Below are positions 1 to 64,000 of a DNA stretch of 64,000 nt, piece after piece. The stretch covers positions 9,258-73,257 of the forward strand of contig CAYGGK010000002.1 of NCBI GenBank assembly GCA_964349555.1. Reading direction: 5' to 3'. Positions within the stretch are counted from its first letter, which is position 1. Each line of letters starts with the position of its first letter. Position numbers and translations under genes: made by a program. Source of the DNA: an uncultured Candidatus Saccharibacteria bacterium (GTDB lineage: Bacteria > Patescibacteriota > Minisyncoccia > Phycocordibacterales > Phycocordibacteraceae). Under the pieces are notes generated by a model. The model saw only the letters and a list, made by a program, of their open reading frames with translations. It searched no databases and was not told the origin of the DNA.

Positions 1-645
1 CTTGCCTTGCCTTTATTCTTTATAACGGACAATACTGCTTCCCTTCTGTCTTTTATGTGAATGTCCGATACCTCTTTTTTGGTGTCCTTTATACGATCTC
101 TGCCGTCTTGAGACGGTCTGCCGGCGACGGCCGGATTTTTTTCCGGACGCTTTGGAGACGGTTCTCGAGGAGGTACTTTTTTAGCAATCTCAGAGAGCGT
201 TGGGGTGTCTTCTAGAAGAACCCGCGGTTCTTCGTATGCGGCGACTTCTTGAAGCAGTATATGCGCTTCACGAGCAATAAGCTCAACATTCATAGCCGAG
301 AGCAGGCCGCTCGTGCGCGCTATGGAGAGTACGCTGGACAAGGCGAGGAGTTCACGCGAGAGCGCGAGGCGCGCGGTGTTAACCGGCAATATTGCTGCGT
401 CAATAAGCCCTATTGATAAAGCGTCTATGCGGTGTCTTAAAGACGCTGATTCGGTAAGTCCTTGGGCGATAAGGTGGGCGGCTTTCGCGAGCCGTTCGGC
501 CTTTTTGTAAATAAACACTCTCCGTATGTCCTTTTCAAATATATTATTAAATATGCCTCTTTCTAGGACAAAATCTTCAAGACGGCTATCCCTCCCCCTA
601 TTCGCGGTTTGCTGAATTTCAACACCATGTCTCATATCTTGTCCT
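1..645 (-). CDS. hypothetical protein, 3' end truncated by window edge (start ATG = revcomp of 643-645; no stops in frame to position 1)
   Basis: Manual minus-strand translation MRHGVEIQQTANRGRDSRLEDF...; open to window start; not in ORF track because it has no stop in window; no family recognised. Confidence 0.3.
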
Positions 646-754
646 TTTTGCATACGTTATACGACAAGTATATGTCTTATACGCTACAGTGCAAGCCCTC
701 TATCAACGAGCTGTTTACTCTTTCTCCGCCACGCAGTGCTACAATACGCATATC

Positions 755-2992
755 ATGAGTCGTAAAAATGACAATGGTGCCAAGCGCTCTCGGACGCGAG
801 AGAAGACGGTCAGAGAGTACGGTACGCTTATTCGTTATGCCTCTACTATCGTGCTGTTGGCCGTCGGCGTGCTCCTTACGCTTGCCCTCTTCGGCGCGGC
901 CGGCCCGGTGGGTACGGCGGTCTTCGCCGCAAGTTATTCAATAGTTGGTATCGGCGCTTTTCTTCTCCCGGTGGCTTTAATTGTGGGGGGGCTTTATGCG
1001 GGATTCGGTCGCCCGACTCTCGCCCCTCTCACTACCTCGGGCGTTATCATCATTACCGCTTCAGTGCTTGCCTTCGCGGGACTCTTCCCCGACGCGGACT
1101 TCGGCGGGAAGACCGGGACCTTACTCGGTGAAGTGCTTGCCGGATTTTTTGGCTTCTGGGGAGCGTTGGTGCTTCTCATAGCGATTATCGCAGTCGGCAT
1201 CGTCATCCTGAGCGACATGGAGATGCTCTGGGCGCTTGTAAGTGAAAATGTTTCTTCTCTTTGGGAGCGGCTCCGCTCACGCAGTAAAGACGACGAAGAA
1301 CTCCCCGAGGAATTCACGGACGTCGTCGGCGTACCAGAGAACAACGACAGCCCTTACGCGCCTGAGGAGGTGCCAGAATCTTCTCAAACACAGGAGAGCG
1401 ATCCTGCGGTGACTGTTTTCTCCGCCAGAGGCGGACCCTCCTCTGGCGAAAATCGTTCCGGCATCGCGAACTTTGATGCCGAGTATGAGGCTCCTCCCCT
1501 CTCCATTCTCGGCGCGGACCGCGGACGCCCTGGTGTCGGGGACATAAAAGCGAATGCGAACATCATCAAACGCACCTTTCAGAACTTCGGCATTAATTTG
1601 GAGATGGACGAAGTCTCCGTCGGCCCGACCGTCACCCGATACGCGGTGAAGCCTGCTGAGGGCGTGCGCCTCTCAAAAATCGTTTCCCTCGCAAATAATC
1701 TTGAGCTCGCGCTCGCCGCGCATCCGGTGCGCATCGAGGCTCCTATCCCGGGGAAATCGCTCGTCGGCATTGAAGTGCCGAATACGGTGAAAGCGATGGT
1801 TGGTCTCGGCGGAATCCTGAGCGCCTCTGAGTGGTCTGACAGTACGAAACCTCTTCTCGCCGCGCTTGGGCGCGATATCACTGGCACACCGCACTACGTC
1901 AACGTCGCGAAGATGCCACACGCGCTCGTCGCGGGCGCAACCGGCTCCGGCAAAAGTGTCGCTATGCACGCGATTATCACTTCCCTGCTCTACCGAAACG
2001 GCCCCAACCAACTACGCTTTATCATGATTGATCCGAAGCGTGTGGAACTTACCGCGTATAACGGCATTCCGCACCTTCTCACCCCTGTCATCACCGACCC
2101 AAAGAAAGCTATCTATGCGCTTAAGTGGGCGGGTAAGGAGATGGAGCGCCGCTACAACATTCTAGAGACGGAGCGCGTACGCGATATTGATTCATACCAC
2201 TCAACTGTCTTTGAGAGAGCGAAGACAAAACAGGCGTCGGAGATGCCAGAGGCGCTTCCCTTCATCGTTATCGTTATAGACGAGCTCGCCGATATCATGC
2301 ACAGCTACCCGCGAGAACTTGAATCCTCTATTGTCCGCCTCGCACAGATGTCGCGTGCGACCGGTATCCACCTCATACTCTCCACTCAGCGTCCGTCGGT
2401 GAACGTCATCACCGGCCTTATCAAGGCAAACGTGCCGACACGCATGGCGCTCCAGGTCGCCTCCCAGATAGACTCGCGCACAATCCTCGACGGCTCCGGT
2501 GCCGAGACGCTACTCGGCGCCGGCGATATGCTCTATCTTTCAAGCGATATGCAGAAGCCTGTGCGTATTCAAACCGCCTTCATCAGCGAGAGCGAAGTAA
2601 AAAAGGTGGTGAGCTACATCCGTGCCCATAATGCGGGAGATCTTTCCAGCATAGACTTCGGCCTGTCCGGCCAGGGCGGTAATGGAGACTCGTCAGCTGA
2701 CGGCGGCGGTTTCGTAAACGGTGGCTTTGATGACGACGAAGAGATTGATGATGCGCTCTACGAGGACGCGCGTGCGGCGGTAGAAGCCGTCGGCCGCGCC
2801 TCAACCTCCTACCTCCAGCGCAAATTGAAAATCGGTTATTCGCGAGCGGCGCGGCTTATGGATGTGCTTGAAACAAAGGGCATTATCGGTCCCGCCGACG
2901 GATCAAAGCCGCGCGAGGTGCTTACCTCGCGAAATGCCGCAACCCAAAGCAGAACGACAGACATTGACGGAGATGAGGGTGATATTTCTTAA
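755..2992 (+). CDS. ftsK: DNA translocase FtsK/SpoIIIE (N-terminal TM helices, linker, C-terminal motor with Walker A GATGSGKS and gamma wHTH)
   Basis: ORF 689..2992; likely start at MSRKNDN (755); motifs VAGATGSGKSV, IVIDELADIM, SYLQRKLKIGYSRAARLMD (gamma domain). Confidence 0.9.
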   Translation: MSRKNDNGAKRSRTREKTVREYGTLIRYASTIVLLAVGVLLTLALFGAAGPVGTAVFAASYSIVGIGAFLLPVALIVGGLYAGFGRPTLAPLTTSGVIIITASVLAFAGLFPDADFGGKTGTLLGEVLAGFFGFWGALVLLIAIIAVGIVILSDMEMLWALVSENVSSLWERLRSRSKDDEELPEEFTDVVGVPENNDSPYAPEEVPESSQTQESDPAVTVFSARGGPSSGENRSGIANFDAEYEAPPLSILGADRGRPGVGDIKANANIIKRTFQNFGINLEMDEVSVGPTVTRYAVKPAEGVRLSKIVSLANNLELALAAHPVRIEAPIPGKSLVGIEVPNTVKAMVGLGGILSASEWSDSTKPLLAALGRDITGTPHYVNVAKMPHALVAGATGSGKSVAMHAIITSLLYRNGPNQLRFIMIDPKRVELTAYNGIPHLLTPVITDPKKAIYALKWAGKEMERRYNILETERVRDIDSYHSTVFERAKTKQASEMPEALPFIVIVIDELADIMHSYPRELESSIVRLAQMSRATGIHLILSTQRPSVNVITGLIKANVPTRMALQVASQIDSRTILDGSGAETLLGAGDMLYLSSDMQKPVRIQTAFISESEVKKVVSYIRAHNAGDLSSIDFGLSGQGGNGDSSADGGGFVNGGFDDDEEIDDALYEDARAAVEAVGRASTSYLQRKLKIGYSRAARLMDVLETKGIIGPADGSKPREVLTSRNAATQSRTTDIDGDEGDIS

Positions 2993-2998
2993 AGGGCG

Positions 2999-3352
2999 AT
3001 GACTCGGTATCTTATCGGCGCGGCGCTCTTTGTTCTTATTGGCTACGGCCTTATAGAAGCGTGGCCGCTTATCAAAGGCCCTTCTCTCTCTATTACCTCT
3101 CCAGCAGACAACGGTTCTTTCCCAGACGGGACGGTACGGATAGAGGGGAGGGTTAAGAGGGCCGCAACAATCACTCTAAACGGTGTTCCGCTTCTTCACG
3201 ACCAGAACGGAAACTTCTCGTCAACGCTTACATTCCCACGCGGAGGATCTATACTTACCCTTACGGTCACCGACCGCTTCGGTAGGACGGTGACCGAGAC
3301 CCGCTCCATCTTCGTCCCGTTTGAGAGCGACCAGCCGCACACTAATAACTAA
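2999..3352 (+). CDS. small secreted/membrane-anchored hypothetical protein (N-terminal TM helix)
   Basis: ORF; hydrophobic N-terminus [19 protein letters not shown]; no recognisable family. Confidence 0.35.
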
Positions 3353-3356
3353 CACC

Positions 3357-4421
3357 ATGGCTTTCGGAAAACCTAAAAAAGAAAAAGTATTGAAAACAAT
3401 TACGGTGGCGAGTGCCGATAAGAGCGAGAAGCAAAAATCCATTGACCAGGCGTTGAAAGAAATCCGCACGAAGTTTGGCGATGAAGCAATCACCACCTTT
3501 GGCGCGGGGGCTCCGCAGAAAATCCCTGTCGTGCCAACTGGTTCTATCGGGCTTGACGCGGCACTCGGAGTGGGCGGCCTCCCGCGCGGGCGCATCATTG
3601 AAGTATTCGGACCGGAGTCTTCCGGTAAAACGACGCTCGCGCTCCACGCGGTCGCTGAGGCGCAGAAAGCTGGCGGTATTGCGGCATTCGTGGACGCCGA
3701 GCACGCTCTTGACCCGGAGTATGCGCGGCGCATCGGCGTGAAGCTCTCTGAACTGCTCATATCCCAGCCGGACACGGGCGAACAGGCGCTTGATATTGTT
3801 GAATCGCTAGTGCGGAGCGGAAACGTGGACATCATCGTCATAGACAGCGTCGCCGCGCTGACGCCGAAAGACGAGATTGAGGGCGAGATGGGCCAACAGC
3901 ACGTCGGCAAACAAGCACGCCTTATGAGCCAGGCGCTACGCAAACTCACGGCTATCGTTGCGCGAAGCAAGACGATCGTTGTTTTCATTAACCAAATTCG
4001 CATGCAAATAGGAGTGATGTTTGGTAACCCTGAGACGACGCCGGGCGGAAAGGCGCTCAAGTTCTACACCTCTGTACGCCTCGATATCCGGCGCATCGCT
4101 TCTATCAAGAAGGGAGAAGAAGTCGTGGGAGGACGTGTGCGAGTGAAAGTTGTGAAGAATAAGGTCGCCGCGCCTTTTAAAACTACCGAATTTGATCTTC
4201 TGTATAACGAAGGCATCAGCAGAGAGGGCGAGCTTATCGCGCTCGGCGAGAAGTTCGGTATCGTAGCGAAGTCAGGCTCTACTTATAAAATGAGCCTGCC
4301 CGGCCAGGGCGAACAAAAACTCGCCGTCGGATATGACGCGACACGCACTTTCCTCCGCGACAACAAAGACATCGCGAAAGAGCTCCTAAAGCAAATTAAA
4401 TTAAAACTGTCCGAGAGTTAG
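3357..4421 (+). CDS. recA: recombinase RecA
   Basis: ATG at 3357 ([10 protein letters not shown]...), Walker [14 protein letters not shown]2/L1 loop regions, typical RecA length. Confidence 0.95.
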
Positions 4422-4756
4422 AGACGTGTGGGAGTGTAGAGGGAAGAAATCGCTCGGACGGATTCGCGAGCTAGATACACGAAAGACACGAAAGAAAGAA
4501 CCGCAAGCACCTGCACCACAAGGCGCGTATGGCCGAATGCGGCTATAAAGAAGTTCGGTAGGTGTGCGAGATTAGTCGGAGCATTTTGAAATACGCGCGC
4601 GACCCACACCTCCTTTCCTATGCCCCACAGAGCAAGGACCAGGGTTAACACTGCGAGCATCCCTGTTGAAATAACGAGTCCGAACAACCGAGCGAGATGA
4701 ATGCGGCGCATGACGGCGCGCTCGATGTGAGATTGGTCATTCATGGTGCTGTTCAT
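4418..4756 (-). CDS. small membrane protein downstream of ECF sigma factor (possible anti-sigma factor)
   Basis: ORF immediately downstream of and co-oriented with the sigma-70/ECF gene; one or two predicted TM helices; assignment by position only. Confidence 0.3.
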
Positions 4757-4768
4757 AGTTCGACATAC

Positions 4769-5355
4769 TCACGACAAGTCATTCTGCTTATCATAGGCTT
4801 GTTTAAAAAGTTTCTTTGCGCGATGGACGCGCGTCTTTACGGCCGGGACTGAGAGCTTCTCTGCCTCCGCGATCTCTTCTTGACTCTTCCCTTCAATGAA
4901 CTGTAACCGTAGTATCTTCGCCGCGGTTTCAGGTAATTTCGCGAGTGCGGCGAGCACCTCATTCCGTATGGAGAGGTCTTCAATAAACTCTGCCCGCGCG
5001 TCCGGCAGTGACTCGTAGTGCTCCGGCTCAAGCTCTGCTCGCTGTCCACTCTCCTTACGTCGAGTAACATACGCAGTGTACGCGACACGATTCAGAATCG
5101 TGTACGCCCACGAAGAAAAACTTGCACCTTCCTGTACGTGAAATTTGTCCGCGTAGAGATACATTTTAGTGAATGCGTCCTGAACTGCCTCCTCGGCGTC
5201 CTCCGGAGAAAATAAAATCTTTCTCGCCCTGCGAAGCAGGGCCGCTTCATAGCGGCGAACAAGCAGGGCGAAGAGCTCGGGCTCCACACGGGAGCGTGCG
5301 AGCACCTCGGCGTCGGAGAGCGCTTCAGGGTCGTCCGCGGTTGAAAAACTCATTG
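4769..5355 (-). CDS. RNA polymerase sigma-70 family ECF sigma factor
   Basis: Region 2 (AEEAVQDAFTKMYLYADKF...) and region 4 HTH (SQEEIAEAEKLSVPAVKTRVHRAKKLFKQ); ORF track extends to 5458, but the extension is encoded by tandem hairpins, so start at MSFSTADD (5355) preferred. Confidence 0.75.
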
Positions 5356-5409
5356 TATCTGCTAGCATACAGATATTCTCGAAAATGTGTAGGTTTGTGG
5401 GGCACTTTT

Positions 5410-5450
5410 CCCCGACGCTTCGGTCGGGGTCCCGACTTCCTACGTCGGGA
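5410..5450. repeat. tandem pair of related GC-rich hairpins (CCCCGAC-GCTTCG-GTCGGGG / TCCCGAC-TTCCTAC-GTCGGGA) in the divergent sigma-factor/efp intergenic region
   Basis: Seen directly in sequence; REP-doublet-like arrangement. Confidence 0.5.
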
Positions 5451-5556
5451 TATAACATTTATATGGCTGGACTAAGTTACTACCAAGTGAGAGAGCAACA
5501 AGCCTCTGTCTGCAGATGCTTGTTCGAACGAACGCAGGGAGAAAGACAAAACTAGT

Positions 5557-6132
5557 ATGGCTGTTTTGTCTTACAACGAAATCCTCAAGGGTAGCGTCAT
5601 AGATCACAACAACGAACCGTATGAGGTTCTCTCTTCGCACATCTTCCGCATGCAGATGCGTAAGCCGGTGAACCAAACGAAGCTTCGCCATCTCGTCTCT
5701 GGAAAAGTCATTGAAATCTCATTCCATCAAAATGAAACGGTGACTGAAGCGGATATAGACAAAATGCAGGCAACTTATCTCTATACCAACAGAGGCGAGA
5801 GCTGGTTTGCACAAGTCGGCAACGCGAAAAATCGTTTTTCATTCCCTGACAACGTGGTGCACGATAAGGTGCAATGGCTCGCCCCAAACAGTATCGTTGA
5901 AGTGCTTACCTACGAAGAGAAGCCGATGATGATAAAAATACCGGTCAAGGTTGAACTTGAAGTTAAAGACGCCCCGCCGTCAGTGAAAGGAAATACGGTC
6001 TCGGGCGGCACGAAGCTTGTCCTACTCTCCACCGGCGCCAAAGTGGACGTGCCTCTTTTCATAAATGTCGGTGATATCGTCCGCATCAACACCGACACTG
6101 GCCTCTACGCCGAACGCGTGACGAAGTCCTAA
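5557..6132 (+). CDS. efp: elongation factor P
   Basis: MAVLSYNEILKGSVIDHNNEPYEVL... KOW-like N domain and two OB domains; length 191 aa. Confidence 0.9.
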   Translation: MAVLSYNEILKGSVIDHNNEPYEVLSSHIFRMQMRKPVNQTKLRHLVSGKVIEISFHQNETVTEADIDKMQATYLYTNRGESWFAQVGNAKNRFSFPDNVVHDKVQWLAPNSIVEVLTYEEKPMMIKIPVKVELEVKDAPPSVKGNTVSGGTKLVLLSTGAKVDVPLFINVGDIVRINTDTGLYAERVTKS

Positions 6133-6335
6133 GCAGAGACGTAGGGGAGGAGCGCCATAAAGCGAGCGCGCTTAATGGCCTGTGCGATATCGCGCTGTTT
6201 CCCCGCCGGGATGCCAGTGCGCTTTTTTGAGAGCATTTTCGCATGCGGATTGGTAAACAGCTTCAAGTACGCGACATCTTTATAGTCAATACATTTCTTG
6301 ATTTCTATTTCTTCTCTCTCGGCTTGGTATGCCAT
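6129..6335 (-). CDS. rpsR: 30S ribosomal protein S18
   Basis: C-terminal 68 aa of ORF 6129..6575: MAYQAEREEIEIKKCIDYKDVAYLKLFTNPHAKMLSKKRTGIPAGKQRDIAQAIKRARFMALLPY; the ORF track's upstream extension overlaps ssb in another frame and is rejected. Confidence 0.85.
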   Translation of the reverse strand: MAYQAEREEIEIKKCIDYKDVAYLKLFTNPHAKMLSKKRTGIPAGKQRDIAQAIKRARFMALLPYVSA

Positions 6336-6345
6336 ATATAAATAG

Positions 6346-6798
6346 TTAGAATGGGATGTCCTCGGGATTAATCTCCTCGTCTGGATACTTAATCGACTCG
6401 TCATCCCTTCCGCCGGAGGCGGACCCGCCTTCGGCGGGCGGTTCCCCAACTCCTTGTCCGCCCCTCCCGCCATCGGCACCGAATTGGAAATTGTCCACGA
6501 CAATCTCGGTACGGTAATTTTTCTTTCCGCTCTCCTTATCGTCCCACGAGCGCGTCTGGATGCGCCCTTCAACAAAGATCCCGCGACCTTTTTTCATATA
6601 CTGCGCGATAACCTCGGCTGTCTTGCCGAATGCAACAATATTGTGGAACTCGGTCGCCTCTTGTTTTGCACCACTCTTATCCTTATAGGTACGGTTTGTC
6701 GCGATGCCGAAATTCGCGACACTGCCGCCAGACGGGAGCGCCTTCAGCTCCGGATCGCGGGTAAGGTTGCCATAGAGTAATACTTTGTTGAGGTACAT
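6346..6798 (-). CDS. ssb: single-stranded DNA-binding protein with Gly-rich acidic tail (tail carries an inserted palindromic element)
   Basis: MYLNKVLLYGNLTRDPELKALPSGGSVANFGIATNRTYKDKSG... OB fold; C-terminal DEEINPEDIPF tip; rpsF-ssb-rpsR synteny. Confidence 0.9.
   Translation of the reverse strand: MYLNKVLLYGNLTRDPELKALPSGGSVANFGIATNRTYKDKSGAKQEATEFHNIVAFGKTAEVIAQYMKKGRGIFVEGRIQTRSWDDKESGKKNYRTEIVVDNFQFGADGGRGGQGVGEPPAEGGSASGGRDDESIKYPDEEINPEDIPF
6410..6437. repeat. family-1 palindromic element inserted in-frame in the ssb tail (encodes PAEGGSASGGRD)
   Basis: CCGCCGGAGGCGG-AC-CCGCCTTCGGCGG; one arm mismatch. Confidence 0.85.
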
Positions 6799-6806
6799 AG
6801 TGGGTA

Positions 6807-7298
6807 TTATAGAGCTACTTTTTCAAGCACGGCGTCTAGTTCTGCACTCGCGGTCACTTCGGGGTCCTCAAGACGTTTCGGCGTCTTGAGGAAAATTTCG
6901 CGCATCTCGACCGCGTGACGGGCGGCATCCTTCGTCGTGAGAAGGTCTATAAAACGAATAATACGCGTATCCTCTGAGGCCTGTGTCAGTATTTTTGCGT
7001 GGCTAGAGGTGGGCGCTTCGTACACAATCCAGCAAAAATATGCGGAATCAAAGTCGCGGCGACCAGAGGCCTCCTGGCGCGAGATAGTGTAGGCGAGCTG
7101 GATCTTTTGAGGCTCACCCTCCCCAACAATCGTGCCACTGTTTTCAATAAAATCGCGCATTGTCTGATACGCCTTCTTCACCTCCTCTGTCGGGAGTTCT
7201 GGGTCAAGGTGGAAGCCGAGCTCATAGACGCGCGGCCCCGACGAGCCGTCGTCGTCAAGAGTCTCGTCAACGCCCTCTTCTATATCTACCTTCGCCAT
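6807..7298 (-). CDS. rpsF: 30S ribosomal protein S6 (with N- and C-terminal extensions)
   Basis: YELGFHLDPELPTEEVKKAYQTMRDFIENSGTIVGEGEPQKIQLAYTI resembles the S6 core; conserved position upstream of ssb-rpsR. Confidence 0.65.
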   Translation of the reverse strand: MAKVDIEEGVDETLDDDGSSGPRVYELGFHLDPELPTEEVKKAYQTMRDFIENSGTIVGEGEPQKIQLAYTISRQEASGRRDFDSAYFCWIVYEAPTSSHAKILTQASEDTRIIRFIDLLTTKDAARHAVEMREIFLKTPKRLEDPEVTASAELDAVLEKVAL

Positions 7299-7349
7299 AG
7301 TGGCAGAATCCTATCACAGTAGCGCCGGCAGAGCAAACCCTTCAATAGT

Positions 7350-8168
7350 TCAGGGTAACCCATTCGACAAGCTCAGGGTAAATAGGCGCTCCGCGTTCTT
7401 ACAGAGAGTGGCGCGGACGGTTTCGAGGTCGTCGCCTCTTATTTCTGCGATTTTTGCGACGACTTCTACGACGGCGAGAGGGTCGTTCCGAGACCCGCGG
7501 CGACTCGCGGGCGCAACATAGGGTGCATCGGTTTCAGAGAGAATACTCTCGAGCGGTAGAGCCCTTATGACGTCGTCATAGTCGCGCGCGAAGGTGATCA
7601 CTGCGGTAAATGAAAGAGTGAAGTCAAGCGCGATAAGCGCCTGCGCTTCTTCTAGGCCGCCAACAAAGAAGTGTATATCGCCGCGCAACTTGGGAAACTT
7701 GATTTTCGCTTCTTTCAAAATCTCTATCAAATCATGGTATGCATCTTGAGTACCTTTACTCGGGCGAGAATGAATAATGAGCGGTTTATCAAACTCAGCG
7801 GCAAGAATAACTTGGTCATTGAGTATCGCCTCTTGCTTTTGTTTTACCTCGTCATTTATCTGAGCCGGGCGGTAGTAATCGAGCCCGCATTCCCCTATCG
7901 CGACAACCTTCGGGCTCTTTGCTAGTTCTCGGTATTTATCTACTTCATACCACTCATTACTCTCTCTATTGGGATGGAGCCCGACAGAAGCGAAGAGGTG
8001 CTCGTGTTTTTCAGCGAGCGCCACCGCTTTTCTTGAAGACTCCAGGTCAACGCCGACGACAATGCCTGCAACACTCTCTCTACTCATCCGCTCTATGAGC
8101 TCTGCATCATCGGTTTCGTATTGTTCAAACTGTATGTGGCAGTGCGCGTCCACATATTTTATGTTCAT
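7350..8168 (-). CDS. tatD: TatD-family metal-dependent DNase/hydrolase
   Basis: MNIKYVDAHCHIQFEQYE... HxH motif, TIM-barrel amidohydrolase signature; start ATG overlaps metG stop (ATGA). Confidence 0.85.
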   Translation of the reverse strand: MNIKYVDAHCHIQFEQYETDDAELIERMSRESVAGIVVGVDLESSRKAVALAEKHEHLFASVGLHPNRESNEWYEVDKYRELAKSPKVVAIGECGLDYYRPAQINDEVKQKQEAILNDQVILAAEFDKPLIIHSRPSKGTQDAYHDLIEILKEAKIKFPKLRGDIHFFVGGLEEAQALIALDFTLSFTAVITFARDYDDVIRALPLESILSETDAPYVAPASRRGSRNDPLAVVEVVAKIAEIRGDDLETVRATLCKNAERLFTLSLSNGLP

Positions 8169-9610
8169 AATCCTGCCTGCGCAGGCAGGCGCGGGAATAG
8201 GTTGTCCGGCTTTTTGTTTTCAAATACCGCCCTTTTTACCGCCTCGCACGTCGCCGGCATAAATGGGCTGAGGAGTATGGCTATCTGATAGAGCTCGGTA
8301 GCGAGCTCTCTGATGATAATACGTCCTTTTTCTACGTCCTCTTTTACAAGCTTGAAAGGTTCTTCGTGTGTAATGCGTTCATCGAGTCTTTGTATACGAC
8401 TCCAAACAAGATCCATCGCACGATTGAATTCAAACGCATCTATCATGTCCAAGTATTCTCGCGGAAACACGGGCTCTCCCGAGAGGATAACGGGATCTTC
8501 AAGATGAGTTTCGGCGAGCTTCATCACGCGCGCGACAAGGTTACCGAGGCCGTTCGTCAGATTTGCCGTGTACCACTCATCAAGGCGTTCCCAAGTGACG
8601 TCCGAGTCTTCCACCGGGTGGACGTGGCGCAGGAGTATATACCGTGTCGCGTCAGTGCCATATTTCTTCACGAGTTCGTAGGGACTGATAACATTGCCCA
8701 AAGACTTGCTCATCTTCTGCCCGCCACTCGTTATGAATCCGTGGTAAAAGACCGTGTCGGTTGTCTTACTGTCTGCCGACATCAGCATCGCTTGCCACAT
8801 AAGCGACTGAAATCGTACTTGGTCCTTTCCTGCTACCTGAAGCGTTGTTCCCTCTTCCCAAAACTTCTTGAAATCTCCTTGCTCGTCTTCGGGCCAACCG
8901 AGCGTGGAAATATAATTAGTGAGCGCATCAAACCAGACATACATCACCTGCGAATCATCATTCGGGACCGGAATGCCCCATGAGAGCCGTTTTTTCTCGC
9001 GCGAGATGCTGAAATCTTCAAGCCCACCTTTCACAAAGGCAATCGCCTCTTCTTTCCGCCATTCGGGGATGATGACACCGGGACGAGACAGGTATTCGAG
9101 CAGGCGATCATCATATTTCGAGAAGCGGAAGAAATAATTCTCTTCGGTTATCTCCTGAAGTTTCAGATTGGTGTGGGTGGTGCAATGATCGTCCGCTATT
9201 TCTTTCTCGGTTTTGAACGATTCGCATCCTACACAGTACACACCCGTATAGGCTTTCTTGTAGATGTCGCCCGCGATGTCGCACCGCCGCCACATTTCGG
9301 CCGCTGCCGCGTAGTGGCGCCGTTCTGTGGTGCGAATGAAAACATCGTTTGAGAGGTCAAGTGCGGTGCCGAGCTTTCGGAATTCGTCCGCATAGTGATC
9401 GACGTATGCATGCACGTCCTGTCCCGCTTTCTCTGCGGCTTCGTATATTTTCTGGCCGTGCTCGTCGGTACCAATCGAGAAAAAGACATCATTGCCCGCA
9501 AGCCGCCACGCGCGCGCGAGTGCATCTGCCTGAACGAATTCAAGCGCGTGCCCAAGGTGCGGATCCGCGTTCACATACGGGAGCGTCGTGGTGACGTAGC
9601 GCACACTCAT
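8165..9610 (-). CDS. metG: methionyl-tRNA synthetase (class I, no C-terminal tRNA-binding domain)
   Basis: PYVNADPHLGHALEFVQAD (HIGH region), KMSKSLGN, zinc knuckle CVGCESF. Confidence 0.9.
   Translation of the reverse strand: MSVRYVTTTLPYVNADPHLGHALEFVQADALARAWRLAGNDVFFSIGTDEHGQKIYEAAEKAGQDVHAYVDHYADEFRKLGTALDLSNDVFIRTTERRHYAAAAEMWRRCDIAGDIYKKAYTGVYCVGCESFKTEKEIADDHCTTHTNLKLQEITEENYFFRFSKYDDRLLEYLSRPGVIIPEWRKEEAIAFVKGGLEDFSISREKKRLSWGIPVPNDDSQVMYVWFDALTNYISTLGWPEDEQGDFKKFWEEGTTLQVAGKDQVRFQSLMWQAMLMSADSKTTDTVFYHGFITSGGQKMSKSLGNVISPYELVKKYGTDATRYILLRHVHPVEDSDVTWERLDEWYTANLTNGLGNLVARVMKLAETHLEDPVILSGEPVFPREYLDMIDAFEFNRAMDLVWSRIQRLDERITHEEPFKLVKEDVEKGRIIIRELATELYQIAILLSPFMPATCEAVKRAVFENKKPDNLFPRLPAQAGL
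8172..8189. repeat. 18-bp perfect palindrome CCTGCCTGCGCAGGCAGG (family 2) forming the last codons of metG (..LPAQAGL*) next to the tatD start
   Basis: Seen in sequence; identical copy at 62987..63004 in holA. Confidence 0.8.
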
Positions 9611-9612
9611 AC

Positions 9613-10677
9613 TTAGAACTCGGGGGTGGGTACGGCGCGACGCTTCCTCTTATCAAAGTCAGAAACGAATTCCAGTGCGACCGCCGCGACCGGCACCGAG
9701 AGCAGTACGCCGAGGAATCCCGCGAGCGTGTATCCGGCGATAAGCGCCACAATGACCAGGAGCGGCGGAATGCCGATGATCTTCTTCACGATGAGAGGAT
9801 AAATGAGGTTTGATTCAAATTGGTTCACGACAATATAGAGGCCGGCGACGATGGCCGCAATCGCAACACCACCGTAAGAATAGGCGATAGCGACCGCCAC
9901 TACGCCCGACAGGAGAGAACCGAAGATAGGGATGATTTCAATCACCGCGGTGAAGACCGCGAGAAGAAGCGCGTGGGGGACGCCGATAATGAGCAGGCCG
10001 AGATAGACAAGCACGCCGACAATGACCGATAGAAGTATCTGTCCCTGCATCCAGAGTCCTATCTTTTTCTGCGACCGCTTCCAGAGATCAACGGAATATT
10101 CTTCATATTTTATCGGCATGACCATGCGCAGAAAGTCATCAACGCCGGTTTCTTGAAGTGCGAAGTAGAAAGAGAGCACGATGACGAGCGCGAGCGAAAA
10201 AACGCCGCCGAAGAAGGTAGAGAGCAGTTGTAGCACGCCGCCAGAGGCCGCGGTGAATGCCGACTGGAACGAAAGAAGCGTCTCTATGAATGATCCCGGT
10301 TGGCCGATGCTTACACCAGGATTGCTTGCGGAGGTGATGCTTGAGAACGAGCCGGTGAGATTAAACATCTCAAGATACTGCGGCATAACGGAGAGGAAGT
10401 TTGCCGCATCAGCTACAATTGGTGGAAAGAAAAAATAAATGACCGAAAAAACAGAACCGAACACCAGCGCATATACTAGAAGCGCGGCGGCGAAGCGCGG
10501 GATGCGATACCGGATGAAAAACGCGATTCCCGGCTCTATCGCCGAGGCGATAACGATGGCGGTGAGCACCAAGAGCGCGAGGTCGCGCAAGAGCCACAAA
10601 AGGTAAACTCCCGCGACAACACACAGCGCGGCAACGATGGTCCCGGACGTGATGGAAACCCGTATTTCCTTACCCAT
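9613..10677 (-). CDS. AI-2E family (UPF0118/PerM-like) transporter, multi-pass membrane protein
   Basis: Eight or so hydrophobic segments; typical length and pattern of the AI-2E/YhhT family. Confidence 0.6.
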   Translation of the reverse strand: MGKEIRVSITSGTIVAALCVVAGVYLLWLLRDLALLVLTAIVIASAIEPGIAFFIRYRIPRFAAALLVYALVFGSVFSVIYFFFPPIVADAANFLSVMPQYLEMFNLTGSFSSITSASNPGVSIGQPGSFIETLLSFQSAFTAASGGVLQLLSTFFGGVFSLALVIVLSFYFALQETGVDDFLRMVMPIKYEEYSVDLWKRSQKKIGLWMQGQILLSVIVGVLVYLGLLIIGVPHALLLAVFTAVIEIIPIFGSLLSGVVAVAIAYSYGGVAIAAIVAGLYIVVNQFESNLIYPLIVKKIIGIPPLLVIVALIAGYTLAGFLGVLLSVPVAAVALEFVSDFDKRKRRAVPTPEF

Positions 10678-10720
10678 ACAGGAATCCTAACATACCTGTC
10701 TGCCGGTGGGCAGGTTCCTC

Positions 10721-12115
10721 TTATTCAATGGCGGAGCGGATACGGGAGGCGACTTCGGGAATGGAGAGGCGCTCTTGTTCGCCTGAGTCACGGTGGCGGA
10801 GTGTGACGGTATCTTTTCCGCCGGAGGCGGACCCGCCTCCGGCGGGGAGTTCTCCCAACGTTTCAAAGTCTATGGTAATGCAGAAAGGCGTACCGATCTC
10901 GTCTTGGCGGCGGTAGCGTTTGCCGATGTTGCCGTTATCGTCCCATGCGATTGCAGGATGGACTTTCTTGAGCTCGGCGCGCACTTCCCTCGCCTTCGCG
11001 ACCAGCTCGGGCTTATTCTTCAACAAGGGCGAGACCATCGCTTTTATCGGCGCGACCTTAGGCGAGAGCGCGAGATACGTGCGGGTTTCTTCACCCATAG
11101 TGTCTTCGCGATACGCATCAACTAATACGGCGAGAAGCATTCGCCCTACGCCGACTGACGACTCTATCACGTATGGGATAATTCTTTCTTTTGTTTCTTC
11201 ATTAAAATAACTCAAATCCTGTCCGCTCGCTTTTGCGTGATTCGTCAAATCGAAGTCAGTTCTATTATGAGTACCCCAAAGCTCCTTAAAGCCCTGTGGA
11301 AACTTGAAATAAATATCGTGCGCAGCAGAGGCGTAATGGGCGCGTTCGTTCTCTGCATGCTCGTGCCACTGCAGATTCTCCTCGCGTACACCAAGCACAT
11401 CGGTCATAAAATTCCACGCAACGTTCCTCCACGTTTCGTAAGCGACGGTCTGTGTTTCTGAATTGATAAAATACTGCATTTCCATTTGCTCGAGCTCGCG
11501 AACACGAAATATGAAGTCGCGTGGTGCTATTTCATTTCTAAATGCTTTCCCTATCTGCGCGATACCAAACGGCAATGCAGGATGAATTGTATCAATAACA
11601 TTTTTAAAATTCGTAAAAATAGATCCCGCTGTTTCTGGACGCAAATAGGCGACAGAAGAATCGTCCTCAATAGGGCCAACCCACGTCTTCATCATCATAT
11701 TGAACGTGCGTGGTGGTGTAAGTGTTTTTTCACCACAGGTTGGACACGCCGCATCGGTAAGAAGGTTGGTCAATTCAGCGATATTTGTACTGTCAGTTCC
11801 AGCAAGATGGTCGGCACGAAGCCGTGCTCCACAATTCTTACAATCAACAAGAGGGTCGGTAAATCCTGCAACGTGCCCGCTCGCCTCCCACAATTTCGGG
11901 TTCTGAATGATGGCGCCGTCAACACCAAAAATATCGTCTCTCTCTTGCACTATTTTGCGCCACCACAATTGCTTTAGGTTGTTTGCCAATTCGACACCAT
12001 ACGGCCCATAATCCCAAAAGCCTGCTATGCCTCCGTATATTTCACTCGCGGGGAAGACAAACCCGCGGCGCTTGCAAAGCGAGACGATTTTTTCCATCAA
12101 CTGCGAGTCGGCCAT
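10721..12115 (-). CDS. glyQS: glycyl-tRNA synthetase (dimeric class II GlyQS type)
   Basis: MADSQLMEKIVSLCKRRGFVFPASEIYGGIAGFWDYGPYGVELANN... class II motifs; start at internal Met (12115), since the ORF-track extension has no homology and would overlap the upstream gene. Confidence 0.9.
   Translation of the reverse strand: MADSQLMEKIVSLCKRRGFVFPASEIYGGIAGFWDYGPYGVELANNLKQLWWRKIVQERDDIFGVDGAIIQNPKLWEASGHVAGFTDPLVDCKNCGARLRADHLAGTDSTNIAELTNLLTDAACPTCGEKTLTPPRTFNMMMKTWVGPIEDDSSVAYLRPETAGSIFTNFKNVIDTIHPALPFGIAQIGKAFRNEIAPRDFIFRVRELEQMEMQYFINSETQTVAYETWRNVAWNFMTDVLGVREENLQWHEHAENERAHYASAAHDIYFKFPQGFKELWGTHNRTDFDLTNHAKASGQDLSYFNEETKERIIPYVIESSVGVGRMLLAVLVDAYREDTMGEETRTYLALSPKVAPIKAMVSPLLKNKPELVAKAREVRAELKKVHPAIAWDDNGNIGKRYRRQDEIGTPFCITIDFETLGELPAGGGSASGGKDTVTLRHRDSGEQERLSIPEVASRIRSAIE
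10818..10845. repeat. family-1 28-bp palindromic element CCGCCGGAGGCGG-AC-CCGCCTCCGGCGG inserted in-frame in the glyQS C-terminal domain (encodes PAGGGSASGGKD)
   Basis: Perfect 13-bp inverted arms; near-identical copies at 6410, 50082 and 50627. Confidence 0.85.
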
Positions 12116-12125
12116 AAGACTTGGA

Positions 12126-14009
12126 TTATTGCACAATTGCCCTTGCGCTGGTATACCCGGGGTCCCCTTTCGTCTCTGTTGTTGATGGGCTTGCGGATGC
12201 TTGTATCTGCACCCCGGCAAAGCGGTCGTAGCCAGAGAATGAGAGCGCGCCGGTGAGCGTCGGCGTATCGCCTCTCTGAGAAGAAGAAGGGATGAGGGAA
12301 ATCTGAAATACTCCTTTTGCGGTCGCTCCTTGGGCGATATTGCCGACATTCCAAGTCACTGTGCGGGAGGCGCTGTCATACGAGAAAGAGCCGGCGCCAG
12401 CCGTTGCTCCAGTGTATGAGACGTAGCTCGGAAGCGTTGCCGAGACAACGCCGTCGGCAATCGTACTGCCAGTGTTGTGTGCACTCCATTCGACCGTGTA
12501 CGTCGTCGCTTGTCCGGAGCGTGGAGGAACGGGGCCGCTGTTACTCAAAGGTCCAGATGAGTAGAGGGAAGACGCGGAGAGCGCCACTACCGTAGCAACT
12601 TTTACTGTCTTGACTATAGAAGCACTTATCCGCTCCGGTACACTCGTCTGACCAACGCGAGTGCCAGACACGGAGGTGGTGAGCGTTATCGTCGGCGCGA
12701 CTCCGAGAGATCCTGCCGGTAGGGTTGAGAAGGTGAAAGAACCGATACCGGATGTGCCGGGAGCGAGGTTTGCGAGAGAGGGGTCGGTATCTCTGCTAAA
12801 CGTAATCGTACGATCTAGAGAGTGATAGAAGCCGTTTGTTGTTTCAATACTGTCGTAATCAATTGCAGAACCTGAAATGGTGACAACAATCGTGGCGTTC
12901 GTAACACTGGTGGGAAGCGTATTAACGTACGAGACCGTTACATTATGGTGATCCTTTGGAGTGATGGCGACGTTGGCCGCCGTATCGCCGTTGAGAGAGA
13001 GTGTTGTGGCGATGAACGGCGCCGTAATCAGCATTTTCGCCTCTTGAGTCATATATGCAACGACTGATGCTTGGTCGTCGGTCGTTTTTGAGGTCCCAAC
13101 GGTGAAGTGGAAAACGCGCTGTTCCCCGTCCTGTCCTACCAGAATCCCGGTGAGCGTTACTGTTTTACTCGCTCCGGGCGCCAAAGAGCCAAGGGAGAAG
13201 TTTGATCCGCTCATTGGTAAGGATGAGTCGGTTACCGAAAAGCCGAACGGCGAAACATAAGTGAGAACGACATCGTCGAGTGGCACGGTCGCATTTGAGC
13301 GAACGGTGAGCGTGAAGGTAAGTGGTTTCCCCGAGACGGTTTCTGAGAGCGTATTCACCGACACCGAGAGTGGCGCCGAAGAGACCGTAAGCGTATAAGA
13401 AATCTTTTTCACAAAAACGGAGTTGGAACCGGCCGTCTCGAAAGAAACGGACACGGGCAAAAGAAGCGTCTGCCCCGCTTCGCCGAAGACGACGGCTTTT
13501 ATTGACCTGGTTATCGCCTCGCCACTCGCGAGCTGACCCAACTCTTCCGTATAGCGCGGGTAGGCACTGCGCGTATCGTCCGCGTCCAGCGTACCCGGTG
13601 GAAAGCCAATCTCTATGATCGCATTTTCAACAGGGACCGGGTTTCTGTTTGTAATGGTAATGGAAAGCGGGACGGTATCACCAGCGGCAATAGTCGTCGG
13701 GCCCTGTATATCAATGGTAATTTTATCTACGGAGACGGCGTTGCCGCCAAAATAAAAGAAGTAACCGGCGGCGCCCAGCGATATGATAAAGAAAACAAAC
13801 GCGGTGATAAAAAATATGCCAGCGAGACGTACGTGTCGTTTGCCGCGATGCGGAATATCTTCAAGCGAATGATCCTCCCACGCATGCGCCAACTCTCTCT
13901 CATTAGAGTGAACAAGGGAGGAACGTTCGTGTGAAGAATCGTCCGGCTCATACAGCCGTTTGCGTGCCCTCTCGAGTGCCCCGATGTCGTCTTCTGATTT
14001 AGGCGGCAT
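12126..14009 (-). CDS. large membrane-anchored surface protein with repeated Ig-like/DUF11(CARDB)-like Ser/Thr-rich domains
   Basis: N-terminal cytoplasmic segment, single TM (IFFITAFVFFIISLGAAGYFFYF), then about 520 aa of repetitive S/T/V-rich beta-type sequence; typical of envelope proteins in reduced genomes. Confidence 0.45.
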   Translation of the reverse strand: MPPKSEDDIGALERARKRLYEPDDSSHERSSLVHSNERELAHAWEDHSLEDIPHRGKRHVRLAGIFFITAFVFFIISLGAAGYFFYFGGNAVSVDKITIDIQGPTTIAAGDTVPLSITITNRNPVPVENAIIEIGFPPGTLDADDTRSAYPRYTEELGQLASGEAITRSIKAVVFGEAGQTLLLPVSVSFETAGSNSVFVKKISYTLTVSSAPLSVSVNTLSETVSGKPLTFTLTVRSNATVPLDDVVLTYVSPFGFSVTDSSLPMSGSNFSLGSLAPGASKTVTLTGILVGQDGEQRVFHFTVGTSKTTDDQASVVAYMTQEAKMLITAPFIATTLSLNGDTAANVAITPKDHHNVTVSYVNTLPTSVTNATIVVTISGSAIDYDSIETTNGFYHSLDRTITFSRDTDPSLANLAPGTSGIGSFTFSTLPAGSLGVAPTITLTTSVSGTRVGQTSVPERISASIVKTVKVATVVALSASSLYSSGPLSNSGPVPPRSGQATTYTVEWSAHNTGSTIADGVVSATLPSYVSYTGATAGAGSFSYDSASRTVTWNVGNIAQGATAKGVFQISLIPSSSQRGDTPTLTGALSFSGYDRFAGVQIQASASPSTTETKGDPGYTSARAIVQ

Positions 14010-14033
14010 TATACGTATTAGTATACCTCGCCT

Positions 14034-14603
14034 TCAAAGGCCAGAGGCGTCGAGACCGTTATTGATGCGCACGATGTATTTTGTGCGATTTTTTGAAATA
14101 TCGGCAAGCGGCTCCGGAGCGAACATAGACACTCCGCTCGGAATGTCTCCCGCATCAAGTCCGAGCGCTGACAACACGTGAAGCGCGGCGAGCACTTCGG
14201 CGGCCTCATGCGTTTCTTCAGGAAGCGTGGCGAGTGTTTCAAAAAATCCTCTGATGATTTGGGAAAGCGCCGGATCGCGAATTTCGCCGGCAACGAGGCG
14301 GAGCAGGAGACTAGAGATGCGTCCCGCTCGCGTGCGCGACTCGGCACCGCCGAGCCGCATGAACCAGTTTTCTGCGAGAACGGCCCCCGCGACTCTCCAG
14401 CCTTCTTTCCCGCGCACGAGCACGACGTCGCTCTCGGCAAAAGTGGTGAGCGCCGCGGCGAGCTTTGCGCCTGGACGGCGAAGTCCTTGCGCCCGCGCGC
14501 GCACAAGGCCTACATCGACAGTAATGAGTGTAACGAATGCATTCGCCTCTCCGAGCGGTGAACGAGAGAGTACGATGCCGCGTGTCTCGTATTTATGCCG
14601 CAT
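14034..14603 (-). CDS. recO: DNA repair protein RecO-like (short form)
   Basis: N-terminal OB-fold region MRHKYETRGIVLSRSPLGEANAFVTLITVDVGLVRARAQG characteristic of RecO; 189 aa. Confidence 0.6.
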   Translation of the reverse strand: MRHKYETRGIVLSRSPLGEANAFVTLITVDVGLVRARAQGLRRPGAKLAAALTTFAESDVVLVRGKEGWRVAGAVLAENWFMRLGGAESRTRAGRISSLLLRLVAGEIRDPALSQIIRGFFETLATLPEETHEAAEVLAALHVLSALGLDAGDIPSGVSMFAPEPLADISKNRTKYIVRINNGLDASGL

Positions 14604-17600
14604 CAGAAACGAGATTAAACTGCACGGTGCCCGTCGAGAGCGTGGCTGAGTACTTCCCTGCCTGACCGGCGGTCAGGCCCTCCGGCCGAATCTCGACGCG
14701 TACTTTATCTTTCGGCGAGAGCCCTTCCGTTTTACGCGCTTCGGCGACGGCGCGCGCCATCTCGCGCTCATCGCCTTCCTTAATGAGGGAGGGCGTGAGG
14801 ACCGCATCGAGAGCAAGTTCTTCGCCTACAATTATCTTTTTCACATTCACCTCCTCAGCGAGAAGCTGAGCCAGCTCACTACTAAGCGCCCCGATGACAG
14901 TGAGGCTCGCGAGCGGTTGCCGTACTTTAATTCCGGCCTTCTGTCGCAGTTGTAGCGCTTCTGATGCGAGGGCGCGCACGCGGTTCATGTCGGCGACAAC
15001 CTTCCTTTTCTTGCTTCCGCCAAAGAGTTCCCACTTCCCCTGTATCAGAGGCCAATCGGCAAGATGTACGCTTTCCGAGTCACTGGTCTCTCGGACCTCT
15101 TGAAAGATTTCTTCAGCGATGAACGGCATAACGGGCGCCGCCACTTTAGAAAACTCCTTGAGTACCTGCCGCAGAGTAGAGAGCGCATTCGCCTTGTCTC
15201 CATCATCGTCACTTTTCACCCGATCACGAGAGCGGCGTATATACCACGTTGAAAAGTCGTCAATAAATTCGCGCATCGGTCGTGTGGCGTGTGGGACGTC
15301 ATAGCGGTCGAATGCCTCGGTTGTCGTTGCTACAAGTTCTTCGAGTCTGGCGAGAATCCAACTGTCCAGAACATTTTTACTCATAGCATTGGCAGGCCCG
15401 GCATCATCTTTATAGAGCACGTAAAAGGCGAGGATGTTTCGTAGCATGTTTACCACCCGCGCATGTACCTCCTTTATTTCTTCGTCGCGAAAGGTAATAT
15501 CTTCGGCCTGCATCACAACCGACGACATAAGGTAAAAACGGAACGCATCAGCACCGTAACGATCAAAGAGCTCGTATGGATCAGTATAATTCTTCTTACT
15601 CTTTGAGACTTTTGCGCCGTCAGCGGCAAGTATGTTGCCGGTCGTAATAACGTTTCGAAATGCAAGACGACCAAAAACCTCTATTCCTATTGCGTGCAGA
15701 TAGTAAAACCATGCGCGCGTTTGTCCGATATATTCTGAGACGAAGTCTCCTGGCGAACGCTTTTCAAACTCTTTTTTATTCTCGAACGGATAATGGTATT
15801 CGGCGAACGGCATGGAGCCGGACTCCACCCAACAATCAACAACTTCAGGAACGCGCGTGAGCGTATTCCCCTTCTCATCTTCAAGCTGAATTTGGTCAAT
15901 GTACGGCAAGTGGAAATCAAGCTCGTAATCGCGATTGTGCGGAAGCGGTATAAAATCGAGCTTGCGCAGGCTGGCAGTCTTCGCGTAGAGGGGCCAGACG
16001 AGCCTGAGCGACTCTTTCTTGTCAGCGCCGAGCGCGACGGAGCCGAGCGCTTCAAATCCAATACCGTGTGTAACAATCAAGATAGTCTGGTTCGTCTGAC
16101 TTCGCTCAATTTCATACAAGAATTCTCCAAAACGATTCTTAGCGTCCTGATAACTCTCGCCGCCCGGGACGTGGTCGTCAAACTGACGTGCATCCCGGTA
16201 AGCCTGAAACTCCGTCACGGGCCGATTGTTAAGCTCTCCAAATTCAAACTCGCGTAGACGGTCATCATAAATCACCGCCTCTTTGGGGATTTTAAGCTCC
16301 TCAACAATAACTTCGACCGTTTCGCGCGTACGTTGAAGCGGCGAGGCATACACACGCGTAGGGCGCGGCAGGGTGGGCGCTACCGCTTTAACCTCAACCC
16401 TCCCTTTGTCTGTAAGAGGGTTCCCTATTCGACTATTGCTTGCGATCCCTTTTACATTGTTTTCTGATTCGCCGTGGCGCATCACGAAGTACGTGTTGCC
16501 TGATTTCTTCGTGTGTTTCTTAAGTTCTTCAAGAGACCCGACGACCGTTACGTTTCCTTTTTCATCCTTCCAGATAGGGAGCGGACTGGCCCAGAAGCGA
16601 TTACGAGAGATGGTCCAGTCAGGCGCAGTCTCGAGATTGTGTTTGAAGCGGCCCTCTTTAAGGTGTCCCGGAACCCAGTTGATTTTCTCGCTCTCAAGAA
16701 GCATCTTCTCTTTTACATCTTGAATGTTTATGAACCAGCTTGAGACGGCATTGTAGATAAGAAGCGTGCCGCAACGGTAACAGTGCGGATACGAGTGGGT
16801 GTGTGAGGCTTTCGCGAATAACAGACCGCGGCTCTCCAGGTCTTCTTTAATTAAATGTTCTGCTTTTTTAATGTATTGTCCGCGCAAGAATTCCGGCGCA
16901 TCATCGTTGTACGTTGCGTTCGGATTCAAAAGCGGCACCATCGGCAACCCCTCTTTCAACCCAAGATTGTAATCGTCCTCTCCGTAGATGACAGCGGTAT
17001 GCACGATACCTGTTCCTTCCTCGGTGTGTACGAAATCTGCCGGGAGCACCTGCCACTTCTTGCCTGCGTACTCTTTTACTTTTTCCACTGCGTAGAGCGG
17101 TTCGTAGGTGAGGCCAACCAGTTTTCCCCCAGACAGCTTCTGTAAAACTTCGGCACCGGGCAGAATGGCAGACAGCCTCTCTTCTGCAAGCCAGACATCT
17201 CCCTTGTCAGTGTGCGCAAGTACGTACTGGATTTCAGGCCCAACGGCCAAGGCGACATTCCCGGGAAGCGTCCACGGAGTGGTAGTCCACGCGAGGAAAT
17301 ACTCGTTTTCTCTCCCTATAATCTTAAACTTGATCGTTACCGCCTCTTCGGTGATGTCTTTGTAGGTATTGTCCATCGCGATTTCCGCTTTTGCGAGAGG
17401 CGTCTCGCAGTGCGGACAGTACACAAGCACTTTCCTACCCTCATAGAGCCGACCTCTTTTATGAATTTCCTTGAGCGCCCACCACACACTCTCAATGAAC
17501 GAATTGTCCATCGTCTTATATGAATTGTTGAAATCAACCCACCGCCCAACACGCTCAATGTATCGCTTCCAGTCACGCACATATTCGAGGACTAGGGAGC

Positions 17601-17949
17601 GGGCAGTCTCGTTAAATTTTTCTATGCCGAGTGCGAGTATTTCTTTTTTATTCTTCAATCCGAGTCTTTTCTCCACTTCCGACTCTATCGGGAGCCCGTG
17701 AGTGTCCCAGCCCCATCGGCGACGCACATAATAACCGCGCATCGTTTTGTAGCGCGGTATAAGATCTTTCGATACCGAGGAGAGCAGTGAGCCGGAATGT
17801 GGCAGCCCTGTTGCAAATGGCGGGCCGTCATAAAAAGTAAACTCACCTTTCGGGGACTTCTTCGCGAGCGATTTCTCAAAGATGCGTTCTCGATCCCAAA
17901 ATGCGAGTATCGCCTCTTCGCGTTTCGCAACCTCTGATTTCTCTAGCAT
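14593..17949 (-). CDS. ileS: isoleucyl-tRNA synthetase (type 2) containing an inserted histidine-phosphatase (PGM-like) domain
   Basis: PPFATGLPHSGS (HIGH-like), editing-domain WTTTPWTLPGN / GTGIVHTAVIYGEDDY, WTISRNRFWASPLPIW, KVSKS (KMSKS-like), then an insertion at residues ~483-676 with RHGESENN ... SPLQRTRETV ... IVTHGIGF. Confidence 0.9.
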   Translation of the reverse strand: MLEKSEVAKREEAILAFWDRERIFEKSLAKKSPKGEFTFYDGPPFATGLPHSGSLLSSVSKDLIPRYKTMRGYYVRRRWGWDTHGLPIESEVEKRLGLKNKKEILALGIEKFNETARSLVLEYVRDWKRYIERVGRWVDFNNSYKTMDNSFIESVWWALKEIHKRGRLYEGRKVLVYCPHCETPLAKAEIAMDNTYKDITEEAVTIKFKIIGRENEYFLAWTTTPWTLPGNVALAVGPEIQYVLAHTDKGDVWLAEERLSAILPGAEVLQKLSGGKLVGLTYEPLYAVEKVKEYAGKKWQVLPADFVHTEEGTGIVHTAVIYGEDDYNLGLKEGLPMVPLLNPNATYNDDAPEFLRGQYIKKAEHLIKEDLESRGLLFAKASHTHSYPHCYRCGTLLIYNAVSSWFINIQDVKEKMLLESEKINWVPGHLKEGRFKHNLETAPDWTISRNRFWASPLPIWKDEKGNVTVVGSLEELKKHTKKSGNTYFVMRHGESENNVKGIASNSRIGNPLTDKGRVEVKAVAPTLPRPTRVYASPLQRTRETVEVIVEELKIPKEAVIYDDRLREFEFGELNNRPVTEFQAYRDARQFDDHVPGGESYQDAKNRFGEFLYEIERSQTNQTILIVTHGIGFEALGSVALGADKKESLRLVWPLYAKTASLRKLDFIPLPHNRDYELDFHLPYIDQIQLEDEKGNTLTRVPEVVDCWVESGSMPFAEYHYPFENKKEFEKRSPGDFVSEYIGQTRAWFYYLHAIGIEVFGRLAFRNVITTGNILAADGAKVSKSKKNYTDPYELFDRYGADAFRFYLMSSVVMQAEDITFRDEEIKEVHARVVNMLRNILAFYVLYKDDAGPANAMSKNVLDSWILARLEELVATTTEAFDRYDVPHATRPMREFIDDFSTWYIRRSRDRVKSDDDGDKANALSTLRQVLKEFSKVAAPVMPFIAEEIFQEVRETSDSESVHLADWPLIQGKWELFGGSKKRKVVADMNRVRALASEALQLRQKAGIKVRQPLASLTVIGALSSELAQLLAEEVNVKKIIVGEELALDAVLTPSLIKEGDEREMARAVAEARKTEGLSPKDKVRVEIRPEGLTAGQAGKYSATLSTGTVQFNLVSDAA
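14657..14677. repeat. family-2-related palindrome CCTG-CCTGACCGGCGGTCAGG in the ileS C-terminus (encodes GLTAGQAG)
   Basis: Shares the CCTGCCTG arm with the metG/holA elements; centre differs. Confidence 0.5.
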
Positions 17950-18345
17950 AGTTCCTCTATTCTAGCGTTTGCGGCATAAAAAGCGAACGACCGGGGGAGT
18001 AATGCTCCTCCCGGCCGCGTTGTTGCTTAGTGTGCTTGCCGCTCAGTTGCGCATGGGAGCGCCGTGATAAGGAGCAGGCGGCCGCCAGTTACGCCGTTTA
18101 TGCCGACATACGGTAAAGCTGTCTTTTCGTCGCGGTTTATCTGCTACAGCCACTGCCTGACTGGAAGGCTCTTGACGTTCGTCGCTATCAGATTCTGCGA
18201 CTTCATCCATCATTTTCATCATTTCAAGATGGGCTTTAGTTCCGGAACGACTCCTCCTAAAAGACATCTAATCCCCCATTCTGTTTGTGACGGCACGGAA
18301 TGTGCAGTCCGAGGAGAATATAACATCCTATTATTTTTATACAAC

Positions 18346-19986
18346 CTACATTTTCTCCGGTGTGGGGATACCGAGAAGCATGAGACCGTTCGTCATGGTG
18401 GAGACAAAGGCTCGCGCAACGAGAAGATGGTGCCCCTCATGCGCTCCGCCGATAATCCGCTCTTGCGCATAAAAAGAATTCCATTCGCCCGCGAGCTCGG
18501 TGAGATAATTCACGAGCAAGTTCGGGGCGAGCTCGCGCGCGGCTCGCGCGGTAATTTCCGGGAAATGAAGAATAATGCGTTCCAGAACATACGGATTCTC
18601 CTGTACTTCCGCATCTGATGCGTCAGCACGAGCCTGCTGGCTCGCTCTTGCGAGCACGCTTCGTGCCCGAACAAGTGCATATTGCAGATACGGCCCCGAG
18701 TCGCCTTCAAGCGAAAGCGATTTTTCTTCATCAAAGATGATGTCCGAGCCGGGCGCCTGCCGGAGGATCATGTATTTAATAGCTCCGATAGCAACCTGCT
18801 CGGCGATAAGCGGATCTTCATTTTTCTCACTCACCTTCTCAATCACGCTTTGGATAAAGTCAGTGGCGGCAATGACATTCCCTTCGCGCGAAGACATCTT
18901 CTCTCCCGAGGAAAGCTTCAGAAATCCTGTTGCGATAACTTCGGTTTTCGCGGCGAGAAGCGGAGCAACTTCAGAGAGTGCCGCGAGCACAGTCTTGAAG
19001 CGTCCGGTCTGCTCATTGCCGGTCACGACAACGACCTTGCTTGAGGGCCATCGCTCCTCTTTAAGAAATGCGAGGCCGATATCCTTGGCCTCGTAGGTCG
19101 GTGTGTTCTTTGAGGTTATAAAGACCATCGTGTGAACGCCCTTCTTCTCGCCGTTATAAATAACAGCGCCATCGCTCATCTCAAAGATCCCCTTCTCGAG
19201 TCCATCGCGCACCACGCGTAGCCCTGTCTCGGTTGTATCGCTGTCAAAAAATTCAAAATCAAAGCGTGTCCCGAGCAATTTCCAAATGCGACGAAACTCT
19301 GCTACCGACACGTCGCGGCCCTTTCTCCAGAGTTCCATCAGACTCTTGTCCGTACCAGCGTAGATCGCTTGATTAAGTGCGTCTATCTCTTCTCTCACCT
19401 GCGTATCGGTCTCGTACGCGCTTGAGCCCTCTGCGTACGCCTCGCCGACCTCTCGTGCACTTGCGGGCTCGGCGACACCACTCTTCTGCAGACCCCAGAG
19501 CGCCTTCGCAACATTCGGCCCGATATCGCCACCGAAGGTGTCCCGCGCCACGGTCGCTCCCGTATTTTCAATGAGCCGTGCAGCCGACTCGCCGATAACG
19601 GTCCCTACCAAATGTCCGATATGCATCTCTTTAAATACATTTGGATTTGAGTATTCAACCATAACTCTCCTCCCCCTAAACACTTCGTTCTGCGAAGTGT
19701 CGGGCGACCCAGCTTCGCTGGGTTTAGCCTTCCCCCATTCCTCACCTTTCGCATAAGCTTCGGCAATGGCGAGCGTCACCGCCGCGCGCGAGAGCGTAAT
19801 GTTCACGAATCCCTTTCCCGCGACTTCAACTTTCGCCGCGGACTCGCCGAGCTCGCTGCGGATCGCCTGCGCCGCCGACTCTGCCTGTTCCGGCCCAATA
19901 AAAACAGAGTAGTCGCCAAAATCAAGGTGCGGCGGCCGTCGAATAACCACCTCTCTCCCGATCGCTTTTCGTATCCGCTCTTCCAT
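18346..19986 (-). CDS. argS: arginyl-tRNA synthetase
   Basis: N-terminal Arg_tRNA_synt_N domain, EYSNPNVFKEMHIGHLVGT (HIGH), DALR anticodon-binding C-terminus. Confidence 0.9.
   Translation of the reverse strand: MEERIRKAIGREVVIRRPPHLDFGDYSVFIGPEQAESAAQAIRSELGESAAKVEVAGKGFVNITLSRAAVTLAIAEAYAKGEEWGKAKPSEAGSPDTSQNEVFRGRRVMVEYSNPNVFKEMHIGHLVGTVIGESAARLIENTGATVARDTFGGDIGPNVAKALWGLQKSGVAEPASAREVGEAYAEGSSAYETDTQVREEIDALNQAIYAGTDKSLMELWRKGRDVSVAEFRRIWKLLGTRFDFEFFDSDTTETGLRVVRDGLEKGIFEMSDGAVIYNGEKKGVHTMVFITSKNTPTYEAKDIGLAFLKEERWPSSKVVVVTGNEQTGRFKTVLAALSEVAPLLAAKTEVIATGFLKLSSGEKMSSREGNVIAATDFIQSVIEKVSEKNEDPLIAEQVAIGAIKYMILRQAPGSDIIFDEEKSLSLEGDSGPYLQYALVRARSVLARASQQARADASDAEVQENPYVLERIILHFPEITARAARELAPNLLVNYLTELAGEWNSFYAQERIIGGAHEGHHLLVARAFVSTMTNGLMLLGIPTPEKM
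19680..19723. repeat. pair of adjacent hairpins (ACACTTCG-TTCTG-CGAAGTGT and ACCCAGC-TTC-GCTGGGT) inside the argS inter-domain linker (encodes ..KPSEAGSPDTSQNEVF..)
   Basis: Seen in sequence; located in a low-complexity linker between the N-terminal and catalytic domains. Confidence 0.5.
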
Positions 19987-20005
19987 TACAAAAGAGTGTA
20001 GCAGA

Positions 20006-21268
20006 TTATATAAATGACTCGGGGATGGGGTGCGAAAGCGAGAGTTTCTTTATTTCTTGTTTCGCCTCCGCGACCGCCGCGTCGTCGCGCCTCGTCAGCA
20101 CGTCTACCATACTCTCTGCGACCTGCGCGGACTCGGTACGCCCTAGCCCGCGCGTCGTCATCGCGGGCGTGCCGAAGCGGATGCCGGAGGGGTCCATCGG
20201 CCCGCGCGTATCGTCTGCTATCGCATTTTTATTAAGGGTGATGCCGGCGCGATCAAGAAGCAATTCTGCTTCAGCCCCACCGATGCCAAACGATGTCCAC
20301 ACATCAAGCAGAATGAGGTGGTTATCCGAGCCGCCAGTTATCATCCGCGATCCATGTTTCTTAAAAACTGTTTCCATCGCTTTTGTGTTCAAGAGTATTT
20401 GTTTTGCATACGTTTGGAATGCCGGTTGGAGTGCTTCGTTAAATGCTACCGCCTTCGCGGCAATCTGGTGCATGTGCGGACCGCCCTGAAAGCCGGGAAA
20501 CACTGCTTTATCTATCTTCTTCGCGATTTCCTCACTCTCACGCGTAAGTATCATGCCGCCGCGCGGGCCGCGAAGCGTCTTGTGCGTCGTGGTCGTCATG
20601 AGGTCAAAGCCGTAGTCAAAAGGGTTCTTCGCAACGCCCCCTGCGATAAGTCCGGCGATGTGCGCGATGTCCATCACTGCGAGCGCTCCAACCTCACGAG
20701 CGATATCGACAAATTTTGCGTAGTCGAGCTCGCGCGGATACGCCGAGAAGCCCGCGAGCACAATTTTCGGCTTCACTTCTTTGGCGACTCGACGCATTTC
20801 TTCATAGTCAATCTCTCCTGTCTCTACGTCCTTCATCTTATACCGCACGAAGTTGAAGATTTTTGTGAGATACGTCACCGGATGACCGTGAGTCAGGTGC
20901 CCTCCGTGCGAGAGGTCCATGCCGAGCACTGTGTCGCCGGGTTCTAACAAAGCGAAGTACATCGCGATGTTCGCATTCGCGCCGCCGAGCGGCTGTACGT
21001 TCGCGTATGCCGCACCGAAAAGTTTTTTCGCCCGCTCAATAGCAAGCATTTCCACCTTATCCGTGAACTCTTGTCCGCCGTAATAGCGCTTGCCCGGATA
21101 CCCCTCTGAATATTTGTTCGTGAGAGAGGATGCCATTGCTTCCTTCACCGCACGCGATACGTAGTTCTCCGACGGAATAAGCTCCAGTCCTTCCGCCTGC
21201 CGCCGCTCTTCCCCGACGAGGGCGTCATATAGCTCGGGGTCTTCTTTTTCTATAAACGGAAACTCCAT
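20006..21268 (-). CDS. glyA: serine hydroxymethyltransferase
   Basis: LELIPSENYVSRAVKEAMASSLTNKYSEGYPGKRYYGG..., PLP-lysine region TTTTHKTLRGPRGG. Confidence 0.95.
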   Translation of the reverse strand: MEFPFIEKEDPELYDALVGEERRQAEGLELIPSENYVSRAVKEAMASSLTNKYSEGYPGKRYYGGQEFTDKVEMLAIERAKKLFGAAYANVQPLGGANANIAMYFALLEPGDTVLGMDLSHGGHLTHGHPVTYLTKIFNFVRYKMKDVETGEIDYEEMRRVAKEVKPKIVLAGFSAYPRELDYAKFVDIAREVGALAVMDIAHIAGLIAGGVAKNPFDYGFDLMTTTTHKTLRGPRGGMILTRESEEIAKKIDKAVFPGFQGGPHMHQIAAKAVAFNEALQPAFQTYAKQILLNTKAMETVFKKHGSRMITGGSDNHLILLDVWTSFGIGGAEAELLLDRAGITLNKNAIADDTRGPMDPSGIRFGTPAMTTRGLGRTESAQVAESMVDVLTRRDDAAVAEAKQEIKKLSLSHPIPESFI

Positions 21269-21365
21269 GGGGACACTGTATCATGTTTGACTATTCACCC
21301 ATGTTCCGTATGATGCGTAAGGACAACGACTCAACAATGCAGCTCATTACAGGAGAGGTCAGTTC

Positions 21366-22250
21366 ATGGAAAACTCTTATACGTCGCTCTCTGGGCGGAT
21401 GCCGGACACGCAATACCGAGATCGCCTCTCGTACATCCTTGACCGCGGGGAGTTGGTGAAGGACACGCCGCAAGGAGTTGGAGCACGTACCTGCTTCGGA
21501 ACGCTCGCGCCGATGGTCTTCCCTCTTTCTAACGGCGTACCGCTTATTACCGAACGCAAAATTGCTTTCTGGAGAAAAGCCATCGCCGAAATCATTGCCT
21601 TCATCAACGGCGCGCGCACTATTGATGAAATCGAATCGTTTGGTTGCGACTTCTGGAAGGACTACCGCGGGAAAGGTGCGGAGCTTGGATTGGAGCCAAA
21701 CGATATGGGACCAGGCTCGTACGGTTCGGCCTTCCATGATTTCGAAATTCCGGGGGGAGGGGTTCTGAATCAGTTCGCACAACTCATTGAACAGATTCGT
21801 CTCTATCCGACAATGCGAACGCACCTTGTCACGCCATGGAAACCGTATTACACGGCACGCGGTCCAAACAGGAAAGTCATCGTGGCACCCTGTCATGGCT
21901 GGCTCCAGTTTCGCATCATTAATAAGAGTCTCCATATGCGAATGGACCAGCGTTCTGCGGACATGCCCGTCGGGGTGCCCTCAAATATGGTTCAGTATGC
22001 GGCCCTCTTCTTGATGGTGTGCCAGGTAACAGGTTATCGGCCAGGCGATTATGTGCATAGCTTCGCTGATGCACATATCTACGAGAACCAAGCTGATGTG
22101 GTACGGGAGTTGGTCAAACGCGAACCACGACCCTTTCCTATGTTGCGGCTCGACCCGACGGTGAAAGATTTGTTCGACTTCCGGGTTGAACACTTTTCAC
22201 TCGAAGAATACGATCCTCATCCGGCCATGAAAATGCCATACAGCCCGTGA
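21366..22250 (+). CDS. thyA: thymidylate synthase (ThyA type)
   Basis: Catalytic Cys region VIVAPCHGWLQFRI, DQRSADMPVGVPSNMVQYAAL, ..DAHIYENQ. Confidence 0.9.
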   Translation: MENSYTSLSGRMPDTQYRDRLSYILDRGELVKDTPQGVGARTCFGTLAPMVFPLSNGVPLITERKIAFWRKAIAEIIAFINGARTIDEIESFGCDFWKDYRGKGAELGLEPNDMGPGSYGSAFHDFEIPGGGVLNQFAQLIEQIRLYPTMRTHLVTPWKPYYTARGPNRKVIVAPCHGWLQFRIINKSLHMRMDQRSADMPVGVPSNMVQYAALFLMVCQVTGYRPGDYVHSFADAHIYENQADVVRELVKREPRPFPMLRLDPTVKDLFDFRVEHFSLEEYDPHPAMKMPYSP

Positions 22251-22269
22251 CCCACTTGTTGCGAATCAA

Positions 22270-22297
22270 ACTGCTCCCTCGGGAGCAGTTCTTTTTT
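22270..22297 (+). terminator. rho-independent terminator after thyA (AAACTGCTCCC-TCG-GGAGCAGTT + TTTTTT)
   Basis: Perfect 10-bp stem followed by a T-run. Confidence 0.7.
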
Positions 22298-22328
22298 ATA
22301 GCCAGACGTGGTATATCGTTGGTAACCC

Positions 22329-22793
22329 ATGGCCTCAAAGAAACAGCGTGTCGATGCAAAAAATGCGACTATCGTGAAGCGCAGTGATTATACGCGGACA
22401 CTCAACGCAATCATTAGGGGTGGCTTCTGTCCTTTTTGTGAAGAACATCTTTTCAAACATCATCGACGGCCACTTCTAGACAAAACTAGGCACTGGCTCG
22501 TCACTGAAAACGCGTGGCCCTATACGGGATCTCAATTTCACCTCTTGCTCGTCACACGAATACATATCGAAACAATAGAAGAGATGTCACCAGCCGTGTG
22601 GACCGATCTCCACAAACAGTATCAGTCACTGGTAAAGAAGTACCGCATAAAAGGTGCGGCGCTCATGATTCGTTCCGGTGATACGCGCTTCACTGGAGCA
22701 TCCGTCAACCATCTGCACGCTCATCTTGTCGTCGGTACTCAACGAACAAAAAGCGCGAAGCCTATCAAAGCACTAATCGGCTTCAAGAAATAA
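22329..22793 (+). CDS. HIT-family (histidine triad) nucleotide hydrolase/transferase
   Basis: C-terminal HIT motif NHLHAHLVVG; about 150 aa. Confidence 0.65.
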   Translation: MASKKQRVDAKNATIVKRSDYTRTLNAIIRGGFCPFCEEHLFKHHRRPLLDKTRHWLVTENAWPYTGSQFHLLLVTRIHIETIEEMSPAVWTDLHKQYQSLVKKYRIKGAALMIRSGDTRFTGASVNHLHAHLVVGTQRTKSAKPIKALIGFKK

Positions 22794-22799
22794 AAGACT

Positions 22800-22827
22800 C
22801 CCTCGCCCTTTCGGGTCGAGGGAGCTT
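22800..22827. terminator. bidirectional hairpin terminator between the convergent HIT and dCMP deaminase genes (CTCCCTCG...CGAGGGAG; T-run on minus strand)
   Basis: 8-bp stem with a structured loop; TCTTTTATTTCTT follows on the minus strand. Confidence 0.55.
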
Positions 22828-22840
22828 AGCCAGCCGCACG

Positions 22841-23683
22841 TCACATTTCCACACGGATGATTTCTATACCCTTCGCTTGAAGCGTTTCTGCCCCAGCGAC
22901 GAGCGAGTAGCCGTCCGTATAGTAGAGGCGTTTGATGCCAGTAAATGAACAAAGATAGGCGCATGGAGGGCAGGGGAAAGTGGTCACATAGAGGTCGCAC
23001 CCCTCCATAGAGAGCCCACGCCGCGCCGCTTCAGCAACAATTCCGGCTTCGGCGTGGAGAGCGCCTGATACATCAATGCGTTGCCCTGGCTCGAAGTTGC
23101 TTCGTGGATCGCCGTAGAGGTAAGCGCTCTGCTCGCTCGGCACATGCTGGTTGAAAGCAGCGAGTAGGACACTCTTGTTCTCATTGACGAGAAGCGCCCC
23201 TATCTGCCGCCACCAATCAGGGCTTCGGTTTGCGCAAGCAAAGGCAGAGCGCATCAGTTCGCGATCGAGTTCATCGACCGAAACGACACGTTCATTCTCG
23301 GGACGCCGAAACACATTAGTCGCGCCCCAATCCCAACGAAGCCGCCATTGGCCATCGAATGTGACTTTTCTGTCTGCGAAATATTTTTCCGCGAACGCGT
23401 GAGCTACATCTTCATCAGGCATGACGATTGAGTCCTGTTGCACTTCCTCAAGTGCGCTAGATGTCAAAATACGGACATCGGCGAAGATATCGAGAGCCTT
23501 TATCATCGCCTGCGCCTCTTCTGGGCGTACACCCGGCAGATGCCGAGCAAGTGAGGGAAAGGTCTCTATGAACTCACTGCCGAGCACATACAAAATGCCT
23601 CCTTCATATGCCCGGAAGAGTTTCAGATAGCCTTCGTGCGGCGTTGAAACATACGCGATGACGATCTTATCTTTCGAGCTCAT
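22841..23683 (-). CDS. dCMP/cytidine deaminase-fold protein with a roughly 150-aa N-terminal extension (probable dCMP deaminase)
   Basis: Zinc-binding motifs HAEAGIVAEAARRG and PCPPCA in the C-terminal half; adjacent to thyA. Confidence 0.7.
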   Translation of the reverse strand: MSSKDKIVIAYVSTPHEGYLKLFRAYEGGILYVLGSEFIETFPSLARHLPGVRPEEAQAMIKALDIFADVRILTSSALEEVQQDSIVMPDEDVAHAFAEKYFADRKVTFDGQWRLRWDWGATNVFRRPENERVVSVDELDRELMRSAFACANRSPDWWRQIGALLVNENKSVLLAAFNQHVPSEQSAYLYGDPRSNFEPGQRIDVSGALHAEAGIVAEAARRGLSMEGCDLYVTTFPCPPCAYLCSFTGIKRLYYTDGYSLVAGAETLQAKGIEIIRVEM

Positions 23684-24293
23684 CGTGCACCTCCTTTAAG
23701 ACCGAAGCGAGTTTTCGTTCAACATTCAAGAGAACGCCTGCAGCCCCATCAAAAGAAAGCCGACGGATGCGTGATGTTGTGCTCGTATCCGCTTGTGGCG
23801 GAAGGTTCACAATGTGGACGCATTGTTGCTGAATCATCTCAATCTGCGGAAGATCAGTGGTGGACTGTGAGATGATGCGAACGTGATGTTTAACCACCCT
23901 GAAGAGTTGGTCTGCTTCGTGCTGAAGAGTGATAATATCAATCGACCGCAGGTGTCCGAGCATCCGGAGACGCTCATCCTCTGAAACGATTGGTCGATCC
24001 GGGCCTTTACGCTGTTTCGTGAAGGCGTCACTGTCCACGCCGACGACCATAATGATGTGGTCGGCATCCGAGTATAGTTTCGCAACTTCCTCTTTTCCAT
24101 GCTGGATGTACTCGGCATGACCGATGTGGATGAGATCCCACACGCCGGTCGTGAAGCCGATAATGCATCCCATGGAGCGCAAATTCCCAATGAGCTCCGT
24201 AAGGACCTCATGTTCCGGTATGAACCGGTCTTCGAAGGTCGCTGTGCCTTTAATGATACGCAACGCGCGCTCTTGAATAGTACTGCCTGCCAT
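23667..24293 (-). CDS. cytidylyltransferase-like nucleotidyltransferase (HxGH motif; TagD/NadD/CoaD superfamily)
   Basis: GFTTGVWDLIHIGHAEYIQ matches the (T/H)xGH nucleotidyltransferase signature. Confidence 0.55.
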   Translation of the reverse strand: MAGSTIQERALRIIKGTATFEDRFIPEHEVLTELIGNLRSMGCIIGFTTGVWDLIHIGHAEYIQHGKEEVAKLYSDADHIIMVVGVDSDAFTKQRKGPDRPIVSEDERLRMLGHLRSIDIITLQHEADQLFRVVKHHVRIISQSTTDLPQIEMIQQQCVHIVNLPPQADTSTTSRIRRLSFDGAAGVLLNVERKLASVLKEVHDELER

Positions 24294-24358
24294 GGCTTAG
24301 TCCTCCAAAAAATGAACATTTACCCTGGCGAACTGTACACACGAGAGCGATAAAAAGC

Positions 24359-24392
24359 AAACCGCCCCGACAGCTCCGCTGTCGGGGCGGTT
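24359..24392 (-). terminator. strong hairpin terminator downstream of rplK (AAACCGCCCCGACAGC-TCCG-GCTGTCGGGGCGGTTT flanked by A/T runs)
   Basis: 16-bp perfect stem with flanking A- and T-runs (bidirectional potential). Confidence 0.7.
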
Positions 24393-24403
24393 TCTGTATA
24401 AAA

Positions 24404-24823
24404 CTATTTAACGTCAATCCCCATACTCCGCGCCGTACCCGCAATAAGACGCGCGGCGGCCTCGGGGCTGTTCGCATTCAAGTCCGGCATCTTCTCTTCA
24501 ACAATCGTTGCTATCTGCGCCTTCGTGATAGTGCCAGCCTTCTGCTCGCGCGCCTTGCTCGAACCTTTCTCTATGCCAAGCGCCTTGAGGATAAGGCGCG
24601 AGGCGGGCGGATTCTTCATAATGAAGGTGAAGGAGCGGTCGTCGTAGACCGAGAGTTCTACCGGGATGATGGTCCCTTTCTTGTCAGCCGTCGCGGCGTT
24701 GAACTGGGTCACGAACTGCCCGATATTCACGCCAGCGGGGCCAAGCGCGGTGCCCACTGGAGGCGCGGGCGTCGCCGCCCCTCCGGGAATTTGCAATTTA
24801 ATCTTTTTAACTACGGTGGCCAT
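24404..24823 (-). CDS. rplK: 50S ribosomal protein L11
   Basis: [30 protein letters not shown]... canonical L11. Confidence 0.95.
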
Positions 24824-24840
24824 GGTGCTGTGACTCTACT

Positions 24841-25509
24841 CTAAAGTTTCCGTATTTGCAAAAAGTCGAGTTCGACCGGTGTTTCGCGCCCGAACATGGA
24901 GACCATTACCTTCACCTTCCCGCGATCCTCGTCTATCTCTCCCACCTTGCCTTCCAAATCCTTGAACGGGCCGTCTGCAATCACCACGGGGTCGTCCTTC
25001 ACGAGGTCAATACGATGTTTTGGCGCCTCGGCGGTCATACGCTTCATAAGCGTCGCGACCTCGGACGCTTCCATCGGGACCGGCGTGTTGCCGCTCCCGA
25101 CGAAGCCAGTAACGCGCGGCGTGTTGCGCACCACGAACCACGAATCGTCGTCAACAATCATGCGCACGAGGATGTAGCCCGGATAAATCTTCTCCTCCTC
25201 CACAATGCGCTTCCCGCCCTTCACGCGAATCTTCTTTTCAGTTGGAACGATGACCTCAAATATTTTCCCTTCCATGCCGAGCGACTCTATGCGCTGTTTT
25301 AAGTTGCGTTCAACCGCGTTTTCGTAGCCGGCGTAGGTGTGGATAGTGTACCAATGAGCGTCCTTCTCATTTGGTACCGTCTCGTCACGAATCTCTTTAC
25401 GTACTGACGGCGCAATGTCTGCCATGCCGATTTCCTCTTCAGGCAAATCTACTTCCTCCGTCAGCACCTTCGGCATTTCGCCGCTGTTTTGATTTTGGGT
25501 ATCGTCCAT
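24841..25509 (-). CDS. nusG: transcription termination/antitermination factor NusG (with N-terminal extension)
   Basis: NGN domain WYTIHTYAGYENAV..., KOW domain GPFKDLEGKVGEIDEDRGKVKVMV; nusG-rplK synteny. Confidence 0.9.
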   Translation of the reverse strand: MDDTQNQNSGEMPKVLTEEVDLPEEEIGMADIAPSVRKEIRDETVPNEKDAHWYTIHTYAGYENAVERNLKQRIESLGMEGKIFEVIVPTEKKIRVKGGKRIVEEEKIYPGYILVRMIVDDDSWFVVRNTPRVTGFVGSGNTPVPMEASEVATLMKRMTAEAPKHRIDLVKDDPVVIADGPFKDLEGKVGEIDEDRGKVKVMVSMFGRETPVELDFLQIRKL

Positions 25510-25518
25510 AGGAAAGAA

Positions 25519-25704
25519 TTATCCGCCGATGATGCGGCTTGTTATCGAGCTGAAGACGTAATCAAAGAATCCGACAGCAATCGCAATCGCGAGCGCGATG
25601 CCGATGACAACGAGCGTATGCGCGAGCGCCGTCCTGTTGCTCGGCCACACAATATGCGTGAATTCTTCACGAACGTGCCTCAGATAAGTGAATAATGAAG
25701 TCAT
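25519..25704 (-). CDS. secE: preprotein translocase subunit SecE
   Basis: 61 aa, single C-terminal TM; conserved EFTHIVWPSN motif region; secE-nusG synteny. Confidence 0.8.
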   Translation of the reverse strand: MTSLFTYLRHVREEFTHIVWPSNRTALAHTLVVIGIALAIAIAVGFFDYVFSSITSRIIGG

Positions 25705-25723
25705 AGTGAAATAGTCAGGTTAA

Positions 25724-25762
25724 CCCAGCACCTAATTTTTGTTGCAAAAATTAGGTGCTGGG
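25724..25762. repeat. long perfect hairpin (18-bp stem CCCAGCACCTAATTTTTG / CAAAAATTAGGTGCTGGG, 3-nt loop) upstream of secE
   Basis: Seen in sequence; intergenic. Confidence 0.6.
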
Positions 25763-25786
25763 TGAAATAAAAAAGCCCTGCGGGCT
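25763..25786 (-). terminator. rho-independent terminator for the SIMPL-domain gene (GCCC-GCA-GGGC + TTTTTTATTT on minus strand)
   Basis: Short GC stem followed by a T-run on the minus strand. Confidence 0.5.
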
Positions 25787-25831
25787 CTCGATAATGAGAG
25801 CATACTATGACCCCTCAAACACGTCAACCGT

Positions 25832-26635
25832 CTAGCGGATTTCGTAGGTGATGGAGACGGAGGCGTTGTAGGTGTTCTCGCCGGTCGGGATGTTCGGCGC
25901 CTCGGCTTTAGAGAGTACGGCGTCACCACCCATGCCGTACATCATCGGATACGGATACCCGCCCGAAGATTCACTGAAGTTCACGATCTTGCCGAGACGA
26001 ACGCCAAGTTGTTTGGCGAGAAGTTTTGCCTGCTTCTTCGCCTTGTCGATAGCGTCTGCGCGTGCCGCGTTATACCCGGCGGTTGAGTCGTCAAGAGCAA
26101 GGGCCGGGCCATTCACATTCTGCACCTCGAGAGAACCGAGGCCGCCGAGGAGCTCTCCTGTCTTCGACAAGTCGCGCATCGTCACCTGTATCGTCTGCGC
26201 AACATGATAGCCCGTTATCTTCGGCGTACCGCTATAGGTCGGGCAGAGCGCGCCAGGCGAACATGGGTTCGGATACGAGTACTGCGGAGAGATGTTGTAG
26301 GAGAGAGTCTTCACATCTTTGTCGTCAATGCCCTGCTCCTTCACATACTCGATGGCGGCGTTGGCCTGCTTAGTGGTAGCCGCCTGTGCCTCACTGACGG
26401 TCGCCGACGTGTTCTCAACCGTGAAGGAAATGCGCGCGACGTCCGGGGGCAGTGTCGCTTGGCCGTTGCCCTGCACGGTAATCGTGTCGGTCGCTGGCAT
26501 ACCCGAGCGGCCGAAGTTCGTCGCCGTATGTATCGTCTCTGCGAGAAGGAAGAGTGCGAGAATGGAGAGCGCGCCGATAAGCGCGATGCGCACGCCTCCG
26601 TTGTCAAATATTTCGTAGAGTGAATTGCTGTTCAT
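25832..26635 (-). CDS. SIMPL-domain (DUF541/BP26-OMP28-like) periplasmic/secreted protein
   Basis: N-terminal signal anchor, typical SIMPL length; VQGNGQATLPPDVARISF..TVEN pattern. Confidence 0.65.
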   Translation of the reverse strand: MNSNSLYEIFDNGGVRIALIGALSILALFLLAETIHTATNFGRSGMPATDTITVQGNGQATLPPDVARISFTVENTSATVSEAQAATTKQANAAIEYVKEQGIDDKDVKTLSYNISPQYSYPNPCSPGALCPTYSGTPKITGYHVAQTIQVTMRDLSKTGELLGGLGSLEVQNVNGPALALDDSTAGYNAARADAIDKAKKQAKLLAKQLGVRLGKIVNFSESSGGYPYPMMYGMGGDAVLSKAEAPNIPTGENTYNASVSITYEIR

Positions 26636-26856
26636 GGTATTTGATGATTAGTTGCTTACCCCCTAGTATACAACATTCGGGGCGACGTCGTAGAGGATGT
26701 TAAAATAATCAGTAGGAATAGTATAGATGATTGATGATTATCGTTTGAGCGAATCGAGAGATTGTTGCTTATCATAAATAATAGCGTAGGATACTCTCGG
26801 AAACGGATACAGGTATCCGAGGCCTTTTCAATCAACTACAAACGGGAGGAAAACCC

Positions 26857-28287
26857 ATGCGCTATATATCAACACGAGGTGGAGGCAGTCCGCTTTCATT
26901 CAATGATGTCTTGCTGGCCGGACTCGCGCCGGATGGCGGACTCTACGTTCCAGAGGAATATCCGCAACTGAGCTGGCGGGATATTCAGCAGATGAAGGAC
27001 TGGAGTTACAATCGCATTGCACTCCAAGTCCTCAGGATGTTCATCGGTAACGATATCGATGACGACAATCTGCGCCAGATCATCGACAAAGCATACACCC
27101 CGCGACTTTTTGGCAGTATCGACATTACGCCGATTCAACCGATAGCAAATCGGGTCGGCCTTCTGAAACTCTCCAATGGACCGACGTTGGCATTCAAGGA
27201 TGTTGCTCTGCAACTACTGGCAAACTTGATGGATCATGTCCTTCTGGAACGCGATGAGCGCCTAAACATCCTCGGGGCCACTTCTGGTGACACTGGATCG
27301 GCGGCAGAGTGGGCGGTGCGCGGCCGGGAACGGCTCCGCATCTTTATGCTCTCCCCACACGGTCGCATGACTCGGTTCCAAGAGATGCAGATGTATCGGA
27401 TCCATGATCCGGCTGTCTTCAATCTGGTGCCTGACGGCAACTTCGATGACTGCCAGGCGGCGGTGAAGCTGGTTAACAGCGACGCCGACTTCAAGAGGCG
27501 GCACTCGATCGGTGCGGTCAACTCGATCAACTGGGCACGTATCGTTGCTCAGGTCGTCTATTACATTTACGGGTATACCCGCGTGATGGATGATCAGAGC
27601 GAGATCATGAACGTCGCTGTGCCGTCGGGCAACTTCGGCAACGCATTGGCCGCCTACGTGGCTGCCAAGATGGGGCTTAGGATGCATATCATAGTCGCCA
27701 CCAACGACAACGACGTGCTTCACGAGTTCTTTCAGACCGGCGTGTATCGTGTCCGCAAGGGTGACGAAGTCAAGAAGACGCACAGTCCTTCGATGGACAT
27801 CGCGTCGGCCTCGAACTTCGAACGGTTCATGTTTGACTACGTTGACCGCGATCCTGCTCGGCTTCGGGCACTGTGGGAGCAGATCGCCACAACCGGCGAG
27901 TTCAAGTTCCCACATGACTTCCGTCGCTCGAACGGTGGTGTGTCGATCTCGTCTGGCATGGCGACCGACACGGAGGTAATTGATTGGATCAAACTGGTCT
28001 ACAACACCTACGGCGGAATCATTATCGATCCTCACACTGCCGTCGCCTTCAAGGTCGGTCTCGACAACTACACTGGCAACGGACTCGGTCCACTGTTGAT
28101 CACTGAGACTGCTCAACCTGCGAAGTTCGATGACGCAATCAGGCAGGCGATTGGTCTCGAGATGGGCTTTCCCCCCTCGTGTAGTCATCTCAAGAGCTGT
28201 CAGGACAAGATCACACGCATCGAAGAAACTGATCCGGCCGCTATTGCGGATGCGGTGAAGATCTTCATCAAGGCGAACGTGGCCTGA
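26857..28287 (+). CDS. thrC: threonine synthase (long/eukaryote-like form)
   Basis: MRYISTRGGG.. N-terminus, PLP-binding region FKDVALQ, about 476 aa. Confidence 0.8.
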   Translation: MRYISTRGGGSPLSFNDVLLAGLAPDGGLYVPEEYPQLSWRDIQQMKDWSYNRIALQVLRMFIGNDIDDDNLRQIIDKAYTPRLFGSIDITPIQPIANRVGLLKLSNGPTLAFKDVALQLLANLMDHVLLERDERLNILGATSGDTGSAAEWAVRGRERLRIFMLSPHGRMTRFQEMQMYRIHDPAVFNLVPDGNFDDCQAAVKLVNSDADFKRRHSIGAVNSINWARIVAQVVYYIYGYTRVMDDQSEIMNVAVPSGNFGNALAAYVAAKMGLRMHIIVATNDNDVLHEFFQTGVYRVRKGDEVKKTHSPSMDIASASNFERFMFDYVDRDPARLRALWEQIATTGEFKFPHDFRRSNGGVSISSGMATDTEVIDWIKLVYNTYGGIIIDPHTAVAFKVGLDNYTGNGLGPLLITETAQPAKFDDAIRQAIGLEMGFPPSCSHLKSCQDKITRIEETDPAAIADAVKIFIKANVA

Positions 28288-28310
28288 AACTCTCCAGAGC
28301 GAAAAGATTG

Positions 28311-28341
28311 GCCCGCCAGCCGTTGTGTTGGCGGGTCTTTT
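28311..28341 (+). terminator. rho-independent terminator after thrC (CCCGCCAGC-CGTTGTG-TTGGCGGG + TCTTTT)
   Basis: Hairpin plus T-run directly after the stop. Confidence 0.6.
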
Positions 28342-28428
28342 CATATCAAAAGTTCGATTCCCGTTACTATGACGATTTTGTATTCAAAAATATTGAGCGA
28401 AACAAAGCTATTTTGAGCTGTTAACGTT

Positions 28429-28501
28429 GGGCGACTAGAGAGAATCGAACTCTCGATACCTGCTCCACAAGCAGGAGTTTTACCACTAAACTATAGTCGC
28501 C
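28429..28501 (-). tRNA. tRNA-His (anticodon GTG)
   Basis: Manual fold: acceptor GGCGACT/AGTCGCC, anticodon loop CTTGTGGA, T-loop TTCGATT, discriminator C; no encoded G-1 or CCA. Confidence 0.8.
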
Positions 28502-28569
28502 ACGTGCCCTTCGTAGCTTTAGCGAAGAAGGGTGCCTGATTTTTATAACACAGATGCTTCATTTGCGCT

Positions 28570-29103
28570 TTAATACCGAGGGGTTTCTTCGGCGACACCA
28601 TTGATGTGGTTGGCGAGGCGCGCGAGCGCGAAGAGGAGCGAGGAGAGGCGATTCATATACGCGACTGTTTCTGCAGATAGGTCGCGCAGACGCGCCTCGC
28701 CAACCGCGGTAAGACGCCGCTCGGCGCGCCGCGCGAGCGTCCGCGCGACGTCGAGGAGCGCGGAGAGCTCCGTCCCGCCAGCGACGGAGAATCCCTTCAA
28801 GGGAGGTATTTCTTTCTCTATCTCATTCACTATTTTTTCAATATGCGGCACAGCGTCCTTCCCTATTCTTTTATCCGCGCCGGCGACCTCCGCCTGGACG
28901 ATGAAAAGTGTCTCTTGTATGTCGCGCAGTGTGCTTGCGATGCGCGGCTCGCCGGCGCATCGCATCTTCACAAACCCAATATAGGAGTTCAGCTCATCGA
29001 GCGCGCCGAGCGCTTCAGGCAACTCTGACGACTTTGATATCCGCTGTTGGTTACAGCCGAATGCGGTCGTCGTCCCCGTGTCCCCCTTGCCGGTATAAAG
29101 CAT
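28570..29103 (-). CDS. PduO-type ATP:cob(I)alamin adenosyltransferase-like protein (MMAB family)
   Basis: MLYTGKGDTGTT N-terminus and overall helical-bundle pattern typical of the PduO/DUF80 family. Confidence 0.65.
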   Translation of the reverse strand: MLYTGKGDTGTTTAFGCNQQRISKSSELPEALGALDELNSYIGFVKMRCAGEPRIASTLRDIQETLFIVQAEVAGADKRIGKDAVPHIEKIVNEIEKEIPPLKGFSVAGGTELSALLDVARTLARRAERRLTAVGEARLRDLSAETVAYMNRLSSLLFALARLANHINGVAEETPRY

Positions 29104-29113
29104 TATGCGGGAA

Positions 29114-29878
29114 TTATACAGGGCTTACGGCGAGTAACGCCATGGTGCCGATACCCGCCAACATCCAGGCCAGTTGTATGCCTGCTCGCCGCGTGTTTGG
29201 TTCTTTGTGTAATTCTGGAATGAGGTCAGACATGGCGATATAAATGAAGCTCGCCGCGCCCAACCCCAACAAGACTACGAGCGCCTCCTCAAGGTCTCTC
29301 GCGAGAGTTAACACGACAACCGCCCCCGCGATAGCGGTGGTGGCGGAAAAGAAATTGTACAACAATGCCTTTTTTCTACTCCATCCTCCATGGATGAGTA
29401 CGGCGAACTGTCCGATTTCTTGAGGAACCTCGTGGAAAATAATCGCGGTGGCTGTCGCTATCCCGACAGGAATACTGACCAAGAAGCTTGTCGCGATAAT
29501 GATGCCGTCGAGGAAGTTGTGCAACACGTCTCCAATAATGGTGAGGTGCACCATAGAGTGCACGCGCTCCTCGTGAGCGGTGTGCGACTGGTGCCACAAC
29601 AACACGCGCTCTAAAACGAAAAAAATCATAATGCCGGCGAGCACGGAGGCGCCGGCGAGCACGGAGGAGTCTCCCTGCATAATTTCTGGAAGGATGTGGA
29701 TGAACACGTCGCCGAGGAGCGCTCCCGCAGAAAAGCTAATGAGATAAAAAAGAATGCGCCGCAATCGTTCTTGTGTAATCCCCAGCGTAAAAACTCCTAC
29801 CAGAGAAATGAGACTGATAAGTATGACGCTCGCGAGCGTGTATATCCAAACTTCAATCATACTGACGTAGTTGAACAA
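29114..29878 (-). CDS. ZIP-family divalent metal transporter (ZupT-like)
   Basis: Multi-TM; HEVPQEIGQFAVL.. and His-rich loop HQSHTAHEERVH. Confidence 0.75.
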   Translation of the reverse strand: MFNYVSMIEVWIYTLASVILISLISLVGVFTLGITQERLRRILFYLISFSAGALLGDVFIHILPEIMQGDSSVLAGASVLAGIMIFFVLERVLLWHQSHTAHEERVHSMVHLTIIGDVLHNFLDGIIIATSFLVSIPVGIATATAIIFHEVPQEIGQFAVLIHGGWSRKKALLYNFFSATTAIAGAVVVLTLARDLEEALVVLLGLGAASFIYIAMSDLIPELHKEPNTRRAGIQLAWMLAGIGTMALLAVSPV

Positions 29879-29928
29879 TACCTAAAAAAATTGACTCGGA
29901 CAAGGGTTCTCGGCTATCGTGAGGGAGT

Positions 29929-30504
29929 ATGAAAAAACAAACCAAGTTAGTAGTGGGTGTTTCGGGAGCAAAAGGCAGCTTTTCTGAAGAAGCCGCCCTT
30001 AACTACGTTGCGAAGTCGCGTATAAAATCCTATTCAATACAGTACCTTGTCTCGGTAGAAAATGTTCTCCAGGCCCTTGAGCGAGGAGAGATAGCCGAGG
30101 GCATCTTCCCTATTGAGAACTCAAACGGCGGTGTCGTTATTGAGACCGTCTACGCCATGGCCAAACACACATTTCATATCAAGAAAATGTTTGAGATAGA
30201 CGTTCATCACAATTTGCTCGTGAAGAGGGGGGTTACGAGAGCCGAGATTAAAAAAATAGTTTCCCACGACCAGGCCCTCAAACAGTGTCGGATGTACCTC
30301 AAACGTGCGTGGCCGAAGGTGAAGGTGGCTGAATACAAAGACACAGCGCTCGCCGCCAAGGACCTTGCCAGCGGGAAACTGCCCGCCTCAACGGCCGTCA
30401 TCGCTTCAGGAGTAGCGGCAGATTTATATAAACTAAAAATTCTTGAGAAATCAATTCAGGATTTAAAGTTCAATTACACTAGTTTTATCGTCGCAAAAAA
30501 ATAA
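29929..30504 (+). CDS. prephenate dehydratase catalytic (PDT) domain protein, no ACT domain
   Basis: KLVVGVSGAKGSFSEEAALNY... PDT-domain N-terminus; about 190 aa. Confidence 0.65.
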   Translation: MKKQTKLVVGVSGAKGSFSEEAALNYVAKSRIKSYSIQYLVSVENVLQALERGEIAEGIFPIENSNGGVVIETVYAMAKHTFHIKKMFEIDVHHNLLVKRGVTRAEIKKIVSHDQALKQCRMYLKRAWPKVKVAEYKDTALAAKDLASGKLPASTAVIASGVAADLYKLKILEKSIQDLKFNYTSFIVAKK

Positions 30505-30506
30505 AA

Positions 30507-30752
30507 TTAGTCGGAGTAAAAATGTTTCCGCAATTCCGACTCTGGGATATACCGCGAGGCTTGCCGATAAAGCGATACGGCCGTGCCTCGGTCGAGTTCC
30601 TTATGGTTAGGCACGGTAAGCGTCTCACGCGTGCCGTCCTCGGCAGTTCGCCGTAGCTTGATATGGCTTCCTCTCTGGTCTGCTATAGAAAATCCGAAAC
30701 TCTCAAAAATATGAACAACATCTTGTCCGTTCAAGACCCGCGGCTTAGACAT
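30507..30752 (-). CDS. hicA: type II toxin HicA (mRNA interferase)
   Basis: MSKPRVLNGQDVVHIFESFGFSIADQRGSHIKLRR.. classic HicA; start at internal Met of ORF 30507..30812. Confidence 0.8.
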   Translation of the reverse strand: MSKPRVLNGQDVVHIFESFGFSIADQRGSHIKLRRTAEDGTRETLTVPNHKELDRGTAVSLYRQASRYIPESELRKHFYSD

Positions 30753-30975
30753 GCGCGAGCGCGCGAGGCAACTCAAAGTTGACGAGCACGGAGGACGAGG
30801 GTGCGAGGCCAAAATCCGCCGGATCCTCTCCGTTAAGGCAGAGTTCCGTGGCTTCCTGGATATTCTTCGCGAGTTCGTCGAGGGTCTTACCCTGGGTTAC
30901 TACCGGCAAATCCAAACCCTCAGCGACGTAGTAAGTGTCACCCTTGAAGATGCGGTATTGGATGATGGTCTTCAT
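30745..30975 (-). CDS. hicB: HicB-family antitoxin (UPF0150 fold)
   Basis: 76 aa; overlaps hicA start by 8 nt; YYVAEGLDLPVVTQGKTLDELAKNIQEA typical of the HicB N-domain. Confidence 0.65.
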   Translation of the reverse strand: MKTIIQYRIFKGDTYYVAEGLDLPVVTQGKTLDELAKNIQEATELCLNGEDPADFGLAPSSSVLVNFELPRALAHV

Positions 30976-31000
30976 ACTCGCTATTATACCATAGACGAAT

Positions 31001-32668
31001 TTAAGTAGGAAACTCTACAATAAAAGTCGAGCCCTTGCCCGCGCCCTCGGATTCGGCGCGGATGGTGCCACCATGCGCCTCCACAATCTGCTTCGCGATG
31101 TAGAGGCCGTAGCCGGTGGAGTGGACGTTCACCTTCTGCGACTCCTTACCGTGACCACCCTCGGTGAAGAGCAGTTTCTTATCTTCATCGGTTATGCCGA
31201 CGCCAGTATCTTTTACTTTGAAAACAAAAACATCCTTGTTGAGCGATTTATCCCGAGTCTTTTCGAGGGAAACCGCTACCGAGCCAGTCGGTGTGTAGTT
31301 AATAGAGTTGTCTATCAGGTTGCGTAGCACGTGGTCGCCGATTTGAGCTCTGTCTCCGGTCATCTCATACGACCCCTCATCGGTGGTAAAGGAGAGATTG
31401 AGCCCTTTCTGCTCGGCAGAGGACTTCGCCTTCTCTACCGCCTCTCCCACAAGAGCCTTGAGATCAAAGGTCGCTTTCGTGTAGGTCACGGTCCCCTTCT
31501 TCAAGTTCGCGGCCTTAAGGATATTCTCCACTGCACCAGCGCTCTGGCGTGACTCGGTGAGCGCATGCTCAACAAACGGCTTGAGCGTGTCGGGCAACAC
31601 TCCAAAGTCGCCCTCAGCGAGCGCGGCGAACGCTCCTGCATCCTTGGTCAACGACCCCTTCACCTCATGCCCGATGAAATGTATAAGCGTCTCCTGTCTC
31701 TCGTTGGTCTTCGCGAGCTCCCCCGCGAGTTCTTCAATATGCTCTCGCTGCTCAATCTCCCGTTTGACGCTTCGGACAAGGAACCAGCCGAAAATTATTG
31801 CAGAAAACAGTGTAATCCCAGTTAACACATAACTGACCGGATTTGTTACGAAGAGGAATTCCGCTGCCACTAGGATGACAAGGGAGACAACAAGTGCCTG
31901 GGTTGCAACGAGCTTTATATTAAACGCATGATATCGAGTCGTCGCATACGCAAGAATCCCAACAAAAATTGTCATGGCTGCCATGCCATATTGTGAAAGT
32001 CCGAAATCTGGTATATATCCCTGGTCAACAAGATAGCTCGCTACGACTCCTGTAACTAGAAAAGAGAAGGTAAAAAGTTCCGCGCCAGCAAAAATAACGA
32101 CTCGTGCAGATCGAATTTGGTAATCAGCGACATTCTTTTTGCGAAGCCCTTGGAACGCAGAAACCGCCATTAAGACCATGGCAAGTATGCCGAGACCGTA
32201 ATAATAGTTGGTAAACCAAGTCCCTTCGATTGCGATACAGTCTCTGATGTTATACCCGATGAGATTCGCAGTGGTAGGGGTGAAGATGAGTATGGGAAGA
32301 AATGCCACAGTCCAAACTGTAGCCATCCAAGCTGGCAATGGACGCTCAGTAATAGATACATGCACGAACCAATTTGTGAAAAAGAAAAGTAGCACCGAGA
32401 GCAGTCCGAGTTCTGCCCATGAAGACATGATGAATGTATTGTCTTCAATATAAATCCATTGCAATAAATCAAGCGTTGAATAGATTGAGAAAATAACAGC
32501 AATAACGGCAAGTAAGACACTTGCAAGATCCCTGCGTTTTAACAATACATAGCCACCGAAAAGAAGGGACGCCACGATTGCTGGTATATGGGTGTAATAG
32601 AGCAATCCTTGAGAATCCAAAAAAAACTGGTAGCAGTATTGAAGATTGTTCAAGAGATTGTATTCCAT
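31001..32668 (-). CDS. sensor histidine kinase with a roughly 7-TM N-terminal sensor domain
   Basis: HisKA H-box IHFIGHEVKGSL, HATPase_c N/G boxes (NLIDNSINYT, DTGVGI, GYGLYIAKQIV); no response regulator seen in window. Confidence 0.8.
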   Translation of the reverse strand: MEYNLLNNLQYCYQFFLDSQGLLYYTHIPAIVASLLFGGYVLLKRRDLASVLLAVIAVIFSIYSTLDLLQWIYIEDNTFIMSSWAELGLLSVLLFFFTNWFVHVSITERPLPAWMATVWTVAFLPILIFTPTTANLIGYNIRDCIAIEGTWFTNYYYGLGILAMVLMAVSAFQGLRKKNVADYQIRSARVVIFAGAELFTFSFLVTGVVASYLVDQGYIPDFGLSQYGMAAMTIFVGILAYATTRYHAFNIKLVATQALVVSLVILVAAEFLFVTNPVSYVLTGITLFSAIIFGWFLVRSVKREIEQREHIEELAGELAKTNERQETLIHFIGHEVKGSLTKDAGAFAALAEGDFGVLPDTLKPFVEHALTESRQSAGAVENILKAANLKKGTVTYTKATFDLKALVGEAVEKAKSSAEQKGLNLSFTTDEGSYEMTGDRAQIGDHVLRNLIDNSINYTPTGSVAVSLEKTRDKSLNKDVFVFKVKDTGVGITDEDKKLLFTEGGHGKESQKVNVHSTGYGLYIAKQIVEAHGGTIRAESEGAGKGSTFIVEFPT

Positions 32669-32674
32669 GTGGCT

Positions 32675-33442
32675 CTAGACGAATTGCCGCACCTTTTCTG
32701 GATAATAACACCCGAGCGGGCCATCATCAGTTTCCATAGGTTCAATGGGGACAATAAGCGGTTGTAAACCAAAAACTTCTTTCAGTTTCCGGAATGCCGG
32801 AAGCACTTTGATATTAGTAAAAAATGATTCTCGTTTTTCTGTTGTAAAATTACCGAACAAAATTGCATCTGATATGAACAACCCCAGGTATCGAAGATAC
32901 GGTAATTCGGGCGCAAAAGAATATCCTTTGCGGAACCAATCAGAGAAGTCGTATATTTCAATATTCACGCCTGGCAAACATTCCGAGAAAAGGCGGTGGT
33001 GGAAATCAATAAAATTTTCACCTTTTATGGTCTTGATTTCATTCATCGGCTTTCCTTGATCTTTTTCAAAATCGATAATACGTATCGACTCAGTAATCTT
33101 CTTGTTCCCTAAGAAGTTCTCTCGAAAGAATGTCAGCTCGCCTAAGCAGTGTTTTACATAATTTAAGTGGACAAACTTATCCTTTCTAAATTCATAGAAA
33201 ATAGGTCTGATTGGTAGATTTTTAGAAACATCCAGAAAATAGTTAAGTTCAAGGTTTGGACTTACAAGCGTAGGGGACATTACCGCTCGTGGCTCTAACA
33301 TTAATTCAGGAGGGCATGGGTGCGAAGAGAAGTAAGCATCCACCCTCTTCCTCAATTCCCTATCACCTCGGCGACGCTTAAGTTCTTCCAGCGCTTTCGT
33401 CAATGGTGTATAAAGTTCTGCGATTTCAGAATAGGAGGACAT
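32675..33442 (-). CDS. hypothetical protein (low-GC island; operonic with kinase)
   Basis: ORF only; 6-nt gaps to neighbours; no family recognised. Confidence 0.3.
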   Translation of the reverse strand: MSSYSEIAELYTPLTKALEELKRRRGDRELRKRVDAYFSSHPCPPELMLEPRAVMSPTLVSPNLELNYFLDVSKNLPIRPIFYEFRKDKFVHLNYVKHCLGELTFFRENFLGNKKITESIRIIDFEKDQGKPMNEIKTIKGENFIDFHHRLFSECLPGVNIEIYDFSDWFRKGYSFAPELPYLRYLGLFISDAILFGNFTTEKRESFFTNIKVLPAFRKLKEVFGLQPLIVPIEPMETDDGPLGCYYPEKVRQFV

Positions 33443-33448
33443 GAGACG

Positions 33449-33787
33449 TTATTGATTTGTGGTTATGGGACCATAGCATGTATTTTCTTCGCCTGATTCA
33501 CAATATTGAACTGTACAGCTTGAATCATCCTCCACACAACTCAACTCCGGACACTGGCCTGCCCACCCGTCACAGATAGGTATTGTGTTAGCTCTCTTTG
33601 TAATCTCTGCGTAATATTGTGGCGCATTTTCTCCGTCTCCAATAAAACAGGAATGCTGGGTTGGATCGCATGATACGTTTGCAAAAACGAGATAATCACG
33701 AACAATATAGAATTTATAAAATGCCGCACTCGCCGACACTAGCGACACCAGGACGATAATCCAGATGAGAATCCGAGTCCCCTTCAT
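33449..33787 (-). CDS. small secreted Cys-rich protein (signal peptide plus about 10 Cys)
   Basis: MKGTRILIWIIVLVSLVSASA signal; C-rich mature region; start at internal Met of ORF 33449..33898. Confidence 0.4.
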   Translation of the reverse strand: MKGTRILIWIIVLVSLVSASAAFYKFYIVRDYLVFANVSCDPTQHSCFIGDGENAPQYYAEITKRANTIPICDGWAGQCPELSCVEDDSSCTVQYCESGEENTCYGPITTNQ

Positions 33788-33848
33788 GGTTATTATTTTA
33801 ACACAAAAAAAGAAAATCGGCGGCATGCGTTGTGCGCATTGCCGCCGA

Positions 33849-34382
33849 TCAAGTGAGACCGAACCAGTTGAAGATGAAGCGGAGGCCCTCGACGGCAAGG
33901 GTTACAACACCTGTCCACCAGAGGTTGGCCACCAGAACACTGCCCCAGAAGATTCTCCAGTCCCGAGACGAGAGGCCGTTGTACGCTTCCGCGCCATGCC
34001 GCATGTACACGGTCGTCACGAACGGATCCGTGAAGCAGGACAAGGCGAGGAATGCGAGCCAGTCACCCTTGCGGGTGGCCCATTGGATAAGGCGCGCCAC
34101 GCGCCCTTGCTTCTCTTCCCCATCTCGCACTCCCTTGAGGAGTTCGAGACCGAGCCAGTCTTGCTTAGACCAGTCGTAGAAGAGGAGGTAGAGCCAGCAG
34201 ATGAGAGCTGAGAATACGGTCATGACGAGACCGCCGGAAATTGCCCCCAACCACGCTATGACCGCAGGGTAGAAGGTGTAGTCAAACACAAACTCCTCCG
34301 CCTGCTTGAAGCCATGGCCGACAGCCATGATACCGATTCGCTCTTTCCAGCGAATCGGTTGATTCGCTGATTTGAGCGCCAT
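33849..34382 (-). CDS. polytopic membrane protein (about 4 TM), function unknown
   Basis: ORF with hydrophobic segments; first gene of the putative four-gene minus-strand operon. Confidence 0.35.
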   Translation of the reverse strand: MALKSANQPIRWKERIGIMAVGHGFKQAEEFVFDYTFYPAVIAWLGAISGGLVMTVFSALICWLYLLFYDWSKQDWLGLELLKGVRDGEEKQGRVARLIQWATRKGDWLAFLALSCFTDPFVTTVYMRHGAEAYNGLSSRDWRIFWGSVLVANLWWTGVVTLAVEGLRFIFNWFGLT

Positions 34383-34600
34383 TTGGCATCTCCCTTGTTT
34401 GTTACGTTAATGTTCAGGCATTCGACTCCCGACGCACTGTCGTGCTGTCGAGTACAAATACCGCTACTTATATTAAAGCACGACTATCTAAAATGTACAA
34501 GTGTTTGACAATTTATAGATTTAGTAATACGATTTACTCGTGAGTCGTAATTGTGCTACTCGCCTTGGCCTACGCGCCATGAATGTAGAAAGAGAAAACA

Positions 34601-34987
34601 ATGCTTGCTCAAGTTCTTATAAACGAAGACGGGATAAACGCTCGCGCGATCTCCCAGCAGGTTTCTCTCCCTGAGTTCGACACCCACGTTCTTAAGCGGG
34701 TGTTAAGGGAAGAATCAAACTTGCATGACCCTCGCCCCCTAACCGACGCACAGATCGACGCCGACGTTGATGCCTACCTGGAATTCCTTCGCGAACGAAA
34801 GCTGAACCACGGTGTCAACATCGTGCCCGTGGTCCAGGTCGATCGGGTCTGGCACATTCACATCATTCAGACCGAGCAGTACGCCCAGGTCTGCAACGAC
34901 TACTTCGGCTACTTCCTTCATCATGCATCTTTCATCTGCGGCATGGGCGACGGTAAGAAGATGGTCCCCTGGCATACTCGTCAGTAG
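34601..34987 (+). CDS. hypothetical protein (possible DUF1399/GRDP-like WHxH motif)
   Basis: VDRVWHIHIIQTEQYAQVCNDYFG resembles the conserved core of DUF1399; weak. Confidence 0.3.
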   Translation: MLAQVLINEDGINARAISQQVSLPEFDTHVLKRVLREESNLHDPRPLTDAQIDADVDAYLEFLRERKLNHGVNIVPVVQVDRVWHIHIIQTEQYAQVCNDYFGYFLHHASFICGMGDGKKMVPWHTRQ

Positions 34988-35118
34988 TACCACCATTTGA
35001 GCCGAACCCAGTCCTCAAGCCTGCTTTCCTCTATCTCTAAGGGAAAGCAGGCTTTTGAATTGTCGTGCGAGACAAGGCTGAGTTGCGGAACAGGCAAGAT
35101 GCTCGTACAATTTTCTCA

Positions 35119-36762
35119 ATGGAAAAAATGCCTTCTAAGGAGAACGGCGGAAAAGAATTGCTACTGCCAGTTAATAGTCACACAGAGCTTTTCAGGGAAT
35201 TTCCCCCAGTGCCACAAAACCTTACTACTCTAGACACTCCTTTTTTGAGTCCTTACAAAAGTGCAAAAGAAAAGTTGGATTACGAGCGCCGTTTGCCCAT
35301 AGAAATCTTGCCATTTGTGCGCACTTATTTTGCGCAGCATAAGGATGAGATGTTGAAATTGTGTGAGAACGAACCTATTTCAGAGTATCTTTCGCATATC
35401 AAGGAAGCATGGCAAAAACACATAGGGGCTAACGAGGCGATTGACTGTTTTTTGAACTACGAGACTAAGAATGTTTTTGGAGACTGGTCTCAGAAGGAAT
35501 GGGGAATGGCAAAGAGGCTTATAGTTGCGGCTTTCGAGACTGATCATCAGAAAACAATGTATTCGGGGGGAATTAAACATAAATTAGAGATAGAACGCAT
35601 AAGGCTTGGAGAAAAATACCGGACCAGCGGAATTCAGGATTTTGACACACTACTTATTTCACCCGCTGGCCTCACCTTTTACGAAGGCCGTGAACACAAT
35701 AATAAGAAGTTACATCTATCCATACTCAAGGGAGAACCTGATTTTGAATTGAAGAACGAAATAGTAAATCGCTATAATGGGGGTGACCAAAAATTGTTCG
35801 AGGAACGATTCAAGACTTTCAAGTTCTCATCGGATATTGAGAAGTTGGAGTCAGAGATACAGGTAATTGAAGAAAGGGTTCGTTCTCGGTCAGTGAAGAA
35901 GAATTATGCGTTAGTGGAGAGGCAGGAGCTAAAAGATTTTGATTCTCTGCTTTTCTTCGACAACACAACGGAGTACGAATATACATACTCACTTAAAGGA
36001 CTGCAAGATTTGTTTCTTCGCGAAGAACTTCTCAAGCGATTAAAGAGTTTTGGGCAGTTCCCTGCAGATACGTCGGTATATTCCTTATCAAAAGAAGATT
36101 TTGTATCAGCCATAGACGATAGATTATCTAGCATAGCTAGACACTCTTCGATTCGTCTGCGTCCATACCTTCAAACAATGGATACGTGCGGAACAGCGTG
36201 TATTATGTCCATCCTTAATCGAAAAGGCATACCGCTTACCAGAGATGAGGAAATGGCAATTTGGGAACGCGTAGGAAAGCCTTATAATTTTCCTGGTGGA
36301 CTTGCGACCGTTCTCCTCGAGCATGGTTTCCATGTTAAATACATCCAAAATCACCTGACACTTCTTCAAGCTGACAGCCTGGAATTTGAGTCAAAAGATC
36401 CAAACCTCTTAAGGGCCGCTCGGGAATATGTGGTTCTTCATGAAAAGGCAATCAAAAAGGGTTTGAATTATTCTATAGAAAGTTGGGACTTTGAAAAAGT
36501 GAAGGTCGAGATAAGTAGGGGCAACCCCTGCATTCTGTATATATATGTTTCTGAGACATATACCCATTGTGTCATTGCTCGAGGTATCAAGAACAACAGG
36601 CTAGAGATAATCGACCCTCTTGGAAATATTAAGTATATGAATGAGGAGCAATTGAACAAAAGAATCGATACCCCGATGGGACGAAGAATGTTAGTTGTCG
36701 AGAAACTACCAGATGACTTTTTTGAGAAATTGGATAAAGACCTTCAGGTTATTGGTTATTAA
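35119..36762 (+). CDS. large hypothetical protein with C-terminal papain-like C39_2-type cysteine peptidase domain
   Basis: DTCGTACIMSILNRKGIP (catalytic Cys) ... YTHCVIARG (His) in the C-terminal 180 aa; N-terminal about 370 aa unknown; low GC. Confidence 0.45.
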   Translation: MEKMPSKENGGKELLLPVNSHTELFREFPPVPQNLTTLDTPFLSPYKSAKEKLDYERRLPIEILPFVRTYFAQHKDEMLKLCENEPISEYLSHIKEAWQKHIGANEAIDCFLNYETKNVFGDWSQKEWGMAKRLIVAAFETDHQKTMYSGGIKHKLEIERIRLGEKYRTSGIQDFDTLLISPAGLTFYEGREHNNKKLHLSILKGEPDFELKNEIVNRYNGGDQKLFEERFKTFKFSSDIEKLESEIQVIEERVRSRSVKKNYALVERQELKDFDSLLFFDNTTEYEYTYSLKGLQDLFLREELLKRLKSFGQFPADTSVYSLSKEDFVSAIDDRLSSIARHSSIRLRPYLQTMDTCGTACIMSILNRKGIPLTRDEEMAIWERVGKPYNFPGGLATVLLEHGFHVKYIQNHLTLLQADSLEFESKDPNLLRAAREYVVLHEKAIKKGLNYSIESWDFEKVKVEISRGNPCILYIYVSETYTHCVIARGIKNNRLEIIDPLGNIKYMNEEQLNKRIDTPMGRRMLVVEKLPDDFFEKLDKDLQVIGY

Positions 36763-36775
36763 ATAATCGTACACA

Positions 36776-37462
36776 TCATTCAATCTCCTTGAGCGCTTCC
36801 ATTGTTACGTGGACTAACTCGATCACCTCCTCATCCTTTTTCGGAGAATGCCCCATCCCTTCTATTAAATGAAGCTTAGAATTCGAAAGCATGGTGTTGA
36901 GCGTTTCTGAATTTTCAATTGATACAGCATCATCACTCGTCCCATGCACTATATGAACGGGAATATCGATTTCTCGCAAGAAATTCTTTCCAAGGGTAAT
37001 TGATAGAAGTGGGTCAATATCAGAAAATGGCTTGGACTTCATCTCATTAAAGTTTCCTTCATCAGTTTCCGAAAATCCAATCGCAGGAGCCCACAATATC
37101 AATATATTAATACGTTTATCGTTTGCGGCAAGTAGCATCCCGCCGCCAAAACTTTTACCAATGCCGTATATGTCAGTATACCCCATCTCCAAAAGGGAGG
37201 ACACTGATTCATGTATTCTTTCAACTATTTTAGCGATACACATTTCTCCTAGATCAGTACTAGCGTTCCACACCTTAAGGCACTCAGAGTGAATACCTCC
37301 TTTATTTAACTGATCTTTTAGCATTTCATAGAGTGGTAACTGCTTTTCTGCATTTATGCCTGGAACGAAAAGAACTGCGCGGGTTTTTTTCTGCTTTGGT
37401 TTGGAGCTGGAAATAAATTTTGTATCTTCTAGTTTCATATTTCTAATTTTATCACTTTTCAA
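36776..37462 (-). CDS. alpha/beta hydrolase (dienelactone hydrolase-like)
   Basis: GxSxG nucleophile elbow GIGKSFGG, C-terminal His GMGHSP. Confidence 0.6.
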   Translation of the reverse strand: MKSDKIRNMKLEDTKFISSSKPKQKKTRAVLFVPGINAEKQLPLYEMLKDQLNKGGIHSECLKVWNASTDLGEMCIAKIVERIHESVSSLLEMGYTDIYGIGKSFGGGMLLAANDKRINILILWAPAIGFSETDEGNFNEMKSKPFSDIDPLLSITLGKNFLREIDIPVHIVHGTSDDAVSIENSETLNTMLSNSKLHLIEGMGHSPKKDEEVIELVHVTMEALKEIE

Positions 37463-37500
37463 CGAGCTATCGAGACGCTGTGTTTTCTTTGTTCGGGATG

Positions 37501-38218
37501 AATGGGGTCAGCCACCATTCTTTGGTCTACCAACTCTCCGTAGAGTTTGTTCCAACCCATGCTTCTTCACGATAGCATCCTGCCAGCGATCGGAACCGAA
37601 CGGGATACTCTTCGCTATCGAACGTTCGAGAGCCTTTTCTTCTGTTTGTACCTGCGGCTGATTCAGCCATGAGATGTAGTCATGTGGTACTGGAACTGGC
37701 CAAGAAGTGAGGAGTTTCTTTTGCTGTGGTGTTCCATGTTCCCGGCGCCACACACTCGACCAGCGCCATTGCTCTGCCTTTTTAACTAGGTTCGCTTTCT
37801 TCGCGTTTCGCTCGACATAGCGGACAAGGGTAAGGAAGTGTTTGTCTGTCTGACAGAGAAAGGATTTGTATCTGCCTTGGTAGAGGTGGCCCTGGCCAAC
37901 AGTATCTTTTGCAACGTGCCAACGTCTCGTATGTGTATTGGTGATCCAACCCATGAATAGGGAGAGGTCACCATCATTCCTGGGATAGAGGACTAGATGC
38001 CAGTGATTAGGCATGAGGCAGTACGCAAGGATGCGCATAGCAAATTTCTTTTCCGCTTCTTCAAGAATTTGCTCGAAGAGCGGGTAGTCTTTATCGGTAT
38101 CAAATATTTGGACGCGGGCATTTGCGCGGTTCAGGACGTGGTATACATGATCACCAACATCAGTGCGCTCAATGCGGGGCATGCATACAGAATATCATAA
38201 ATGGTGGCTGACCCCATT
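37501..38218. mobile_element. 718-bp IS200-like/REP-associated tyrosine transposase (RAYT) unit bounded by perfect 19-bp inverted REP-like repeats AATGGGGTCAGCCACCATT
   Basis: Left IR 37501..37519, right IR 38200..38218 (exact reverse complement); each IR is itself hairpin-forming (AATGG..CCATT). Confidence 0.75.
37508..38182 (-). CDS. REP-associated tyrosine transposase (Y1 transposase, PF01797-like)
   Basis: YHVLNRANARVQIF.., HxH motif CLMPNHWHLVL, catalytic-Tyr region LYQGRYKSF / YVERNAKKANLV...WRWSS. Confidence 0.75.
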   Translation of the reverse strand: MPRIERTDVGDHVYHVLNRANARVQIFDTDKDYPLFEQILEEAEKKFAMRILAYCLMPNHWHLVLYPRNDGDLSLFMGWITNTHTRRWHVAKDTVGQGHLYQGRYKSFLCQTDKHFLTLVRYVERNAKKANLVKKAEQWRWSSVWRREHGTPQQKKLLTSWPVPVPHDYISWLNQPQVQTEEKALERSIAKSIPFGSDRWQDAIVKKHGLEQTLRRVGRPKNGG

Positions 38219-38302
38219 ACATAATTACATTCATCTTGTGGAGATTTTGCTTCATGTATTCGCAAAATCCCTCACAAGGTCTTCGAGTCCTCTTCTGGCC
38301 AT

Positions 38303-38328
38303 TTAAAAACCGGCCTAAGCCGGTTTTC
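38303..38328 (-). terminator. hairpin terminator downstream of tRNA-Leu (AAAACCGGC-TTAG-GCCGGTTTT + T-run)
   Basis: Perfect 9-bp stem flanked by A/T runs. Confidence 0.6.
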
Positions 38329-38333
38329 TCATG

Positions 38334-38417
38334 TGCCCAGGAGAGGACTCGAACCTCCAAGCCCTTGCGGGCGCTACCACCTCAAGGTAGTACGTCTACC
38401 AATTTCGCCACCTGGGC
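38334..38417 (-). tRNA. tRNA-Leu (anticodon GAG), type II with long variable arm
   Basis: Manual fold: acceptor GCCCAGG/CCTGGGC, D-loop GAAATTGGTAGAC, anticodon loop TTGAGGT, T-loop TTCGAGT. Confidence 0.8.
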
Positions 38418-38426
38418 AAGAAAACA

Positions 38427-38948
38427 CTATACTACAACTTCTTCTTTTTTCTCTTCTGCCGTTTCTTCTTCTACAATCGGCTCTGTTTCTCCTACCTCGG
38501 CCTCTGGAATTATTTCCGCCTCCCCCGCAGGAGCGACTTCCTCGTCACTTTTCACATTCATCATACGCGCGTTACGCAACTGGCGGCGGACAGCCTTAGC
38601 CGCCTTCTCGCGGATGAAGTAGAGCTTCGCCCTGCGCACCGCAGAGCGCTTCACGATCTCAATAGAGTCGATGACCGGGGAGTAGAGCGGAAAGGTCTTC
38701 TCGACACCGACGCCGGAGAGCGTCGCACGCACGGTGAAGGTCCCTCCAGCCTCCCTCCCATGCTTAACCGCTAGGACTAATCCCTCGAAGGTCTGCTTTC
38801 GCGTGTTCTTAATTGTCTTCTCCTTCTTGTCGGTACCGCGACCTTTTTTAAGCTCAACGATGTTCTGTACGACGCGCACCGTGTCTCCCGGGCGTATCCC
38901 AAGCTTCGCGCGTCCTTCTATATTGACCGGAGTAATGACTCTCTGCAT
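38427..38948 (-). CDS. rplS: 50S ribosomal protein L19 with acidic C-terminal extension
   Basis: MQRVITPVNIEGRAKLGIRPGDTVRV... canonical L19 core; about 55-aa E-rich tail. Confidence 0.9.
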   Translation of the reverse strand: MQRVITPVNIEGRAKLGIRPGDTVRVVQNIVELKKGRGTDKKEKTIKNTRKQTFEGLVLAVKHGREAGGTFTVRATLSGVGVEKTFPLYSPVIDSIEIVKRSAVRRAKLYFIREKAAKAVRRQLRNARMMNVKSDEEVAPAGEAEIIPEAEVGETEPIVEEETAEEKKEEVVV

Positions 38949-38972
38949 GTACCGCGCACTCTAGCATATCGC

Positions 38973-39734
38973 TTACTTCGTAGCAATATTCTCGTCGGTA
39001 TCTGGGAAATGCCGGCATGCCTTTGTGAAGTCCTCTGGAAGTGGCGCGGCGAAGGTACGGCGCTCGCCGGAGGGGAGATTGAGAGTGAGCGAGAGCGCAT
39101 GAAGCGCAGTGCGAGAAAAGCCGAGGAGACACGGGCGACCTTTAGCATAGAGCGGATCACAGACAACCGGATGATTGATGTGCTTAAGGTGTACCCGTAT
39201 CTGATGAGTACGTCCGGTTTTCGGCTGTACTCCAAGATAGGTCACCTTTTCGCCAGTAGCGGGGTCGATACCTCGTGAGAGAGTGCGCCACTCGGTTACG
39301 GCGGAGCGATGTTTCTTCTCTTCGCCCTCGCGCGCGACGCCCCAACGCGGCGGCGTCGCGCGAATACGAACGATCTCGGCCTCGATACTCCCCTGCTGTG
39401 CTTTGGTATGTCCGTACACAAAAGCGCGATAGATTTTCTCTGTACTGCGCTCTTGAAATTGCTGTTTGAGAAACGCATATCCTTCTTGAGTTTTCGCGAG
39501 GATAAGAGCACCCGACGTGTCGCGATCAAGCCTGTGCACGATGCCCGGACGCGCGATGACCTCACCCTGCGGCGATGTCCACGGCTCCCCTACCCCCGCA
39601 AGCTCTGGATAGTGAGCAAGAACCCACTCTGCAACTGACGGCTCGTCCGTCCGCCCGTCGGAATGCACGATGAGCCCAGCCGGTTTATTGACGACAAGCA
39701 CCTCAGCATCTTCGTAGAGAATGGGGAGCTCCAT
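38973..39734 (-). CDS. RluA-family pseudouridine synthase (RluD-like, no S4 domain)
   Basis: Catalytic motif HRLDRDTSGALILAKT. Confidence 0.85.
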   Translation of the reverse strand: MELPILYEDAEVLVVNKPAGLIVHSDGRTDEPSVAEWVLAHYPELAGVGEPWTSPQGEVIARPGIVHRLDRDTSGALILAKTQEGYAFLKQQFQERSTEKIYRAFVYGHTKAQQGSIEAEIVRIRATPPRWGVAREGEEKKHRSAVTEWRTLSRGIDPATGEKVTYLGVQPKTGRTHQIRVHLKHINHPVVCDPLYAKGRPCLLGFSRTALHALSLTLNLPSGERRTFAAPLPEDFTKACRHFPDTDENIATK

Positions 39735-39761
39735 GCATTTACCCTAGCACCTTTCTATACA

Positions 39762-40817
39762 TTACCGCGATGCGGCGACCATGTCCGGAACGAGAGATGT
39801 TGTAACTTGTTCCAACACTTTTTTAGTCGCCGGTGCCAGTTCAGTGTGCGAGAGCGCTTCGACTGCCTCCCTTTTGTAACGTGCGGCATAATCCGCAAGT
39901 ATTTTCTGTGCATCTGTTTTTGAAAAAAAGTCGAGAACTTCTGCGACCATTGCTTCGTCTAGATTATCGTTGTCATACAACTCCTCAAGGCGCTTTTTAT
40001 CTGACGAATTGAGATGCATATATGCATGTATGACGGGAAGTGTCTTCTTGCGTTCATAAATATCCCCCGCGCGCCTCTTGCCTGTTTTCTCTGGTACACC
40101 CCAAATCCCTTGCCAGTCATCGTAGAGTTGGTACGCCATCCCGAGCTTCCCGCCAAAGTCACCAAGTGCCGTGACCTTTTCTTCGGCTAACCCCGCAAGA
40201 ATGGCGGTCGTTTCAGTTGCCGCACGGATGAGTTTCGACGTCTTCTTTTCAGTCATCAAGAGATACGCCTCTTCCGTTACTGACGGGGCATTAAGTTTCG
40301 CGGCCGTAAGGGTAAAATCGAGATACTGCCCTTCAATGACCTCAAGATATCTGTCGAGAAGACGTGTGCGCAGTGCGGTGGTACGACTATGCGGTATACG
40401 CATCAACTCCGACTTCTCAAGCGCGCGAAGCGCAAGTATAAGTTGCGCATCTCCCGTGTTAATCGCGTGGTCAACTCCCCAGAGCTTCCATACTGTCGGA
40501 CGGCCGCGGCGCAGTTCATCATGATCGACAATATCATCGTGAATGAGCGTGAAGTTATGGAAAAGTTCGATCGAGAGAGCGGCTGGGATCGCTTCTTCGA
40601 GAAGACCATAGCTGTCGGCGATAAGGAGCATAAGGCCGGGTCGCATACGCTTACCGGCCGCGCGAGAACTTACGTTTAAGTGTTCGTCAGTGTACCCCAT
40701 GAAGTAACGCATCATGCCGTAGAGTGCGTAGTCATTTCGCGTGAGAAACTCCACCGCAGACGCATCAATACGAGAGCCGTAGGTACCGACCACTTCGAGT
40801 GGGTCAATCTTTTTCAT
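39762..40817 (-). CDS. trans-polyprenyl diphosphate synthase (IspA/GGPPS family)
   Basis: FARM LIHDDIVDHDELRRGRPT and SARM YQLYDDWQGIWG. Confidence 0.85.
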   Translation of the reverse strand: MKKIDPLEVVGTYGSRIDASAVEFLTRNDYALYGMMRYFMGYTDEHLNVSSRAAGKRMRPGLMLLIADSYGLLEEAIPAALSIELFHNFTLIHDDIVDHDELRRGRPTVWKLWGVDHAINTGDAQLILALRALEKSELMRIPHSRTTALRTRLLDRYLEVIEGQYLDFTLTAAKLNAPSVTEEAYLLMTEKKTSKLIRAATETTAILAGLAEEKVTALGDFGGKLGMAYQLYDDWQGIWGVPEKTGKRRAGDIYERKKTLPVIHAYMHLNSSDKKRLEELYDNDNLDEAMVAEVLDFFSKTDAQKILADYAARYKREAVEALSHTELAPATKKVLEQVTTSLVPDMVAASR

Positions 40818-41518
40818 ACGCCAAAGTTCCTTTTGCGAGCACGGTATTCGTCCAGAATCAGATTAAACTCTTCTTTTGTAAAAGCTGGCCAGAAAGGGTC
40901 CGTAAAGAACAATTCGCTATAAATCGACTGCCATGGGAGAAATCCTGAGAGACGCTTCTCGCCGCCGGTACGAATGATGATGTCGGGGTCTGGCATAGGA
41001 TGTGACCAGAGTTTCTGCGCAAAGGTATCCTCGGTAATAGTGGGCGTCCCCTCCGCTAACAATGTATTCACCGTCGTAACAATCTCTGCGCGACCGCCAT
41101 ACGACATCAGGAGATGAAGCGTGATGTTGTACGAAACTGCCGTTGCTCTCTCTGCTTTCGCCATCATCTTTTGTATATCTTCGCTGAAGCGTAACCTGTC
41201 GCCAACAAATCGCACACGGACACGTTCGTCGACCATCTTTTCTGTTTCGTTCTCGAGGACAGAATGGAGTAGTTTCATCAAGTATCCAACCTCCTCTTCG
41301 GAGCGCTTCCAATTTTCTGTAGAAAATGCATACGCAACTACGTGTGTAATGCCAGCTTCGCGCGACCAACGTATGAATTCTTGGAGTTTCTTATATCCTT
41401 CACGGTGCCCTTCAAACTTAGGCACCCCGTGCTCTTTCGCCCAGCGACGGTTGCCGTCCATAATAATGCCGACGCAGGTAACACCAGGTGCGTCGTTTGT
41501 CCCTCTATGTTCGTTCAT
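40814..41518 (-). CDS. uppS: undecaprenyl diphosphate synthase (cis-prenyltransferase)
   Basis: IIMDGNRRWAKEHG, ..AYAFSTENWKRS..; overlaps upstream gene stop. Confidence 0.9.
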   Translation of the reverse strand: MNEHRGTNDAPGVTCVGIIMDGNRRWAKEHGVPKFEGHREGYKKLQEFIRWSREAGITHVVAYAFSTENWKRSEEEVGYLMKLLHSVLENETEKMVDERVRVRFVGDRLRFSEDIQKMMAKAERATAVSYNITLHLLMSYGGRAEIVTTVNTLLAEGTPTITEDTFAQKLWSHPMPDPDIIIRTGGEKRLSGFLPWQSIYSELFFTDPFWPAFTKEEFNLILDEYRARKRNFGV

Positions 41519-41656
41519 AGTCGTACCAACCTTTATATCACGATAGGTGGTTTCAAGTATTTCTAAGGAAGGAAAATTATTTGTTTGACTTTAAACACTG
41601 GCTCGAATACTGTACCTGAGGAAGTTGTCAATCATTACGCGCCATTAGGGGGTGAT

Positions 41657-42214
41657 ATGAAAAAAATAGAGAAAGTCGTAGTTGTGACCAAAAGTCCCAA
41701 CGAGGTTCGCGCCGTTGAGAAGGCGCTCCAGAAGCTCTGCGTTGATGAGGTGATGGTGGTTGGATGCGAGACCGAATCAGAGTCAGGCGTTCCTGTACAA
41801 CTACAGGACGGGCTGATGATGATCCAAAGTGCAGCTAGTCGCGCCAAACATGCGCGCCAACTTCACCCTGGTGCCGACATATACGTCGGTATCGAAAAAA
41901 GATTGGAGAAAGTAGTCGATTGTCAGTACGACTTCATATGTGTCGTCGCTCTCGACGGCGATGGCGACACACGACACGAGTCACTCGGCACGTACCTTTA
42001 TATCCCTAATTTTTCTATCCCTTGGCGGGTAGTGAAAAGAATTATGGCTCAAAGTAACGTTCTTGGTAAAATCATCCAGGAACTCGCCGATGACGAAAGA
42101 AATCCAATAAAACGACTCTCGGAAGAAGCCGCCTCTCGTTTAGAGAGTCTTGTGCTAATTGTCGAGCGTGCCCTCGAGCCAATTGTTTTCCCCGAGCGCT
42201 ACGCGGAACAGTAA
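41657..42214 (+). CDS. YjjX/DUF84-like non-canonical purine NTP phosphatase (ITPase/XTPase)
   Basis: VVVVTKSPNEVRAVEKAL.., ESGVPVQ, ADIYVGIE resemble the E. coli YjjX blocks; start at internal Met of ORF 41585..42214. Confidence 0.45.
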   Translation: MKKIEKVVVVTKSPNEVRAVEKALQKLCVDEVMVVGCETESESGVPVQLQDGLMMIQSAASRAKHARQLHPGADIYVGIEKRLEKVVDCQYDFICVVALDGDGDTRHESLGTYLYIPNFSIPWRVVKRIMAQSNVLGKIIQELADDERNPIKRLSEEAASRLESLVLIVERALEPIVFPERYAEQ

Positions 42215-42257
42215 AACATCAGCCCACTGGAGCGGAAAATCTGCTTCGGTGGGTTTT

Positions 42258-42295
42258 CTGTTAACTTTTGGTGCGCGGTGAGGGACTTGAACCCC
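42258..42295 (-). other. tRNA 3' fragment (T-arm + acceptor 3' strand + CCA: GGGGGTTCAAGTCCCTCACCGCGCACCA); no matching 5' half
   Basis: Revcomp reads as a canonical T-loop/acceptor/CCA, but no D-arm or anticodon arm can be folded upstream; overlaps the 3' end of ORF 42261..42950. Confidence 0.45.
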
Positions 42296-42950
42296 CGAGT
42301 TCAGCTAATTTTTCAATCCACCCTTTTATAGTGAGAAAGATGATGGTGTCACACACGTATATTTGAAACGTACCGTACGGCAACGAATCTTTTTTTCCTT
42401 TACTCGCAGTGCTTGGCTTCGAATAGGTCTTATAAAACTGCCGGCGAGGTATCCCTGAAATTTGAGACCAATACTGTTCTGCTTTTTCTGCGTTCAAATG
42501 CGAAAAAGTATGCACATGTCCGCGGAATTTATTCGACGGGACATTAAACACTTCACGAAAGAACAACATCATGAATCGGATGACTTTGGGATCACTGTTT
42601 GAAATTCTAGCCATTCCGGTTTTTGTTTTTCCTCCCTCGCCCCAATACAAAGCAGATCCTACTAGGAGCAAATCCTGTTTAGATAGTGTCGGGATTTTTT
42701 CTTTTGCTGCGTCGATTACTATCCGATGCCGCTGAAGCGTTCCTTTTATCCTGCTTTTTCTCCTTCTCTCTATAGACTCAACACTGCGACCGTGTGTGCT
42801 TAGTTTTTTCCTCTGCTGTTCCGATAACTCTATATCACGAACCCATAAACTAACACTTGCTTTAGAAACACCTAACTCACGTACTATCTCATTGAGCGAC
42901 ATACCTTTCCCCCGAAGGAGCCTGGCTCGTTCTTGTTCTTCTTTTTTCAT
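42261..42950 (-). CDS. HTH-domain protein of unknown function (low GC; weak LAGLIDADG-like motif)
   Basis: N-terminal HTH GMSLNEIVRELGVSKASVSLWVRD; LLLVGSALYWGEGGK faintly resembles a LAGLIDADG block; sits between a tRNA 3' fragment and a tRNA cluster. Confidence 0.35.
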   Translation of the reverse strand: MKKEEQERARLLRGKGMSLNEIVRELGVSKASVSLWVRDIELSEQQRKKLSTHGRSVESIERRRKSRIKGTLQRHRIVIDAAKEKIPTLSKQDLLLVGSALYWGEGGKTKTGMARISNSDPKVIRFMMLFFREVFNVPSNKFRGHVHTFSHLNAEKAEQYWSQISGIPRRQFYKTYSKPSTASKGKKDSLPYGTFQIYVCDTIIFLTIKGWIEKLAELGGSSPSPRTKS

Positions 42951-43045
42951 ATCTAGTATATCATAGGTATACTCTGTATATGTATATTATATCAGTTCGC
43001 TTATTTAGCAATCCTCGATATTGGTGGTATTGTGGAAAAGTTCTT

Positions 43046-43118
43046 GGGCGATTAGCTCAGTTGGTAGAGCAATGTCCTTACACGACAAAGGTCGCAGGTT
43101 CGAGCCCTGCATCGCCCA
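43046..43118 (+). tRNA. tRNA-Val (anticodon TAC)
   Basis: Manual fold: GGGCGAT acceptor, D-loop AGTTGGTA, anticodon loop CTTACAC, T-loop TTCGAGC. Confidence 0.8.
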
Positions 43119-43181
43119 CACAAGTAGCAGAACGGCTCATATACGCCGTATATGAGCCGTTCTGCTGATATAATTCCCGAG

Positions 43182-43265
43182 TGCCGCGGGGGAGACTCGA
43201 ACTCCCAATCCCTTGCGGGAACTAGCTCCTGAAGCTAGCGTGTCTACCAATTTCACCACCACGGC
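43182..43265 (-). tRNA. tRNA-Leu (anticodon CAG), type II
   Basis: Manual fold: acceptor GCCGTGG/CCGCGGC, anticodon loop TTCAGGA, long variable arm, T-loop TTCGAGT. Confidence 0.75.
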
Positions 43266-43300
43266 AATCTTACACGTAAACTCATCCTAACAGAAACTTG

Positions 43301-43395
43301 TGCCCTCGGACGGAATCGAACCTAGCACGGTGAGACCCCACAAGGGTTCCTTGGCGACTTTCAATACATCAGACTAAGGCCTCTCGGTCCGGGCT
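43301..43395 (-). other. tRNA-like sequence (GGTTCGATTCC T-loop motif) that does not fold into a canonical cloverleaf; possible degenerate tRNA/att remnant
   Basis: Revcomp ends ..GCTAGGTTCGATTCCGTCCGAGGGCA, but acceptor/T-stem pairing fails on inspection. Confidence 0.25.
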
Positions 43396-43473
43396 CAACT
43401 CTCAAAGTGGAACAAATTTGACCTTCTTAATAGCCACTATACCGAGCGGCCATTTTAGGGCACACTGTAAGAA

Positions 43474-46101
43474 ATGAGGCTTTCAATCATCATTCCGTGC
43501 TACAACGAGAGTCGGACGTTGGAGGAACTATTAGATAAAGTTATTGTGGCACCACTTCCGCAAGGGTGGAACAAAGAGATTATCGTCGTTGATGACGGAT
43601 CTAATCAAGAAACAAAAAATACACTTTCACGTTTGCAGCCTGGACTCTTCTCTTTAGTTCACAGAAAACACAACGGAGGGAAGGGAGCCGCTCTTAAGGA
43701 TGGTTTTGCTAAAGCGTCTGGAGACTACCTTTTAATACAAGACGCAGATCTTGAGTACGATCCGGCGGATTATCTTGCACTCCTTTCGCCCATTGACCAA
43801 AAGAAGGCCCAAATAGTATTTGGATCTCGACGCACGAAGAGAGAAAACGCATCCGGGAATATTCTCTATGCTTGGGGAGGAGTACTCGTCACCAAGATAT
43901 TTAATGTACTATTCAAAACCAACCTCACTGACATAGCGACGTGCTACAAGGTTTTCCCCAAGTATCTCGTACCAGAGCTTTTGAAATGCAAAAATCAAAG
44001 TTTCATTTTTGATATGGTCGATTTGACCCATGTTCTTGCGACCCATGAAAAGATCATAGAAGTACCGATTTCATATAGAGCACGAACGAAACAAAACGGA
44101 AAAAAACTCAAATGGACAGATGGAATACGGGCGGTGACAAGAATGTTCGCCCTCAAATTTTCCTCTGGTGAGAATCTTTTGAAACTTGCCGTTTTTGGAC
44201 TTCTTCTGCTTTTTTATGGCTCACTGTTGATTCATCAGATTGATTTCTCCGCGGGAGATGATCTTCCGCGCCACATTAAAAACGGCGAGATGATACTCAA
44301 TGGCAATTTTGAAATCCTGTACCAAAATACGTACTCATATACAGAATCCAATGAGACCTTTGTTAATCATCATTGGTTGTCTGGCGTTGTTTTTTACCTG
44401 CTTAATGTCGCTTTTGGTTGGAATGGATTCATTATCTTCAAGGCGATTCTTTTGCTCACTTCCTTTTCCCTGCTGTTCTTCACCGCATTGCGGAAATCCT
44501 CCTTTTGGCTTGCCGCGATACTTTCTGTCCCGGCAATTCTTATACTCGCGGAACGTACAACCCTGCGCCCCGAGATATTCAGCTATTTCTTTATCGCAAC
44601 TTTTCTTTACATCTTAACAGTTGGCGAAAAAAATCAGAATACAAGAAAAATATACCTACTTATTCCGCTCCAACTACTCTGGGTTAATCTCCACATCTTT
44701 TTTCCCATCGGCATCGTACTCGTCGGCGCTTTTTTCTTAGAAAAAGTGGTTGAATACAGAAAATCCTTGACGGGAAACTCTTATATCCGCAGGTTAATTA
44801 CTGTGCTGTGTGCCGTCGTTTTTGTCTCATTCCTCAACCCTAACGGCATTGCCGGAGTACTTGAACCAGTCCGCATTTCCAATGACATTGGCATTGAGGT
44901 AAGCGAGACACAGTCAATACTCACGGTCATGAGGACAGAGCCGCTTAAAGATGTCATACCCATTTTCACCTTCGTTGCGATGCTGCCGTTTCTAGTCCTT
45001 AGTTTCGTTCTTGCTGGAAAAAAGAGGCCGATACCATTTTATGCCGTCGCAGCATTATTCACAGTAGCCGCAGGACTGTTAATGAGACGAAATATACCCC
45101 TTACCGGCTTGATTTTTCTTCCTGCGGTAGCGGCAAACATGCACGCATACTTCGCAGCTCAACGTATACAAAAGTCGAAGCTAAGCCCATACGTTGCTGC
45201 GTGGATAATTGGCACTTTGCTGGTGATTCTAATCTCGCTAGGTTTGAACGGGGGAATTACCGTATATAACAGACCAGGACTGGGGCTGACACCCCGCTCT
45301 CAAGACGCAGCTCTCTTTCTGAAAGAACATTCACTGCGAGGGCCTATATTCAACAACTTTGATAGTGGTAGTTATCTGATTTACCACTTGTTTCCAAAAG
45401 AAAAGGTATTCGTAGACAACAGACCTGAAGCTTATTCCAGATCCTTTTTTGAGCATGAGTATCTTGAGCCCATGCAAAATGAAACCGCGTGGGAACAACT
45501 ACTCACAAAATATAATTTTAACATGGTGTTCCTTTCCACGTATGACCAAAGTTGGTATTTCCACCAGTTTGCTTTTAACCGAATCCGCGATCCGGCATGG
45601 GCACTCGTATATGCCGATACGTATCATCTCATTTTTTTGAGGCGCGTCTCCAACAATGAAGAGATCATTCGGCGTTTTGAGATTTCACCCGTAAATGCAG
45701 AAGAAAAATTACGCCCCTTAGCGAACTCGTTGTATTTTGAAGACAAAGTTGCAGCAGCGGATATTTTCAACCTTTTGGGAATGGAAAGTCTCGCAGCCGA
45801 AACCCACTTACGTATCGTGACGCAATGGCCTGATAAGGCAAAAATATGGATGGTAATGGGCATCTGGGAGCTTATCGGCACTAGAGCAGACATGGATCCG
45901 AGAAGGGGCGTCGAGTATCTCAAAAAAGCTATTGATTTTGGGCAAAAGACTGCGGGGGCATACTATTTCCTCAGCTTCGGTTATTACAAGATCGGCGACT
46001 TTGAGAAAGCGAAAGTAGCAATCAAGCACTCTTTGGATATTAACCCCTCCTATCAAGCCTCCCTTGACCTCCAAAAGCTACTGCTCAATAAATCAAACTA
46101 A
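43474..46101 (+). CDS. fusion protein: N-terminal family-2 glycosyltransferase (DPM1-like), central about 11-TM domain, C-terminal TPR repeats
   Basis: SIIIPCYNE.., VVDDGSNQET, LIQDADLEYDP (DxD), then long polytopic region, then TPR-like C-terminus (..AYYFLSFGYYKIGDFEKAKVAIKHSLDINP). Confidence 0.7.
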   Translation: MRLSIIIPCYNESRTLEELLDKVIVAPLPQGWNKEIIVVDDGSNQETKNTLSRLQPGLFSLVHRKHNGGKGAALKDGFAKASGDYLLIQDADLEYDPADYLALLSPIDQKKAQIVFGSRRTKRENASGNILYAWGGVLVTKIFNVLFKTNLTDIATCYKVFPKYLVPELLKCKNQSFIFDMVDLTHVLATHEKIIEVPISYRARTKQNGKKLKWTDGIRAVTRMFALKFSSGENLLKLAVFGLLLLFYGSLLIHQIDFSAGDDLPRHIKNGEMILNGNFEILYQNTYSYTESNETFVNHHWLSGVVFYLLNVAFGWNGFIIFKAILLLTSFSLLFFTALRKSSFWLAAILSVPAILILAERTTLRPEIFSYFFIATFLYILTVGEKNQNTRKIYLLIPLQLLWVNLHIFFPIGIVLVGAFFLEKVVEYRKSLTGNSYIRRLITVLCAVVFVSFLNPNGIAGVLEPVRISNDIGIEVSETQSILTVMRTEPLKDVIPIFTFVAMLPFLVLSFVLAGKKRPIPFYAVAALFTVAAGLLMRRNIPLTGLIFLPAVAANMHAYFAAQRIQKSKLSPYVAAWIIGTLLVILISLGLNGGITVYNRPGLGLTPRSQDAALFLKEHSLRGPIFNNFDSGSYLIYHLFPKEKVFVDNRPEAYSRSFFEHEYLEPMQNETAWEQLLTKYNFNMVFLSTYDQSWYFHQFAFNRIRDPAWALVYADTYHLIFLRRVSNNEEIIRRFEISPVNAEEKLRPLANSLYFEDKVAAADIFNLLGMESLAAETHLRIVTQWPDKAKIWMVMGIWELIGTRADMDPRRGVEYLKKAIDFGQKTAGAYYFLSFGYYKIGDFEKAKVAIKHSLDINPSYQASLDLQKLLLNKSN

Positions 46102-46401
46102 TTTGGTGCTATAATTTTTGAAGACTTACTAACAAATCTTAATTATCTTAATTACTAAACCATGAGAAAAATATTCCTCTTCAGTATGTTACTAATCTCC
46201 GCATACTTACCACTCACTGCCAAAGCAGCATTTAGTGTCCCCCAAGGTTGAACCGGGCTATCGACGATACCAACCGGGTCTCTTCTCATAGGGAATGGAA
46301 CAAACCCGCTCCAAACTACATATGCCCCGAGTTTTGAGTTTCTCAACTCCACAAGTACCATAGCGACGTCTACCTTCAGTGGGAACCTTTCGATTGGAGG
46401 A

Positions 46402-46983
46402 TTGTTTAATTTCGCTTCGGGTTGGATAAACAATCTCTCATTCGGTATTTCTAACTCAGAAAACATAATCTCAACAAGAGATAGTACAGATGTACCAGAC
46501 GCACTCACCATAAAGACTGGAGATGCTACAGGACAGGCTGGATCGGTTCCAGACTTGCTTATACGAGGAGGGGATCTTCTTAATGGAGACGGAGAAGGCG
46601 GGGGAGGCCAAGTGGGCCTTATGGGAGGGAGCTCATTAGGAAATGGGAGAGGAGGTGATGTTGGACTAGAAGCAGGTAGCGGAGGTTCGTCGGGCGGCAA
46701 CGGTGGGGATGTAAACCTGCTTTCGGGATATGCTAATGGTGGTGATTTTAGAGGTGGTGACGTTAATCTTCAGGTAGGTCCGGGCAGTGGAGCAGGGAGG
46801 AACGGGATCATCAGACTAACGTCAGTGGTGGTTATGGGCACAACAACGATAGAGTTTGGCCTAGTAGACGCAGGGGCCACAGGTCACCATGTATGCTACA
46901 ACACCAAAAATACGGCAGGAGAGGCTATCTCCTTCTATTTTGTCGGAACGACGATGGTTGTAGAAAGTAATTTGTGTAAATAA
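46402..46983 (+). CDS. Gly-rich repeat protein (GGDV/GGN repeats); in frame with an upstream signal peptide (46162..46248) but separated by TGA
   Basis: ORF track (alternative TTG start); repeats GGDVGLEAG / GGNGGDVNLLSG / GGDFRGGDVNLQVG; see finding. Confidence 0.4.
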   Translation: MFNFASGWINNLSFGISNSENIISTRDSTDVPDALTIKTGDATGQAGSVPDLLIRGGDLLNGDGEGGGGQVGLMGGSSLGNGRGGDVGLEAGSGGSSGGNGGDVNLLSGYANGGDFRGGDVNLQVGPGSGAGRNGIIRLTSVVVMGTTTIEFGLVDAGATGHHVCYNTKNTAGEAISFYFVGTTMVVESNLCK

Positions 46984-47058
46984 AATTCCACAATCTTAGC
47001 GTCGGTCCCATTGCTCGGTCACTTGAATTAGCACTGGCTGGTGCCCCCAGCTGGAATC

Positions 47059-47133
47059 GAACCAACATCGACGGCTTAGAAGTCCGCTACTTTATCCATT
47101 AAGCTATGGGGGCAATACTCCCCTACCTTATCG
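47059..47133 (-). tRNA. tRNA-Arg (anticodon TCT), CCA encoded
   Basis: Manual fold: acceptor GCCCCCA/TGGGGGC, anticodon loop CTTCTAA, T-loop TTCGATT, 3' ACCA. Confidence 0.7.
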
Positions 47134-47143
47134 CACCTAAGCG

Positions 47144-47449
47144 TTATTGCGAAGGGTCGGTGTAGTGGTAGACCCCTGTCGCATATTTCGCCTCTTCGGC
47201 GGCACGTTTTTCAAAAATGGCGCGGATAGTGTCGAGTGAGGAACTCGTGAAGACTGGCGTGCTGGTCGCGCTCACTCCGATAACGCCTCCACGAGCAACC
47301 GTGTTAAACGCCCACACATTCCACACGACAATGCTCACAAACGCCAGCAGTGAAAGCGCCAGTAGTGCCAACCAGTCGCGCACCGGGTCTTGATGCGCGC
47401 GGAGGCGCAACCGACTGAAAGAAGAATTGGTAAAGTTAAAAATATTCAT
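47144..47449 (-). CDS. small membrane protein downstream of pilMNO (possible PilP-like/unknown)
   Basis: ORF, single TM LALLALSLLAFVSIVVW; position only. Confidence 0.3.
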   Translation of the reverse strand: MNIFNFTNSSFSRLRLRAHQDPVRDWLALLALSLLAFVSIVVWNVWAFNTVARGGVIGVSATSTPVFTSSSLDTIRAIFEKRAAEEAKYATGVYHYTDPSQ

Positions 47450-47964
47450 ATAGGATTCGTCGATACCGAGCCGACGAGAATCTTCAGATTAGCAGTCCAA
47501 AGATTTTTTTCCTCCTTCCCCAGCGAAAGGTTAGAAATGGAAAGATTGTAAGGGGAATGTTCGATCACTCCAACGGTACGCATAACCGCATCAAACGTCC
47601 CGTTAATCGAAAGCACGAGCGTTAGTGTCGGTTGATTTTTCAAATTGTCGGTGGAAACTGAGAGAACCTTTACCACAGTCTCAAGCGCGCGCCCACGACT
47701 TTCGAGATTATTGATGAAGGAGACCACTTCAGATTCAGGAACGAAATATTTTCTGACCGCCGACTCATCGCCGGCTATTCCGACAAGCGCGGTGCGTGCG
47801 GAGGCGATGCGTGCGGCAGACTCGACCTTCGCGTCAATCTGGCTCTGTAGATTCACCGCCTCCGTACTCTTCTGAGCGATGACGGCATACCAAAGTCTCT
47901 GGCCGGCAAGGGCCGCACTACAGATGACAACCCAGATGATGAGATGAGAGAGTGGCGACTTCAT
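47446..47964 (-). CDS. pilO: type IV pilus assembly protein PilO-like
   Basis: N-terminal TM then coiled-coil plus ferredoxin-like pattern; translationally coupled to pilN/pilM. Confidence 0.45.
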   Translation of the reverse strand: MKSPLSHLIIWVVICSAALAGQRLWYAVIAQKSTEAVNLQSQIDAKVESAARIASARTALVGIAGDESAVRKYFVPESEVVSFINNLESRGRALETVVKVLSVSTDNLKNQPTLTLVLSINGTFDAVMRTVGVIEHSPYNLSISNLSLGKEEKNLWTANLKILVGSVSTNPI

Positions 47965-48515
47965 GGCGCGAGAGTTATGGTAACGCTAAACGTGATATCA
48001 GTATCTTTCGCATACGAAGAAACCGGTACTACCGCGGAGAGAACGCCCGGGGCTCTTTGGAGCGCGAGCTGATAGTTGTTTAACGCAACGCGCGTCGCTG
48101 ACACACCGGAAACAGTCATCGTTTTAGCGCTTTTGCCGACAGAAGGCGCGTAGGTGAGATCTAAAAGCGTAATGCCCGGTCGCGAGGTCGTGAGTATGTC
48201 GCGAATAATCGTACTGACGGAGGAGGTGTTTGAGAGCTCAACAATAGACGCGGTATCGGTTGAAAGCGTGGCGAGACGCGCGGAAAGTGCGGCCTCCTCT
48301 GCGGAAGAAACACTCGACTCAATATGCGCGAGACGCTCTTTTTTAGCTCGAGTGCTTTCGGTAAGAAACACGTAGGTTGGCACGAGCAGTACCGCCGCCG
48401 CGAGCGTCAGCATTGTCACCATCACGACGACTACGACGCCGACGCGAAAAACATATTCTCGAGAGAGCGCTCGCCCGCGCTCAAGAGGAAGGAGGTTGGT
48501 GAGTTCAGTACGCAT
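47961..48515 (-). CDS. pilN: type IV pilus assembly protein PilN-like
   Basis: Short cytoplasmic N-terminus with LLP motif (NLLPLERG), single TM, periplasmic domain. Confidence 0.5.
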   Translation of the reverse strand: MRTELTNLLPLERGRALSREYVFRVGVVVVVMVTMLTLAAAVLLVPTYVFLTESTRAKKERLAHIESSVSSAEEAALSARLATLSTDTASIVELSNTSSVSTIIRDILTTSRPGITLLDLTYAPSVGKSAKTMTVSGVSATRVALNNYQLALQRAPGVLSAVVPVSSYAKDTDITFSVTITLAP

Positions 48516-49641
48516 ATGTCTGAAGAGAGTCGCGAAGCGCGAGACCGATCACTGCCGCGTAAGCGAGCGATTCGGTGTAGTCAAGCGAGGGGAGCTGAGT
48601 GTCGCGCGACGCGAGGTTGGTGAAAACATCGCCGGCGACAACCGGGACTCTTAACGTACCTTCCAGGTATTCTGGAAAGCCGCGCACCGACGCGTTGCCG
48701 CCGACGAGGATAGCGTGCGACACAGGAGTGTGGGCTCCAGAGAGAGTCATCTTCTCTTGCCAATACTCAAGTCGGCGAGAAATCTCGTCGCGAATAACGG
48801 AAACCGTTGAAAGCATCGCCGCGAGGTAGTCTTCGTTCCCTGGTGCCGACACAATGCCTCGCTCTTCCTTTATCCGGCGCGCTTCGGCCTCTGTCACGCC
48901 GAAATGTTTCTGCACCGCGAGCGTGAGGGCGTGGCCGCCGATGCCAATAGTCGTCGCGAATCGCGGGATTCTGTTCGCGACGATGGATATTTTTGTCGTT
49001 GATCTGCCGACGTCAATAATAAGAGCGGTGGACTCGTCTCCGTGGGGGAGAAGCGCGCGAGCAGAGGCGAACGTCTCTCCTTCAAGAGCTCGCACGCGAA
49101 TATGCGCCTCGTCAAACACGGAGAGCGTCTCGTCAACAATGCGCCGCGCGAACCCGATGCCCGCGACAAGCGTGTCGCCCCGCTCCCCCTGCCCCACGGG
49201 GACGATGTCGAATACCGTCTCTGCTGGCGGTAACGGCACGAGCTCATCGAGGCGTTGCTCAACCGCCGTGCGCCATTCAGTAGTCCGAGTGCCCGAAACA
49301 GTTGCTTCAAAAAGATACGACTTTGACTCTGGCAATGCCACATTGGCTGAAGAAATACCGGCTGTTTTAGCAACCACGGAGAGCACGCGAACCACTGCGG
49401 TGCGGTCAACTATCTCACCGTCCACATATGCTCCGGAAGGAAAGCGCGCCTCGGCATATCCCGCGAGCGTTAACCCGTGCATCCCTTCATGTAAACGCAC
49501 GGCCTTGGCCCCGCTGGTAGAAAGGTCTATACCGGAAAAAGGCGGTGCAAGGTAGCGCGGCGGCGCGAAAGCGGCACGGATACGTTCATGAAAAACAAAG
49601 GACATGGTGTATAGAGTATAGCGCGCTCCGATCGACCACAC
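48505..49641 (-). CDS. pilM: type IV pilus assembly protein PilM (actin-like ATPase fold)
   Basis: GIDLSTSGAKAVRL.. ASKHA-fold N-terminus, IIDVGRSTTKISIV second phosphate motif. Confidence 0.65.
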   Translation of the reverse strand: MWSIGARYTLYTMSFVFHERIRAAFAPPRYLAPPFSGIDLSTSGAKAVRLHEGMHGLTLAGYAEARFPSGAYVDGEIVDRTAVVRVLSVVAKTAGISSANVALPESKSYLFEATVSGTRTTEWRTAVEQRLDELVPLPPAETVFDIVPVGQGERGDTLVAGIGFARRIVDETLSVFDEAHIRVRALEGETFASARALLPHGDESTALIIDVGRSTTKISIVANRIPRFATTIGIGGHALTLAVQKHFGVTEAEARRIKEERGIVSAPGNEDYLAAMLSTVSVIRDEISRRLEYWQEKMTLSGAHTPVSHAILVGGNASVRGFPEYLEGTLRVPVVAGDVFTNLASRDTQLPSLDYTESLAYAAVIGLALRDSLQTYAY

Positions 49642-49644
49642 TCG

Positions 49645-49986
49645 CTAGTGTGCCCCTGTTCCAGGCGGCACCTCCCTATCAGGAGTCAGGAATGCGAATG
49701 ATTCTCCCGCACCGACGGCGAAGAGCATGCCGTTGCTCTCGAGCCCGCGTATGGTGCGTGGCTCGAGATTCGTCACGAATGCAAGTTGCCGACCGACAAG
49801 GGCCTCTGGCTCTGGTACATAGGGAGCGATGCCGGAAATAATCTGGCGTGGACCCGTTGTTTCGTTAAAATCAACCACGAGCCGCAGAAGTTTGTCGGTC
49901 TCGGGAACGCGCTCGGCAGAACGTACCGTTCCGACCTGCACTTCTATCTTAGAAAAATCCTCAATTGATATTCGTGGTTTACTCAT
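49645..49986 (-). CDS. CsaA/Trbp111-like tRNA-binding domain protein
   Basis: FSKIEVQVGTVRSAERVPETDKLLRLVVDF..GIAPYV.. = Myf/tRNA_bind OB domain; 113 aa from internal Met of ORF 49645..50271. Confidence 0.7.
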   Translation of the reverse strand: MSKPRISIEDFSKIEVQVGTVRSAERVPETDKLLRLVVDFNETTGPRQIISGIAPYVPEPEALVGRQLAFVTNLEPRTIRGLESNGMLFAVGAGESFAFLTPDREVPPGTGAH

Positions 49987-50422
49987 GGGCAATACGTGAA
50001 AGGTAACTGGTAAGAATAAGCGCGGCGGCAGAGGCATCGACGGCCTCGCGCCTTTTGGGCGCGCGTGTCTTTCTCTCTTTTCCACCGAAGGCGGACCCGC
50101 CCTCGGCGGTTGCAGGCGCGCGACGCGCCTGCGCACTCGTGAGCCCTTCCCACTCATAGAAGACTGGGACGCCGCACCGAGCCGCGACTTCTTCTCCGAG
50201 CTGTTTTGCCCCTTTCGCGGCAGGGTTTTCCTTTCCCGCATAATCAAGCGAGTTGCCGACCACAAGGGCACGCACGTCCTCTTTCGCTATAATTGCGCAA
50301 ATGTGTTCAACTGCCTTGGGAGTGTTCGGGACGACCAAGTGAGGAAACCCCATCGTGCCCGTCTCATCAGAGAGCGCGAGACCAATCTTCTTGGTGCCGT
50401 AGTCAATGCCAAGATGTCGCAT
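49979..50422 (-). CDS. ruvX: YqgF/RuvX-like Holliday-junction resolvase / pre-16S rRNA nuclease
   Basis: MRHLGIDYGTKKIGLALSDETG.. RNase H-like N-terminus; carries the family-1 insert PATAEGGSAFGGKE. Confidence 0.8.
   Translation of the reverse strand: MRHLGIDYGTKKIGLALSDETGTMGFPHLVVPNTPKAVEHICAIIAKEDVRALVVGNSLDYAGKENPAAKGAKQLGEEVAARCGVPVFYEWEGLTSAQARRAPATAEGGSAFGGKERKTRAPKRREAVDASAAALILTSYLSRIAHE
50082..50109. repeat. family-1 palindromic element (degenerate copy CCACCGAAGGCGG-AC-CCGCCCTCGGCGG) in-frame in ruvX
   Basis: Two arm mismatches relative to a perfect palindrome. Confidence 0.7.
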
Positions 50423-50514
50423 ATAAAGAGAAGTGTATGATATAACCTGGTTCTGTGCACGACAGGACAGGGATGGGTGAAAATTTTAGATCTTTGAAAA
50501 ATTCTACACGGAGC

Positions 50515-50601
50515 GGAGGGGTCGCATAGTTGGTCTAGTGCGGTGGACTTGAAATCCACTGTGCCGTAAGGCACCGCGAGTTCGAATCTCGCCCCCTCCG
50601 C
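50515..50601 (+). tRNA. tRNA-Ser (anticodon TGA), type II
   Basis: Manual fold: acceptor GGAGGGG/CCCCTCC, anticodon loop CTTGAAA, long variable arm TGTGCCGTAAGGCAC, T-loop TTCGAAT. Confidence 0.8.
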
Positions 50602-50605
50602 TCCG

Positions 50606-50712
50606 TCGCGGAATCTAGAGCTTTGCCCGCCAGAGGCGGGTCCGCCTCTGGCGGAAAAACTAGCGGGCCAAAAGCCCTTGTGGGTTCGAGTCCCACCCCT
50701 TCCGCAGATGAT
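50606..50712 (+). other. tRNA-like element (5' GCGGAAT..., 3' GTGGGTTCGAGTCCCAC-CCCTTCCGCA) disrupted by or containing a family-1 palindrome at 50627..50654
   Basis: Good T-arm and 3' acceptor-like strand, but no canonical D/anticodon arms; the palindrome plus flanking CTAG..CTAG occupies the central region. Confidence 0.4.
50627..50654. repeat. family-1 palindromic element, perfect copy CCGCCAGAGGCGG-GT-CCGCCTCTGGCGG inside the tRNA-like locus
   Basis: 13-bp perfect arms; central dinucleotide GT (reverse orientation relative to plus-strand copies at 6410/10818/50082). Confidence 0.85.
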
Positions 50713-50728
50713 GCGCTACTATGGAGCA

Positions 50729-51466
50729 ATGACAAAAGTCTTAGGAATTCTTCCCGCGCGCCTCGGCTCCACCCGCCTCCCACGCAAGATGCTCGCCGAC
50801 ATTGACGGGAAGCCTCTTATTTACCACAGCTGGAGCCAAGCAAAGAAAGCAAAACTCCTTGATGACGTTATTATCGCTACCGACGCGGAGGAAATTTCCG
50901 ATGCTGTAACTCCGTACGGAGCAGAAACCATGATGACGCCAGTGGAGATAGCTTCTGGAAGCGACCGTGTCGCATACGCCGCCGCGCACTACACGAAGTT
51001 TCAGCCGGATATTGTCGTAAACATCCAAGGGGATGAGCCTCTTATGCCGCCCGAGGCCATTGATGCCTGCGTGCAGGCGCTGATAGACGACTAGAGCGCA
51101 GTCGTAGCGACGCCTTCAACAAGGTTCATCCGCGAGGGCGATATACATTCTCCTAACTTCGTAAAAGTAGTAACGGATACGAACGGAAACGCGCTTTACT
51201 TTTCGCGTTCGCTCATTCCCTTCCCTCGCGATGAATACAAGACATTTTGGAAACACCTCGGCTTGTATGCGTTCAGAAGAGATTTTCTTGCTACCTATGT
51301 CACACTACCTCAGACGCCCCTAGAGCTTGCAGAGAAATTGGAACAGCTTCGCATCCTCGAGAATGGGTATAAAATTAAAGTCGTGCAAGGAGTATTCAAT
51401 ACGCTTGAGGTGAACACAGCAGAAGAGCTTGAAAGCGTACGGCAGATTGTCGCTACAAGAAAATAG
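50729..51466 (+). pseudogene. kdsB: 3-deoxy-manno-octulosonate cytidylyltransferase (CMP-KDO synthetase) interrupted by a single in-frame TAG at 51092..51094
   Basis: ORFs 50678..51094 and 51263..51466 are in the same frame. The 56 codons between them translate without stops to KdsB-like sequence (..NFVKVVTDTNGNALYFSRSLIPFPRDEY..FWKHLGLYAFRRDFL). Confidence 0.7.
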
Positions 51467-51527
51467 ACCTCTCTCCACTAGGTGCATAAACAACGAGTCG
51501 CACGTGGCGCTCTGATATAATTCTCAT

Positions 51528-52001
51528 ATGCCCGACAGCGCTATTTTAGAATGGGAGGGGAAAGAATACGACTATAATCCGAAGGATGCCGACTGGTACT
51601 GGGTGCTCAGCATTATCGCTATTGCGAGTATTATTGCGTCCATACTCTTCGGCAATTACCTGCTGACCGCTCTTATCGTCATAGCGGCGGTGGCCCTCGC
51701 CCTTCATGCCTCCAAAGAGCCGCCGCTTCACCGCTTCCGCCTCGTCGAGAGAGGCATCGTCATCGGCGACGACTTGCACCCCTTTGAGCACATGCTCTCT
51801 TTTTCCGTTCTTGAAGACGTCAAGGGCGAACTCCCTCCCATGCTCTCTATCAAGACGGAGAGCTGGCTCTCTCCGCACCTAATCATCCCGCTTGAGGGCG
51901 TTGATGCCGATGTGGTCTATACCTATTTCCTTGAACGGGTCGATGAGGACGAGCACAAGCATACTTTCTCAGACGTAGTGGCGGCTTGGCTTGGATTCTG
52001 A
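51528..52001 (+). CDS. hypothetical membrane protein (2 TM)
   Basis: ORF with hydrophobic segment WYWVLSIIAIASIIASILFGNYLLTALIVIAAVALAL. Confidence 0.3.
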   Translation: MPDSAILEWEGKEYDYNPKDADWYWVLSIIAIASIIASILFGNYLLTALIVIAAVALALHASKEPPLHRFRLVERGIVIGDDLHPFEHMLSFSVLEDVKGELPPMLSIKTESWLSPHLIIPLEGVDADVVYTYFLERVDEDEHKHTFSDVVAAWLGF

Positions 52002-52019
52002 TATACATTCACTACGGCC

Positions 52020-52094
52020 GCTCCCGTCGTTCAATGGATAGGACATCTCCTTGCGGAGGAGACGATGTCAGTTCGATTCTGGCCGGGAGCACCA
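52020..52094 (+). tRNA. tRNA-Arg (anticodon GCG), CCA encoded
   Basis: Manual fold: acceptor GCTCCCG/CGGGAGC, anticodon stem TCTCC/GGAGA, loop TTGCGGA, T-loop TTCGATT. Confidence 0.7.
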
Positions 52095-52107
52095 ACAGTA
52101 TTGGTGT

Positions 52108-52353
52108 CTAAAGAAGGACGGTGACCTGATTGTGCGAAACTTCTGCAATTCCTCCTCGGGGCAAGGAAATGGTATGAACCTGATTGTCTGGGGAGATAAT
52201 AGTCGTTTCTCCATTTTTCAGCTCGGCAATGAACGCCTCGTGGTGCGCCAATACTTGAAACACTCCTTCAGTCCCAGGAAACGAGGCGGAAACCGCTTCC
52301 CCATTGAAAAGATTTTGGCCTACTTTTGCAACAGTGAGATGAAAGGTTTTCAT
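52108..52353 (-). CDS. atpC: F1 ATP synthase epsilon subunit (beta-sandwich domain only)
   Basis: MKTFHLTVAKVGQNLFNGEAVSASFPGTEGVFQVLAHHEAFIAELKNGE..; operon position after atpD. Confidence 0.8.
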   Translation of the reverse strand: MKTFHLTVAKVGQNLFNGEAVSASFPGTEGVFQVLAHHEAFIAELKNGETTIISPDNQVHTISLPRGGIAEVSHNQVTVLL

Positions 52354-52366
52354 AGGGAATCGATGC

Positions 52367-54659
<2,293 letters not shown>

Positions 54660-54661
54660 AC

Positions 54662-56209
54662 TTATATCGAATGGCTCACGAATGTATCGAACGCCGCCCG
54701 AAGCTCTTTCTCTATATCTTCATCTATATGCTTTTCATTTCGAATTTTAGTAAGGGTTTCGGACGCCTCGCGTACTAGATAGTCTTGGAGCTTGCCCTCA
54801 GCGGCACTTACGTTCTCAGGCGAAAATGAGTCGAAATAGCCGTTTGTCGCTGCAAAAATAACTGCGGCTTCCATTTCGAAAGAAATCGGTGCCCCACGGT
54901 TCTGCTTCAACACTTCAGTCATACGGCGACCTGAGTCAATCGCCTTCTTCGTATCCGCATCAAGGTCGGAAGAAAATTGCATGAATGCCTCAAGCTCGCG
55001 AAACTGCGCGAGCTCTAGCTTAATCTTCCCGGCAACCTTTTTCATCGCTTTAGTCTGTGCGGCAGAACCGACACGAGAGACCGAGATACCGACGTTAATG
55101 GCCGGACGCTGGCCTTTATTGAAAAGATCGCTTTCAAGAAATATCTGTCCATCAGTGATAGAAATTACGTTGGTCGGGATATATGCCGAGACGTCATTCT
55201 CTTGAGTCTCGATAATCGGAAGTGCCGTGAGAGAACCGCCACCCTTCTCTTTCGAGAGTTTCGCTGATCGCTCAAGAAGACGTGAATGCAGGTAGAAGAT
55301 GTCTCCAGGATACGCTTCACGGCCCGGCGGACGGCGCAAGAGAAGCGACATTTGCCGGTATGCGACTGCCTGTTTGGAGAGGTCGTCATAGACGACAAGC
55401 GCATCCTTCCCCGCCTTCATGAAGTGTTCGCCGATAGTTGCACCCGCAAACGGCGCGAGAAACTGAAGAGCCGCAGGCGCAGAAGCTGGTGCCGTCACAA
55501 TAATCGTATAGTCCATCGCACCCTTCTCTGACAGTTCAGCGACAAGCTTCGCCGTCTTCGATTCTTTTTGACCGATAGCAACATATATGCAGATGGGGCG
55601 CGTCTCTGTCGGTTCATTTTTCTGGTTCAAGATCGTATCTATCGCTATGGTGGTTTTGCCGGTACCGCGATCGCCGATAATAAGCTCGCGCTGTCCGCGA
55701 CCGATGGGTATCATGGTGTCGATCGCCTTGATGCCCGTATGAAGAGGTGTGTTTACCGGTGCACGATCAATCACTCCATATGCTTCATTCTCAATAGGAC
55801 TGTCGATAGTGTTCTCCACCGGGCCCTTGCCATCAACCGGTTCGCCAAGTGGGTTAACCACGCGCCCCACAAGCTCATCCCCGACAGGTATGGAAAGAAG
55901 TCGCTTGAGACGACGTACGAGCATTCCCTCATAAATTCGCGCCGTATCGCCGAGAATCACCGCGCGCACTCCGTCTTCTTCTAGATTGAGAACGAGGCCG
56001 TATATCGGCGAAACATCCTTGAGCGCTTCTTCGAGCGTACGGTCAAATGTGGGGTCAAAGAGCACCATCTCATTCATTATCGCGTTCGTGAGTCCGTCAA
56101 TTTCTGCGATGCCGTCGCCTGTCGCGCGAACAACGCCGACCTCTTCAGTGCCTCCCTTCGGGCTCCACGCCGCTATCTCTGCTTCTATTTTTTTAATGAC
56201 GGATTCCAT
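54662..56209 (-). CDS. atpA: F1 ATP synthase alpha subunit
   Basis: Walker A GDRGTGKT; start taken at MESVIKK (56209). Confidence 0.95.
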   Translation of the reverse strand: MESVIKKIEAEIAAWSPKGGTEEVGVVRATGDGIAEIDGLTNAIMNEMVLFDPTFDRTLEEALKDVSPIYGLVLNLEEDGVRAVILGDTARIYEGMLVRRLKRLLSIPVGDELVGRVVNPLGEPVDGKGPVENTIDSPIENEAYGVIDRAPVNTPLHTGIKAIDTMIPIGRGQRELIIGDRGTGKTTIAIDTILNQKNEPTETRPICIYVAIGQKESKTAKLVAELSEKGAMDYTIIVTAPASAPAALQFLAPFAGATIGEHFMKAGKDALVVYDDLSKQAVAYRQMSLLLRRPPGREAYPGDIFYLHSRLLERSAKLSKEKGGGSLTALPIIETQENDVSAYIPTNVISITDGQIFLESDLFNKGQRPAINVGISVSRVGSAAQTKAMKKVAGKIKLELAQFRELEAFMQFSSDLDADTKKAIDSGRRMTEVLKQNRGAPISFEMEAAVIFAATNGYFDSFSPENVSAAEGKLQDYLVREASETLTKIRNEKHIDEDIEKELRAAFDTFVSHSI

Positions 56210-56210
56210 A

Positions 56211-56456
56211 TCAAGCGATGATGTTCTTATAAATGTCCAGGAGTGCACGCTTCCCGGTGTGGTCGGTGAGTACGCCGTTTTCTATCGTGCGCCACCCTGA
56301 GATAAGCGATGGGTTTTCCTCCACCGTTTCTACTTTAGAACTGAACTTCTTCGCCCGCACTTCTTCCAGGTGGAGTTCACGGAGTACGCGAGGAAGGAGC
56401 TTTAGGCGCCCCGTACGCCTCAAGTGTTCAACAAATGTGTCGTAGTTCTTGATCAT
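56211..56456 (-). CDS. atpH: ATP synthase delta (OSCP) subunit, truncated form (C-terminal region only, 81 aa)
   Basis: Operon position between atpF and atpA; SLISGWRTIENGVLTDHTGKRALLDI resembles the delta C-terminal block. Confidence 0.5.
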   Translation of the reverse strand: MIKNYDTFVEHLRRTGRLKLLPRVLRELHLEEVRAKKFSSKVETVEENPSLISGWRTIENGVLTDHTGKRALLDIYKNIIA

Positions 56457-56893
56457 TTTTTCATTATTTTTTCTGCGGCGAGAACGGCGAGACGCGCTAC
56501 CTCTCTTTCACTCTCTCGCATAGATCGTACGGCAGTTTCTTTAGCGCGCGCGTCCGCATCGCGCGCAATCGCGAGCGCGCGCGCTTCAGCTTCCTTGAGC
56601 AGTTTTGCTCTCTCATCGAGAGCGGCCCGACGCGCCTGCTCCACAATATCGCTTGCTTCAACTTCTGCGGCATGCGTACGCGCTTGTATCTCAACCCCCG
56701 TCTCTGTAAGACGTTTTGCGGATTCTTCCGCGTCGTTAACGCCTTTTGTAATGATCCGTTCACGCTCCTTCACCATATTCAACACCGGCTTGTACAGAAG
56801 CCAGGTAAGCAAGGCGGCAAGAATGCCGAAGTTAATCGTTTGTGCGATTAACAAATGCCAATCAATGCCGAAGGTGGTAAACAGCGCTCCCAT
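56453..56893 (-). CDS. atpF: Fo ATP synthase subunit b
   Basis: N-terminal TM plus long Ala/Glu/Arg-rich coiled coil. Confidence 0.85.
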   Translation of the reverse strand: MGALFTTFGIDWHLLIAQTINFGILAALLTWLLYKPVLNMVKERERIITKGVNDAEESAKRLTETGVEIQARTHAAEVEASDIVEQARRAALDERAKLLKEAEARALAIARDADARAKETAVRSMRESEREVARLAVLAAEKIMKK

Positions 56894-56898
56894 GGTTC

Positions 56899-57132
<234 letters not shown>

Positions 57133-57137
57133 TTATG

Positions 57138-57920
57138 TTAAGTTGCTAAACGCACGCCCGCTCCCCGCTCATCTCTCTCGTGTTCTTCATGTAGCTGAAT
57201 TGCGATCTTCGTAAAGAAGAGGGTAAGAAGCGCAAAAATAGCAGCCTGTATAAACCCGACAAACACCTCAAACGCCACAAACGGCACGGGAAGAACGTAG
57301 GGTACAAAAGACAGTACCACAAGAATCAATACTTTTCCTGCAAAAATATTCCCAAACAGACGGAATGAGAAAGAAATAAGACGGGCGATTTCTGACATCA
57401 GTTCAATAAGGCCGACGGCAAAAGCCATTGGAGACTTGAACGAAATAAATTTTGAGCCGTAAGTAAAAGCGCCAAGTACCACAATACCTGCGATTTCTAT
57501 AGTAAAAAAAGCGATGAAAGAAAGTGCGAGCGTTAGGTTCAGGTCAGTTGCTCCCGGATAAAAAAAAGGAATGAGCTCGTCTCCATGCATGACCCCTATA
57601 GAAGCTACAAACGGAAGGAGCCCAAACCAATTTATACAGAGTACAAAAAGGAATAGTGTCATGATAATAGGAAACACTTTGTCCGCAACAGAATCATTCT
57701 CTAAAGTATCGCGTACTAGATTATATGGATACATAATCAAAAGTTCTACTACCGTTTGGAACCTGCGCGGTTTCAATGTAAGCGAGCGTCCAACCACATA
57801 CGCAAATACGATAAGAAGAAGTGCCACCACGACCGCGGTAAGCAACGTATTCGTCACCGGGATACCGCCGATATGAAAAAGCGCCAGAGGCGCCAGGTGA
57901 ATTGCTATTTCTCCGTGCAT
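57138..57920 (-). CDS. atpB: Fo ATP synthase subunit a
   Basis: 5-6 TM; conserved Arg region ..ISFSFRLFGNIFAGKVLIL. Confidence 0.85.
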   Translation of the reverse strand: MHGEIAIHLAPLALFHIGGIPVTNTLLTAVVVALLLIVFAYVVGRSLTLKPRRFQTVVELLIMYPYNLVRDTLENDSVADKVFPIIMTLFLFVLCINWFGLLPFVASIGVMHGDELIPFFYPGATDLNLTLALSFIAFFTIEIAGIVVLGAFTYGSKFISFKSPMAFAVGLIELMSEIARLISFSFRLFGNIFAGKVLILVVLSFVPYVLPVPFVAFEVFVGFIQAAIFALLTLFFTKIAIQLHEEHERDERGAGVRLAT

Positions 57921-57976
57921 ATATACATCCTAGCAGAAGACCGTTTTGTATTCACGCTCAGTATGAACTGCTATTT

Positions 57977-58492
57977 TTAGCGGTAGACGGCGATACTTTG
58001 CCGTATGACCACTTGGTCGCGTGACTTGAGGTACTCGCCGAGATAATCAAACCAGACTTTGAGAAAATCCTCTCGTTTTAATTTTCGCATGCCACCGATT
58101 TCGGGGTCCTGGAGATAGATATACTTCTTATCCAGTCCGACTGCTATGGAGTAGTGTCCGTCGGCAGTAAACCAGTCAGGGTCGTCGCTCCTGCCCTTGG
58201 TGAACCAATCAACGACAACCGGTATGTCTTTTTTAAGATACTTTTCTATGTCCTTAAACGTAGAGTAGTTTTTAACTTTGGCTTTTAGACCGAAGTGTTT
58301 GAGGCCTTTAACAAAATCCTCGACCGTCGTGCCAGTTTTCTCGGTGGTCCCCAGGAGGCGTGCCAGCTCTTTCTCTGATTTTTCAATACCGTAGTATTGC
58401 AGGAGCATTTTAAGTGTTGCCGGAGCGCAATAACTTTTATAGAGCGTTTCCTGAAAAGGTTTGACGGCAAGCAGTGCGCTCTTTTTACTCAC
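57977..58492 (-). CDS. C39_2-like papain-fold cysteine peptidase (paralogue of the C-terminal domain of 35119..36762)
   Basis: YCAPATLKMLLQYYG (Cys) ... DGHYSIAVG (His). Confidence 0.5.
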   Translation of the reverse strand: MSKKSALLAVKPFQETLYKSYCAPATLKMLLQYYGIEKSEKELARLLGTTEKTGTTVEDFVKGLKHFGLKAKVKNYSTFKDIEKYLKKDIPVVVDWFTKGRSDDPDWFTADGHYSIAVGLDKKYIYLQDPEIGGMRKLKREDFLKVWFDYLGEYLKSRDQVVIRQSIAVYR

Positions 58493-58503
58493 GATGAGGT
58501 TAT

Positions 58504-58770
58504 TTATGCGCGGGCGCGCTTGAGGGCGCGCGCGAGGCGGGATTTTTTACGGGCGGCCGTGTTCTTCTTAATAACGCCGCGCTTCATCGCCTTGTCTATC
58601 GCTTGGTACGCCAATGGGAGGAGTTTCTCTGCTCCGGCGACGTCATTTTTAGAGAGGGCCTTCAGGAGCGACTTCGCCACATCGTGGAGCGCCTCCTTAC
58701 GACGTACGTTGAAGATGTGCTTCTTCGCAGAAGAGCGAATCGCTTTTTTTGCCGAGCTGGTAATAGCCAT
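58504..58770 (-). CDS. rpsT: 30S ribosomal protein S20
   Basis: MAITSSAKKAIRSSAKKHIFNVRRK.. canonical S20. Confidence 0.9.
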   Translation of the reverse strand: MAITSSAKKAIRSSAKKHIFNVRRKEALHDVAKSLLKALSKNDVAGAEKLLPLAYQAIDKAMKRGVIKKNTAARKKSRLARALKRARA

Positions 58771-58828
58771 AGATACTTCATATATACGCTATCTCCCGTT
58801 CTATGGCAAATGGTAGTACGATACAAGA

Positions 58829-59374
58829 ATGATTCGGCAGATTCGTGGGAAGGTGCTCCATGTGGGGCTCGTAAGCGCCGTTATAGAGGTCGCTGGTTTC
58901 GGCGTAGAAGTGCGGATGAGCTCTCCGCAGGCGCTGGTTGTCGGAGGGGAAGCAAACCTTGCGACACATCTGGCGCTGAAGCAAGACGGCCTTGAGCTCT
59001 ACGGATTCTCTGACGCGGCCGACCGCGACTTCTTTGAGCTCATTCTCTCGGTCTCCGGGGTAGGGCCAAAGACCGCACTTTCGGTACTGCGCCGCGCGCC
59101 GCGCGCGGCGCTTGAGGGCGCTATCGGGACACGCGATCTTGCATACCTCACCAAGGTCGTCGGGCTCGGCAAAAAGAGTGCGGAAAAGATGTTGGTGGAG
59201 CTCGCGGATAAAGTGGGGCCGCAGTCTCACTCTCGTGAAGACGGAGAGGTCTTTGATACGCTCGTCGCGCTCGGCTATACCGAGCGCGAGGCGCGAAAGG
59301 CTCTTCAAACTATCCCCGCCGACGCCATCGGCAAAGAAGAGCGACTCAAGGCGGCGCTCTCTTCTCACGCATGA
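58829..59374 (+). CDS. ruvA: Holliday junction DNA helicase RuvA
   Basis: MIRQIRGKVLHVGLVSAVIEVAGFGVEV.. OB domain I, HhH domain II (GVGPKTALSVL), domain III. Confidence 0.9.
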   Translation: MIRQIRGKVLHVGLVSAVIEVAGFGVEVRMSSPQALVVGGEANLATHLALKQDGLELYGFSDAADRDFFELILSVSGVGPKTALSVLRRAPRAALEGAIGTRDLAYLTKVVGLGKKSAEKMLVELADKVGPQSHSREDGEVFDTLVALGYTEREARKALQTIPADAIGKEERLKAALSSHA

Positions 59375-60600
59375 CACGCCTGCGACGACGACTGCTCGCG
59401 CCTTATCACTATGCGTGGGCGCTCTTCTCGGCATTTTGGTACGGCTTCCCCGCGAGGCGGCTGGTAGTCATCGGCGTGACCGGTACAAAGGGTAAGTCGT
59501 CAGTCGCGGAAATGCTCTACGCGATATTCACCGCGGCCGGGCACAGAACGGCTCTCGCGGGAACGATTCGGTTTGCAGTGGGAGAAGAATCACGCCCGAA
59601 CCTCTTTAAGATGACATTGCCGGGGCGGGGATTTATTCAAAAATTCCTCGCAGAGGCACTCACGAAAAAGTGCACGCACGTCGTTATCGAGATTACCAGC
59701 GAAGCGACGCTCCAGTACCGGCACCTGTACCTTAACCTTGATGGACTTATCGTAACGAACATACGGCCCGAACACATTGAAAGCCATGGTTCATTTAAAA
59801 AATACGTAGAAGCGAAACGCTCTATTGTTGATGCACTCGTTCGTTCTCCAAAACATTCGAAAATACTCGTTGCTAATTCTGATATTGCAGAAACTCGTGA
59901 GTTTTTGTCGGCCCCTGTCTCTCGAACAATTGGATTTAGCGCAAATGAGCTCAAAAACATTTCCGGGGACGAGCGGAGTATGCGTTTTGAATACAAGGAA
60001 ACGCCATTTTCTCTCCCTCTCCCGGGCGTCTTCAATGCGATGAACGCTCTCTCTGCCATTAAGCTTGGCGAGGCACTGGGGATTCCCCTCTCCACGGCCT
60101 CGAGAGCGCTCGCCGCGCTCACGCCGATTCGAGGAAGGGTTGAACATGTTGACGCAGGACAGGACTTCCTTGTCGTCGTTGATTATGCCCACACGCCCGA
60201 CTCGCTTCGAGCACTCTACGACGCATTTCCACACCATCGAAAAATTTGTGTCCTTGGTAACACCGGCGGCGGACGCGATAAAGGGAAGCGTCCGTTAATG
60301 GGGGCCATCGCGGACGAGCTATGTGAGAAGGTTATTCTCACAAACGAGGACCCTTACGACGAAGATCCGCGAGGCATCGTGGAGATGATGGCACGCGATA
60401 TGAAGCGCGCGCCGGAGATCATCATGGACCGACGTTCCGCGATTCGCTCCGCGATTCGCTCCGCACGACCCGGAGACGCCGTCCTTATCTCTGGCAAAGG
60501 AACCGATCCCTATATCATGGGTCCGAGAGGCTCTAAAGAACCGTGGAGCGACGCTGTTGTCGTTCGTGAGGAGCTCGAGAGACTTCTTGCGGAAATTTGA
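59371..60600 (+). CDS. Mur ligase family protein lacking N-terminal domain (MurE/MurF-like)
   Basis: P-loop VIGVTGTKGKSS, DYAHTPDSL motif, C-terminal domain; 409 aa. Confidence 0.7.
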   Translation: MTRLRRRLLAPYHYAWALFSAFWYGFPARRLVVIGVTGTKGKSSVAEMLYAIFTAAGHRTALAGTIRFAVGEESRPNLFKMTLPGRGFIQKFLAEALTKKCTHVVIEITSEATLQYRHLYLNLDGLIVTNIRPEHIESHGSFKKYVEAKRSIVDALVRSPKHSKILVANSDIAETREFLSAPVSRTIGFSANELKNISGDERSMRFEYKETPFSLPLPGVFNAMNALSAIKLGEALGIPLSTASRALAALTPIRGRVEHVDAGQDFLVVVDYAHTPDSLRALYDAFPHHRKICVLGNTGGGRDKGKRPLMGAIADELCEKVILTNEDPYDEDPRGIVEMMARDMKRAPEIIMDRRSAIRSAIRSARPGDAVLISGKGTDPYIMGPRGSKEPWSDAVVVREELERLLAEI

Positions 60601-60612
60601 TATTATGCTCTC

Positions 60613-61572
60613 ATGAAAATGAACGACGCGTGGTTTTTCGTTGGCGTTTTAGTCTTTATATTCATCATTTGGATCGCGGTGGGCGGCCCGCTCCGCACGC
60701 CTTCCCTTTCTGTTCCAACCGTTAAGCAAGGCGCGCTCGGCGGCGAAACGTATATACGGCTCCCGCGCGCGCCGTACGACATAGGCAACTCAAGCACCGT
60801 CCTTGTCGGCTCGTCGGACGGTGGAAGCTACTACGGTAGCTCAGGCGACTCAGGCCCTCTTCCCGTCTCTCTCGAGGGAGTTTTGATTGGCACGCCGTCT
60901 CCTTATCGCGGCGCCGTTTCAATGAGTCATTATGTGATAAATGCCAGTTCATCAAACTTTGGCACTGAATATGTACAATTAGCAGTCGCGCAGAACGCCG
61001 GAGCGCCCGTGGACATCACCGGGTGGAGGCTCGTGAGCGAAGTGACCGGCAAGGCGGCCATAGTACCGAGGGGTACCGTAGTCCCAACCTCGGGCATCGT
61101 GAACCAGGTGCAAAACATTGTTCTTCTCCCGGGCGAACGCGCGTTCATCGTTTCTGGCCTCTCTCCTGTCGGCACATCCTTCCGCGAAAATAAGTGTGTC
61201 GGATACTTAAGCACCTTCCAGCAATTTTCTCCATCCTTGCCACAAAATTGCCCGGTACCGCGAGACGAGCTCGCGGCATTCTATGGGGCCTATTACGTCC
61301 GCGATTCAACCTGCGTAGAATATGTGAACACGCTCCCGCGATGCGAAACAGTGCTTTTCCCTCCAAAAACTCTTTCAAAAGAGTGTAGAAACTTCACGAC
61401 CCAGCACTTCAATTACAACGCCTGCGTCTCTGCACACAGAAACGATACTAACTTTAACGGCACCGTGTGGCACCTCTATCTCGGCCGAGACAAACATATG
61501 TGGCGCGCCAAGTACGAGATCGTGAAGCTCCTCGACGCGAGCGGCAAAACGGTAGACGCGTTTAGCTACTGA
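60613..61572 (+). CDS. secreted/membrane-anchored hypothetical protein
   Basis: N-terminal TM WFFVGVLVFIFIIWIAVGG; Cys pairs in the C-terminal half; no family. Confidence 0.35.
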   Translation: MKMNDAWFFVGVLVFIFIIWIAVGGPLRTPSLSVPTVKQGALGGETYIRLPRAPYDIGNSSTVLVGSSDGGSYYGSSGDSGPLPVSLEGVLIGTPSPYRGAVSMSHYVINASSSNFGTEYVQLAVAQNAGAPVDITGWRLVSEVTGKAAIVPRGTVVPTSGIVNQVQNIVLLPGERAFIVSGLSPVGTSFRENKCVGYLSTFQQFSPSLPQNCPVPRDELAAFYGAYYVRDSTCVEYVNTLPRCETVLFPPKTLSKECRNFTTQHFNYNACVSAHRNDTNFNGTVWHLYLGRDKHMWRAKYEIVKLLDASGKTVDAFSY

Positions 61573-61694
61573 ATATAGATTGTGGATGCAAGGTGTAAGT
61601 GGTAGAAATATACATACGCGCCCGTATGGAGTACCATACTGTGCGCTCGCTCGGAGTGAGAGAATATGAGTAAACTCAATCCTCTCATCCTCGC

Positions 61695-61767
61695 TCGCGC
61701 CCGTAGCTCAGTCGGTAGAGCAGGTCCCTTTTAAGGACAAGGTCGTTGGTTCGATCCCAACCGGGCG
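61695..61767 (+). tRNA. tRNA-Lys (anticodon TTT)
   Basis: Manual fold: acceptor GCGCCCG/CGGGCGC, D-loop AGTCGGTA, anticodon loop CTTTTAA, T-loop TTCGATC. Confidence 0.8.
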
Positions 61768-61920
61768 CACAAATTTATTCTCTCCAGATTTTTATAACGC
61801 ACATAGGTAGTGGACAGATATAGAGCGCTTTGTTCACGCGATCATAGTACGCGCCTATCCAAAAATCGTACCAGAGAAAGTTGAGTTTTATTTTTAGTTT
61901 CTTCTGGCTTGGCATACAAC

Positions 61921-62688
61921 TTATTCCACCTCAATCAAGAGCGGGGAGTGGTCTGAGACTTCATCAGGTAGCACTTTAAAATCTTTGAGATGTACACCAC
62001 TACTGATGAAGGCGTAATCTGCAAACTTTTGCGGCTTTGTATAAAAGCTCGTTCTGGTCGAGGTCACTTCAAACTCCCTAATGAGATTCCGCAGTCCAGC
62101 CTCTTCGAGTTCCCGTATGCTCTTTGTATCGGGGAGCAAATTAAAGTCTCCGCACAAGACATAGTCTCCATCAAGTTTTTTAGTAAAGGTAAGAATGTTT
62201 TTTGACTGCTGGATTCTATCTTCCGTGTCCGTCTTGCCCTTACCGTTCCATAGGCCATGAAAATTTATTACGGTAACTGGTCGGCCATTTAAGGTGATTG
62301 TAACGTATTGAATATTACGAGCATGGTTGCCCATATCATCATCTGAAACGTATCCCTTCTCTTTATACACAAAAACTTCTCCTTCGCTAATCACGTTATG
62401 TTCCTTCTTTACAAGCATAAGCAATCCATAATTGTCGCCTAGTAGTGGACGAAAAAATGCTGTGTGACTCGGGAGTGCTTCAGATATTTCTCGCAAAGCA
62501 TGCACCATAATCTGTGTGTTATGTAAGGGAATGCCGCCAGCTAAACGGCCTTCTAGGTGCTCATAGGGCGCAGACCATACCTCCTGCAAACAAAAAATAT
62601 CCGTCGTGTCTGCATGCATTTCAAAAAAATCAAGAAGTTTTTTCTTCCCCGCTCTCCCGCCCCACGTGTTGAGAGAAATAATTCGCAT
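61921..62688 (-). CDS. endonuclease/exonuclease/phosphatase (EEP) family protein
   Basis: MRIISLNTWGG.. FCLQEV N-terminal motif; C-terminal SDHSPL. Confidence 0.75.
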   Translation of the reverse strand: MRIISLNTWGGRAGKKKLLDFFEMHADTTDIFCLQEVWSAPYEHLEGRLAGGIPLHNTQIMVHALREISEALPSHTAFFRPLLGDNYGLLMLVKKEHNVISEGEVFVYKEKGYVSDDDMGNHARNIQYVTITLNGRPVTVINFHGLWNGKGKTDTEDRIQQSKNILTFTKKLDGDYVLCGDFNLLPDTKSIRELEEAGLRNLIREFEVTSTRTSFYTKPQKFADYAFISSGVHLKDFKVLPDEVSDHSPLLIEVE

Positions 62689-62697
62689 ACTCCCGGA

Positions 62698-63366
62698 TTA
62701 TATTGAAAGAGCGAAACGCTCGAGGGAAAGGGAGAGGTCGAGGTCGCCACGGCGAGAGGACTGGAGGAGAGAAATAAGAGAGAGAGAAAGCGCGCGAGAT
62801 TCATTCGGCTTCCAGGCGCGACTTCCTTTTTCCATCAGGTCGCGTGCCTTCCAGTGGAGGAGGCCGTGGAGCATCTCGGGCGCGTCACCCTCCCGAAGCG
62901 CGCGGTTGATTTCAAGCCAGAGTTTCTCGCGTGAACGGTTCGCGAGTGCATTTACAAGATTGGCGTTGAATCCTCTTTCGGTTGTCCCTGCCTGCGCAGG
63001 CAGGTCGTATTTGTATTCAACTTTTGCCTTCGCGGCGAGCTTCTTCGCCTTCGCCAGCGCAAGCTTAGGAGCAAGAATAATGATCGCATTGTCAGACGCG
63101 GCGAGAGTGTCAAGATGTTCTTCAAGAATACTTTTCGTTTCTTCGTCCTCCTCATTTTTTTGAAACGGGTCGTCAATAAGTATAAGGAGCCGTTTAACGA
63201 AGAGCCCACCTGAGAGCGCCGCGTCTTCAAACGCGGCGCTCGACAACTCCTCGCGCGCGAGACGCACGTAGGCGAGGTTTGGCTCTTTCGCGCGCGCGCT
63301 CGCGACCCACTCAAATGCTTTCGCTCGTGTCTTTGAGACATCGGAGCCGTGAAATAAGTAGATCAT
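62698..63366 (-). CDS. holA: DNA polymerase III delta subunit (HolA), short form
   Basis: MIYLFHGSDVSKTRAKAF.. typical HolA N-terminus; carries a family-2 palindrome (DLPAQAGT). Confidence 0.65.
   Translation of the reverse strand: MIYLFHGSDVSKTRAKAFEWVASARAKEPNLAYVRLAREELSSAAFEDAALSGGLFVKRLLILIDDPFQKNEEDEETKSILEEHLDTLAASDNAIIILAPKLALAKAKKLAAKAKVEYKYDLPAQAGTTERGFNANLVNALANRSREKLWLEINRALREGDAPEMLHGLLHWKARDLMEKGSRAWKPNESRALSLSLISLLQSSRRGDLDLSLSLERFALSI
62987..63004. repeat. family-2 18-bp perfect palindrome CCTGCCTGCGCAGGCAGG in-frame in holA
   Basis: Identical to 8172..8189. Confidence 0.8.
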
Positions 63367-64000
63367 AATGACAGCATAGCGCCCCAGTTTGGGCCGGTTT
63401 TTACCGTCGCGATAATAGGCACGCCGCGCGCCTCCTCGCTCGACAGAACGGACTCCATAATCTCTTTTATTTCCGCGCCGAGCGAGGAGGCGCGCTCCGT
63501 ACGTATTTCATATACGAGCTCGTCATGCACTTGGAGCAGGAGGTATGCGTCTTCCACGGCCTTTTCTTTTTCAATCATCTGATCTACGCGCACCATGGCG
63601 AGCTTTATGATGTCCGCCTGCGTCCCCTGTATCGGCGCATTGATGGCCATGCGCTCCGCCTGCGCCCGCACATATGGCAGAGAGGACTTCATCTCCGGGA
63701 ACTGGCGGCGTCGGCCAAAAAAAGTCTCCGTATAACCGTTTTTACGCGCGAATCCCTTCACGCTCTCCAGATAGTCAGAAAGAGTTTTAAACGTGCTGAA
63801 GTAATCTTCTAGATACTGATGTGCTTCGGCAGTCGTGCTCCCGAGTTGCGCGCGAAGAGCGTTAACACCCATACCGTAGAGGATGCCGAAGTTAATAATC
63901 TTCGCTCGCCGACGCATCTCGGCGTCAACGCGTTCCGCCGGAACGTGGAATACCTGCGAAGCGACTTCTTGGTGCACATCTCTTTCCGTTTTAAAAATGC
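63363..64000 (-). CDS. polA: DNA polymerase I, C-terminal polymerase domain (5' part of gene beyond window)
   Basis: Motif B RRRAKIINFGILYGMG, motif C LLQVHDELVYE; ORF open to the window edge. Confidence 0.85.
   Translation of the reverse strand, partial: IFKTERDVHQEVASQVFHVPAERVDAEMRRRAKIINFGILYGMGVNALRAQLGSTTAEAHQYLEDYFSTFKTLSDYLESVKGFARKNGYTETFFGRRRQFPEMKSSLPYVRAQAERMAINAPIQGTQADIIKLAMVRVDQMIEKEKAVEDAYLLLQVHDELVYEIRTERASSLGAEIKEIMESVLSSEEARGVPIIATVKTGPNWGAMLSL

Follow-up and report, generated by a model that had tools for sequence, protein, structure and literature searches.

In-frame 30-nt twin-hairpin repeats in housekeeping genes of Patescibacteria and Omnitrophota: a probable family of selfish insertion elements

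Why should nearly the same short palindrome lie inside several unrelated essential genes of one bacterium? The question is raised by a 64,000-nt stretch of an uncultured Candidatus Saccharibacteria genome, which we analysed at its full length and call the window. The original prediction described four copies of a 28-bp palindrome, at 6410, 10818, 50082 and 50627. Its coordinates and arm mismatches (one at 6410, two at 50082, none in the other two) were right, and Pfam agrees with its naming of ssb, glyQS and ruvX as housekeeping hosts. Its count was one short, as the window holds five copies, the additional one in FtsK. A pattern search of the window gave 10 strand-matches against 0 in shuffles, and a scan of the 24 stem positions that allowed mismatches returned the same five sites only, with 0 in 10 Markov shuffles. 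The copies and their hosts are as follows.

689..2992, + strand: host gene ftsK (Pfam FtsK; start codon uncertain)
1421..1450 (core 1422-1449), - strand: element copy in the FtsK linker, inverted relative to the gene, two stem positions decayed
6346..6798, - strand: host gene ssb, 150 aa (Pfam SSB, E = 1e-38; gene call in L121)
6409..6438, - strand: element copy in SSB, in frame in the predicted disordered C-terminal linker; coding strand CCCGCCGAAGGCGGGTCCGCCTCCGGCGGA, giving PAEGGSASGG
10721..12115, - strand: host gene glyQS, 464 aa, P0001 (Pfam class-II GlyRS; the longer ORF to 12349 is an upstream extension)
10817..10846, - strand: element copy in GlyRS, anticodon-binding domain, in a predicted loop joining two beta-strands; CCCGCCGGAGGCGGGTCCGCCTCCGGCGGA, giving PAGGGSASGG
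49979..50422, - strand: host gene ruvX, 147 aa, P0121 (Pfam RuvX)
50081..50110, - strand: element copy in RuvX, slightly decayed; ACCGCCGAGGGCGGGTCCGCCTTCGGTGGA, giving TAEGGSAFGG
50606..50708, + strand: tRNA-like cloverleaf hosting a perfect copy; acceptor, D and T arms present; fold z = -5.1
50626..50655, + strand: the perfect copy, in the D-loop of the tRNA-like cloverleaf; CCCGCCAGAGGCGGGTCCGCCTCTGGCGGA

The peptides first quoted for these inserts, PAEGGSASGGRD in SSB, PAGGGSASGGKD in GlyRS and ATAEGGSAFGGKE in RuvX, are correct. All three copies have their GT centre on the coding strand and share frame and orientation, as had been claimed; the claim does not extend to the FtsK copy, which lies in the opposite orientation and reads SARGGPSSGE on the FtsK coding (+) strand. 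Because the codon phase is self-complementary, the pattern xAxGGxAxGG is read in either orientation. The fourth copy was said to sit in a tRNA-like locus, and it does, in the D-loop of a cloverleaf directly after a tRNA-Ser (50515-50601). The anticodon arm of this cloverleaf is abnormal, with a 4-bp stem and a 5-nt loop. Neither ARAGORN nor Rfam at the gathering threshold called it, and it had a weak match to tRNA-Sec (17.8 bits). Over the whole window, Rfam returned only eight tRNAs at the gathering threshold and, at a permissive threshold, nothing credible at 50400-50800. Outside the window, another copy lies in a tRNA fragment (locus L030). Other non-coding copies also exist, some with TGA in both loops. 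Two further claims had been made about palindromes in this genome: the second in-frame palindrome family exists, and the ArgRS hairpins were looked for and not recovered.

The element is widespread. A scan of species-representative genomes, in which exact stems were required, found it at at least 120 loci; given that requirement, stem conservation across this sample is by construction. All of the matches listed come from MAGs or SAGs, with no cultured isolate among them, and most are from Patescibacteria. Omnitrophota host status was confirmed from gene content. The 'Gammaproteobacteria' label of one locus (L010) proved wrong, and the Planctomycetota, Chloroflexota, Bacteroidota and other hosts among the matches listed are database labels only. 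Such a repeat had been thought rare outside Rickettsia; this one turns up in many different Patescibacteria lineages and in Omnitrophota. As for a viral vector, 2.9 million IMG/VR contigs contained about 3-4 true copies, the other matches being GC-rich look-alikes, and no copies were found in GenBank phages or PLSDB plasmids. A literature search by sequence strings and by concept found no description of the element, which is apparently undescribed.

Comparison of copies redefined the repeated unit. The conserved sequence is a 30-mer, [Y-CCGCC-nnn-GGCGG-R][T-CCGCC-nnn-GGCGG-A], made of two tandem 15-nt hairpin units, each with a 6-bp stem (Y/T-CCGCC ... GGCGG-R/A) and a free 3-nt loop. The closing pair covaries (n = 129): 90 are U:A, 32 are C:G and 4 are other or unpaired. 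None of 500 shuffles was equally good, and a Fisher test gave P = 2e-22, though this is one base pair only and two subfamilies alone could produce the pattern. The two loop triplets of a copy do not covary with one another, and the inner triplets are mutually complementary in only about 25% of copies. Thermodynamic folding favours one long hairpin for most copies, but in the covariation test the free positions of this long-hairpin model paired no better than those of shuffles. Since the inner triplets are so seldom complementary and the covariation fits two small hairpins, a palindrome with 13-bp arms is not the conserved feature. Judged from these alignments, the element is better described as two tandem 15-nt hairpins than as one 28-bp palindrome; the repeat family first recognised stands, and its unit is replaced.

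The doublet is close to a rule. Paired units number 264 and solo units 27, and arrays of three or more are absent; three-unit matches in metagenomes turned out to be unrelated (xAxGG)n tandem repeats of GC-rich contigs. The copies form one family with two subtypes, and many have GGATCC at their centre. Element GC is 73%, against a locus median of 46%. The flanks follow the consensus tTtT ... AaAa, T-rich on the 5' side and A-rich on the 3' side, with neither a GTAG nor a CGTC tetranucleotide in the consensus.

If these are insertions, orthologues should exist as filled and empty versions of the same site, and they do. In RuvX and UvrA (the latter studied in L010), filled and empty orthologues differ by exactly 30 nt (10 codons). 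RuvX homologue lengths are bimodal at 137 and 147 aa, with an exact junction GAA|30 nt|AAA, and UvrA has the junction TTT|30 nt|AGC; of 120 UvrA homologues, 117 lack the insert. In GlyRS, the DNA of filled and empty sites shows the 30-nt insert accompanied by a 9-nt loss, and about 28 of the closest homologues have no insert. In SSB, an element-like peptide occurs in only one other of 150 representatives, elsewhere in the tail. Empty sites are orthologous sequence without interruption. Five filled/empty comparisons revealed no direct repeat, and hence no target-site duplication, at the junctions; a 'GAA' microhomology that we considered as a general duplication is confined to one RuvX junction. 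The left junctions seen were GAA|, CAC|, GCT|, TTT| and TTG|, so that the T-rich 5' flank has no fixed word. RuvX homologues also form a decay series in which decayed and partly deleted copies are common. These alignments support the view, put forward originally, that the segments are insertions into coding sequence and not conserved protein features, the closest orthologues lacking them.

How do the host genes accommodate the inserts? Among the matches listed, ORFs of at least 100 aa contain about 80% of copies, and 82 of 133 copies lie in long ORFs in a single phase that yields the peptide (F)SAxGGSAxGG(K). The three codon phases are occupied by 82, 16 and 8 ORF copies (chi-square P = 5e-21). 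Loop 2, read on the coding strand, is biased towards Ser when compared with loop 1 in reverse complement (P = 4e-4). An insert of 30 nt, a length divisible by three, leaves the frame downstream of it intact. In the GlyRS model the insert falls in the loop that connects strands 411-415 and 436-441, where residues 428-431 have pLDDT below 50, and the RuvX model places it inside the segment 97-125, again with pLDDT below 50. The inserts are thus predicted to sit in disordered or loop regions, as had been proposed. One dominant phase together with such positions argues that copies are translated and tolerated; from phase and codon bias, the product would be a Gly/Ser-rich flexible loop. Other hosts include RpoB, RpoC, DnaE, DnaG, UvrA, UvrB, Mfd and several aminoacyl-tRNA synthetases. 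The proposed likeness to Rickettsia palindromic elements (RPEs) therefore holds at the level of behaviour: inserts in the translated phase that appear tolerated, with further copies in non-coding DNA and tRNA-like genes.

The original prediction also suggested an active or recently active system, a suggestion that our data do not bear out. The GlyRS and RuvX copies of the window and the UvrA copy of L010 are common to lineages near synonymous saturation, so they are old, and we observed no polymorphic (recent) insertion. Filled alleles of RuvX, UvrA and GlyRS have orientation, subtype and derived flanking residues in common, as would be expected if each site had been filled once, long ago, and then exactly emptied many times, or if alleles had been exchanged, and not if transposition were ongoing. 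Presence in RuvX is patchy, with at least 16 presence/absence state changes across 120 sequences and filled/empty pairs at 90-93% identity. Recent lineage-to-lineage transfer of the filled segment was considered for UvrA and GlyRS and rejected, because the immediate flanks have diverged like the rest of the gene. In orthologous copies the stems are identical at 38 of 40 synonymous sites, compared with 287 of 666 (43%) gene-wide (P = 2e-11); in intact orthologous copies loops and flanks diverge while stems stay the same (24/24 nt in the UvrA stem).

We consider it probable that the copies belong to a family of 30-nt, GC-rich, non-autonomous, selfish insertion elements that are mobilised in trans and behave like RPEs. 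The frozen stems of the old copies are unexpected for a purely selfish, decaying element. A rival explanation is a functional nucleic-acid motif. Under that explanation a DNA or mRNA twin hairpin would be bound by a conserved factor of the host or a symbiont and kept by selection, with spread being secondary; chromosome organisation, replication or repair punctuation, and mRNA stability or pausing are examples of roles it might play. Stem identity at synonymous sites amid near-saturated flanks and free loops, the strict doublet organisation, and the retention of one sequence in both Patescibacteria and Omnitrophota all speak for it. A functional motif should not, however, leave the same site empty in many orthologues, nor should its RuvX copies so often be decayed or partly deleted. 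Its positions, in unrelated genes and loops, follow no positional logic, and it has no known candidate binding factor. The yeast mitochondrial GC42 cluster, which is regarded as selfish, likewise combines conserved stems with variable loops (PMC4478555). We regard the functional motif as unlikely, though it is the most serious competitor of a selfish element.

Less likely again is templated synthesis. Here new copies would not come from transposition of older ones; a reverse transcriptase or a repair polymerase/ligase would write them into breaks at T|A-rich positions, using as template a conserved small hairpin, either RNA or DNA, for example from a tRNA-like gene. This would fit the absence of target-site duplication, the identical sequence in distant lineages, the repeated use of the same orthologous sites, and the presence of the perfect copy in the tRNA-like gene of the window and of another in the L030 tRNA fragment. 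A single template would not, however, yield loop triplets that differ freely among copies of one genome. The tRNA-associated copies resemble ordinary insertions at a TTG|AA site, and no reverse transcriptase-like gene recurs among neighbouring ORFs.

A protein-level explanation, that genes converged repeatedly on a flexible Gly/Ser-rich loop and that palindromy is a by-product of GGC/GCC/TCC/GGA codons, is very improbable. Its model would be the (xAxGG)n repeats of GC-rich organisms: the pentapeptide (S/T/P/A)AxGG, from the codons xCC GCC nnn GGC GGx, is often found tandemly repeated in metagenome contigs of high GC, and most copies of the element are in the one translated phase. Yet copies agree exactly at synonymous sites even when their host genes are unrelated, and they are GC-rich in loci of far lower GC. 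An S-to-P change is tied to a synonymous GGA-to-GGG change that restores the base pair, and the indels at junctions are exactly 30 nt. The synonymous-site identity and the copies in non-coding DNA and tRNA-like genes, including those with a TGA in both loops, effectively refute a protein-level origin. That the repeat is a sequencing, assembly or binning artefact (linker or adapter, chimeric reads) is hardly credible: the exclusive origin of the listed matches in MAGs or SAGs, the frequent central GGATCC and at least one wrong MAG label would suit it, but the same insertion occurs at the same site in independent ENA, JGI, NCBI and Logan assemblies from short reads, long reads and single cells, reading frames are kept, orthologous copies have diverged flanks and loops, decayed copies exist, and the element matches no adapter known to us.

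With a selfish insertion element as the preferred reading, we compared it with known systems. In the summary of Ogata et al. 2000/2002 given in PMC10969869, RPEs are about 100-150 bp long, fall into about ten sequence families and are confined to Rickettsia and relatives. They lie in frame in unrelated, often essential genes and in RNA genes, are translated and tolerated by the fold, and are patchy and decaying; they are not known to have a linked transposase, and their small-genome hosts rely on other cells (PMC10969869). The element resembles RPEs in its in-frame insertion in unrelated ORFs, with an extra peptide suggested here by phase and codon bias, and in its copies in RNA genes, its patchiness among orthologues, its decay, the lack of any linked transposase in our searches and its occurrence in hosts of small genome that live in dependence on other cells. 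It differs in being a single family of 30 nt built from two 15-nt mini-hairpins and in having Patescibacteria and Omnitrophota as hosts. By size and taxa it would fall outside the RPE families.

In anatomy, there is also a likeness to organellar elements. Yeast GC42 (PMC4478555) and the double-hairpin or RHE elements of Allomyces and sponges (PMC2800124) are about 18-50 nt, GC-rich and found in AT-richer genomes. They are sporadic among strains, occur in intergenic, rRNA and occasionally coding sequence, and have stems conserved below the synonymous rate and variable loops; exchange between lineages through flanking homology has been proposed (PMC4478555, PMC2800124). The element is likewise a double hairpin, richer in GC than the genome around it, whose stems are conserved and whose loops vary. 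Unlike these organellar and mostly intergenic clusters, it lies in bacterial chromosomes, mostly in frame within genes, and the sequences are dissimilar. In yeast, GC clusters also have putative target duplications of 2-3 nt (AG or ACT), whereas the element has none.

REPs and REPINs are GC-rich hairpins of 20-40 nt, the REPIN being a mobile doublet that makes no target duplication and is proposed to be moved in trans by a single-copy HUH RAYT (PMC3733652). REPs are extragenic, have GTAG or CGTC at one end, and are lineage-specific and vertically inherited with the RAYT (PMC3733652). In the element, too, the repeated unit is a two-hairpin doublet. Unlike REPs, it is mostly intragenic, has T/A flanks in place of GTAG or CGTC, and is shared across phyla; an approximate-query probe of 1.09 Mb brought up no RAYT. 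The missing duplication also separates it from MITEs. Elements of the IS200/IS605 group have hairpin ends instead of inverted repeats, insert without duplication and excise seamlessly. These elements and their derivatives (PATEs) are at least about 100 nt long, with cleavage sites at set distances from the hairpins, guided by tetranucleotides. The element shares with such miniatures the hairpin ends, the lack of inverted terminal repeats and of duplication, and the seamless empty sites; it differs in being only 30 nt, and defined cleavage tetranucleotides are not evident. PARCELs are coding DNA with dyad symmetry, horizontally distributed among distant microbes; they encode amphipathic units of 25 residues, which repeat in long tandem arrays inside ORFs for dedicated surface proteins. 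The element is also dyad-symmetric coding DNA in distant microbes, but occurs as single inserts in housekeeping genes.

How might so small an element move? An enzyme acting in trans would recognise the two small hairpins in single-stranded DNA, and the same candidate enzyme would both excise and integrate the element seamlessly. The best-fitting known chemistry would be the 'peel-and-paste' reaction of HUH/Y1 enzymes (IS200/IS605 TnpA or RAYT-like). Such a reaction would account for the absent duplication, for gain and loss of exactly 30 nt, for the doublet rule and for covariation at the level of the unit. When 1,510 ORFs lying no more than 2.5 kb from copies were compared all against all, no recurrent family and no recurring reverse transcriptase emerged. 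Probing 1.09 Mb of genome fragments for Y1 TnpA with approximate queries returned one IS200 TnpA, at L071, with an unrelated hairpin sequence. The end hairpins of this IS200-type element have an 8-bp stem and a 2-3-nt loop, and two stand in tandem at one end, which may be read as an architectural analogy to the twin hairpin. Neither the neighbour-ORF comparison nor the Y1 probe found a full-length IS relative of the element.

A bolder version of the selfish-element reading is possible, and we hold it tentatively, as something we would sooner bet against. The element might be the smallest bacterial mobile element yet: a non-coding 30-nt twin hairpin making seamless, reversible, in-frame 10-codon indels through a hairpin-recognising enzyme common to ultra-small, host-dependent bacteria in both Patescibacteria and Omnitrophota. 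Its stems would be held by a sequence-specific constraint. Across all these lineages it would supply essential proteins and RNAs with loop insertions, and it might have a function of its own at the nucleic-acid level. Exact gain and loss without duplication, together with the frozen stems, raise the question of which factor recognises a doublet of 15-nt hairpins with 6-bp stems.

The element accounts for a recurrent 10-residue Gly/Ser-rich insert in RpoB, RpoC, DnaE, aminoacyl-tRNA synthetases, UvrA and other proteins that would otherwise be taken for a lineage-specific protein feature. Its insert sites naturally map the loops at which essential proteins tolerate insertions, and it can serve as a clean marker for phylogeny and for mis-binned contigs. 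If confirmed, the finding would extend selfish palindromes inside essential genes from Rickettsia to the Candidate Phyla Radiation and Omnitrophota, to which a very large part of the uncultivated bacteria belongs, in the form of an element about four times smaller than RPEs and with a sharply defined two-hairpin anatomy.

The pattern CCGCC(R)GAGGCGG-NN-CCGCCT(Y)(Y)GGCGG matched the window at 6410, 10818, 50082 and 50627, all four places named in the original prediction, and at a fifth, 1422. Dinucleotide-preserving shuffles of the window gave zero matches. A decay-tolerant scan, in which the 24 stem positions alone were scored, returned the same five places and no others, with zero matches in ten Markov shuffles. 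By Pfam, the host ORFs are FtsK, SSB, class-II GlyRS and RuvX. Translation confirmed the peptides quoted earlier for the SSB, GlyRS and RuvX copies, and the FtsK copy encodes SARGGPSSGE. The SSB copy lies within the disordered linker ahead of the conserved DIPF tip. All five copies (5/5) are of the C:G subtype, which has a GT centre. One of them sits in a tRNA-like locus:

50627, 26 nt past tRNA-Ser: element copy in the D-loop of a 103-nt tRNA-like cloverleaf

This cloverleaf (50606-50708, directly 3' of tRNA-Ser) has good-looking acceptor, D and T arms and an abnormal anticodon arm (4 bp, 5-nt loop); neither ARAGORN nor Rfam called it. Candidate identities are a pseudo-tRNA, the remnant of an integration site and an unknown tRNA-like RNA. 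At another locus, L030 (7273-7700), the element likewise lies in the D-loop of a tRNA-Ser 5' gene fragment. After the fragment come a GIY-YIG-like ORF (MFTVYVLRSEKNNRLYTGYTEDLEKR...) and, beyond that, an intact tRNA-Ser(cga); the arrangement resembles the insertion of a mobile GIY-YIG gene at a tRNA, accompanied by partial duplication.

A scan of species-representative genomes with CCGCCNRAGGCGGNNCCGCCTYNGGCGG yielded at least 120 loci, giving a working set, window included, of 133 copies (slightly relaxed pattern) or 129 (exact stems, usable flanks). Because the search demanded exact stems, stem invariance in this sample is by design. The pattern also set A at position three of the first triplet and T at position one of the second, leaving free the flanks, the centre and two positions per loop triplet. 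The consensus is tTtT-CCGCC-nnn-GGCGG-AT-CCGCC-nnn-GGCGG-AaAa, that is, a 15-nt unit in tandem duplicate, TCCGCCnnnGGCGGA|TCCGCCnnnGGCGGA, with the unit itself palindromic. Its GC content is 73%; the host loci have a median of 46%.

The element had been described as a 28-bp palindrome, which is the wrong unit. The loop triplets are complementary to one another in just about a quarter of copies, and the base 5' of the first CCGCC has its covarying partner in the first centre base and not in the base 3' of the last GGCGG. This closing pair is T:A in 90 copies, C:G in 32 and unpaired in 4; none of 500 shuffles did as well (Fisher P = 2e-22). It is therefore the 15-nt hairpin unit that is conserved, not the long palindrome. 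At its free positions the long-hairpin model failed to outperform shuffles; ViennaRNA energies favoured the long hairpin for most copies. In the C:G subtype, the TCC-to-CCC change (Ser to Pro) goes with a synonymous GGA-to-GGG change, which points to a constraint at the nucleic-acid level, not the protein level. Across 953 kb, units were paired 264 times and solo 27 times, and no arrays of three or more were found.

Three-unit metagenome matches were rejected as family members. These are ordinary (xAxGG)n coding tandem repeats on contigs of 55-79% GC, with the same "loops" in every unit and no adherence to the closing-pair rule. Metagenome loci L146-L185 have 55-79% GC (38 of 40 at 60% or more), and their repeats encode (S/T/P/A)AxGG pentapeptides through the codons xCC GCC nnn GGC GGx, matching relaxed versions of the pattern. 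Such high-GC repeats form a look-alike background and source of false positives outside the element family. The viral matches L129, L132-L134, L136-L138 and L140 are false positives of the same kind.

All matches listed came from MAGs or single-cell genomes. Approximately 60% of them are labelled Patescibacteria, from many classes, and the remaining labels include Omnitrophota, Planctomycetota, "Gammaproteobacteria", Chloroflexota, the Verrucomicrobiota group and Bacteroidota. The claimed rarity elsewhere thus does not hold, given this number of loci in species-representative genomes from many Patescibacteria classes and Omnitrophota. The "Gammaproteobacteria" label of L010 (CAZHFX010000015.1) is wrong, since its UvrA shares 77-79% identity with proteins of Magasanikbacteria/Patescibacteria. 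The same probably applies to other "TPA_asm uncultured Gammaproteobacteria" loci, and a taxon label from that series needs a marker-gene check before it can be relied on. Gene content indicates that the Omnitrophota loci are genuinely outside Patescibacteria: L087 encodes an outer-membrane alginate-export porin, in L086 pyruvate dehydrogenase E1 adjoins the element-hosting E2, and L092, a single-cell genome contig, carries IlvD, acetolactate synthase and asparagine synthase. In one Omnitrophota MAG, BS750m-G21 (L060, L078, L095), longer imperfect inverted repeats, made of GGTTTCAGGTTACAGGTTTC-like motifs and recurring at several loci, have the 30-mer at their core; there the element may be nested in, or be the seed of, a larger repeat family. 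The element was absent from 72,556 plasmids and 50,697 GenBank phages and very rare in IMG/VR. The window comes from an organism resembling Kaiserbacteria/Paceibacteria.

Comparison of orthologous sites with the element (filled) and without it (empty) supports insertion, as originally proposed, rather than a conserved protein feature; no orthologues with the same peptide and no palindrome were seen. RuvX homologue lengths peak at 137 and 147 aa, and the alignment contrasts ARRAPx|KE... (empty) with ARRAPx-PAEGGSASGG-KE... (filled). The closest filled/empty pair has about 90% protein identity. The filled DNA reads GCA CCA GAA | CCC GCC GAG GGC GGG TCC GCC TCT GGC GGA | AAA GAA and that of the paired empty relative GCG CCA GAA | AAA GAA, a difference of exactly 30 nt with no target duplication seen at the junction. 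For the UvrA of L010, 117 of 120 homologues have the empty state CTGLGTKELF|SEEECP, and two have exactly ten added residues at that point (TTT|AGC empty; TTC|30 nt|AGT and TTT|30 nt|AGC filled). The GlyRS site is less simple. The window protein (P0001, 100% match) and P0030 (76% identity) read TLGEL-PAxGGSASGG-KDTVTLR, about 28 closer homologues, sharing 77-87% identity, have TLGE-x-PE-LKDTVTLR in its place, and in more distant homologues the loop is shorter still; at the DNA level, the filled site gained the 30-mer and lost three neighbouring codons. Compared with those more distant homologues, the "empty" alleles themselves carry an inserted segment, xPEL, and P0017, from another lineage, has an unrelated 20-residue insert (DPGTTPRPVAQEATTGAAATGQGN) in the same loop; this loop is a general indel hot-spot. 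For SSB, just 1 of 150 representative homologues has a similar peptide, elsewhere in the tail. In AlphaFold models, the RuvX insert falls inside the sole low-confidence segment (residues 97-125, pLDDT below 50) and the GlyRS insert in the loop joining strands 411-415 and 436-441.

Long ORFs (at least 100 aa) contain 82 of the 133 copies in a single codon phase, encoding (F)SAxGGSAxGG(K), or PAxGGSAxGG in the C:G subtype. The other two phases account for just 24, several at gene ends, and 27 copies lie outside any long ORF (chi-square against equal phases, P = 5e-21). Since the main phase is self-complementary, both orientations yield the same kind of peptide. The second triplet on the coding strand is Ser-biased (TCN 56, TTN 24), while the reverse complement of the first is not (32 vs 46; P = 4e-4), and copies with TGA in both triplets are non-coding. 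These patterns look like signatures of translation and peptide-level selection. Pfam hosts include UvrA, DnaE, RpoB, RpoC, DnaG, UvrB and Mfd; LeuRS, PheT, an AspRS-type and an IleRS/ValRS-type enzyme; and an E2 acyltransferase, a MurA-like enzyme, a type I restriction R subunit, GspK and an RHS protein. Some 80% of all copies fall inside ORFs. The coding density of such genomes is about equal to or slightly above that share, so there is no evidence of gene targeting; copies persist in genes since an insert of 30 nt, divisible by three, keeps the reading frame.

The window holds other palindromes. A short one, CCTGCCTGCGCAGGCAGG (18 nt, 6 codons), occurs at 8172-8189 and 62987-63004, both in frame on the minus strand and encoding LPAQAG, at the C-terminus of a 481-aa ORF (8165-9610) and in a 269-aa ORF; it recurs in another MAG locus (L029, 7424-7441) and could belong to a second family of palindromes inserted in frame. 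Further strong hairpins, unrelated in sequence to the element, lie at 43126-43166, 25720-25766 and 24359-24393: one, located between tRNA-Val and tRNA-Leu, has perfect arms of 20 nt, another is intergenic with arms of 22 nt, and a third, with 16-nt GC-rich arms between A and T runs, resembles a bidirectional terminator. GC falls to 43-47% at 32000-38000 and 42000-46000, compared with about 53% elsewhere in the window, and these stretches may be acquired regions.

On a distance tree of 120 sequences, at least 16 changes are needed to explain presence and absence at the RuvX site, and every sequenced filled allele has some closer empty relative. Decayed copies (PAEGESDSDK, PAEGVHIFVG) and partly deleted ones are also present. 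Filled alleles at one site have subtype, orientation and derived flanking residues in common (GEL and the 9-nt loss in GlyRS; V-x-G-x-F replacing TKELF in UvrA), yet the immediate flanks of the GlyRS and UvrA alleles have diverged to the same degree as the remainder of the gene. The favoured history is one of single, old insertions and many exact losses since then; the recent activity claimed earlier needs correction. Recurrent site-specific insertion or allele exchange at filled sites is conceivable. In five orthologous filled pairs, 38 of 40 stem third codon positions are identical, against 287 of 666 (43%) comparable synonymous sites elsewhere in those genes (Fisher P = 2e-11), so the stems are held constant in situ; loop nucleotides match at 19 of 30. 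A purely decaying selfish element does not predict such constancy. Yeast mitochondrial GC42 has the same pattern of constant stems (PMC4478555).

Orthologue comparisons show that the 30-nt insertion is exact and empty sites are seamless, with no target duplication at the element junctions compared. The 5' flanks are T-rich and the 3' flanks A-rich, with junctions such as GAA|AAA, CAC|AAA, GCT|AAG, TTT|AGC and TTG|AAA. All-against-all comparison of ORFs near copies revealed no linked gene. The element would be mobilised in trans, through an enzyme able to recognise short hairpins of single-stranded DNA and to join ends seamlessly, as IS200/IS605 TnpA and RAYT (HUH Y1) enzymes do. A rough search of 1.09 Mb with approximate IS200 and IS608 TnpA queries gave one match, at locus L071:

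L071, 3360-3975: complete IS200/IS605-type element encoding a 139-aa Y1 TnpA

It sits just past the 486-aa ORF (1887-3347) that carries the in-frame element copy of L071. Its left end forms the hairpin CCACTGGT-tcg-ACCAGTGG and its right end two tandem hairpins. These hairpins have an 8-bp stem and a loop of 2-3 nt, with a tandem pair at one end, a design similar to that of the element; their sequence is unrelated, and so they provide an architectural precedent, not a cognate enzyme. An HUH mechanism specifically seems rather unlikely.

Among known families, MITEs differ in having a target duplication, and REPs in their extragenic location and GTAG/CGTC tag (PMC3733652). The RPE-like interpretation was right in spirit, in that the element behaves functionally like RPEs; it is not a member, differing in size, taxa and anatomy (PMC10969869). 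Closest in design are mitochondrial GC clusters and double-hairpin elements (PMC4478555, PMC2800124), from which the 30-nt element differs in being bacterial and mostly intragenic. Full-text searches, sequence strings included, found no description of it; most subscription journals lie outside their coverage, so novelty is not thereby proven. The finding is real, with substantially more to it than the original prediction stated, and the element is probably a trans-mobilised, selfish insertion that its hosts tolerate in frame.

Follow-up and report, generated by a model that had tools for sequence, protein, structure and literature searches.

The 18-bp perfect palindrome CCTGCCTGCGCAGGCAGG is a previously undescribed repeat that is not local to the window, as we call the whole 64-kb stretch of DNA analysed here. 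Beyond the two window copies, at least 120 stretches of other genomes contain the 18-mer without mismatch, and together they hold at least 125 exact copies with unrelated flanks. No paper containing CCTGCCTGCGCAGGCAGG or the string LPAQAG that it encodes was found, and literature searches on palindromes in Patescibacteria gave no description of the 18-mer. We tentatively propose that the 18-mer may be a non-autonomous hairpin mini-element that is made or moved in trans, survives where six benign residues are tolerated, and spreads among lineages by short-patch recombination.

In the window, exact copies were located at 8172–8189 and 62987–63004, as had been predicted, and a search allowing up to three mismatches to CCTGCCTGCGCAGGCAGG returned the same two matches only (chance expectation, 0.05; two or more matches in 0 of 100 shuffles). 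Both copies lie within minus-strand ORFs and share one frame (C CTG CCT GCG CAG GCA GG), which is translated as LPAQAG. Copy 1 provides these codons near the C terminus of methionyl-tRNA synthetase, encoded by metG (8165–9610, minus strand; 481 aa; MetRS Pfam domains), and the protein ends in ...FPRLPAQAGL-stop. Comparison with filled and empty orthologue DNA would place its insertion point inside the Arg codon of ...FPR/L (CCGCG^A TTA TGA). A tatD-family hydrolase gene (7350–8168, minus strand; TatD identity checked) starts 4 nt downstream of copy 1, and the metG stop and the tatD ATG overlap as ATGA; the palindrome supplies the last metG codons next to the tatD start, as expected. Copy 2 lies mid-protein, also as expected, in a short holA-like gene (DNA polymerase III delta; 62698–63366, minus strand; 222 aa), where LPAQAG forms residues 122–127 in a linker directly past the N-terminal domain (...YDLPAQAGTTERGFN). 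The match of this ORF to TIGR01128 (E=1.5e-9) is under the family cutoff and covers the N-terminal domain alone. The dnaN gene lies within about 10–65 kb of both window copies, and a gene for a type IV pilus/T2SSE ATPase is present on the source contig. The 64-kb window and the ~9 kb past its right end contained no candidate nuclease or transposase. The hairpin of CCTGCCTGCGCAGGCAGG has a predicted energy of −11 kcal/mol as RNA and −6.5 kcal/mol as DNA, and an Rfam search returned tRNAs only, with no family match for the palindrome.

Comparison with orthologues showed that the LPAQAG segment is mostly absent. The tail is missing in 114 of 120 MetRS relatives, most of which terminate at ...FPR(L) plus 0–3 residues, and 103 of 120 HolA relatives have a different linker, with 17 carriers. 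With many further copies and orthologues mostly without the segment, the original prediction of an independent palindromic element family that is translated in frame was supported, and neither of the two outcomes named as contradicting it was seen. The DNA of two MetRS genes whose proteins are 93% identical (L201, ...TTCCCGCG followed by the 18-mer and GCTCGAC; L203, ...TTCCCGCGACTCGAC) differed by exactly +18 nt. A second MetRS pair (L207/L208, 88% identity) also differed by an exact +18-nt block with no imported tract, and its sequence differences cluster within 8 nt of the junction. The orthologue pairs contained no target-site duplication, and no target consensus was found in the flanks of the 125 listed copies, which showed a purine/pyrimidine (R/Y) bias at ±1 and were otherwise unrelated. 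Flanking repeats of at least 8 nt were mildly enriched (direct, 11% vs 2%; inverted, 8% vs 1.5%).

The insert-bearing alleles are patchily distributed. The closest relative of each MetRS carrier is without the insert, and the 17 HolA carriers do not cluster (identity of 0.786 within the group and 0.794 between groups). Monophyly of the insert-bearing MetRS or HolA alleles, which are dispersed across their gene trees, was rejected. In L201/L203 and in P0008/P0112, the insert is surrounded by divergent tracts. Insert-bearing and common HolA alleles differ by more than 18 nt (+6 and −5 codons), and therefore the primary insertion is not observed at HolA. The copies also form a decay series, with exact, 1-mismatch, and 3-mismatch members, and one MetRS copy has accumulated three synonymous changes with the peptide kept. 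The variant CCTGCCTGTACAGGCAGG carries a symmetric change at its centre that preserves palindromy, which can be explained by double deamination of CpG.

The unit is the whole palindrome, and the 9-mer half-site showed no enrichment, with 29 occurrences against a mean of 13.7 and a 95th percentile of 39 in controls. Because its length is divisible by three and stop codons are absent in each frame, the 18-mer never breaks an ORF. Most CPR copies lie within long ORFs of unrelated genes, and the hosts include TopA, PolA, GyrB, DnaG, HolA, and several aminoacyl-tRNA synthetases (aaRS). Of the 89 listed copies that fall in ORFs of 100 aa or more, 61 are in the LPAQAG frame and 28 in other frames; copies occur in all three frames, and they are also found in non-coding DNA and in pseudo-tRNA contexts. 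Insertions encoding LPAQAG persist mainly at termini or inter-domain linkers, at poorly conserved positions. All-against-all BLAST of the flanks found no longer conserved element around the 18-mer, and its clusters were few and small (a Sphingobacteriales repeat family, tRNA-Gln cassettes, and orthologues). A transposon bounded by CCTGCCTG...CAGGCAGG was considered and rejected, with none in CPR loci. The ORFs between paired copies (L015, L033, L094, and L219) gave ordinary-looking translations with no evident transposase or nuclease.

Among the matches listed, 71 stretches are labelled Patescibacteria (CPR), from many lineages, with many at 32–45% G+C and some at only 32–40%; the 18-mer is also found in Bacteroidota and other phyla. 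Most carriers are metagenome-assembled genomes; the cultured isolates Litoribacter ruber and Rosettibacter primus also have the 18-mer, and the same alleles recur across independent assemblies and projects. In Bacteroidota, the 18-mer core is intergenic, in regions full of other repeats and hairpins. The non-CPR copies L065, L072, and L076 have GTCATT-type flanks. A phage origin was rejected, as only 25 matches were found in 2.9 million viral contigs. The window, with 2 copies in 64 kb, has a density of about 1 per 32 kb, and 358 kb of relatives' origin-proximal DNA contained no 18-mer outside the holA site. One 598-kb contig has copies at about 41, 151, and 344 kb, which are therefore dispersed. 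Neither a canonical parS nor clustering at the origin was supported, given this dispersal and the absence of the 18-mer from most orthologous origin-proximal loci. The canonical parS consensus TGTTNCACGTGAAACA has no sequence in common with the 18-mer, and no canonical parS with up to 2 mismatches was found in the window or in L236.

A further context is formed by fragments of tRNA-Gln genes. In four loci (L027, L037, L038, and L110), the 18-mer lies at position 10/11 of tRNA-Gln fragments beside GIY-YIG or HNH genes, and in L042 it lies at the same position of such a fragment without a nuclease gene. GIY-YIG (PF01541) genes adjoin the 18-mer in L027, L038, and L110 (a pseudogene in L110), with none in the window, and lie 0.4–1.3 kb from it in L009 and L080. 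As raw counts, small GIY-YIG genes numbered 8 in 880 kb near copies vs 1 in 467 kb of control loci.

By analogy, the 18-mer can be regarded as the shortest-scale counterpart of the REP/SRM hairpin repeats and the Rickettsia palindromic elements (RPEs). RPEs are palindromic repeats that lie in frame in unrelated, often essential genes and are translated at tolerated positions (PMC10969869). The 18-mer likewise lies in frame in unrelated ORFs and is missing from orthologues, whereas RPEs comprise several families of about 100–150 bp and occur in Rickettsia only, and the 18-mer is one exact 18-bp sequence found superphylum-wide and beyond. MITEs are at least about 50 bp long and have terminal inverted repeats and a target-site duplication. 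Unlike RPEs and MITEs, the palindrome is 18 bp with no target duplication, and no bounded longer element was found.

SRM/NTS and dRS3 are hairpin repeats rich in G+C, with a core that different phyla have in common; they are tied to the GIY-YIG ssDNA nuclease SsnA, and SRMs flank small GIY-YIG genes of the single-domain type (cd10448; PMC11893778). Small GIY-YIG genes adjoin some 18-mer copies. [quoted passage not shown] By inspection, it does not match the SRM consensus HGTCWYN(0-2)YYVSBRHN(0-5)WNVSBRGN(0-2)RNCYNB, as it has no GTCWY flank and its stem misfits YYVSBRH. REP/BIME sequences are short hairpin repeats with a GTAG/CGTC tag, thought to be mobilised in trans by RAYT transposases without target duplication (PMC3733652). 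The 18-mer shares the (predicted) hairpin formation and the lack of target duplication. REPs are, however, imperfect palindromes of 20–40 bp with a terminal tag, extragenic, high-copy, and lineage-specific in sequence; the 18-mer lies mostly in long ORFs at 2 copies per 64 kb, and no GTAG/CGTC tag was found beside it in the flanks of the 125 listed copies. The G+C-rich mitochondrial palindromes, such as the GC clusters of yeast and the hairpin elements of sponges and fungi, are described as scattered in compact A+T-rich genomes and suspected to be mobile (PMC8811140, PMC2800124). They resemble the 18-mer in being small, G+C-rich, and sometimes located within coding regions or beside tRNA genes, but differ from it in being organellar, mostly 30–60 bp long, often flanked by target duplications, and species-specific in sequence. 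The core of the Neurospora mitochondrial PstI palindromes, at 18 nt (CCCTGCAGTACTGCAGGG), is an exception to this size range.

Several features of the proposed non-autonomous hairpin element are shown by the alleles described above. The 18-mer enters DNA as a precise block of 18 nt and leaves target sites unduplicated, its copies persist mainly in the frame that yields the benign LPAQAG and then decay, and its insert-bearing alleles are polyphyletic among orthologues. The short divergent tract beside the insert in some cases points to short-patch homologous recombination between lineages. New exact copies would arise in trans through an enzyme specific for sequence or structure, which might act on the element where it folds into a hairpin in single-stranded or broken DNA. 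Near copies, the candidates are limited to small single-domain GIY-YIG nucleases, putatively of the Ssn kind, and the HNH nucleases at the tRNA-Gln cassettes. Also in favour of this reading are the unrelated flanks, the G+C-poor carriers, the whole-palindrome unit, the range of frames and non-coding contexts, the tRNA-Gln copies beside nuclease genes, the raw GIY-YIG counts, and the repeat-rich setting of the Bacteroidota copies, and the Ssn-related motifs offer a precedent. The element itself would probably be selfish or host-neutral rather than functional. We know of no transposase-recognised element nearly as short as 18 bases, which counts against this reading, as do the low density, the lack of a GTAG/CGTC tag and of a match to the SRM consensus, the small numbers behind the GIY-YIG comparison (8 vs 1 genes), the HolA alleles that differ by more than the insert, and the lack of a nuclease or transposase candidate in or just beyond the window. 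The presence of one sequence throughout a superphylum is also hard to square with pure selfishness, unless the enzyme is conserved or often transferred.

A bolder version, possible but rather doubtful, would make the 18-mer the smallest mobile DNA with current activity described to date, a bare 9+9 palindrome written by a dedicated enzyme that is widely shared among Patescibacteria and some Bacteroidota and Proteobacteria. The enzyme could then cut and paste the hairpin or add 9 nt symmetrically to the ends of breaks, and recombination in conserved housekeeping genes would carry the element between lineages, adding six residues to core replication and translation proteins. If confirmed, the finding would lower the minimum size known for repeated or mobile elements and provide a sequence bait for the enzyme that recognises the 18-mer. 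The 18-mer would also become a natural marker for recombination between patescibacterial lineages. The genetics and the DNA uptake of these bacteria are otherwise difficult to investigate, and comparing filled with empty alleles at identical MetRS and HolA sites would make recombination directly measurable. Small insertions in aaRS, polymerase, gyrase, primase, and topoisomerase could confound annotation and phylogenetics. Whether Ssn-type GIY-YIG nucleases or the competence machinery have sequence-specific targets in the superphylum would become testable.

The palindrome could instead be an uptake or recombination signal, such that DNA carrying it is preferentially taken up or recombined and insert-bearing alleles spread horizontally, which we consider unlikely. 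Patescibacteria depend on natural transformation. The patchy, polyphyletic insert alleles at the same site in MetRS and HolA, the flanking tracts that seem to have been co-transferred, the many conserved replication and aaRS hosts (such as TopA, PolA, GyrB, DnaG, and HolA), and the type IV pilus/T2SSE ATPase on the source contig would fit such a signal. DUS/USS are common within coding sequence, where they use the frame that does least harm and lie at residues of low conservation, and they are linked to recombination (PMC2817400); the frame bias and poorly conserved positions of the 18-mer match this description, and it is likewise a short, exact, clade-shared motif. However, DUS/USS are asymmetric 9–12-mers that arise by point mutation and occur about once per kb, with hundreds to thousands per genome, whereas the 18-mer is sparser by at least 30-fold, with a density that falls one to two orders of magnitude short of known uptake sequences and is near zero in the 358 kb from relatives. 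Also against an uptake signal are the lack of half-site enrichment, an origin by 18-nt block insertion rather than point mutation, the clean L207/L208 indel with no imported tract, and the occurrence of the same sequence in Bacteroidota and other phyla.

A host function appears improbable, whether as a site recognised by a dimeric DNA-binding protein (like parS, an operator, or a nucleoid site) or as an RNA hairpin for processing, stability, or translational coupling. The exact 18-bp symmetry across very divergent genomes at low copy is reminiscent of parS, the window copies lie ~10–65 kb from dnaN, the predicted hairpin is stable, the centre change in CCTGCCTGTACAGGCAGG keeps the symmetry, and copy 1 lies 4 nt ahead of the tatD start. 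A functional site is, however, at odds with the unconserved positions, most MetRS and HolA orthologues and the 358 kb of origin-proximal DNA being without it, and with the dispersed copies on the 598-kb contig and the mid-gene, pseudo-tRNA, and all-frame copies. Copies decay, in one case by purely synonymous changes, Rfam offers no match, and double CpG deamination may account for the centre change.

Even less probable is a scar of double-strand-break repair, in which the same 9 nt (CCTGCCTGC) would be added to both 3′ ends, in a templated or protein-directed manner, and joined head to head, and which would therefore produce a perfect, spacer-less palindrome without target duplication, as is seen. 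The fixed position 10/11 of tRNA-Gln beside homing-type GIY-YIG/HNH genes is a plausible cleavage site, a 20-nt variant, CCTGCCTGC-CG-GCAGGCAGG, has 2 additional bases at the junction, and the L207/L208 differences lie within 8 nt of the junction. However, only two centre-length variants were found, no single half-units were seen at rearrangement junctions, half-sites are not enriched, and HolA allele sharing requires recombination in any case. We know of no enzyme with a symmetric 9-nt end-adding activity, and none was identified in this analysis.

Peptide-level selection of LPAQAG, a chance match, or a technical sequence or assembly artefact is largely refuted and very improbable: the LPAQAG frame predominates, one MetRS copy retains the peptide despite three synonymous changes, and carriers are mostly metagenome-assembled genomes, but identical G+C-rich codons occur in genomes of 32–40% G+C, 28 of the 89 listed long-ORF copies are in other frames and others lie in tRNA fragments and elsewhere outside coding sequence, only 0.05 matches would be expected by chance in the window, the same alleles recur in independent assemblies and projects, cultured isolates also have copies, and decayed copies and clean empty orthologous sites are evolutionary rather than technical signatures.

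Two further claims of the original prediction did not hold. The motif GGTTGTCC, thought to be shared by the flanks of the metG and holA copies, is at chance level, since an 8-mer common to the ±40-nt flanks occurs in ~13% of random position pairs; at copy 2, GGTTGTCC overlaps the first palindrome base. The palindrome in ileS, proposed as a variant copy of the 18-mer, is a unique, separate 21-nt in-frame insertion (14659–14679, minus strand; boundaries ambiguous by ~2 nt) around another palindrome, GCCTGACCG-G-CGGTCAGGC (14660–14678), that differs from the 18-mer in sequence and had no second copy in the 1.6 Mb of DNA searched. The region at ~14657–14677 encodes GLTAGQAG, and the insertion adds GLTAGQA, which is missing in 60 of 60 aligned orthologues. 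The ileS insertion is the same kind of event as the 18-mer, but lies outside its sequence family.

Two exact copies of an 18-bp perfect palindrome, CCTGCCTGCGCAGGCAGG (the 18-mer), were located in the window at 8172–8189 and 62987–63004, and no further copy was found there at up to three mismatches. The shuffle expectation was 0.05, and two copies occurred in 0 of 100 shuffles. Each copy is within a minus-strand gene, and both share the frame C CTG CCT GCG CAG GCA GG (LPAQAG), which bears out the original prediction of two identical palindromes translated in-frame. In metG (8165–9610, minus strand), the first copy gives the C-terminal tail ...FPRLPAQAGL*, and a tatD-family gene starts in overlap with the stop codon (ATGA). 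The second copy forms residues 122–127 of the product of a short holA-like gene (62698–63366, minus strand), where LPAQAG directly follows the part matching the DNA polymerase III delta N-terminal domain. The flank GGTTGTCC, previously proposed to be shared by the two copies, was uninformative; it overlaps the palindrome at the second copy, and such sharing is at chance level, as an 8-mer common to both within ±40 nt was found in 13% of random position pairs. By the names given to the nearest relatives of its proteins, the organism belongs to the Patescibacteria (CPR), near Kaiserbacteria and Paceibacteria. A dnaN gene lies about 9–10 kb past the window's right end (L236:1–837, a fetched locus), and if the replication origin is near dnaN, it may be fairly close to both copies. 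Long perfect hairpins were also observed in the window at 43126–43166 (between two tRNA genes), 25723–25763 and 24359–24393, with arms of 20, 19 and 16 bp among these, and an 11-bp-arm hairpin (63214–63241) lies inside the holA-like ORF.

The MetRS orthologues were compared for the presence of the segment. The results showed that 114 of 120 relatives end without LPAQAG, terminating in ...NLFPR(L), mostly with 0–3 further residues, and that six carry the tail LPAQAGL(DK), LPAQTGI, LSAQSGV or LTAQAGLP. These six are not mutual relatives, and the nearest neighbor of each is tailless (P0169 and P0198, 93% identity; P0158 and P0223, 88%; P0139 and P0146, 87%; the window's protein and P0122, 79%). 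In the 93% pair, the DNA of the two alleles is distinguished by exactly 18 nt, the filled one reading ...TTCCCGCG[CCTGCCTGCGCAGGCAGG]GCTCGAC and the empty allele ...TTCCCGCGACTCGAC, with no target-base duplication. The 88% pair showed a like insertion at the same codon, its copy having one mismatch, and a further MetRS copy (L205) carries three substitutions, each of them synonymous. Without the 18-mer, the window's metG would read ...TTC CCG CGA TTA TGA (FPRL*), the usual ending.

Insert-bearing alleles were found in 17 of 120 HolA relatives, and copies at this site decay. The exact 18-mer is present in the window and in loci L131/L132, and a one-mismatch copy in L162 and P0008. L134 and L198 each have a three-mismatch copy, derived from a variant with a symmetric central change (GCGC to GTAC); other proteins carry the degenerate peptides LSAQAS, LPANAR or LPAQSD. 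The carriers are not grouped together by their protein backbone (mean identity 0.786 within and 0.794 between groups), and their nearest neighbors are no likelier than chance to be carriers. They share residues after the insert (LPAQAG-KPE; the common allele has KPAAREDA), indicating a common segment longer than the 18-mer.

The surroundings of the insert in close pairs are mixed. In the 93% MetRS pair, it lies within a patch of ~250 nt at 72–77% identity against a background of 89–91%, whereas the flanks of the 88% pair, if anything, exceed background similarity and the differences adjoining the insert span ≤8 nt. In the near-identical DNA of the HolA pair P0008/P0112 (92% identity), divergence sets in at the palindrome and extends for ~60 nt. 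These patterns suggest that the primary events would be block insertions and that insert-bearing alleles of conserved genes may then pass between lineages by short-patch homologous recombination.

Further genomic copies were sought in a collection of one genome per prokaryotic species, in which at least 120 stretches matched exactly. The stretches listed hold 125 exact copies; 71 of these stretches are labeled Patescibacteria and cover many lineages (WWE3, Microgenomates groups, Saccharibacteria, Dojkabacteria, Uhrbacteria, Magasanikbacteria and many Paceibacteria/Parcubacteria groups), a further 15 are of Bacteroidota type and about 10 bear Gammaproteobacteria or Pseudomonadales labels. Viral contigs gave only 25 stretches. 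A chance match is plausible in a few G+C-rich carriers. Many carriers have just 32–45% G+C, so composition does not explain an 18-mer of 72% G+C. Two carriers are cultured isolates, and identical insert-bearing alleles recur in independent assemblies, which counts against an assembly artefact. The 18-mer is a superphylum-wide, exactly conserved palindromic insertion, a larger finding than first stated; with further copies and a segment missing from most MetRS orthologues, the main original reading, an independent palindromic element family translated in-frame, holds. We found no description of it in the literature.

The length, a multiple of three, and the absence of stop codons in any frame, as read from the sequence, keep ORFs intact. 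Among copies in ORFs of ≥100 aa, the LPAQAG frame was used 61 times, PACAGR 16 and CLRRQ 12, ~7 standard deviations from equal use. A Pfam check of 20 CPR host genes gave ordinary housekeeping functions (TopA, PolA, GatB, CysRS, ArgRS, GyrB, DnaG, two class II aaRS, Mur ligase, aminotransferases and others), often with the insert between domains or near a terminus; because this sample is biased to long ORFs, no functional enrichment is claimed.

An all-against-all comparison showed that the ±200-nt flanks are unrelated, the exceptions being one repeat family in Sphingobacteriales, one tRNA-Gln context and a small number of orthologous pairs; outside the palindrome, the sole positional preference was for a purine at −1 and for a pyrimidine at +1. 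In one Sphingobacteriales MAG (L012, L033, L071, L077, L083, L102), left and right modules are paired differently from copy to copy, as though the flanks were swapped at the palindrome. The unit is the whole palindrome, not the half-site: the 9-mer occurred 29 times outside full copies in 1.35 Mb (composition-matched controls: mean 13.7, 95th percentile 39), and CPR loci showed no element with the two halves at its ends. A 20-nt variant is longer by two bases at its center (CCTGCCTGC-CG-GCAGGCAGG); this relative and its one-mismatch form were seen at L181:1100 and L103:486. Density is low, since 880 kb of ascertained loci held five extra exact and five one-mismatch copies and none with two or three mismatches, and 358 kb around holA orthologues lacked the 18-mer save at the holA site and for one two-mismatch copy. 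An uptake signal would account for why alleles are shared patchily and one frame is favored, but fits poorly with this low density, the unenriched half-site and the block origin.

As a single strand, the 18-mer is predicted to form a 7-bp stem capped by a GCGC loop (−6.5 kcal/mol as DNA, −11 kcal/mol as RNA), and Rfam gave no match at its copies. Its exact symmetry and low copy number would suit a site bound by a host protein, in the manner of parS or an operator, or a role as an RNA hairpin; however, positions are not conserved, copies decay, those on a 598-kb contig are dispersed (about 41, 151 and 344 kb), and some sites are mid-gene or in pseudo-tRNAs. A break-repair scar formed by symmetric 9-nt addition would account for a perfect palindrome with neither spacer nor target duplication, yet this reading has no enzyme in its support. 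Selection on the peptide, a chance match and an artefact can effectively be excluded as sources.

The sole conserved context, in five Paceibacteria-type genomes, is a fragment or second copy of tRNA-Gln that the 18-mer interrupts between nucleotides 10 and 11 and that lies beside an intact tRNA-Gln. A small single-domain GIY-YIG gene adjoins the 18-mer in L027, L038 and L110 (PF01541, E=1e-13 to 1e-17), and L037 has an ORF that looks HNH endonuclease-like by sequence, with no Pfam or NCBIfam match; L042 has no nuclease gene at this site. Palindrome-centered loci had 8 small GIY-YIG genes in 880 kb and control loci 1 in 467 kb, a suggestive difference, though the numbers are small; none was found in the window or ~9 kb beyond. 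The Ssn family comprises GIY-YIG nucleases that cut single-stranded DNA beside hairpin repeats (NTS/SRM) whose conservation extends across phyla (PMC11893778). It is the closest published system, by a resemblance that is mechanistic only: the 18-mer falls outside the SRM consensus and lacks the GTC tag, and is therefore not an SRM member. As to how new copies are generated, which we infer, trans-mobilization as a hairpin mini-element is a tentative reading, its probability somewhat short of even. Paceibacteria-type tRNA-Gln genes were also seen to be hotspots of small free-standing nuclease genes (GIY-YIG or HNH-like), with the 5′ tRNA-Gln fragment duplicated and split at 10/11 by the 18-mer (L027:1700–2110, L037:3500–4020, L038:6730–7200, L042:340–490, L080:6200–6640 and L110 around 728, minus strand).

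The ileS palindrome, previously taken as a related copy, reflects the same kind of event and is not a sequence member of the family. It is a different 19-nt palindrome, GCCTGACCG-G-CGGTCAGGC (14660–14678), within a 21-nt in-frame insertion (14659–14679) that adds GLTAGQA to IleRS; the insertion was present in 0 of 60 aligned IleRS relatives, and the palindrome had no other occurrence in 1.6 Mb of fetched DNA. This IleRS (14593–17949, minus strand, 1118 aa) also contains a histidine-phosphatase domain (residues 488–665, PF00300, E=1.6e-32) inserted between the parts of its catalytic core. Another palindrome family, CCGCCrGAGGCGG-N2-3-CCGCCTCyGGCGG, probably the first family of the original prediction, occurs in the window at 1422–1450, 6410–6438, 10818–10845 and 50627–50654 and outside it at L020:4642, L185:279 and L188:475; its sites lie inside FtsK, an SSB tail (..PPAEGGSASGG..) and a class II aaRS-like ORF (..LPAGGGSASGGK..), and beside a tRNA. 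A third cross-genome palindrome, TCCGCCAGCTGGCGGA, was seen in unrelated genomes (L066:2079, L082:1715 and 7273, L097:7450, L105:4962, L107:5738 and L112:5470), sometimes as the core of a longer hairpin; in five of the seven, the 18-mer is no more than about 200 nt away.

Follow-up and report, generated by a model that had tools for sequence, protein, structure and literature searches.

A 30-nt double hairpin within a patescibacterial GlyRS gene is probably a solo copy of a nuclease-associated mobile element

Rickettsia palindromic elements (RPEs) are about 100-150 bp long; they are not known outside Rickettsia, and no enzyme is known to be associated with them. The mitochondrial double-hairpin elements (DHEs) of fungi were reportedly linked by Paquin and colleagues, in 2000, to a mobile endonuclease ORF. 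DHEs of chytrid fungi and fission yeasts, the subject of work by Paquin and Lang, are summarised in PMC10085805, and fungal DHEs are not removed from transcripts (PMC2800124). REPs are extragenic and carry a GTAG or CGTC tag (PMC3733652). Standalone Slx1-like GIY-YIG proteins have so far been known only as 'minimal' nucleases (PMC1564403).

Here we describe a 30-nt bacterial repeat, found in a 64-kb stretch of DNA (the window, meaning the whole stretch analysed), which resembles each of these systems in part. Like fungal DHEs, it is short, GC-rich and built of two adjacent hairpins whose stems are conserved and whose differences are confined to the loops; in both cases identical or near-identical copies occur across species, scattered over intergenic DNA and tolerant parts of genes, and mobility is suspected but not proven. 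The likeness is one of structure; the bacterial element is not mitochondrial, is exactly 30 nt long, is frequent in protein-coding genes in one frame and brackets a cassette of a GIY-YIG nuclease gene and tRNA-Ser. With RPEs it shares the character of an in-frame palindromic repeat in housekeeping genes of reduced genomes, whose extra peptide lies at the protein surface and does not destroy the protein, but it measures 30 nt, occurs in Patescibacteria and several other phyla and comes with a candidate enzyme. As in REP/REPIN-RAYT systems, there are many dispersed copies of a short palindromic repeat, palindromic-unit doublets, and a single small nuclease-type gene that is itself flanked by the repeat. 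REPs are tied to an HUH/Y1 transposase, whereas the gene flanked here encodes a GIY-YIG nuclease and lies beside a tRNA; the element has no GTAG/CGTC tag and many of its copies are genic. An identity with REP/RAYT was rejected on the missing tag and on the Pfam families of the window ORFs, Y1_Tnp not being among the 25 of 83 listed. Finally, the cassette resembles free-standing GIY-YIG homing endonuclease genes in placing a small GIY-YIG gene in a conserved gene of which a working copy is retained, and it shows homing-type traits: a GIY-YIG catalytic domain, and insertion into a conserved target where the cassette may be present or absent and a functional tRNA-Ser is kept. Its nuclease differs from homing endonucleases in consisting of a minimal domain of the Slx1/UPF0213 type, on which no DNA-binding extension can be recognised (PMC1564403), and classical homing offers no counterpart to a 30-nt repeat that would spread on its own.

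The copy at the centre of this analysis lies in a glycine--tRNA ligase (GlyRS) gene (Table 1). A sequence-only reading of this DNA had reported a perfect palindrome in glyQS, with 13-bp arms and an AC centre, about 30 residues from the GlyRS C-terminus in the anticodon-binding domain. Both statements were borne out: positions 10818-10845 (+) form a 13+2+13 palindrome, CCGCCGGAGGCGG-AC-CCGCCTCCGGCGG, with arms that are 100% complementary, and the encoded insert (within ...ELPAGGGSASGGK...) occupies residues 424-433 of 464, is followed by Lys-Asp and leaves 31 residues on its C-terminal side. Compared with solved Mycobacterium GlyRS structures (PDB 8u2q), the insert appears as a clean 12-residue gap. 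Far from being conserved across distant GlyRS, the segment is carried by 2 of the best 120 homologues, and the nearest relatives of both carriers are without it. The closest relative of the window GlyRS (P0002, 88% identical) has an empty site, GAG CTC^AAA GAC, where the window reads GAA CTC-[30 nt]-AAA GAT, placing the insertion point at a Leu^Lys junction, CTC^AAA. These alignments show the segment to be a derived, precise and recent in-frame insertion. The window allele also lacks 9 nt (Asn-Pro-Glu) just upstream, and is hence not a pure 30-nt insertion. The same compound allele of 30-nt insert and 9-nt loss recurs in another GlyRS (P0030), which shares only 76% identity and whose own nearest relatives lack it; either the allele arose twice in parallel, or a short patch passed from one lineage to another. 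The flanking sequence at this site may have been co-converted, as in GIY-YIG homing.

An AF2 model places the insert in a coil of the anticodon-binding domain, flanked by strands 411-415 and 436-441 and with pLDDT <50 at residues 428-432; it is predicted, at low confidence, to form a surface beta-hairpin loop that joins the domain's last two beta strands. The gene is otherwise intact, with 85-88% identity to sister GlyRS and both Pfam domains present. The earlier suggestion that a housekeeping enzyme tolerates the element therefore stands, and the insert is presumably neutral for GlyRS function. The loop is a hot spot of length change in its own right: P0017 has an unrelated 20-residue insert there, and the clade has a 5-residue extension. 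An ORF at another locus (L046), considered as a third GlyRS insertion, proved on reading to be unlike GlyRS and to resemble a membrane (SecD-like) protein.

Although the 28-bp palindrome exists, it is a by-product of a different repeated unit. That unit is 30 nt long and consists of two adjacent 6-bp hairpins, CCCGCC-NNA-GGCGGG followed by TCCGCC-TCN-GGCGGA. Under the two-hairpin model 96.9% of cells were paired, with compensatory changes in 9 of 12 pairs, a result reached by 0 of 500 shuffles; the single-long-hairpin model paired 86.5%, which equals the shuffle mean. A single hairpin with 13-bp arms was rejected as the selected structure, there being no covariation between the arms while each half covaries internally. 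By this pattern, two adjacent hairpins describe the element better than a single palindrome with 13-bp arms does. Variants in which the first loop is enlarged to 5-20 nt retain both stems. In the flank consensus the element is preceded by T-G/C and followed by AAA, and a tetranucleotide tag is absent. The element is not an intrinsic terminator, since no U-run follows the hairpin: AAA(A) comes after it in the consensus orientation, and on the opposite strand any T-run lies 5' of the hairpin. A search of the window and 20 loci with Rfam 15 at gathering score returned only tRNAs and one tmRNA, none overlapping the element, and at E up to 10 no family overlapped it within 50480-50760.

Searching the window with up to 3 mismatches recovered three copies (6410, 10818 and 50627), compared with 0 in 100 dinucleotide-preserving shuffles, and two more, decayed copies were found at 1422 and 50082. 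When any two adjacent GC-rich 5-bp/3-nt hairpins were sought, exactly the three intact copies were returned against 0.38 expected. Four of the five copies are genic (GlyRS, SSB, FtsK and RuvX). The copy previously noted in the disordered SSB tail is real (6410-6437, peptide PPAEGGSASGGRDD). Syntenic comparison showed the SSB site filled in the window and in one related locus (L002) and empty in another (L003), and the GlyRS and FtsK sites filled in the window and empty in both. A fixed orientation relative to transcription was ruled out by the FtsK copy, which is read in the opposite orientation.

Table 1. Element copies, host gene and cassette remains in the window
Feature	Position	Strand	Details
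Intact 30-nt double-hairpin element	10817..10846	-	CCCGCC GGA GGCGGG TCCGCC TCC GGCGGA; includes 28-bp palindrome; reads PAGGGSASGG in GlyRS
Host gene, class II glycine--tRNA ligase (GlyQS type), 464 aa, starts MADSQ...	CDS 10721..12115	-	PDB 8u2q match E = 3e-129; Pfam PF00587 + PF03129
Second intact copy, in SSB disordered C-terminal tail	6409..6438	-	CCCGCC GAA GGCGGG TCCGCC TCC GGCGGA; encodes PAEGGSASGG
Decayed copy in FtsK linker	1421..1450	-	gene on +; opposite reading orientation, SARGGPSSGE
Decayed copy in RuvX/YqgF-like gene	50081..50110	-	peptide AEGGSAFGGK
Nuclease ORF 3'-end remnant	50450..50514	+	frame 3 ..GMGENFRSLKNS.. vs L111 ..WIGENFGSLKSSV (stop); 43/63 nt identical to L111
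Intact tRNA-Ser(TGA), companion tRNA of the cassette	50515..50601	+	tRNA call
Intact non-coding copy, right-hand cassette repeat	50626..50655	+	CCCGCC AGA GGCGGG TCCGCC TCT GGCGGA; at CTTTG^AAAAC
Pseudo-tRNA-Ser 3' half	50656..50712	+	variable arm GGGCCAAAAGCCC, T arm GTGGGTTCGAGTCCCAC, acceptor strand CCCTTCCGC

The sequence-only reading had called these repeats 'Family 1'. They are no peculiarity of this genome and belong to an element that spans phyla and is tied to a cassette of GIY-YIG nuclease gene and tRNA-Ser. In its full form the cassette runs from a pseudo-tRNA-Ser 5' half ending in CTTG through the element to AAAAC-ATG and the GIY-YIG nuclease gene; an intact tRNA-Ser follows, then CTTG with a second copy of the element, and AAAAC with the pseudo-tRNA-Ser 3' half. 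The nuclease has 80-86 aa and consists of the catalytic GIY-YIG domain alone. It matches PF01541 (E = 2e-8 to 2e-19), and its profile matches are to UPF0213 (1zg2, 1ywl) and SLX1 structure-specific endonucleases; against the NCBIfam group I intron endonuclease model it scores far below the cut-off. The window itself has no intact nuclease gene in its 64 kb. Its stretch 50450-50712 is nevertheless a decayed cassette, with nuclease remnant, tRNA-Ser, element and pseudo 3' half, from which the remainder of the nuclease gene has been deleted. The pseudo 3' half, not called as a tRNA, is identical over ~50 nt to the same position in L111, and the non-coding copy occupies its anticodon-loop position.

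The element is tightly linked to this cassette. Among loci derived from the repeat pattern, 8 of 10 GIY-YIG ORFs lay within ~150 nt of a copy, on the same strand in all 8. When 80 loci were chosen by protein only, the element lay within 300 nt of the nuclease in 56, as a rule 7-45 nt before its start codon, and no copy was recognisable in 24; since the 80 loci were the top tblastn matches of a single Patescibacteria-type query, the sample is not phylogenetically even. A tRNA gene was present in 55 of 60 loci scanned, nearly always directly 3' of the nuclease ORF on the same strand, and was mostly Ser. The paired copies flanking one cassette differed by a mean of 1.6 nt, against 5.4 between loci, and had private variants in common.

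Insertion sites elsewhere were called by comparing pseudo-tRNA fragments with an intact tRNA of the same locus or with the matching site in another. As precise 30-nt indels, copies interrupt the anticodon loop at CTTG^AAAAC (L067, L076, L111), the D-loop at GGTTG^AAGGC (L007) and GGTCG^AATGC (L148), and the T-loop at GGGTTC^GAGTCC, which is filled in L133 and empty in the window and L111; a T-arm insertion in a dehalococcoidial locus (L093) measures 29 nt. The sites have a common motif, TT[G/C]^[A/G]A, also present at coding sites, and further copies lie inside other repeats. A 'TGC' preceding the element had been considered as a tRNA-Ala anticodon; the fragment is a tRNA-Ser anticodon loop, CTTG^AAAAC.

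We consider it probable, at roughly 60%, that the palindrome in GlyRS represents a solo, or orphan, copy of a mobile double hairpin of 30 nt that is associated with, and presumably mobilised by, the GIY-YIG nuclease. The element normally brackets a tiny selfish GIY-YIG/tRNA-Ser cassette, and copies land as precise 30-nt insertions at sites like the cassette junction, TT[G/C]^[A/G]A. Thirty nucleotides being ten codons, one frame reads Pro-Ala-x-Gly-Gly-Ser-Ala-Ser-Gly-Gly; where that frame is used, and the copy lies in a loop, linker or terminus, it would thus be tolerated and persist, and copies elsewhere would presumably be purged. As agent of this spread, the nuclease might cut TTG^AAA-like sites, the break then being repaired from an element-bearing junction, or it might alternatively act directly on extruded hairpins.

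The double hairpin could instead be an independent miniature mobile element with a mobiliser other than the GIY-YIG nuclease, for which dead tRNA-Ser halves offer perfect, harmless targets. Its link with the nuclease could then arise because such halves, as neutral TTG^AAA targets, exist only where a cassette exists. This explanation would account for the target loops in dead tRNA-Ser halves (CTTG^AAAAC, GGTTG^AA, GTTC^GA), for hits on the D-loops and T-loops of the same fragments, for the motif that all of these have in common with coding sites, and for the 24 of 80 cassettes without a recognisable copy. We nevertheless regard it as unlikely. First, the same junction is occupied on both sides of the cassette. 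Second, the two flanking copies have private variants in common. Third, the orientation of the element follows the nuclease strand in 8 of 8 cases, and its usual distance to the nuclease start codon is only 7-45 nt. Lastly, no second candidate enzyme turns up repeatedly in these loci.

The element extends well beyond the window. A genome scan with a 19-base pattern, for which ~4 matches are expected by chance, found at least 119 stretches in many phyla, and the left arm, which is not part of the pattern, was present in 88 of 124 among the matches listed. Patescibacteria, Omnitrophota, Elusimicrobia, Planctomycetes, Kiritimatiellae and Dehalococcoidia are represented, the labels being those of metagenome bins in which some contigs are possibly mis-binned. 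Stems are conserved across phyla and loops are free to vary. Genic copies are biased to one frame, P-A-x-GGSASGG-K: among the matches listed, those lying within ORFs of 150 codons or more included 41 reading PAxGGSASGGK and 13 with the reverse-strand equivalent, SAGGGPASGG. Host genes among the matches listed include RecG, SecA, MutS, TopA, DnaG and PheT, and RecG carries a copy at the same Met^Lys site three times. The element is undescribed in Rfam, and searches of open-access literature for its sequence and its peptide gave no relevant match. It is essentially absent from the 2.9 million viral contigs of IMG/VR, with only 7 matches, on which ground a viral origin was rejected.

Such cross-phylum conservation, with fixed stems and free loops, might also be expected of a host-useful signal under selection (a DNA-uptake sequence, a protein binding site or an RNA processing or stability hairpin) with a reader factor common to these phyla. 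The coding-frame bias resembles that of uptake sequences, and a position just 5' of the nuclease start codon could be regulatory. A signal of this kind is improbable, however, given that sites are polymorphic between close relatives, decayed copies occur, density is low (5 copies in 64 kb) and copies lie in dead tRNA fragments and inside other repeats; there is also no U-run, no Rfam match and next to no presence in viral contigs. That the GlyRS segment is of local origin (for example, template switching perfecting a quasi-palindrome in a loop prone to length change, as its 20-residue insert and 5-residue extension attest), an old GlyRS feature or an assembly artefact, coincidentally like the other copies, can be dismissed, as the identical 30-mer occurs in unrelated genes and many genomes where shuffles expect none, 118 of the 120 best homologues lack it, and the same allele is present in independent NCBI/ENA and JGI assemblies.

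More tentatively, and at somewhat less than even odds, the nuclease-associated element may represent a new class of mobile DNA in bacteria. On this view a double hairpin of 30 nt depends for its movement on a minimal Slx1/UPF0213-like GIY-YIG nuclease encoded beside tRNA-Ser, has crossed between phyla, and writes P-A-x-G-G-S-A-S-G-G into essential proteins at their loops, linkers and N-termini. That copies from distant phyla are nearly identical implies either that the element spread horizontally or that a DNA structure of 30 nt is under very strong constraint, and either would be unusual. If the proposal is true, no smaller self-propagating insert would be known from protein-coding genes of bacteria, and this one comes with a concrete candidate enzyme; it would also suggest a role for the abundant standalone Slx1-like GIY-YIG proteins of bacteria. 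It would further explain why a Gly/Ser/Ala-rich decapeptide, otherwise treated as lineage-specific sequence in alignments, phylogenies and structure predictions, recurs in the essential enzymes of uncultivated bacteria, and its insertions would serve as natural experiments that reveal where in a protein a loop of 10 residues is tolerated.

The palindrome at 10818-10845 reads CCGCCGGAGGCGG-AC-CCGCCTCCGGCGG, two 13-nt arms that form a perfect inverted repeat around a 2-nt centre, within the gene for glycine--tRNA ligase (GlyRS). On the coding strand it is translated as P-A-G-G-G-S-A-S-G-G (residues 424-433), then K-D. The sequence-only reading had described this repeat with its AC centre about 30 residues from the GlyRS C-terminus, which was confirmed by sequence, ORF and shuffle control, with 31 residues remaining after the insert. 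Three copies were found in the window at no more than 3 mismatches (6410, 10818 and 50627), compared to 0 in 100 shuffles, and looser arm searches added decayed copies at 1422 and 50082.

Compared with three solved Mycobacterium GlyRS, the C-terminal domain has a single gap, clean and 12 residues long, LPAGGGSASGGK. The segment is not conserved across GlyRS: the 120 best homologues (Patescibacteria; 69-100% identical) include just two that have it, the protein of the window itself (P0001) and P0030 (76% identical). Kaiserbacteria-like relatives read TLGE-x-P-E-L-K-D-TVTL at this site and more distant homologues TLED-DTVTL. The closest relative, P0002 (88%), has an empty site, its DNA reading GGC GAG AAT CCG GAG CTC^AAA GAC where the window has GGA GAA CTC-[30 nt]-AAA GAT. 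From these alignments, the allele is a precise 30-nt insertion at the Leu^Lys junction; in addition, 9 nt (Asn-Pro-Glu) have been lost between two Glu codons, so that the protein is 7 residues longer overall. P0030 shares this compound allele, and its own nearest relatives (P0029 and P0028, 83%) are without it. Either two separate events occurred or a short patch moved between lineages; a D-to-E change five codons upstream of the insert, common to the two carriers only, hints at short-patch transfer. The same turnover is seen at other sites: one syntenic locus (L002) has the SSB copy without those in GlyRS and FtsK, and another (L003) has none. In an AlphaFold2 model of GlyRS (mean pLDDT 74.7), residues 416-435 form a coil in the anticodon-binding domain that connects strands 411-415 and 436-441, and pLDDT falls below 50 at residues 428-432. 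Because the insert falls in this low-pLDDT coil between strands, the predicted structure, together with the insertion comparisons, supports the earlier proposal that a housekeeping enzyme can tolerate the element. A homologue, P0017, has another, unrelated insert of ~20 residues (DPGTTPRPVAQEATTGAAATGQGN) in the same loop, which is a general hot spot for length change.

The 28-bp palindrome is real as sequence, but as a repeated unit it is a by-product of a 30-nt double hairpin, because the two-hairpin model covaries and a single 13-bp hairpin does not. In 46 distinct 30-mers from loci picked independently of the repeat, the two-hairpin model gave 96.9% paired cells and compensatory double changes in 9 of 12 pairs (CAGCC/GGCTG, CTGCC/GGCAG, CCACC/GGTGG, CCGAC/GTCGG, GCGCC/GGCGC), values reached by 0 of 500 shuffles. 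The single 13-bp hairpin was rejected as the element structure, with 86.5% paired, equal to the shuffle mean, and no covariation. Each 13-mer is self-complementary, and the whole seems perfect only with complementary loops, such as GGA/TCC in GlyRS.

When one genome per species was scanned for GGCGGGTCCGCCTCNGGCGG (19 specified bases), at least 119 stretches matched; by calculation, chance would give about 4 matches in 596 Gb on both strands. The left arm CCGCC, outside the search pattern, was found in 88 of the 124 matches listed, among which the few in high-GC isolates are without it and look like chance. Hosts among the matches listed, named from metagenome bin labels, comprise many Patescibacteria lineages and bins labelled Omnitrophota, Elusimicrobia, Kiritimatiellae, Planctomycetes, Dehalococcoidia/Chloroflexota, WOR-1 and some Proteobacteria. 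The consensus of these matches is [T/C][G/C/T]-CCCGCC-NNA-GGCGGG-TCCGCC-TCN-GGCGGA-AAA. Variation lies mostly in the two loop triplets, which do not covary with each other, and variants in several phyla have a first loop enlarged to 5-20 nt with both stems kept.

Among listed matches spanned by ORFs of at least 150 codons, 41 read P-A-x-G-G-S-A-S-G-G-K and 13 the reverse-strand equivalent S-A-G-G-G-P-A-S-G-G; most of the others are spurious, long ORFs in GC-rich DNA. All 4 genic window copies follow this frame, the FtsK one in the opposite orientation. This bias is what purifying selection would leave of a randomly landing 30-nt insert. In RecG the element occupies one and the same HG-x-M^K position in three lineages; other host proteins are SecA, MutS, TopA, DnaG, PheT, a SecD-like protein and substrate-binding proteins. 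Flanks agree across all copies (T-[G/C]^A-A-A); in genes, the element typically follows a Leu, Met or Phe codon and precedes one for Lys, and many ATG^AAA sites yield N-termini MPAKGGSASGGK. A 1679-codon ORF in Planctomycetia (L021) combines the reverse-frame SAGGGPASGG with two GT-frame-like stretches, AVSGSASGGD and AVGGSASGGE, which suggests several insertions in one gene.

Insert boundaries were exact in several loci where a dead tRNA fragment lies beside an intact tRNA, and no target duplication was found in the loci so compared. D-loops of dead fragments are also targeted. The T-loop of a pseudo-tRNA 3' half (L133, 730-830) contains, nested within it, a second double hairpin of another stem subtype (TCAGCC...; TCCGCC TAT GGCGGA). 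Non-coding copies often cap a longer inverted repeat of the host (L016 680-790 and 2370-2490; L022/L070, L034, L052, L094, L107), and in Omnitrophota the arms around the element contain 7-nt repeats (GTTTCAC / GTTACAG) resembling parS half-sites.

GlyRS gene, window copies, decayed cassette and compared insertion sites (numbered positions are in the window; L, compared loci)
Feature	Position or site	Strand	Details
GlyRS (class II glycine--tRNA ligase)	CDS 10721-12115	-	464 aa; PDB 8u2q E = 3e-129; PF00587 + PF03129
Window copies, five hosts			FtsK linker; SSB tail; GlyRS; RuvX/YqgF-like gene; intergenic stretch just after tRNA-Ser(TGA)
Nuclease ORF remnant	50450-50514	+	aligns with last ~60 nt of ORF in L111, L076, L131, L133
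tRNA-Ser(TGA)	50515-50601	+	next after nuclease remnant
Element	50626-50655	+	after tRNA-Ser(TGA) and 24-nt spacer ending CTTTG
tRNA-Ser-like 3' half	50656 to ~50712	+	~50 nt identical to L111
Anticodon loop, tRNA-Ser(TGA)	CTTG-[30]-AAAAC		L067, L076, L111
D-loop	GGTTG-[30]-AAGGC		L007
D-loop	GGTCG-[30]-AATGC		L148
T-loop	GGGTTC-[30]-GAGTCC		filled in L133; empty in window and L111
tRNA-Val fragment, Dehalococcoidia	gtcc-[29]-agta		L093

In L093 the repeat has a small GIY-YIG ORF as neighbour, together with a duplicated tRNA end. Searching all ORFs of the pattern-derived loci with jackhmmer yielded 10 GIY-YIG ORFs, 8 of them within ~150 nt of a copy and always on the same strand. In the reverse test, metagenome contigs were searched by protein alone with an alignment of seven nuclease proteins (A2); in this sample, skewed towards relatives of one query, 56 of 80 loci had a double hairpin no more than 300 nt away, in most cases 7-45 nt before the start codon, and often a second copy 110-140 nt downstream. 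A tRNA gene was present in 55 of 60 loci scanned, nearly always directly 3' of the nuclease ORF on the same strand; most were tRNA-Ser (TGA, CGA or GCT) and a few tRNA-Lys or tRNA-Asn. The cassette runs from a pseudo-tRNA-Ser 5' half ending CTTG through the element and AAAAC-ATG into a nuclease of 80-86 aa, followed by an intact tRNA-Ser, 15-25 nt ending CTTG, the element again, and AAAAC with the pseudo 3' half. Flanking copies in one cassette differ by a mean of 1.6 nt versus 5.4 nt between loci, and 4 of 9 pairs are identical, with others having rare indel variants in common. This makes the two flanking elements copies of one another, as are repeats from an insertion or recombination event.

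The nuclease belongs to PF01541, and its profile matches UPF0213 proteins (1zg2, 1ywl) and SLX1 structure-specific endonucleases; no NCBIfam model matched at its cut-off. Standalone prokaryotic Slx1-like proteins appear in the literature only as minimal GIY-YIG domains without an assigned role (PMC1564403). Ahead of two classical UPF0213-type GIY-YIG ORFs (L004, L013) lie peptides of the kind that hairpin repeats like GTCATTCC...GGAATC typically give when translated.

In the window, the nuclease remnant is identical to L111 at 43 of 63 nt, frame 3 reading GMGENFRSLKNS versus WIGENFGSLKSS. Since remnant, tRNA-Ser, element and 3' half are all present, this genome carries, or once carried, a cassette with the GlyRS repeat. 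The ~50 nt of the 3' half are identical in the window, L111, L133 and L134 although the real tRNA-Ser genes differ substantially, and the acceptor strand CCCTTCC mismatches the upstream 5' half. This half could be part of the mobile unit or under its own constraint.

From this association in sequence, we infer that the nuclease spreads the element. It might cut TTG^AAA-like sites, the break being repaired from the cassette junction CTTG-[element]-AAAAC with a few flanking bases as microhomology, after which the element would block re-cutting; or, as a structure-specific enzyme of Slx1 type, it might act directly on the hairpins once these are extruded. The chief alternative is that another mobiliser moves the element and copies merely accumulate in the dead tRNA halves that cassettes make. 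A role for the host, as uptake signal, protein-binding site or RNA signal, is less likely: presence varies from site to site, some copies have decayed, copies nest in dead fragments and in other repeats, no U-run follows the hairpin, and no Rfam family matched the element in the window and 20 loci.

Several other features were observed. A second palindrome family, CCTGCCTGCGCAGGCAGG, occurs twice in the window (8172-8189 and 62987-63004), both times inside minus-strand genes and reading L-P-A-Q-A-G; one copy lies at the extreme C-terminus of MetRS (...RLPAQAGL*), the other within a 222-aa protein. The same CCTGCC...GGCAGG hairpin adjoins the double hairpin in Planctomycetes loci (L095, L116, L105). 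Near the element lie strings of other short GC-rich hairpins (GTCATTCC...GGAATC type; L095, L116, L049, L105, L009), whose loops sometimes hold an inserted copy of it. An isoleucyl-tRNA synthetase-like gene of ~1120 aa (window 14593-17949; L002 4169-7534), versus 935 aa in L003 (4723-7530), contains a domain-sized insertion, with a histidine-phosphatase (PF00300) match inside the L002 gene and none in the L003 orthologue. Long perfect or near-perfect inverted repeats outside the family (43126-43166, 25720-25766, 24359-24393), one with 20-nt arms between tRNA-Val and tRNA-Leu and another terminator-like, with 22-nt arms then a GC hairpin, are probably ordinary terminators. GC is 0.43-0.47 at 32000-38000 and 42000-46000 versus ~0.53 elsewhere, and these stretches may have been acquired horizontally.

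Among the three nearest analogues, mitochondrial double-hairpin elements of suspected mobility (PMC10085805; PMC2800124) are like this element in architecture, loop-only variation and cross-species identity. Rickettsia palindromic elements likewise insert in frame into housekeeping genes, and REP/RAYT systems likewise pair a dispersed palindrome with a nuclease gene flanked by it (PMC3733652). What sets this element apart from all three is the combination of bacterial hosts in several phyla, a length of exactly 30 nt, strong frame filtering in genes and the link to a GIY-YIG/tRNA-Ser cassette. By sequence, peptide and keywords, no literature on it was found in open-access papers and bioRxiv. 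The GlyRS palindrome leads into a broader, apparently undescribed system of small palindromic or double-hairpin mobile inserts.
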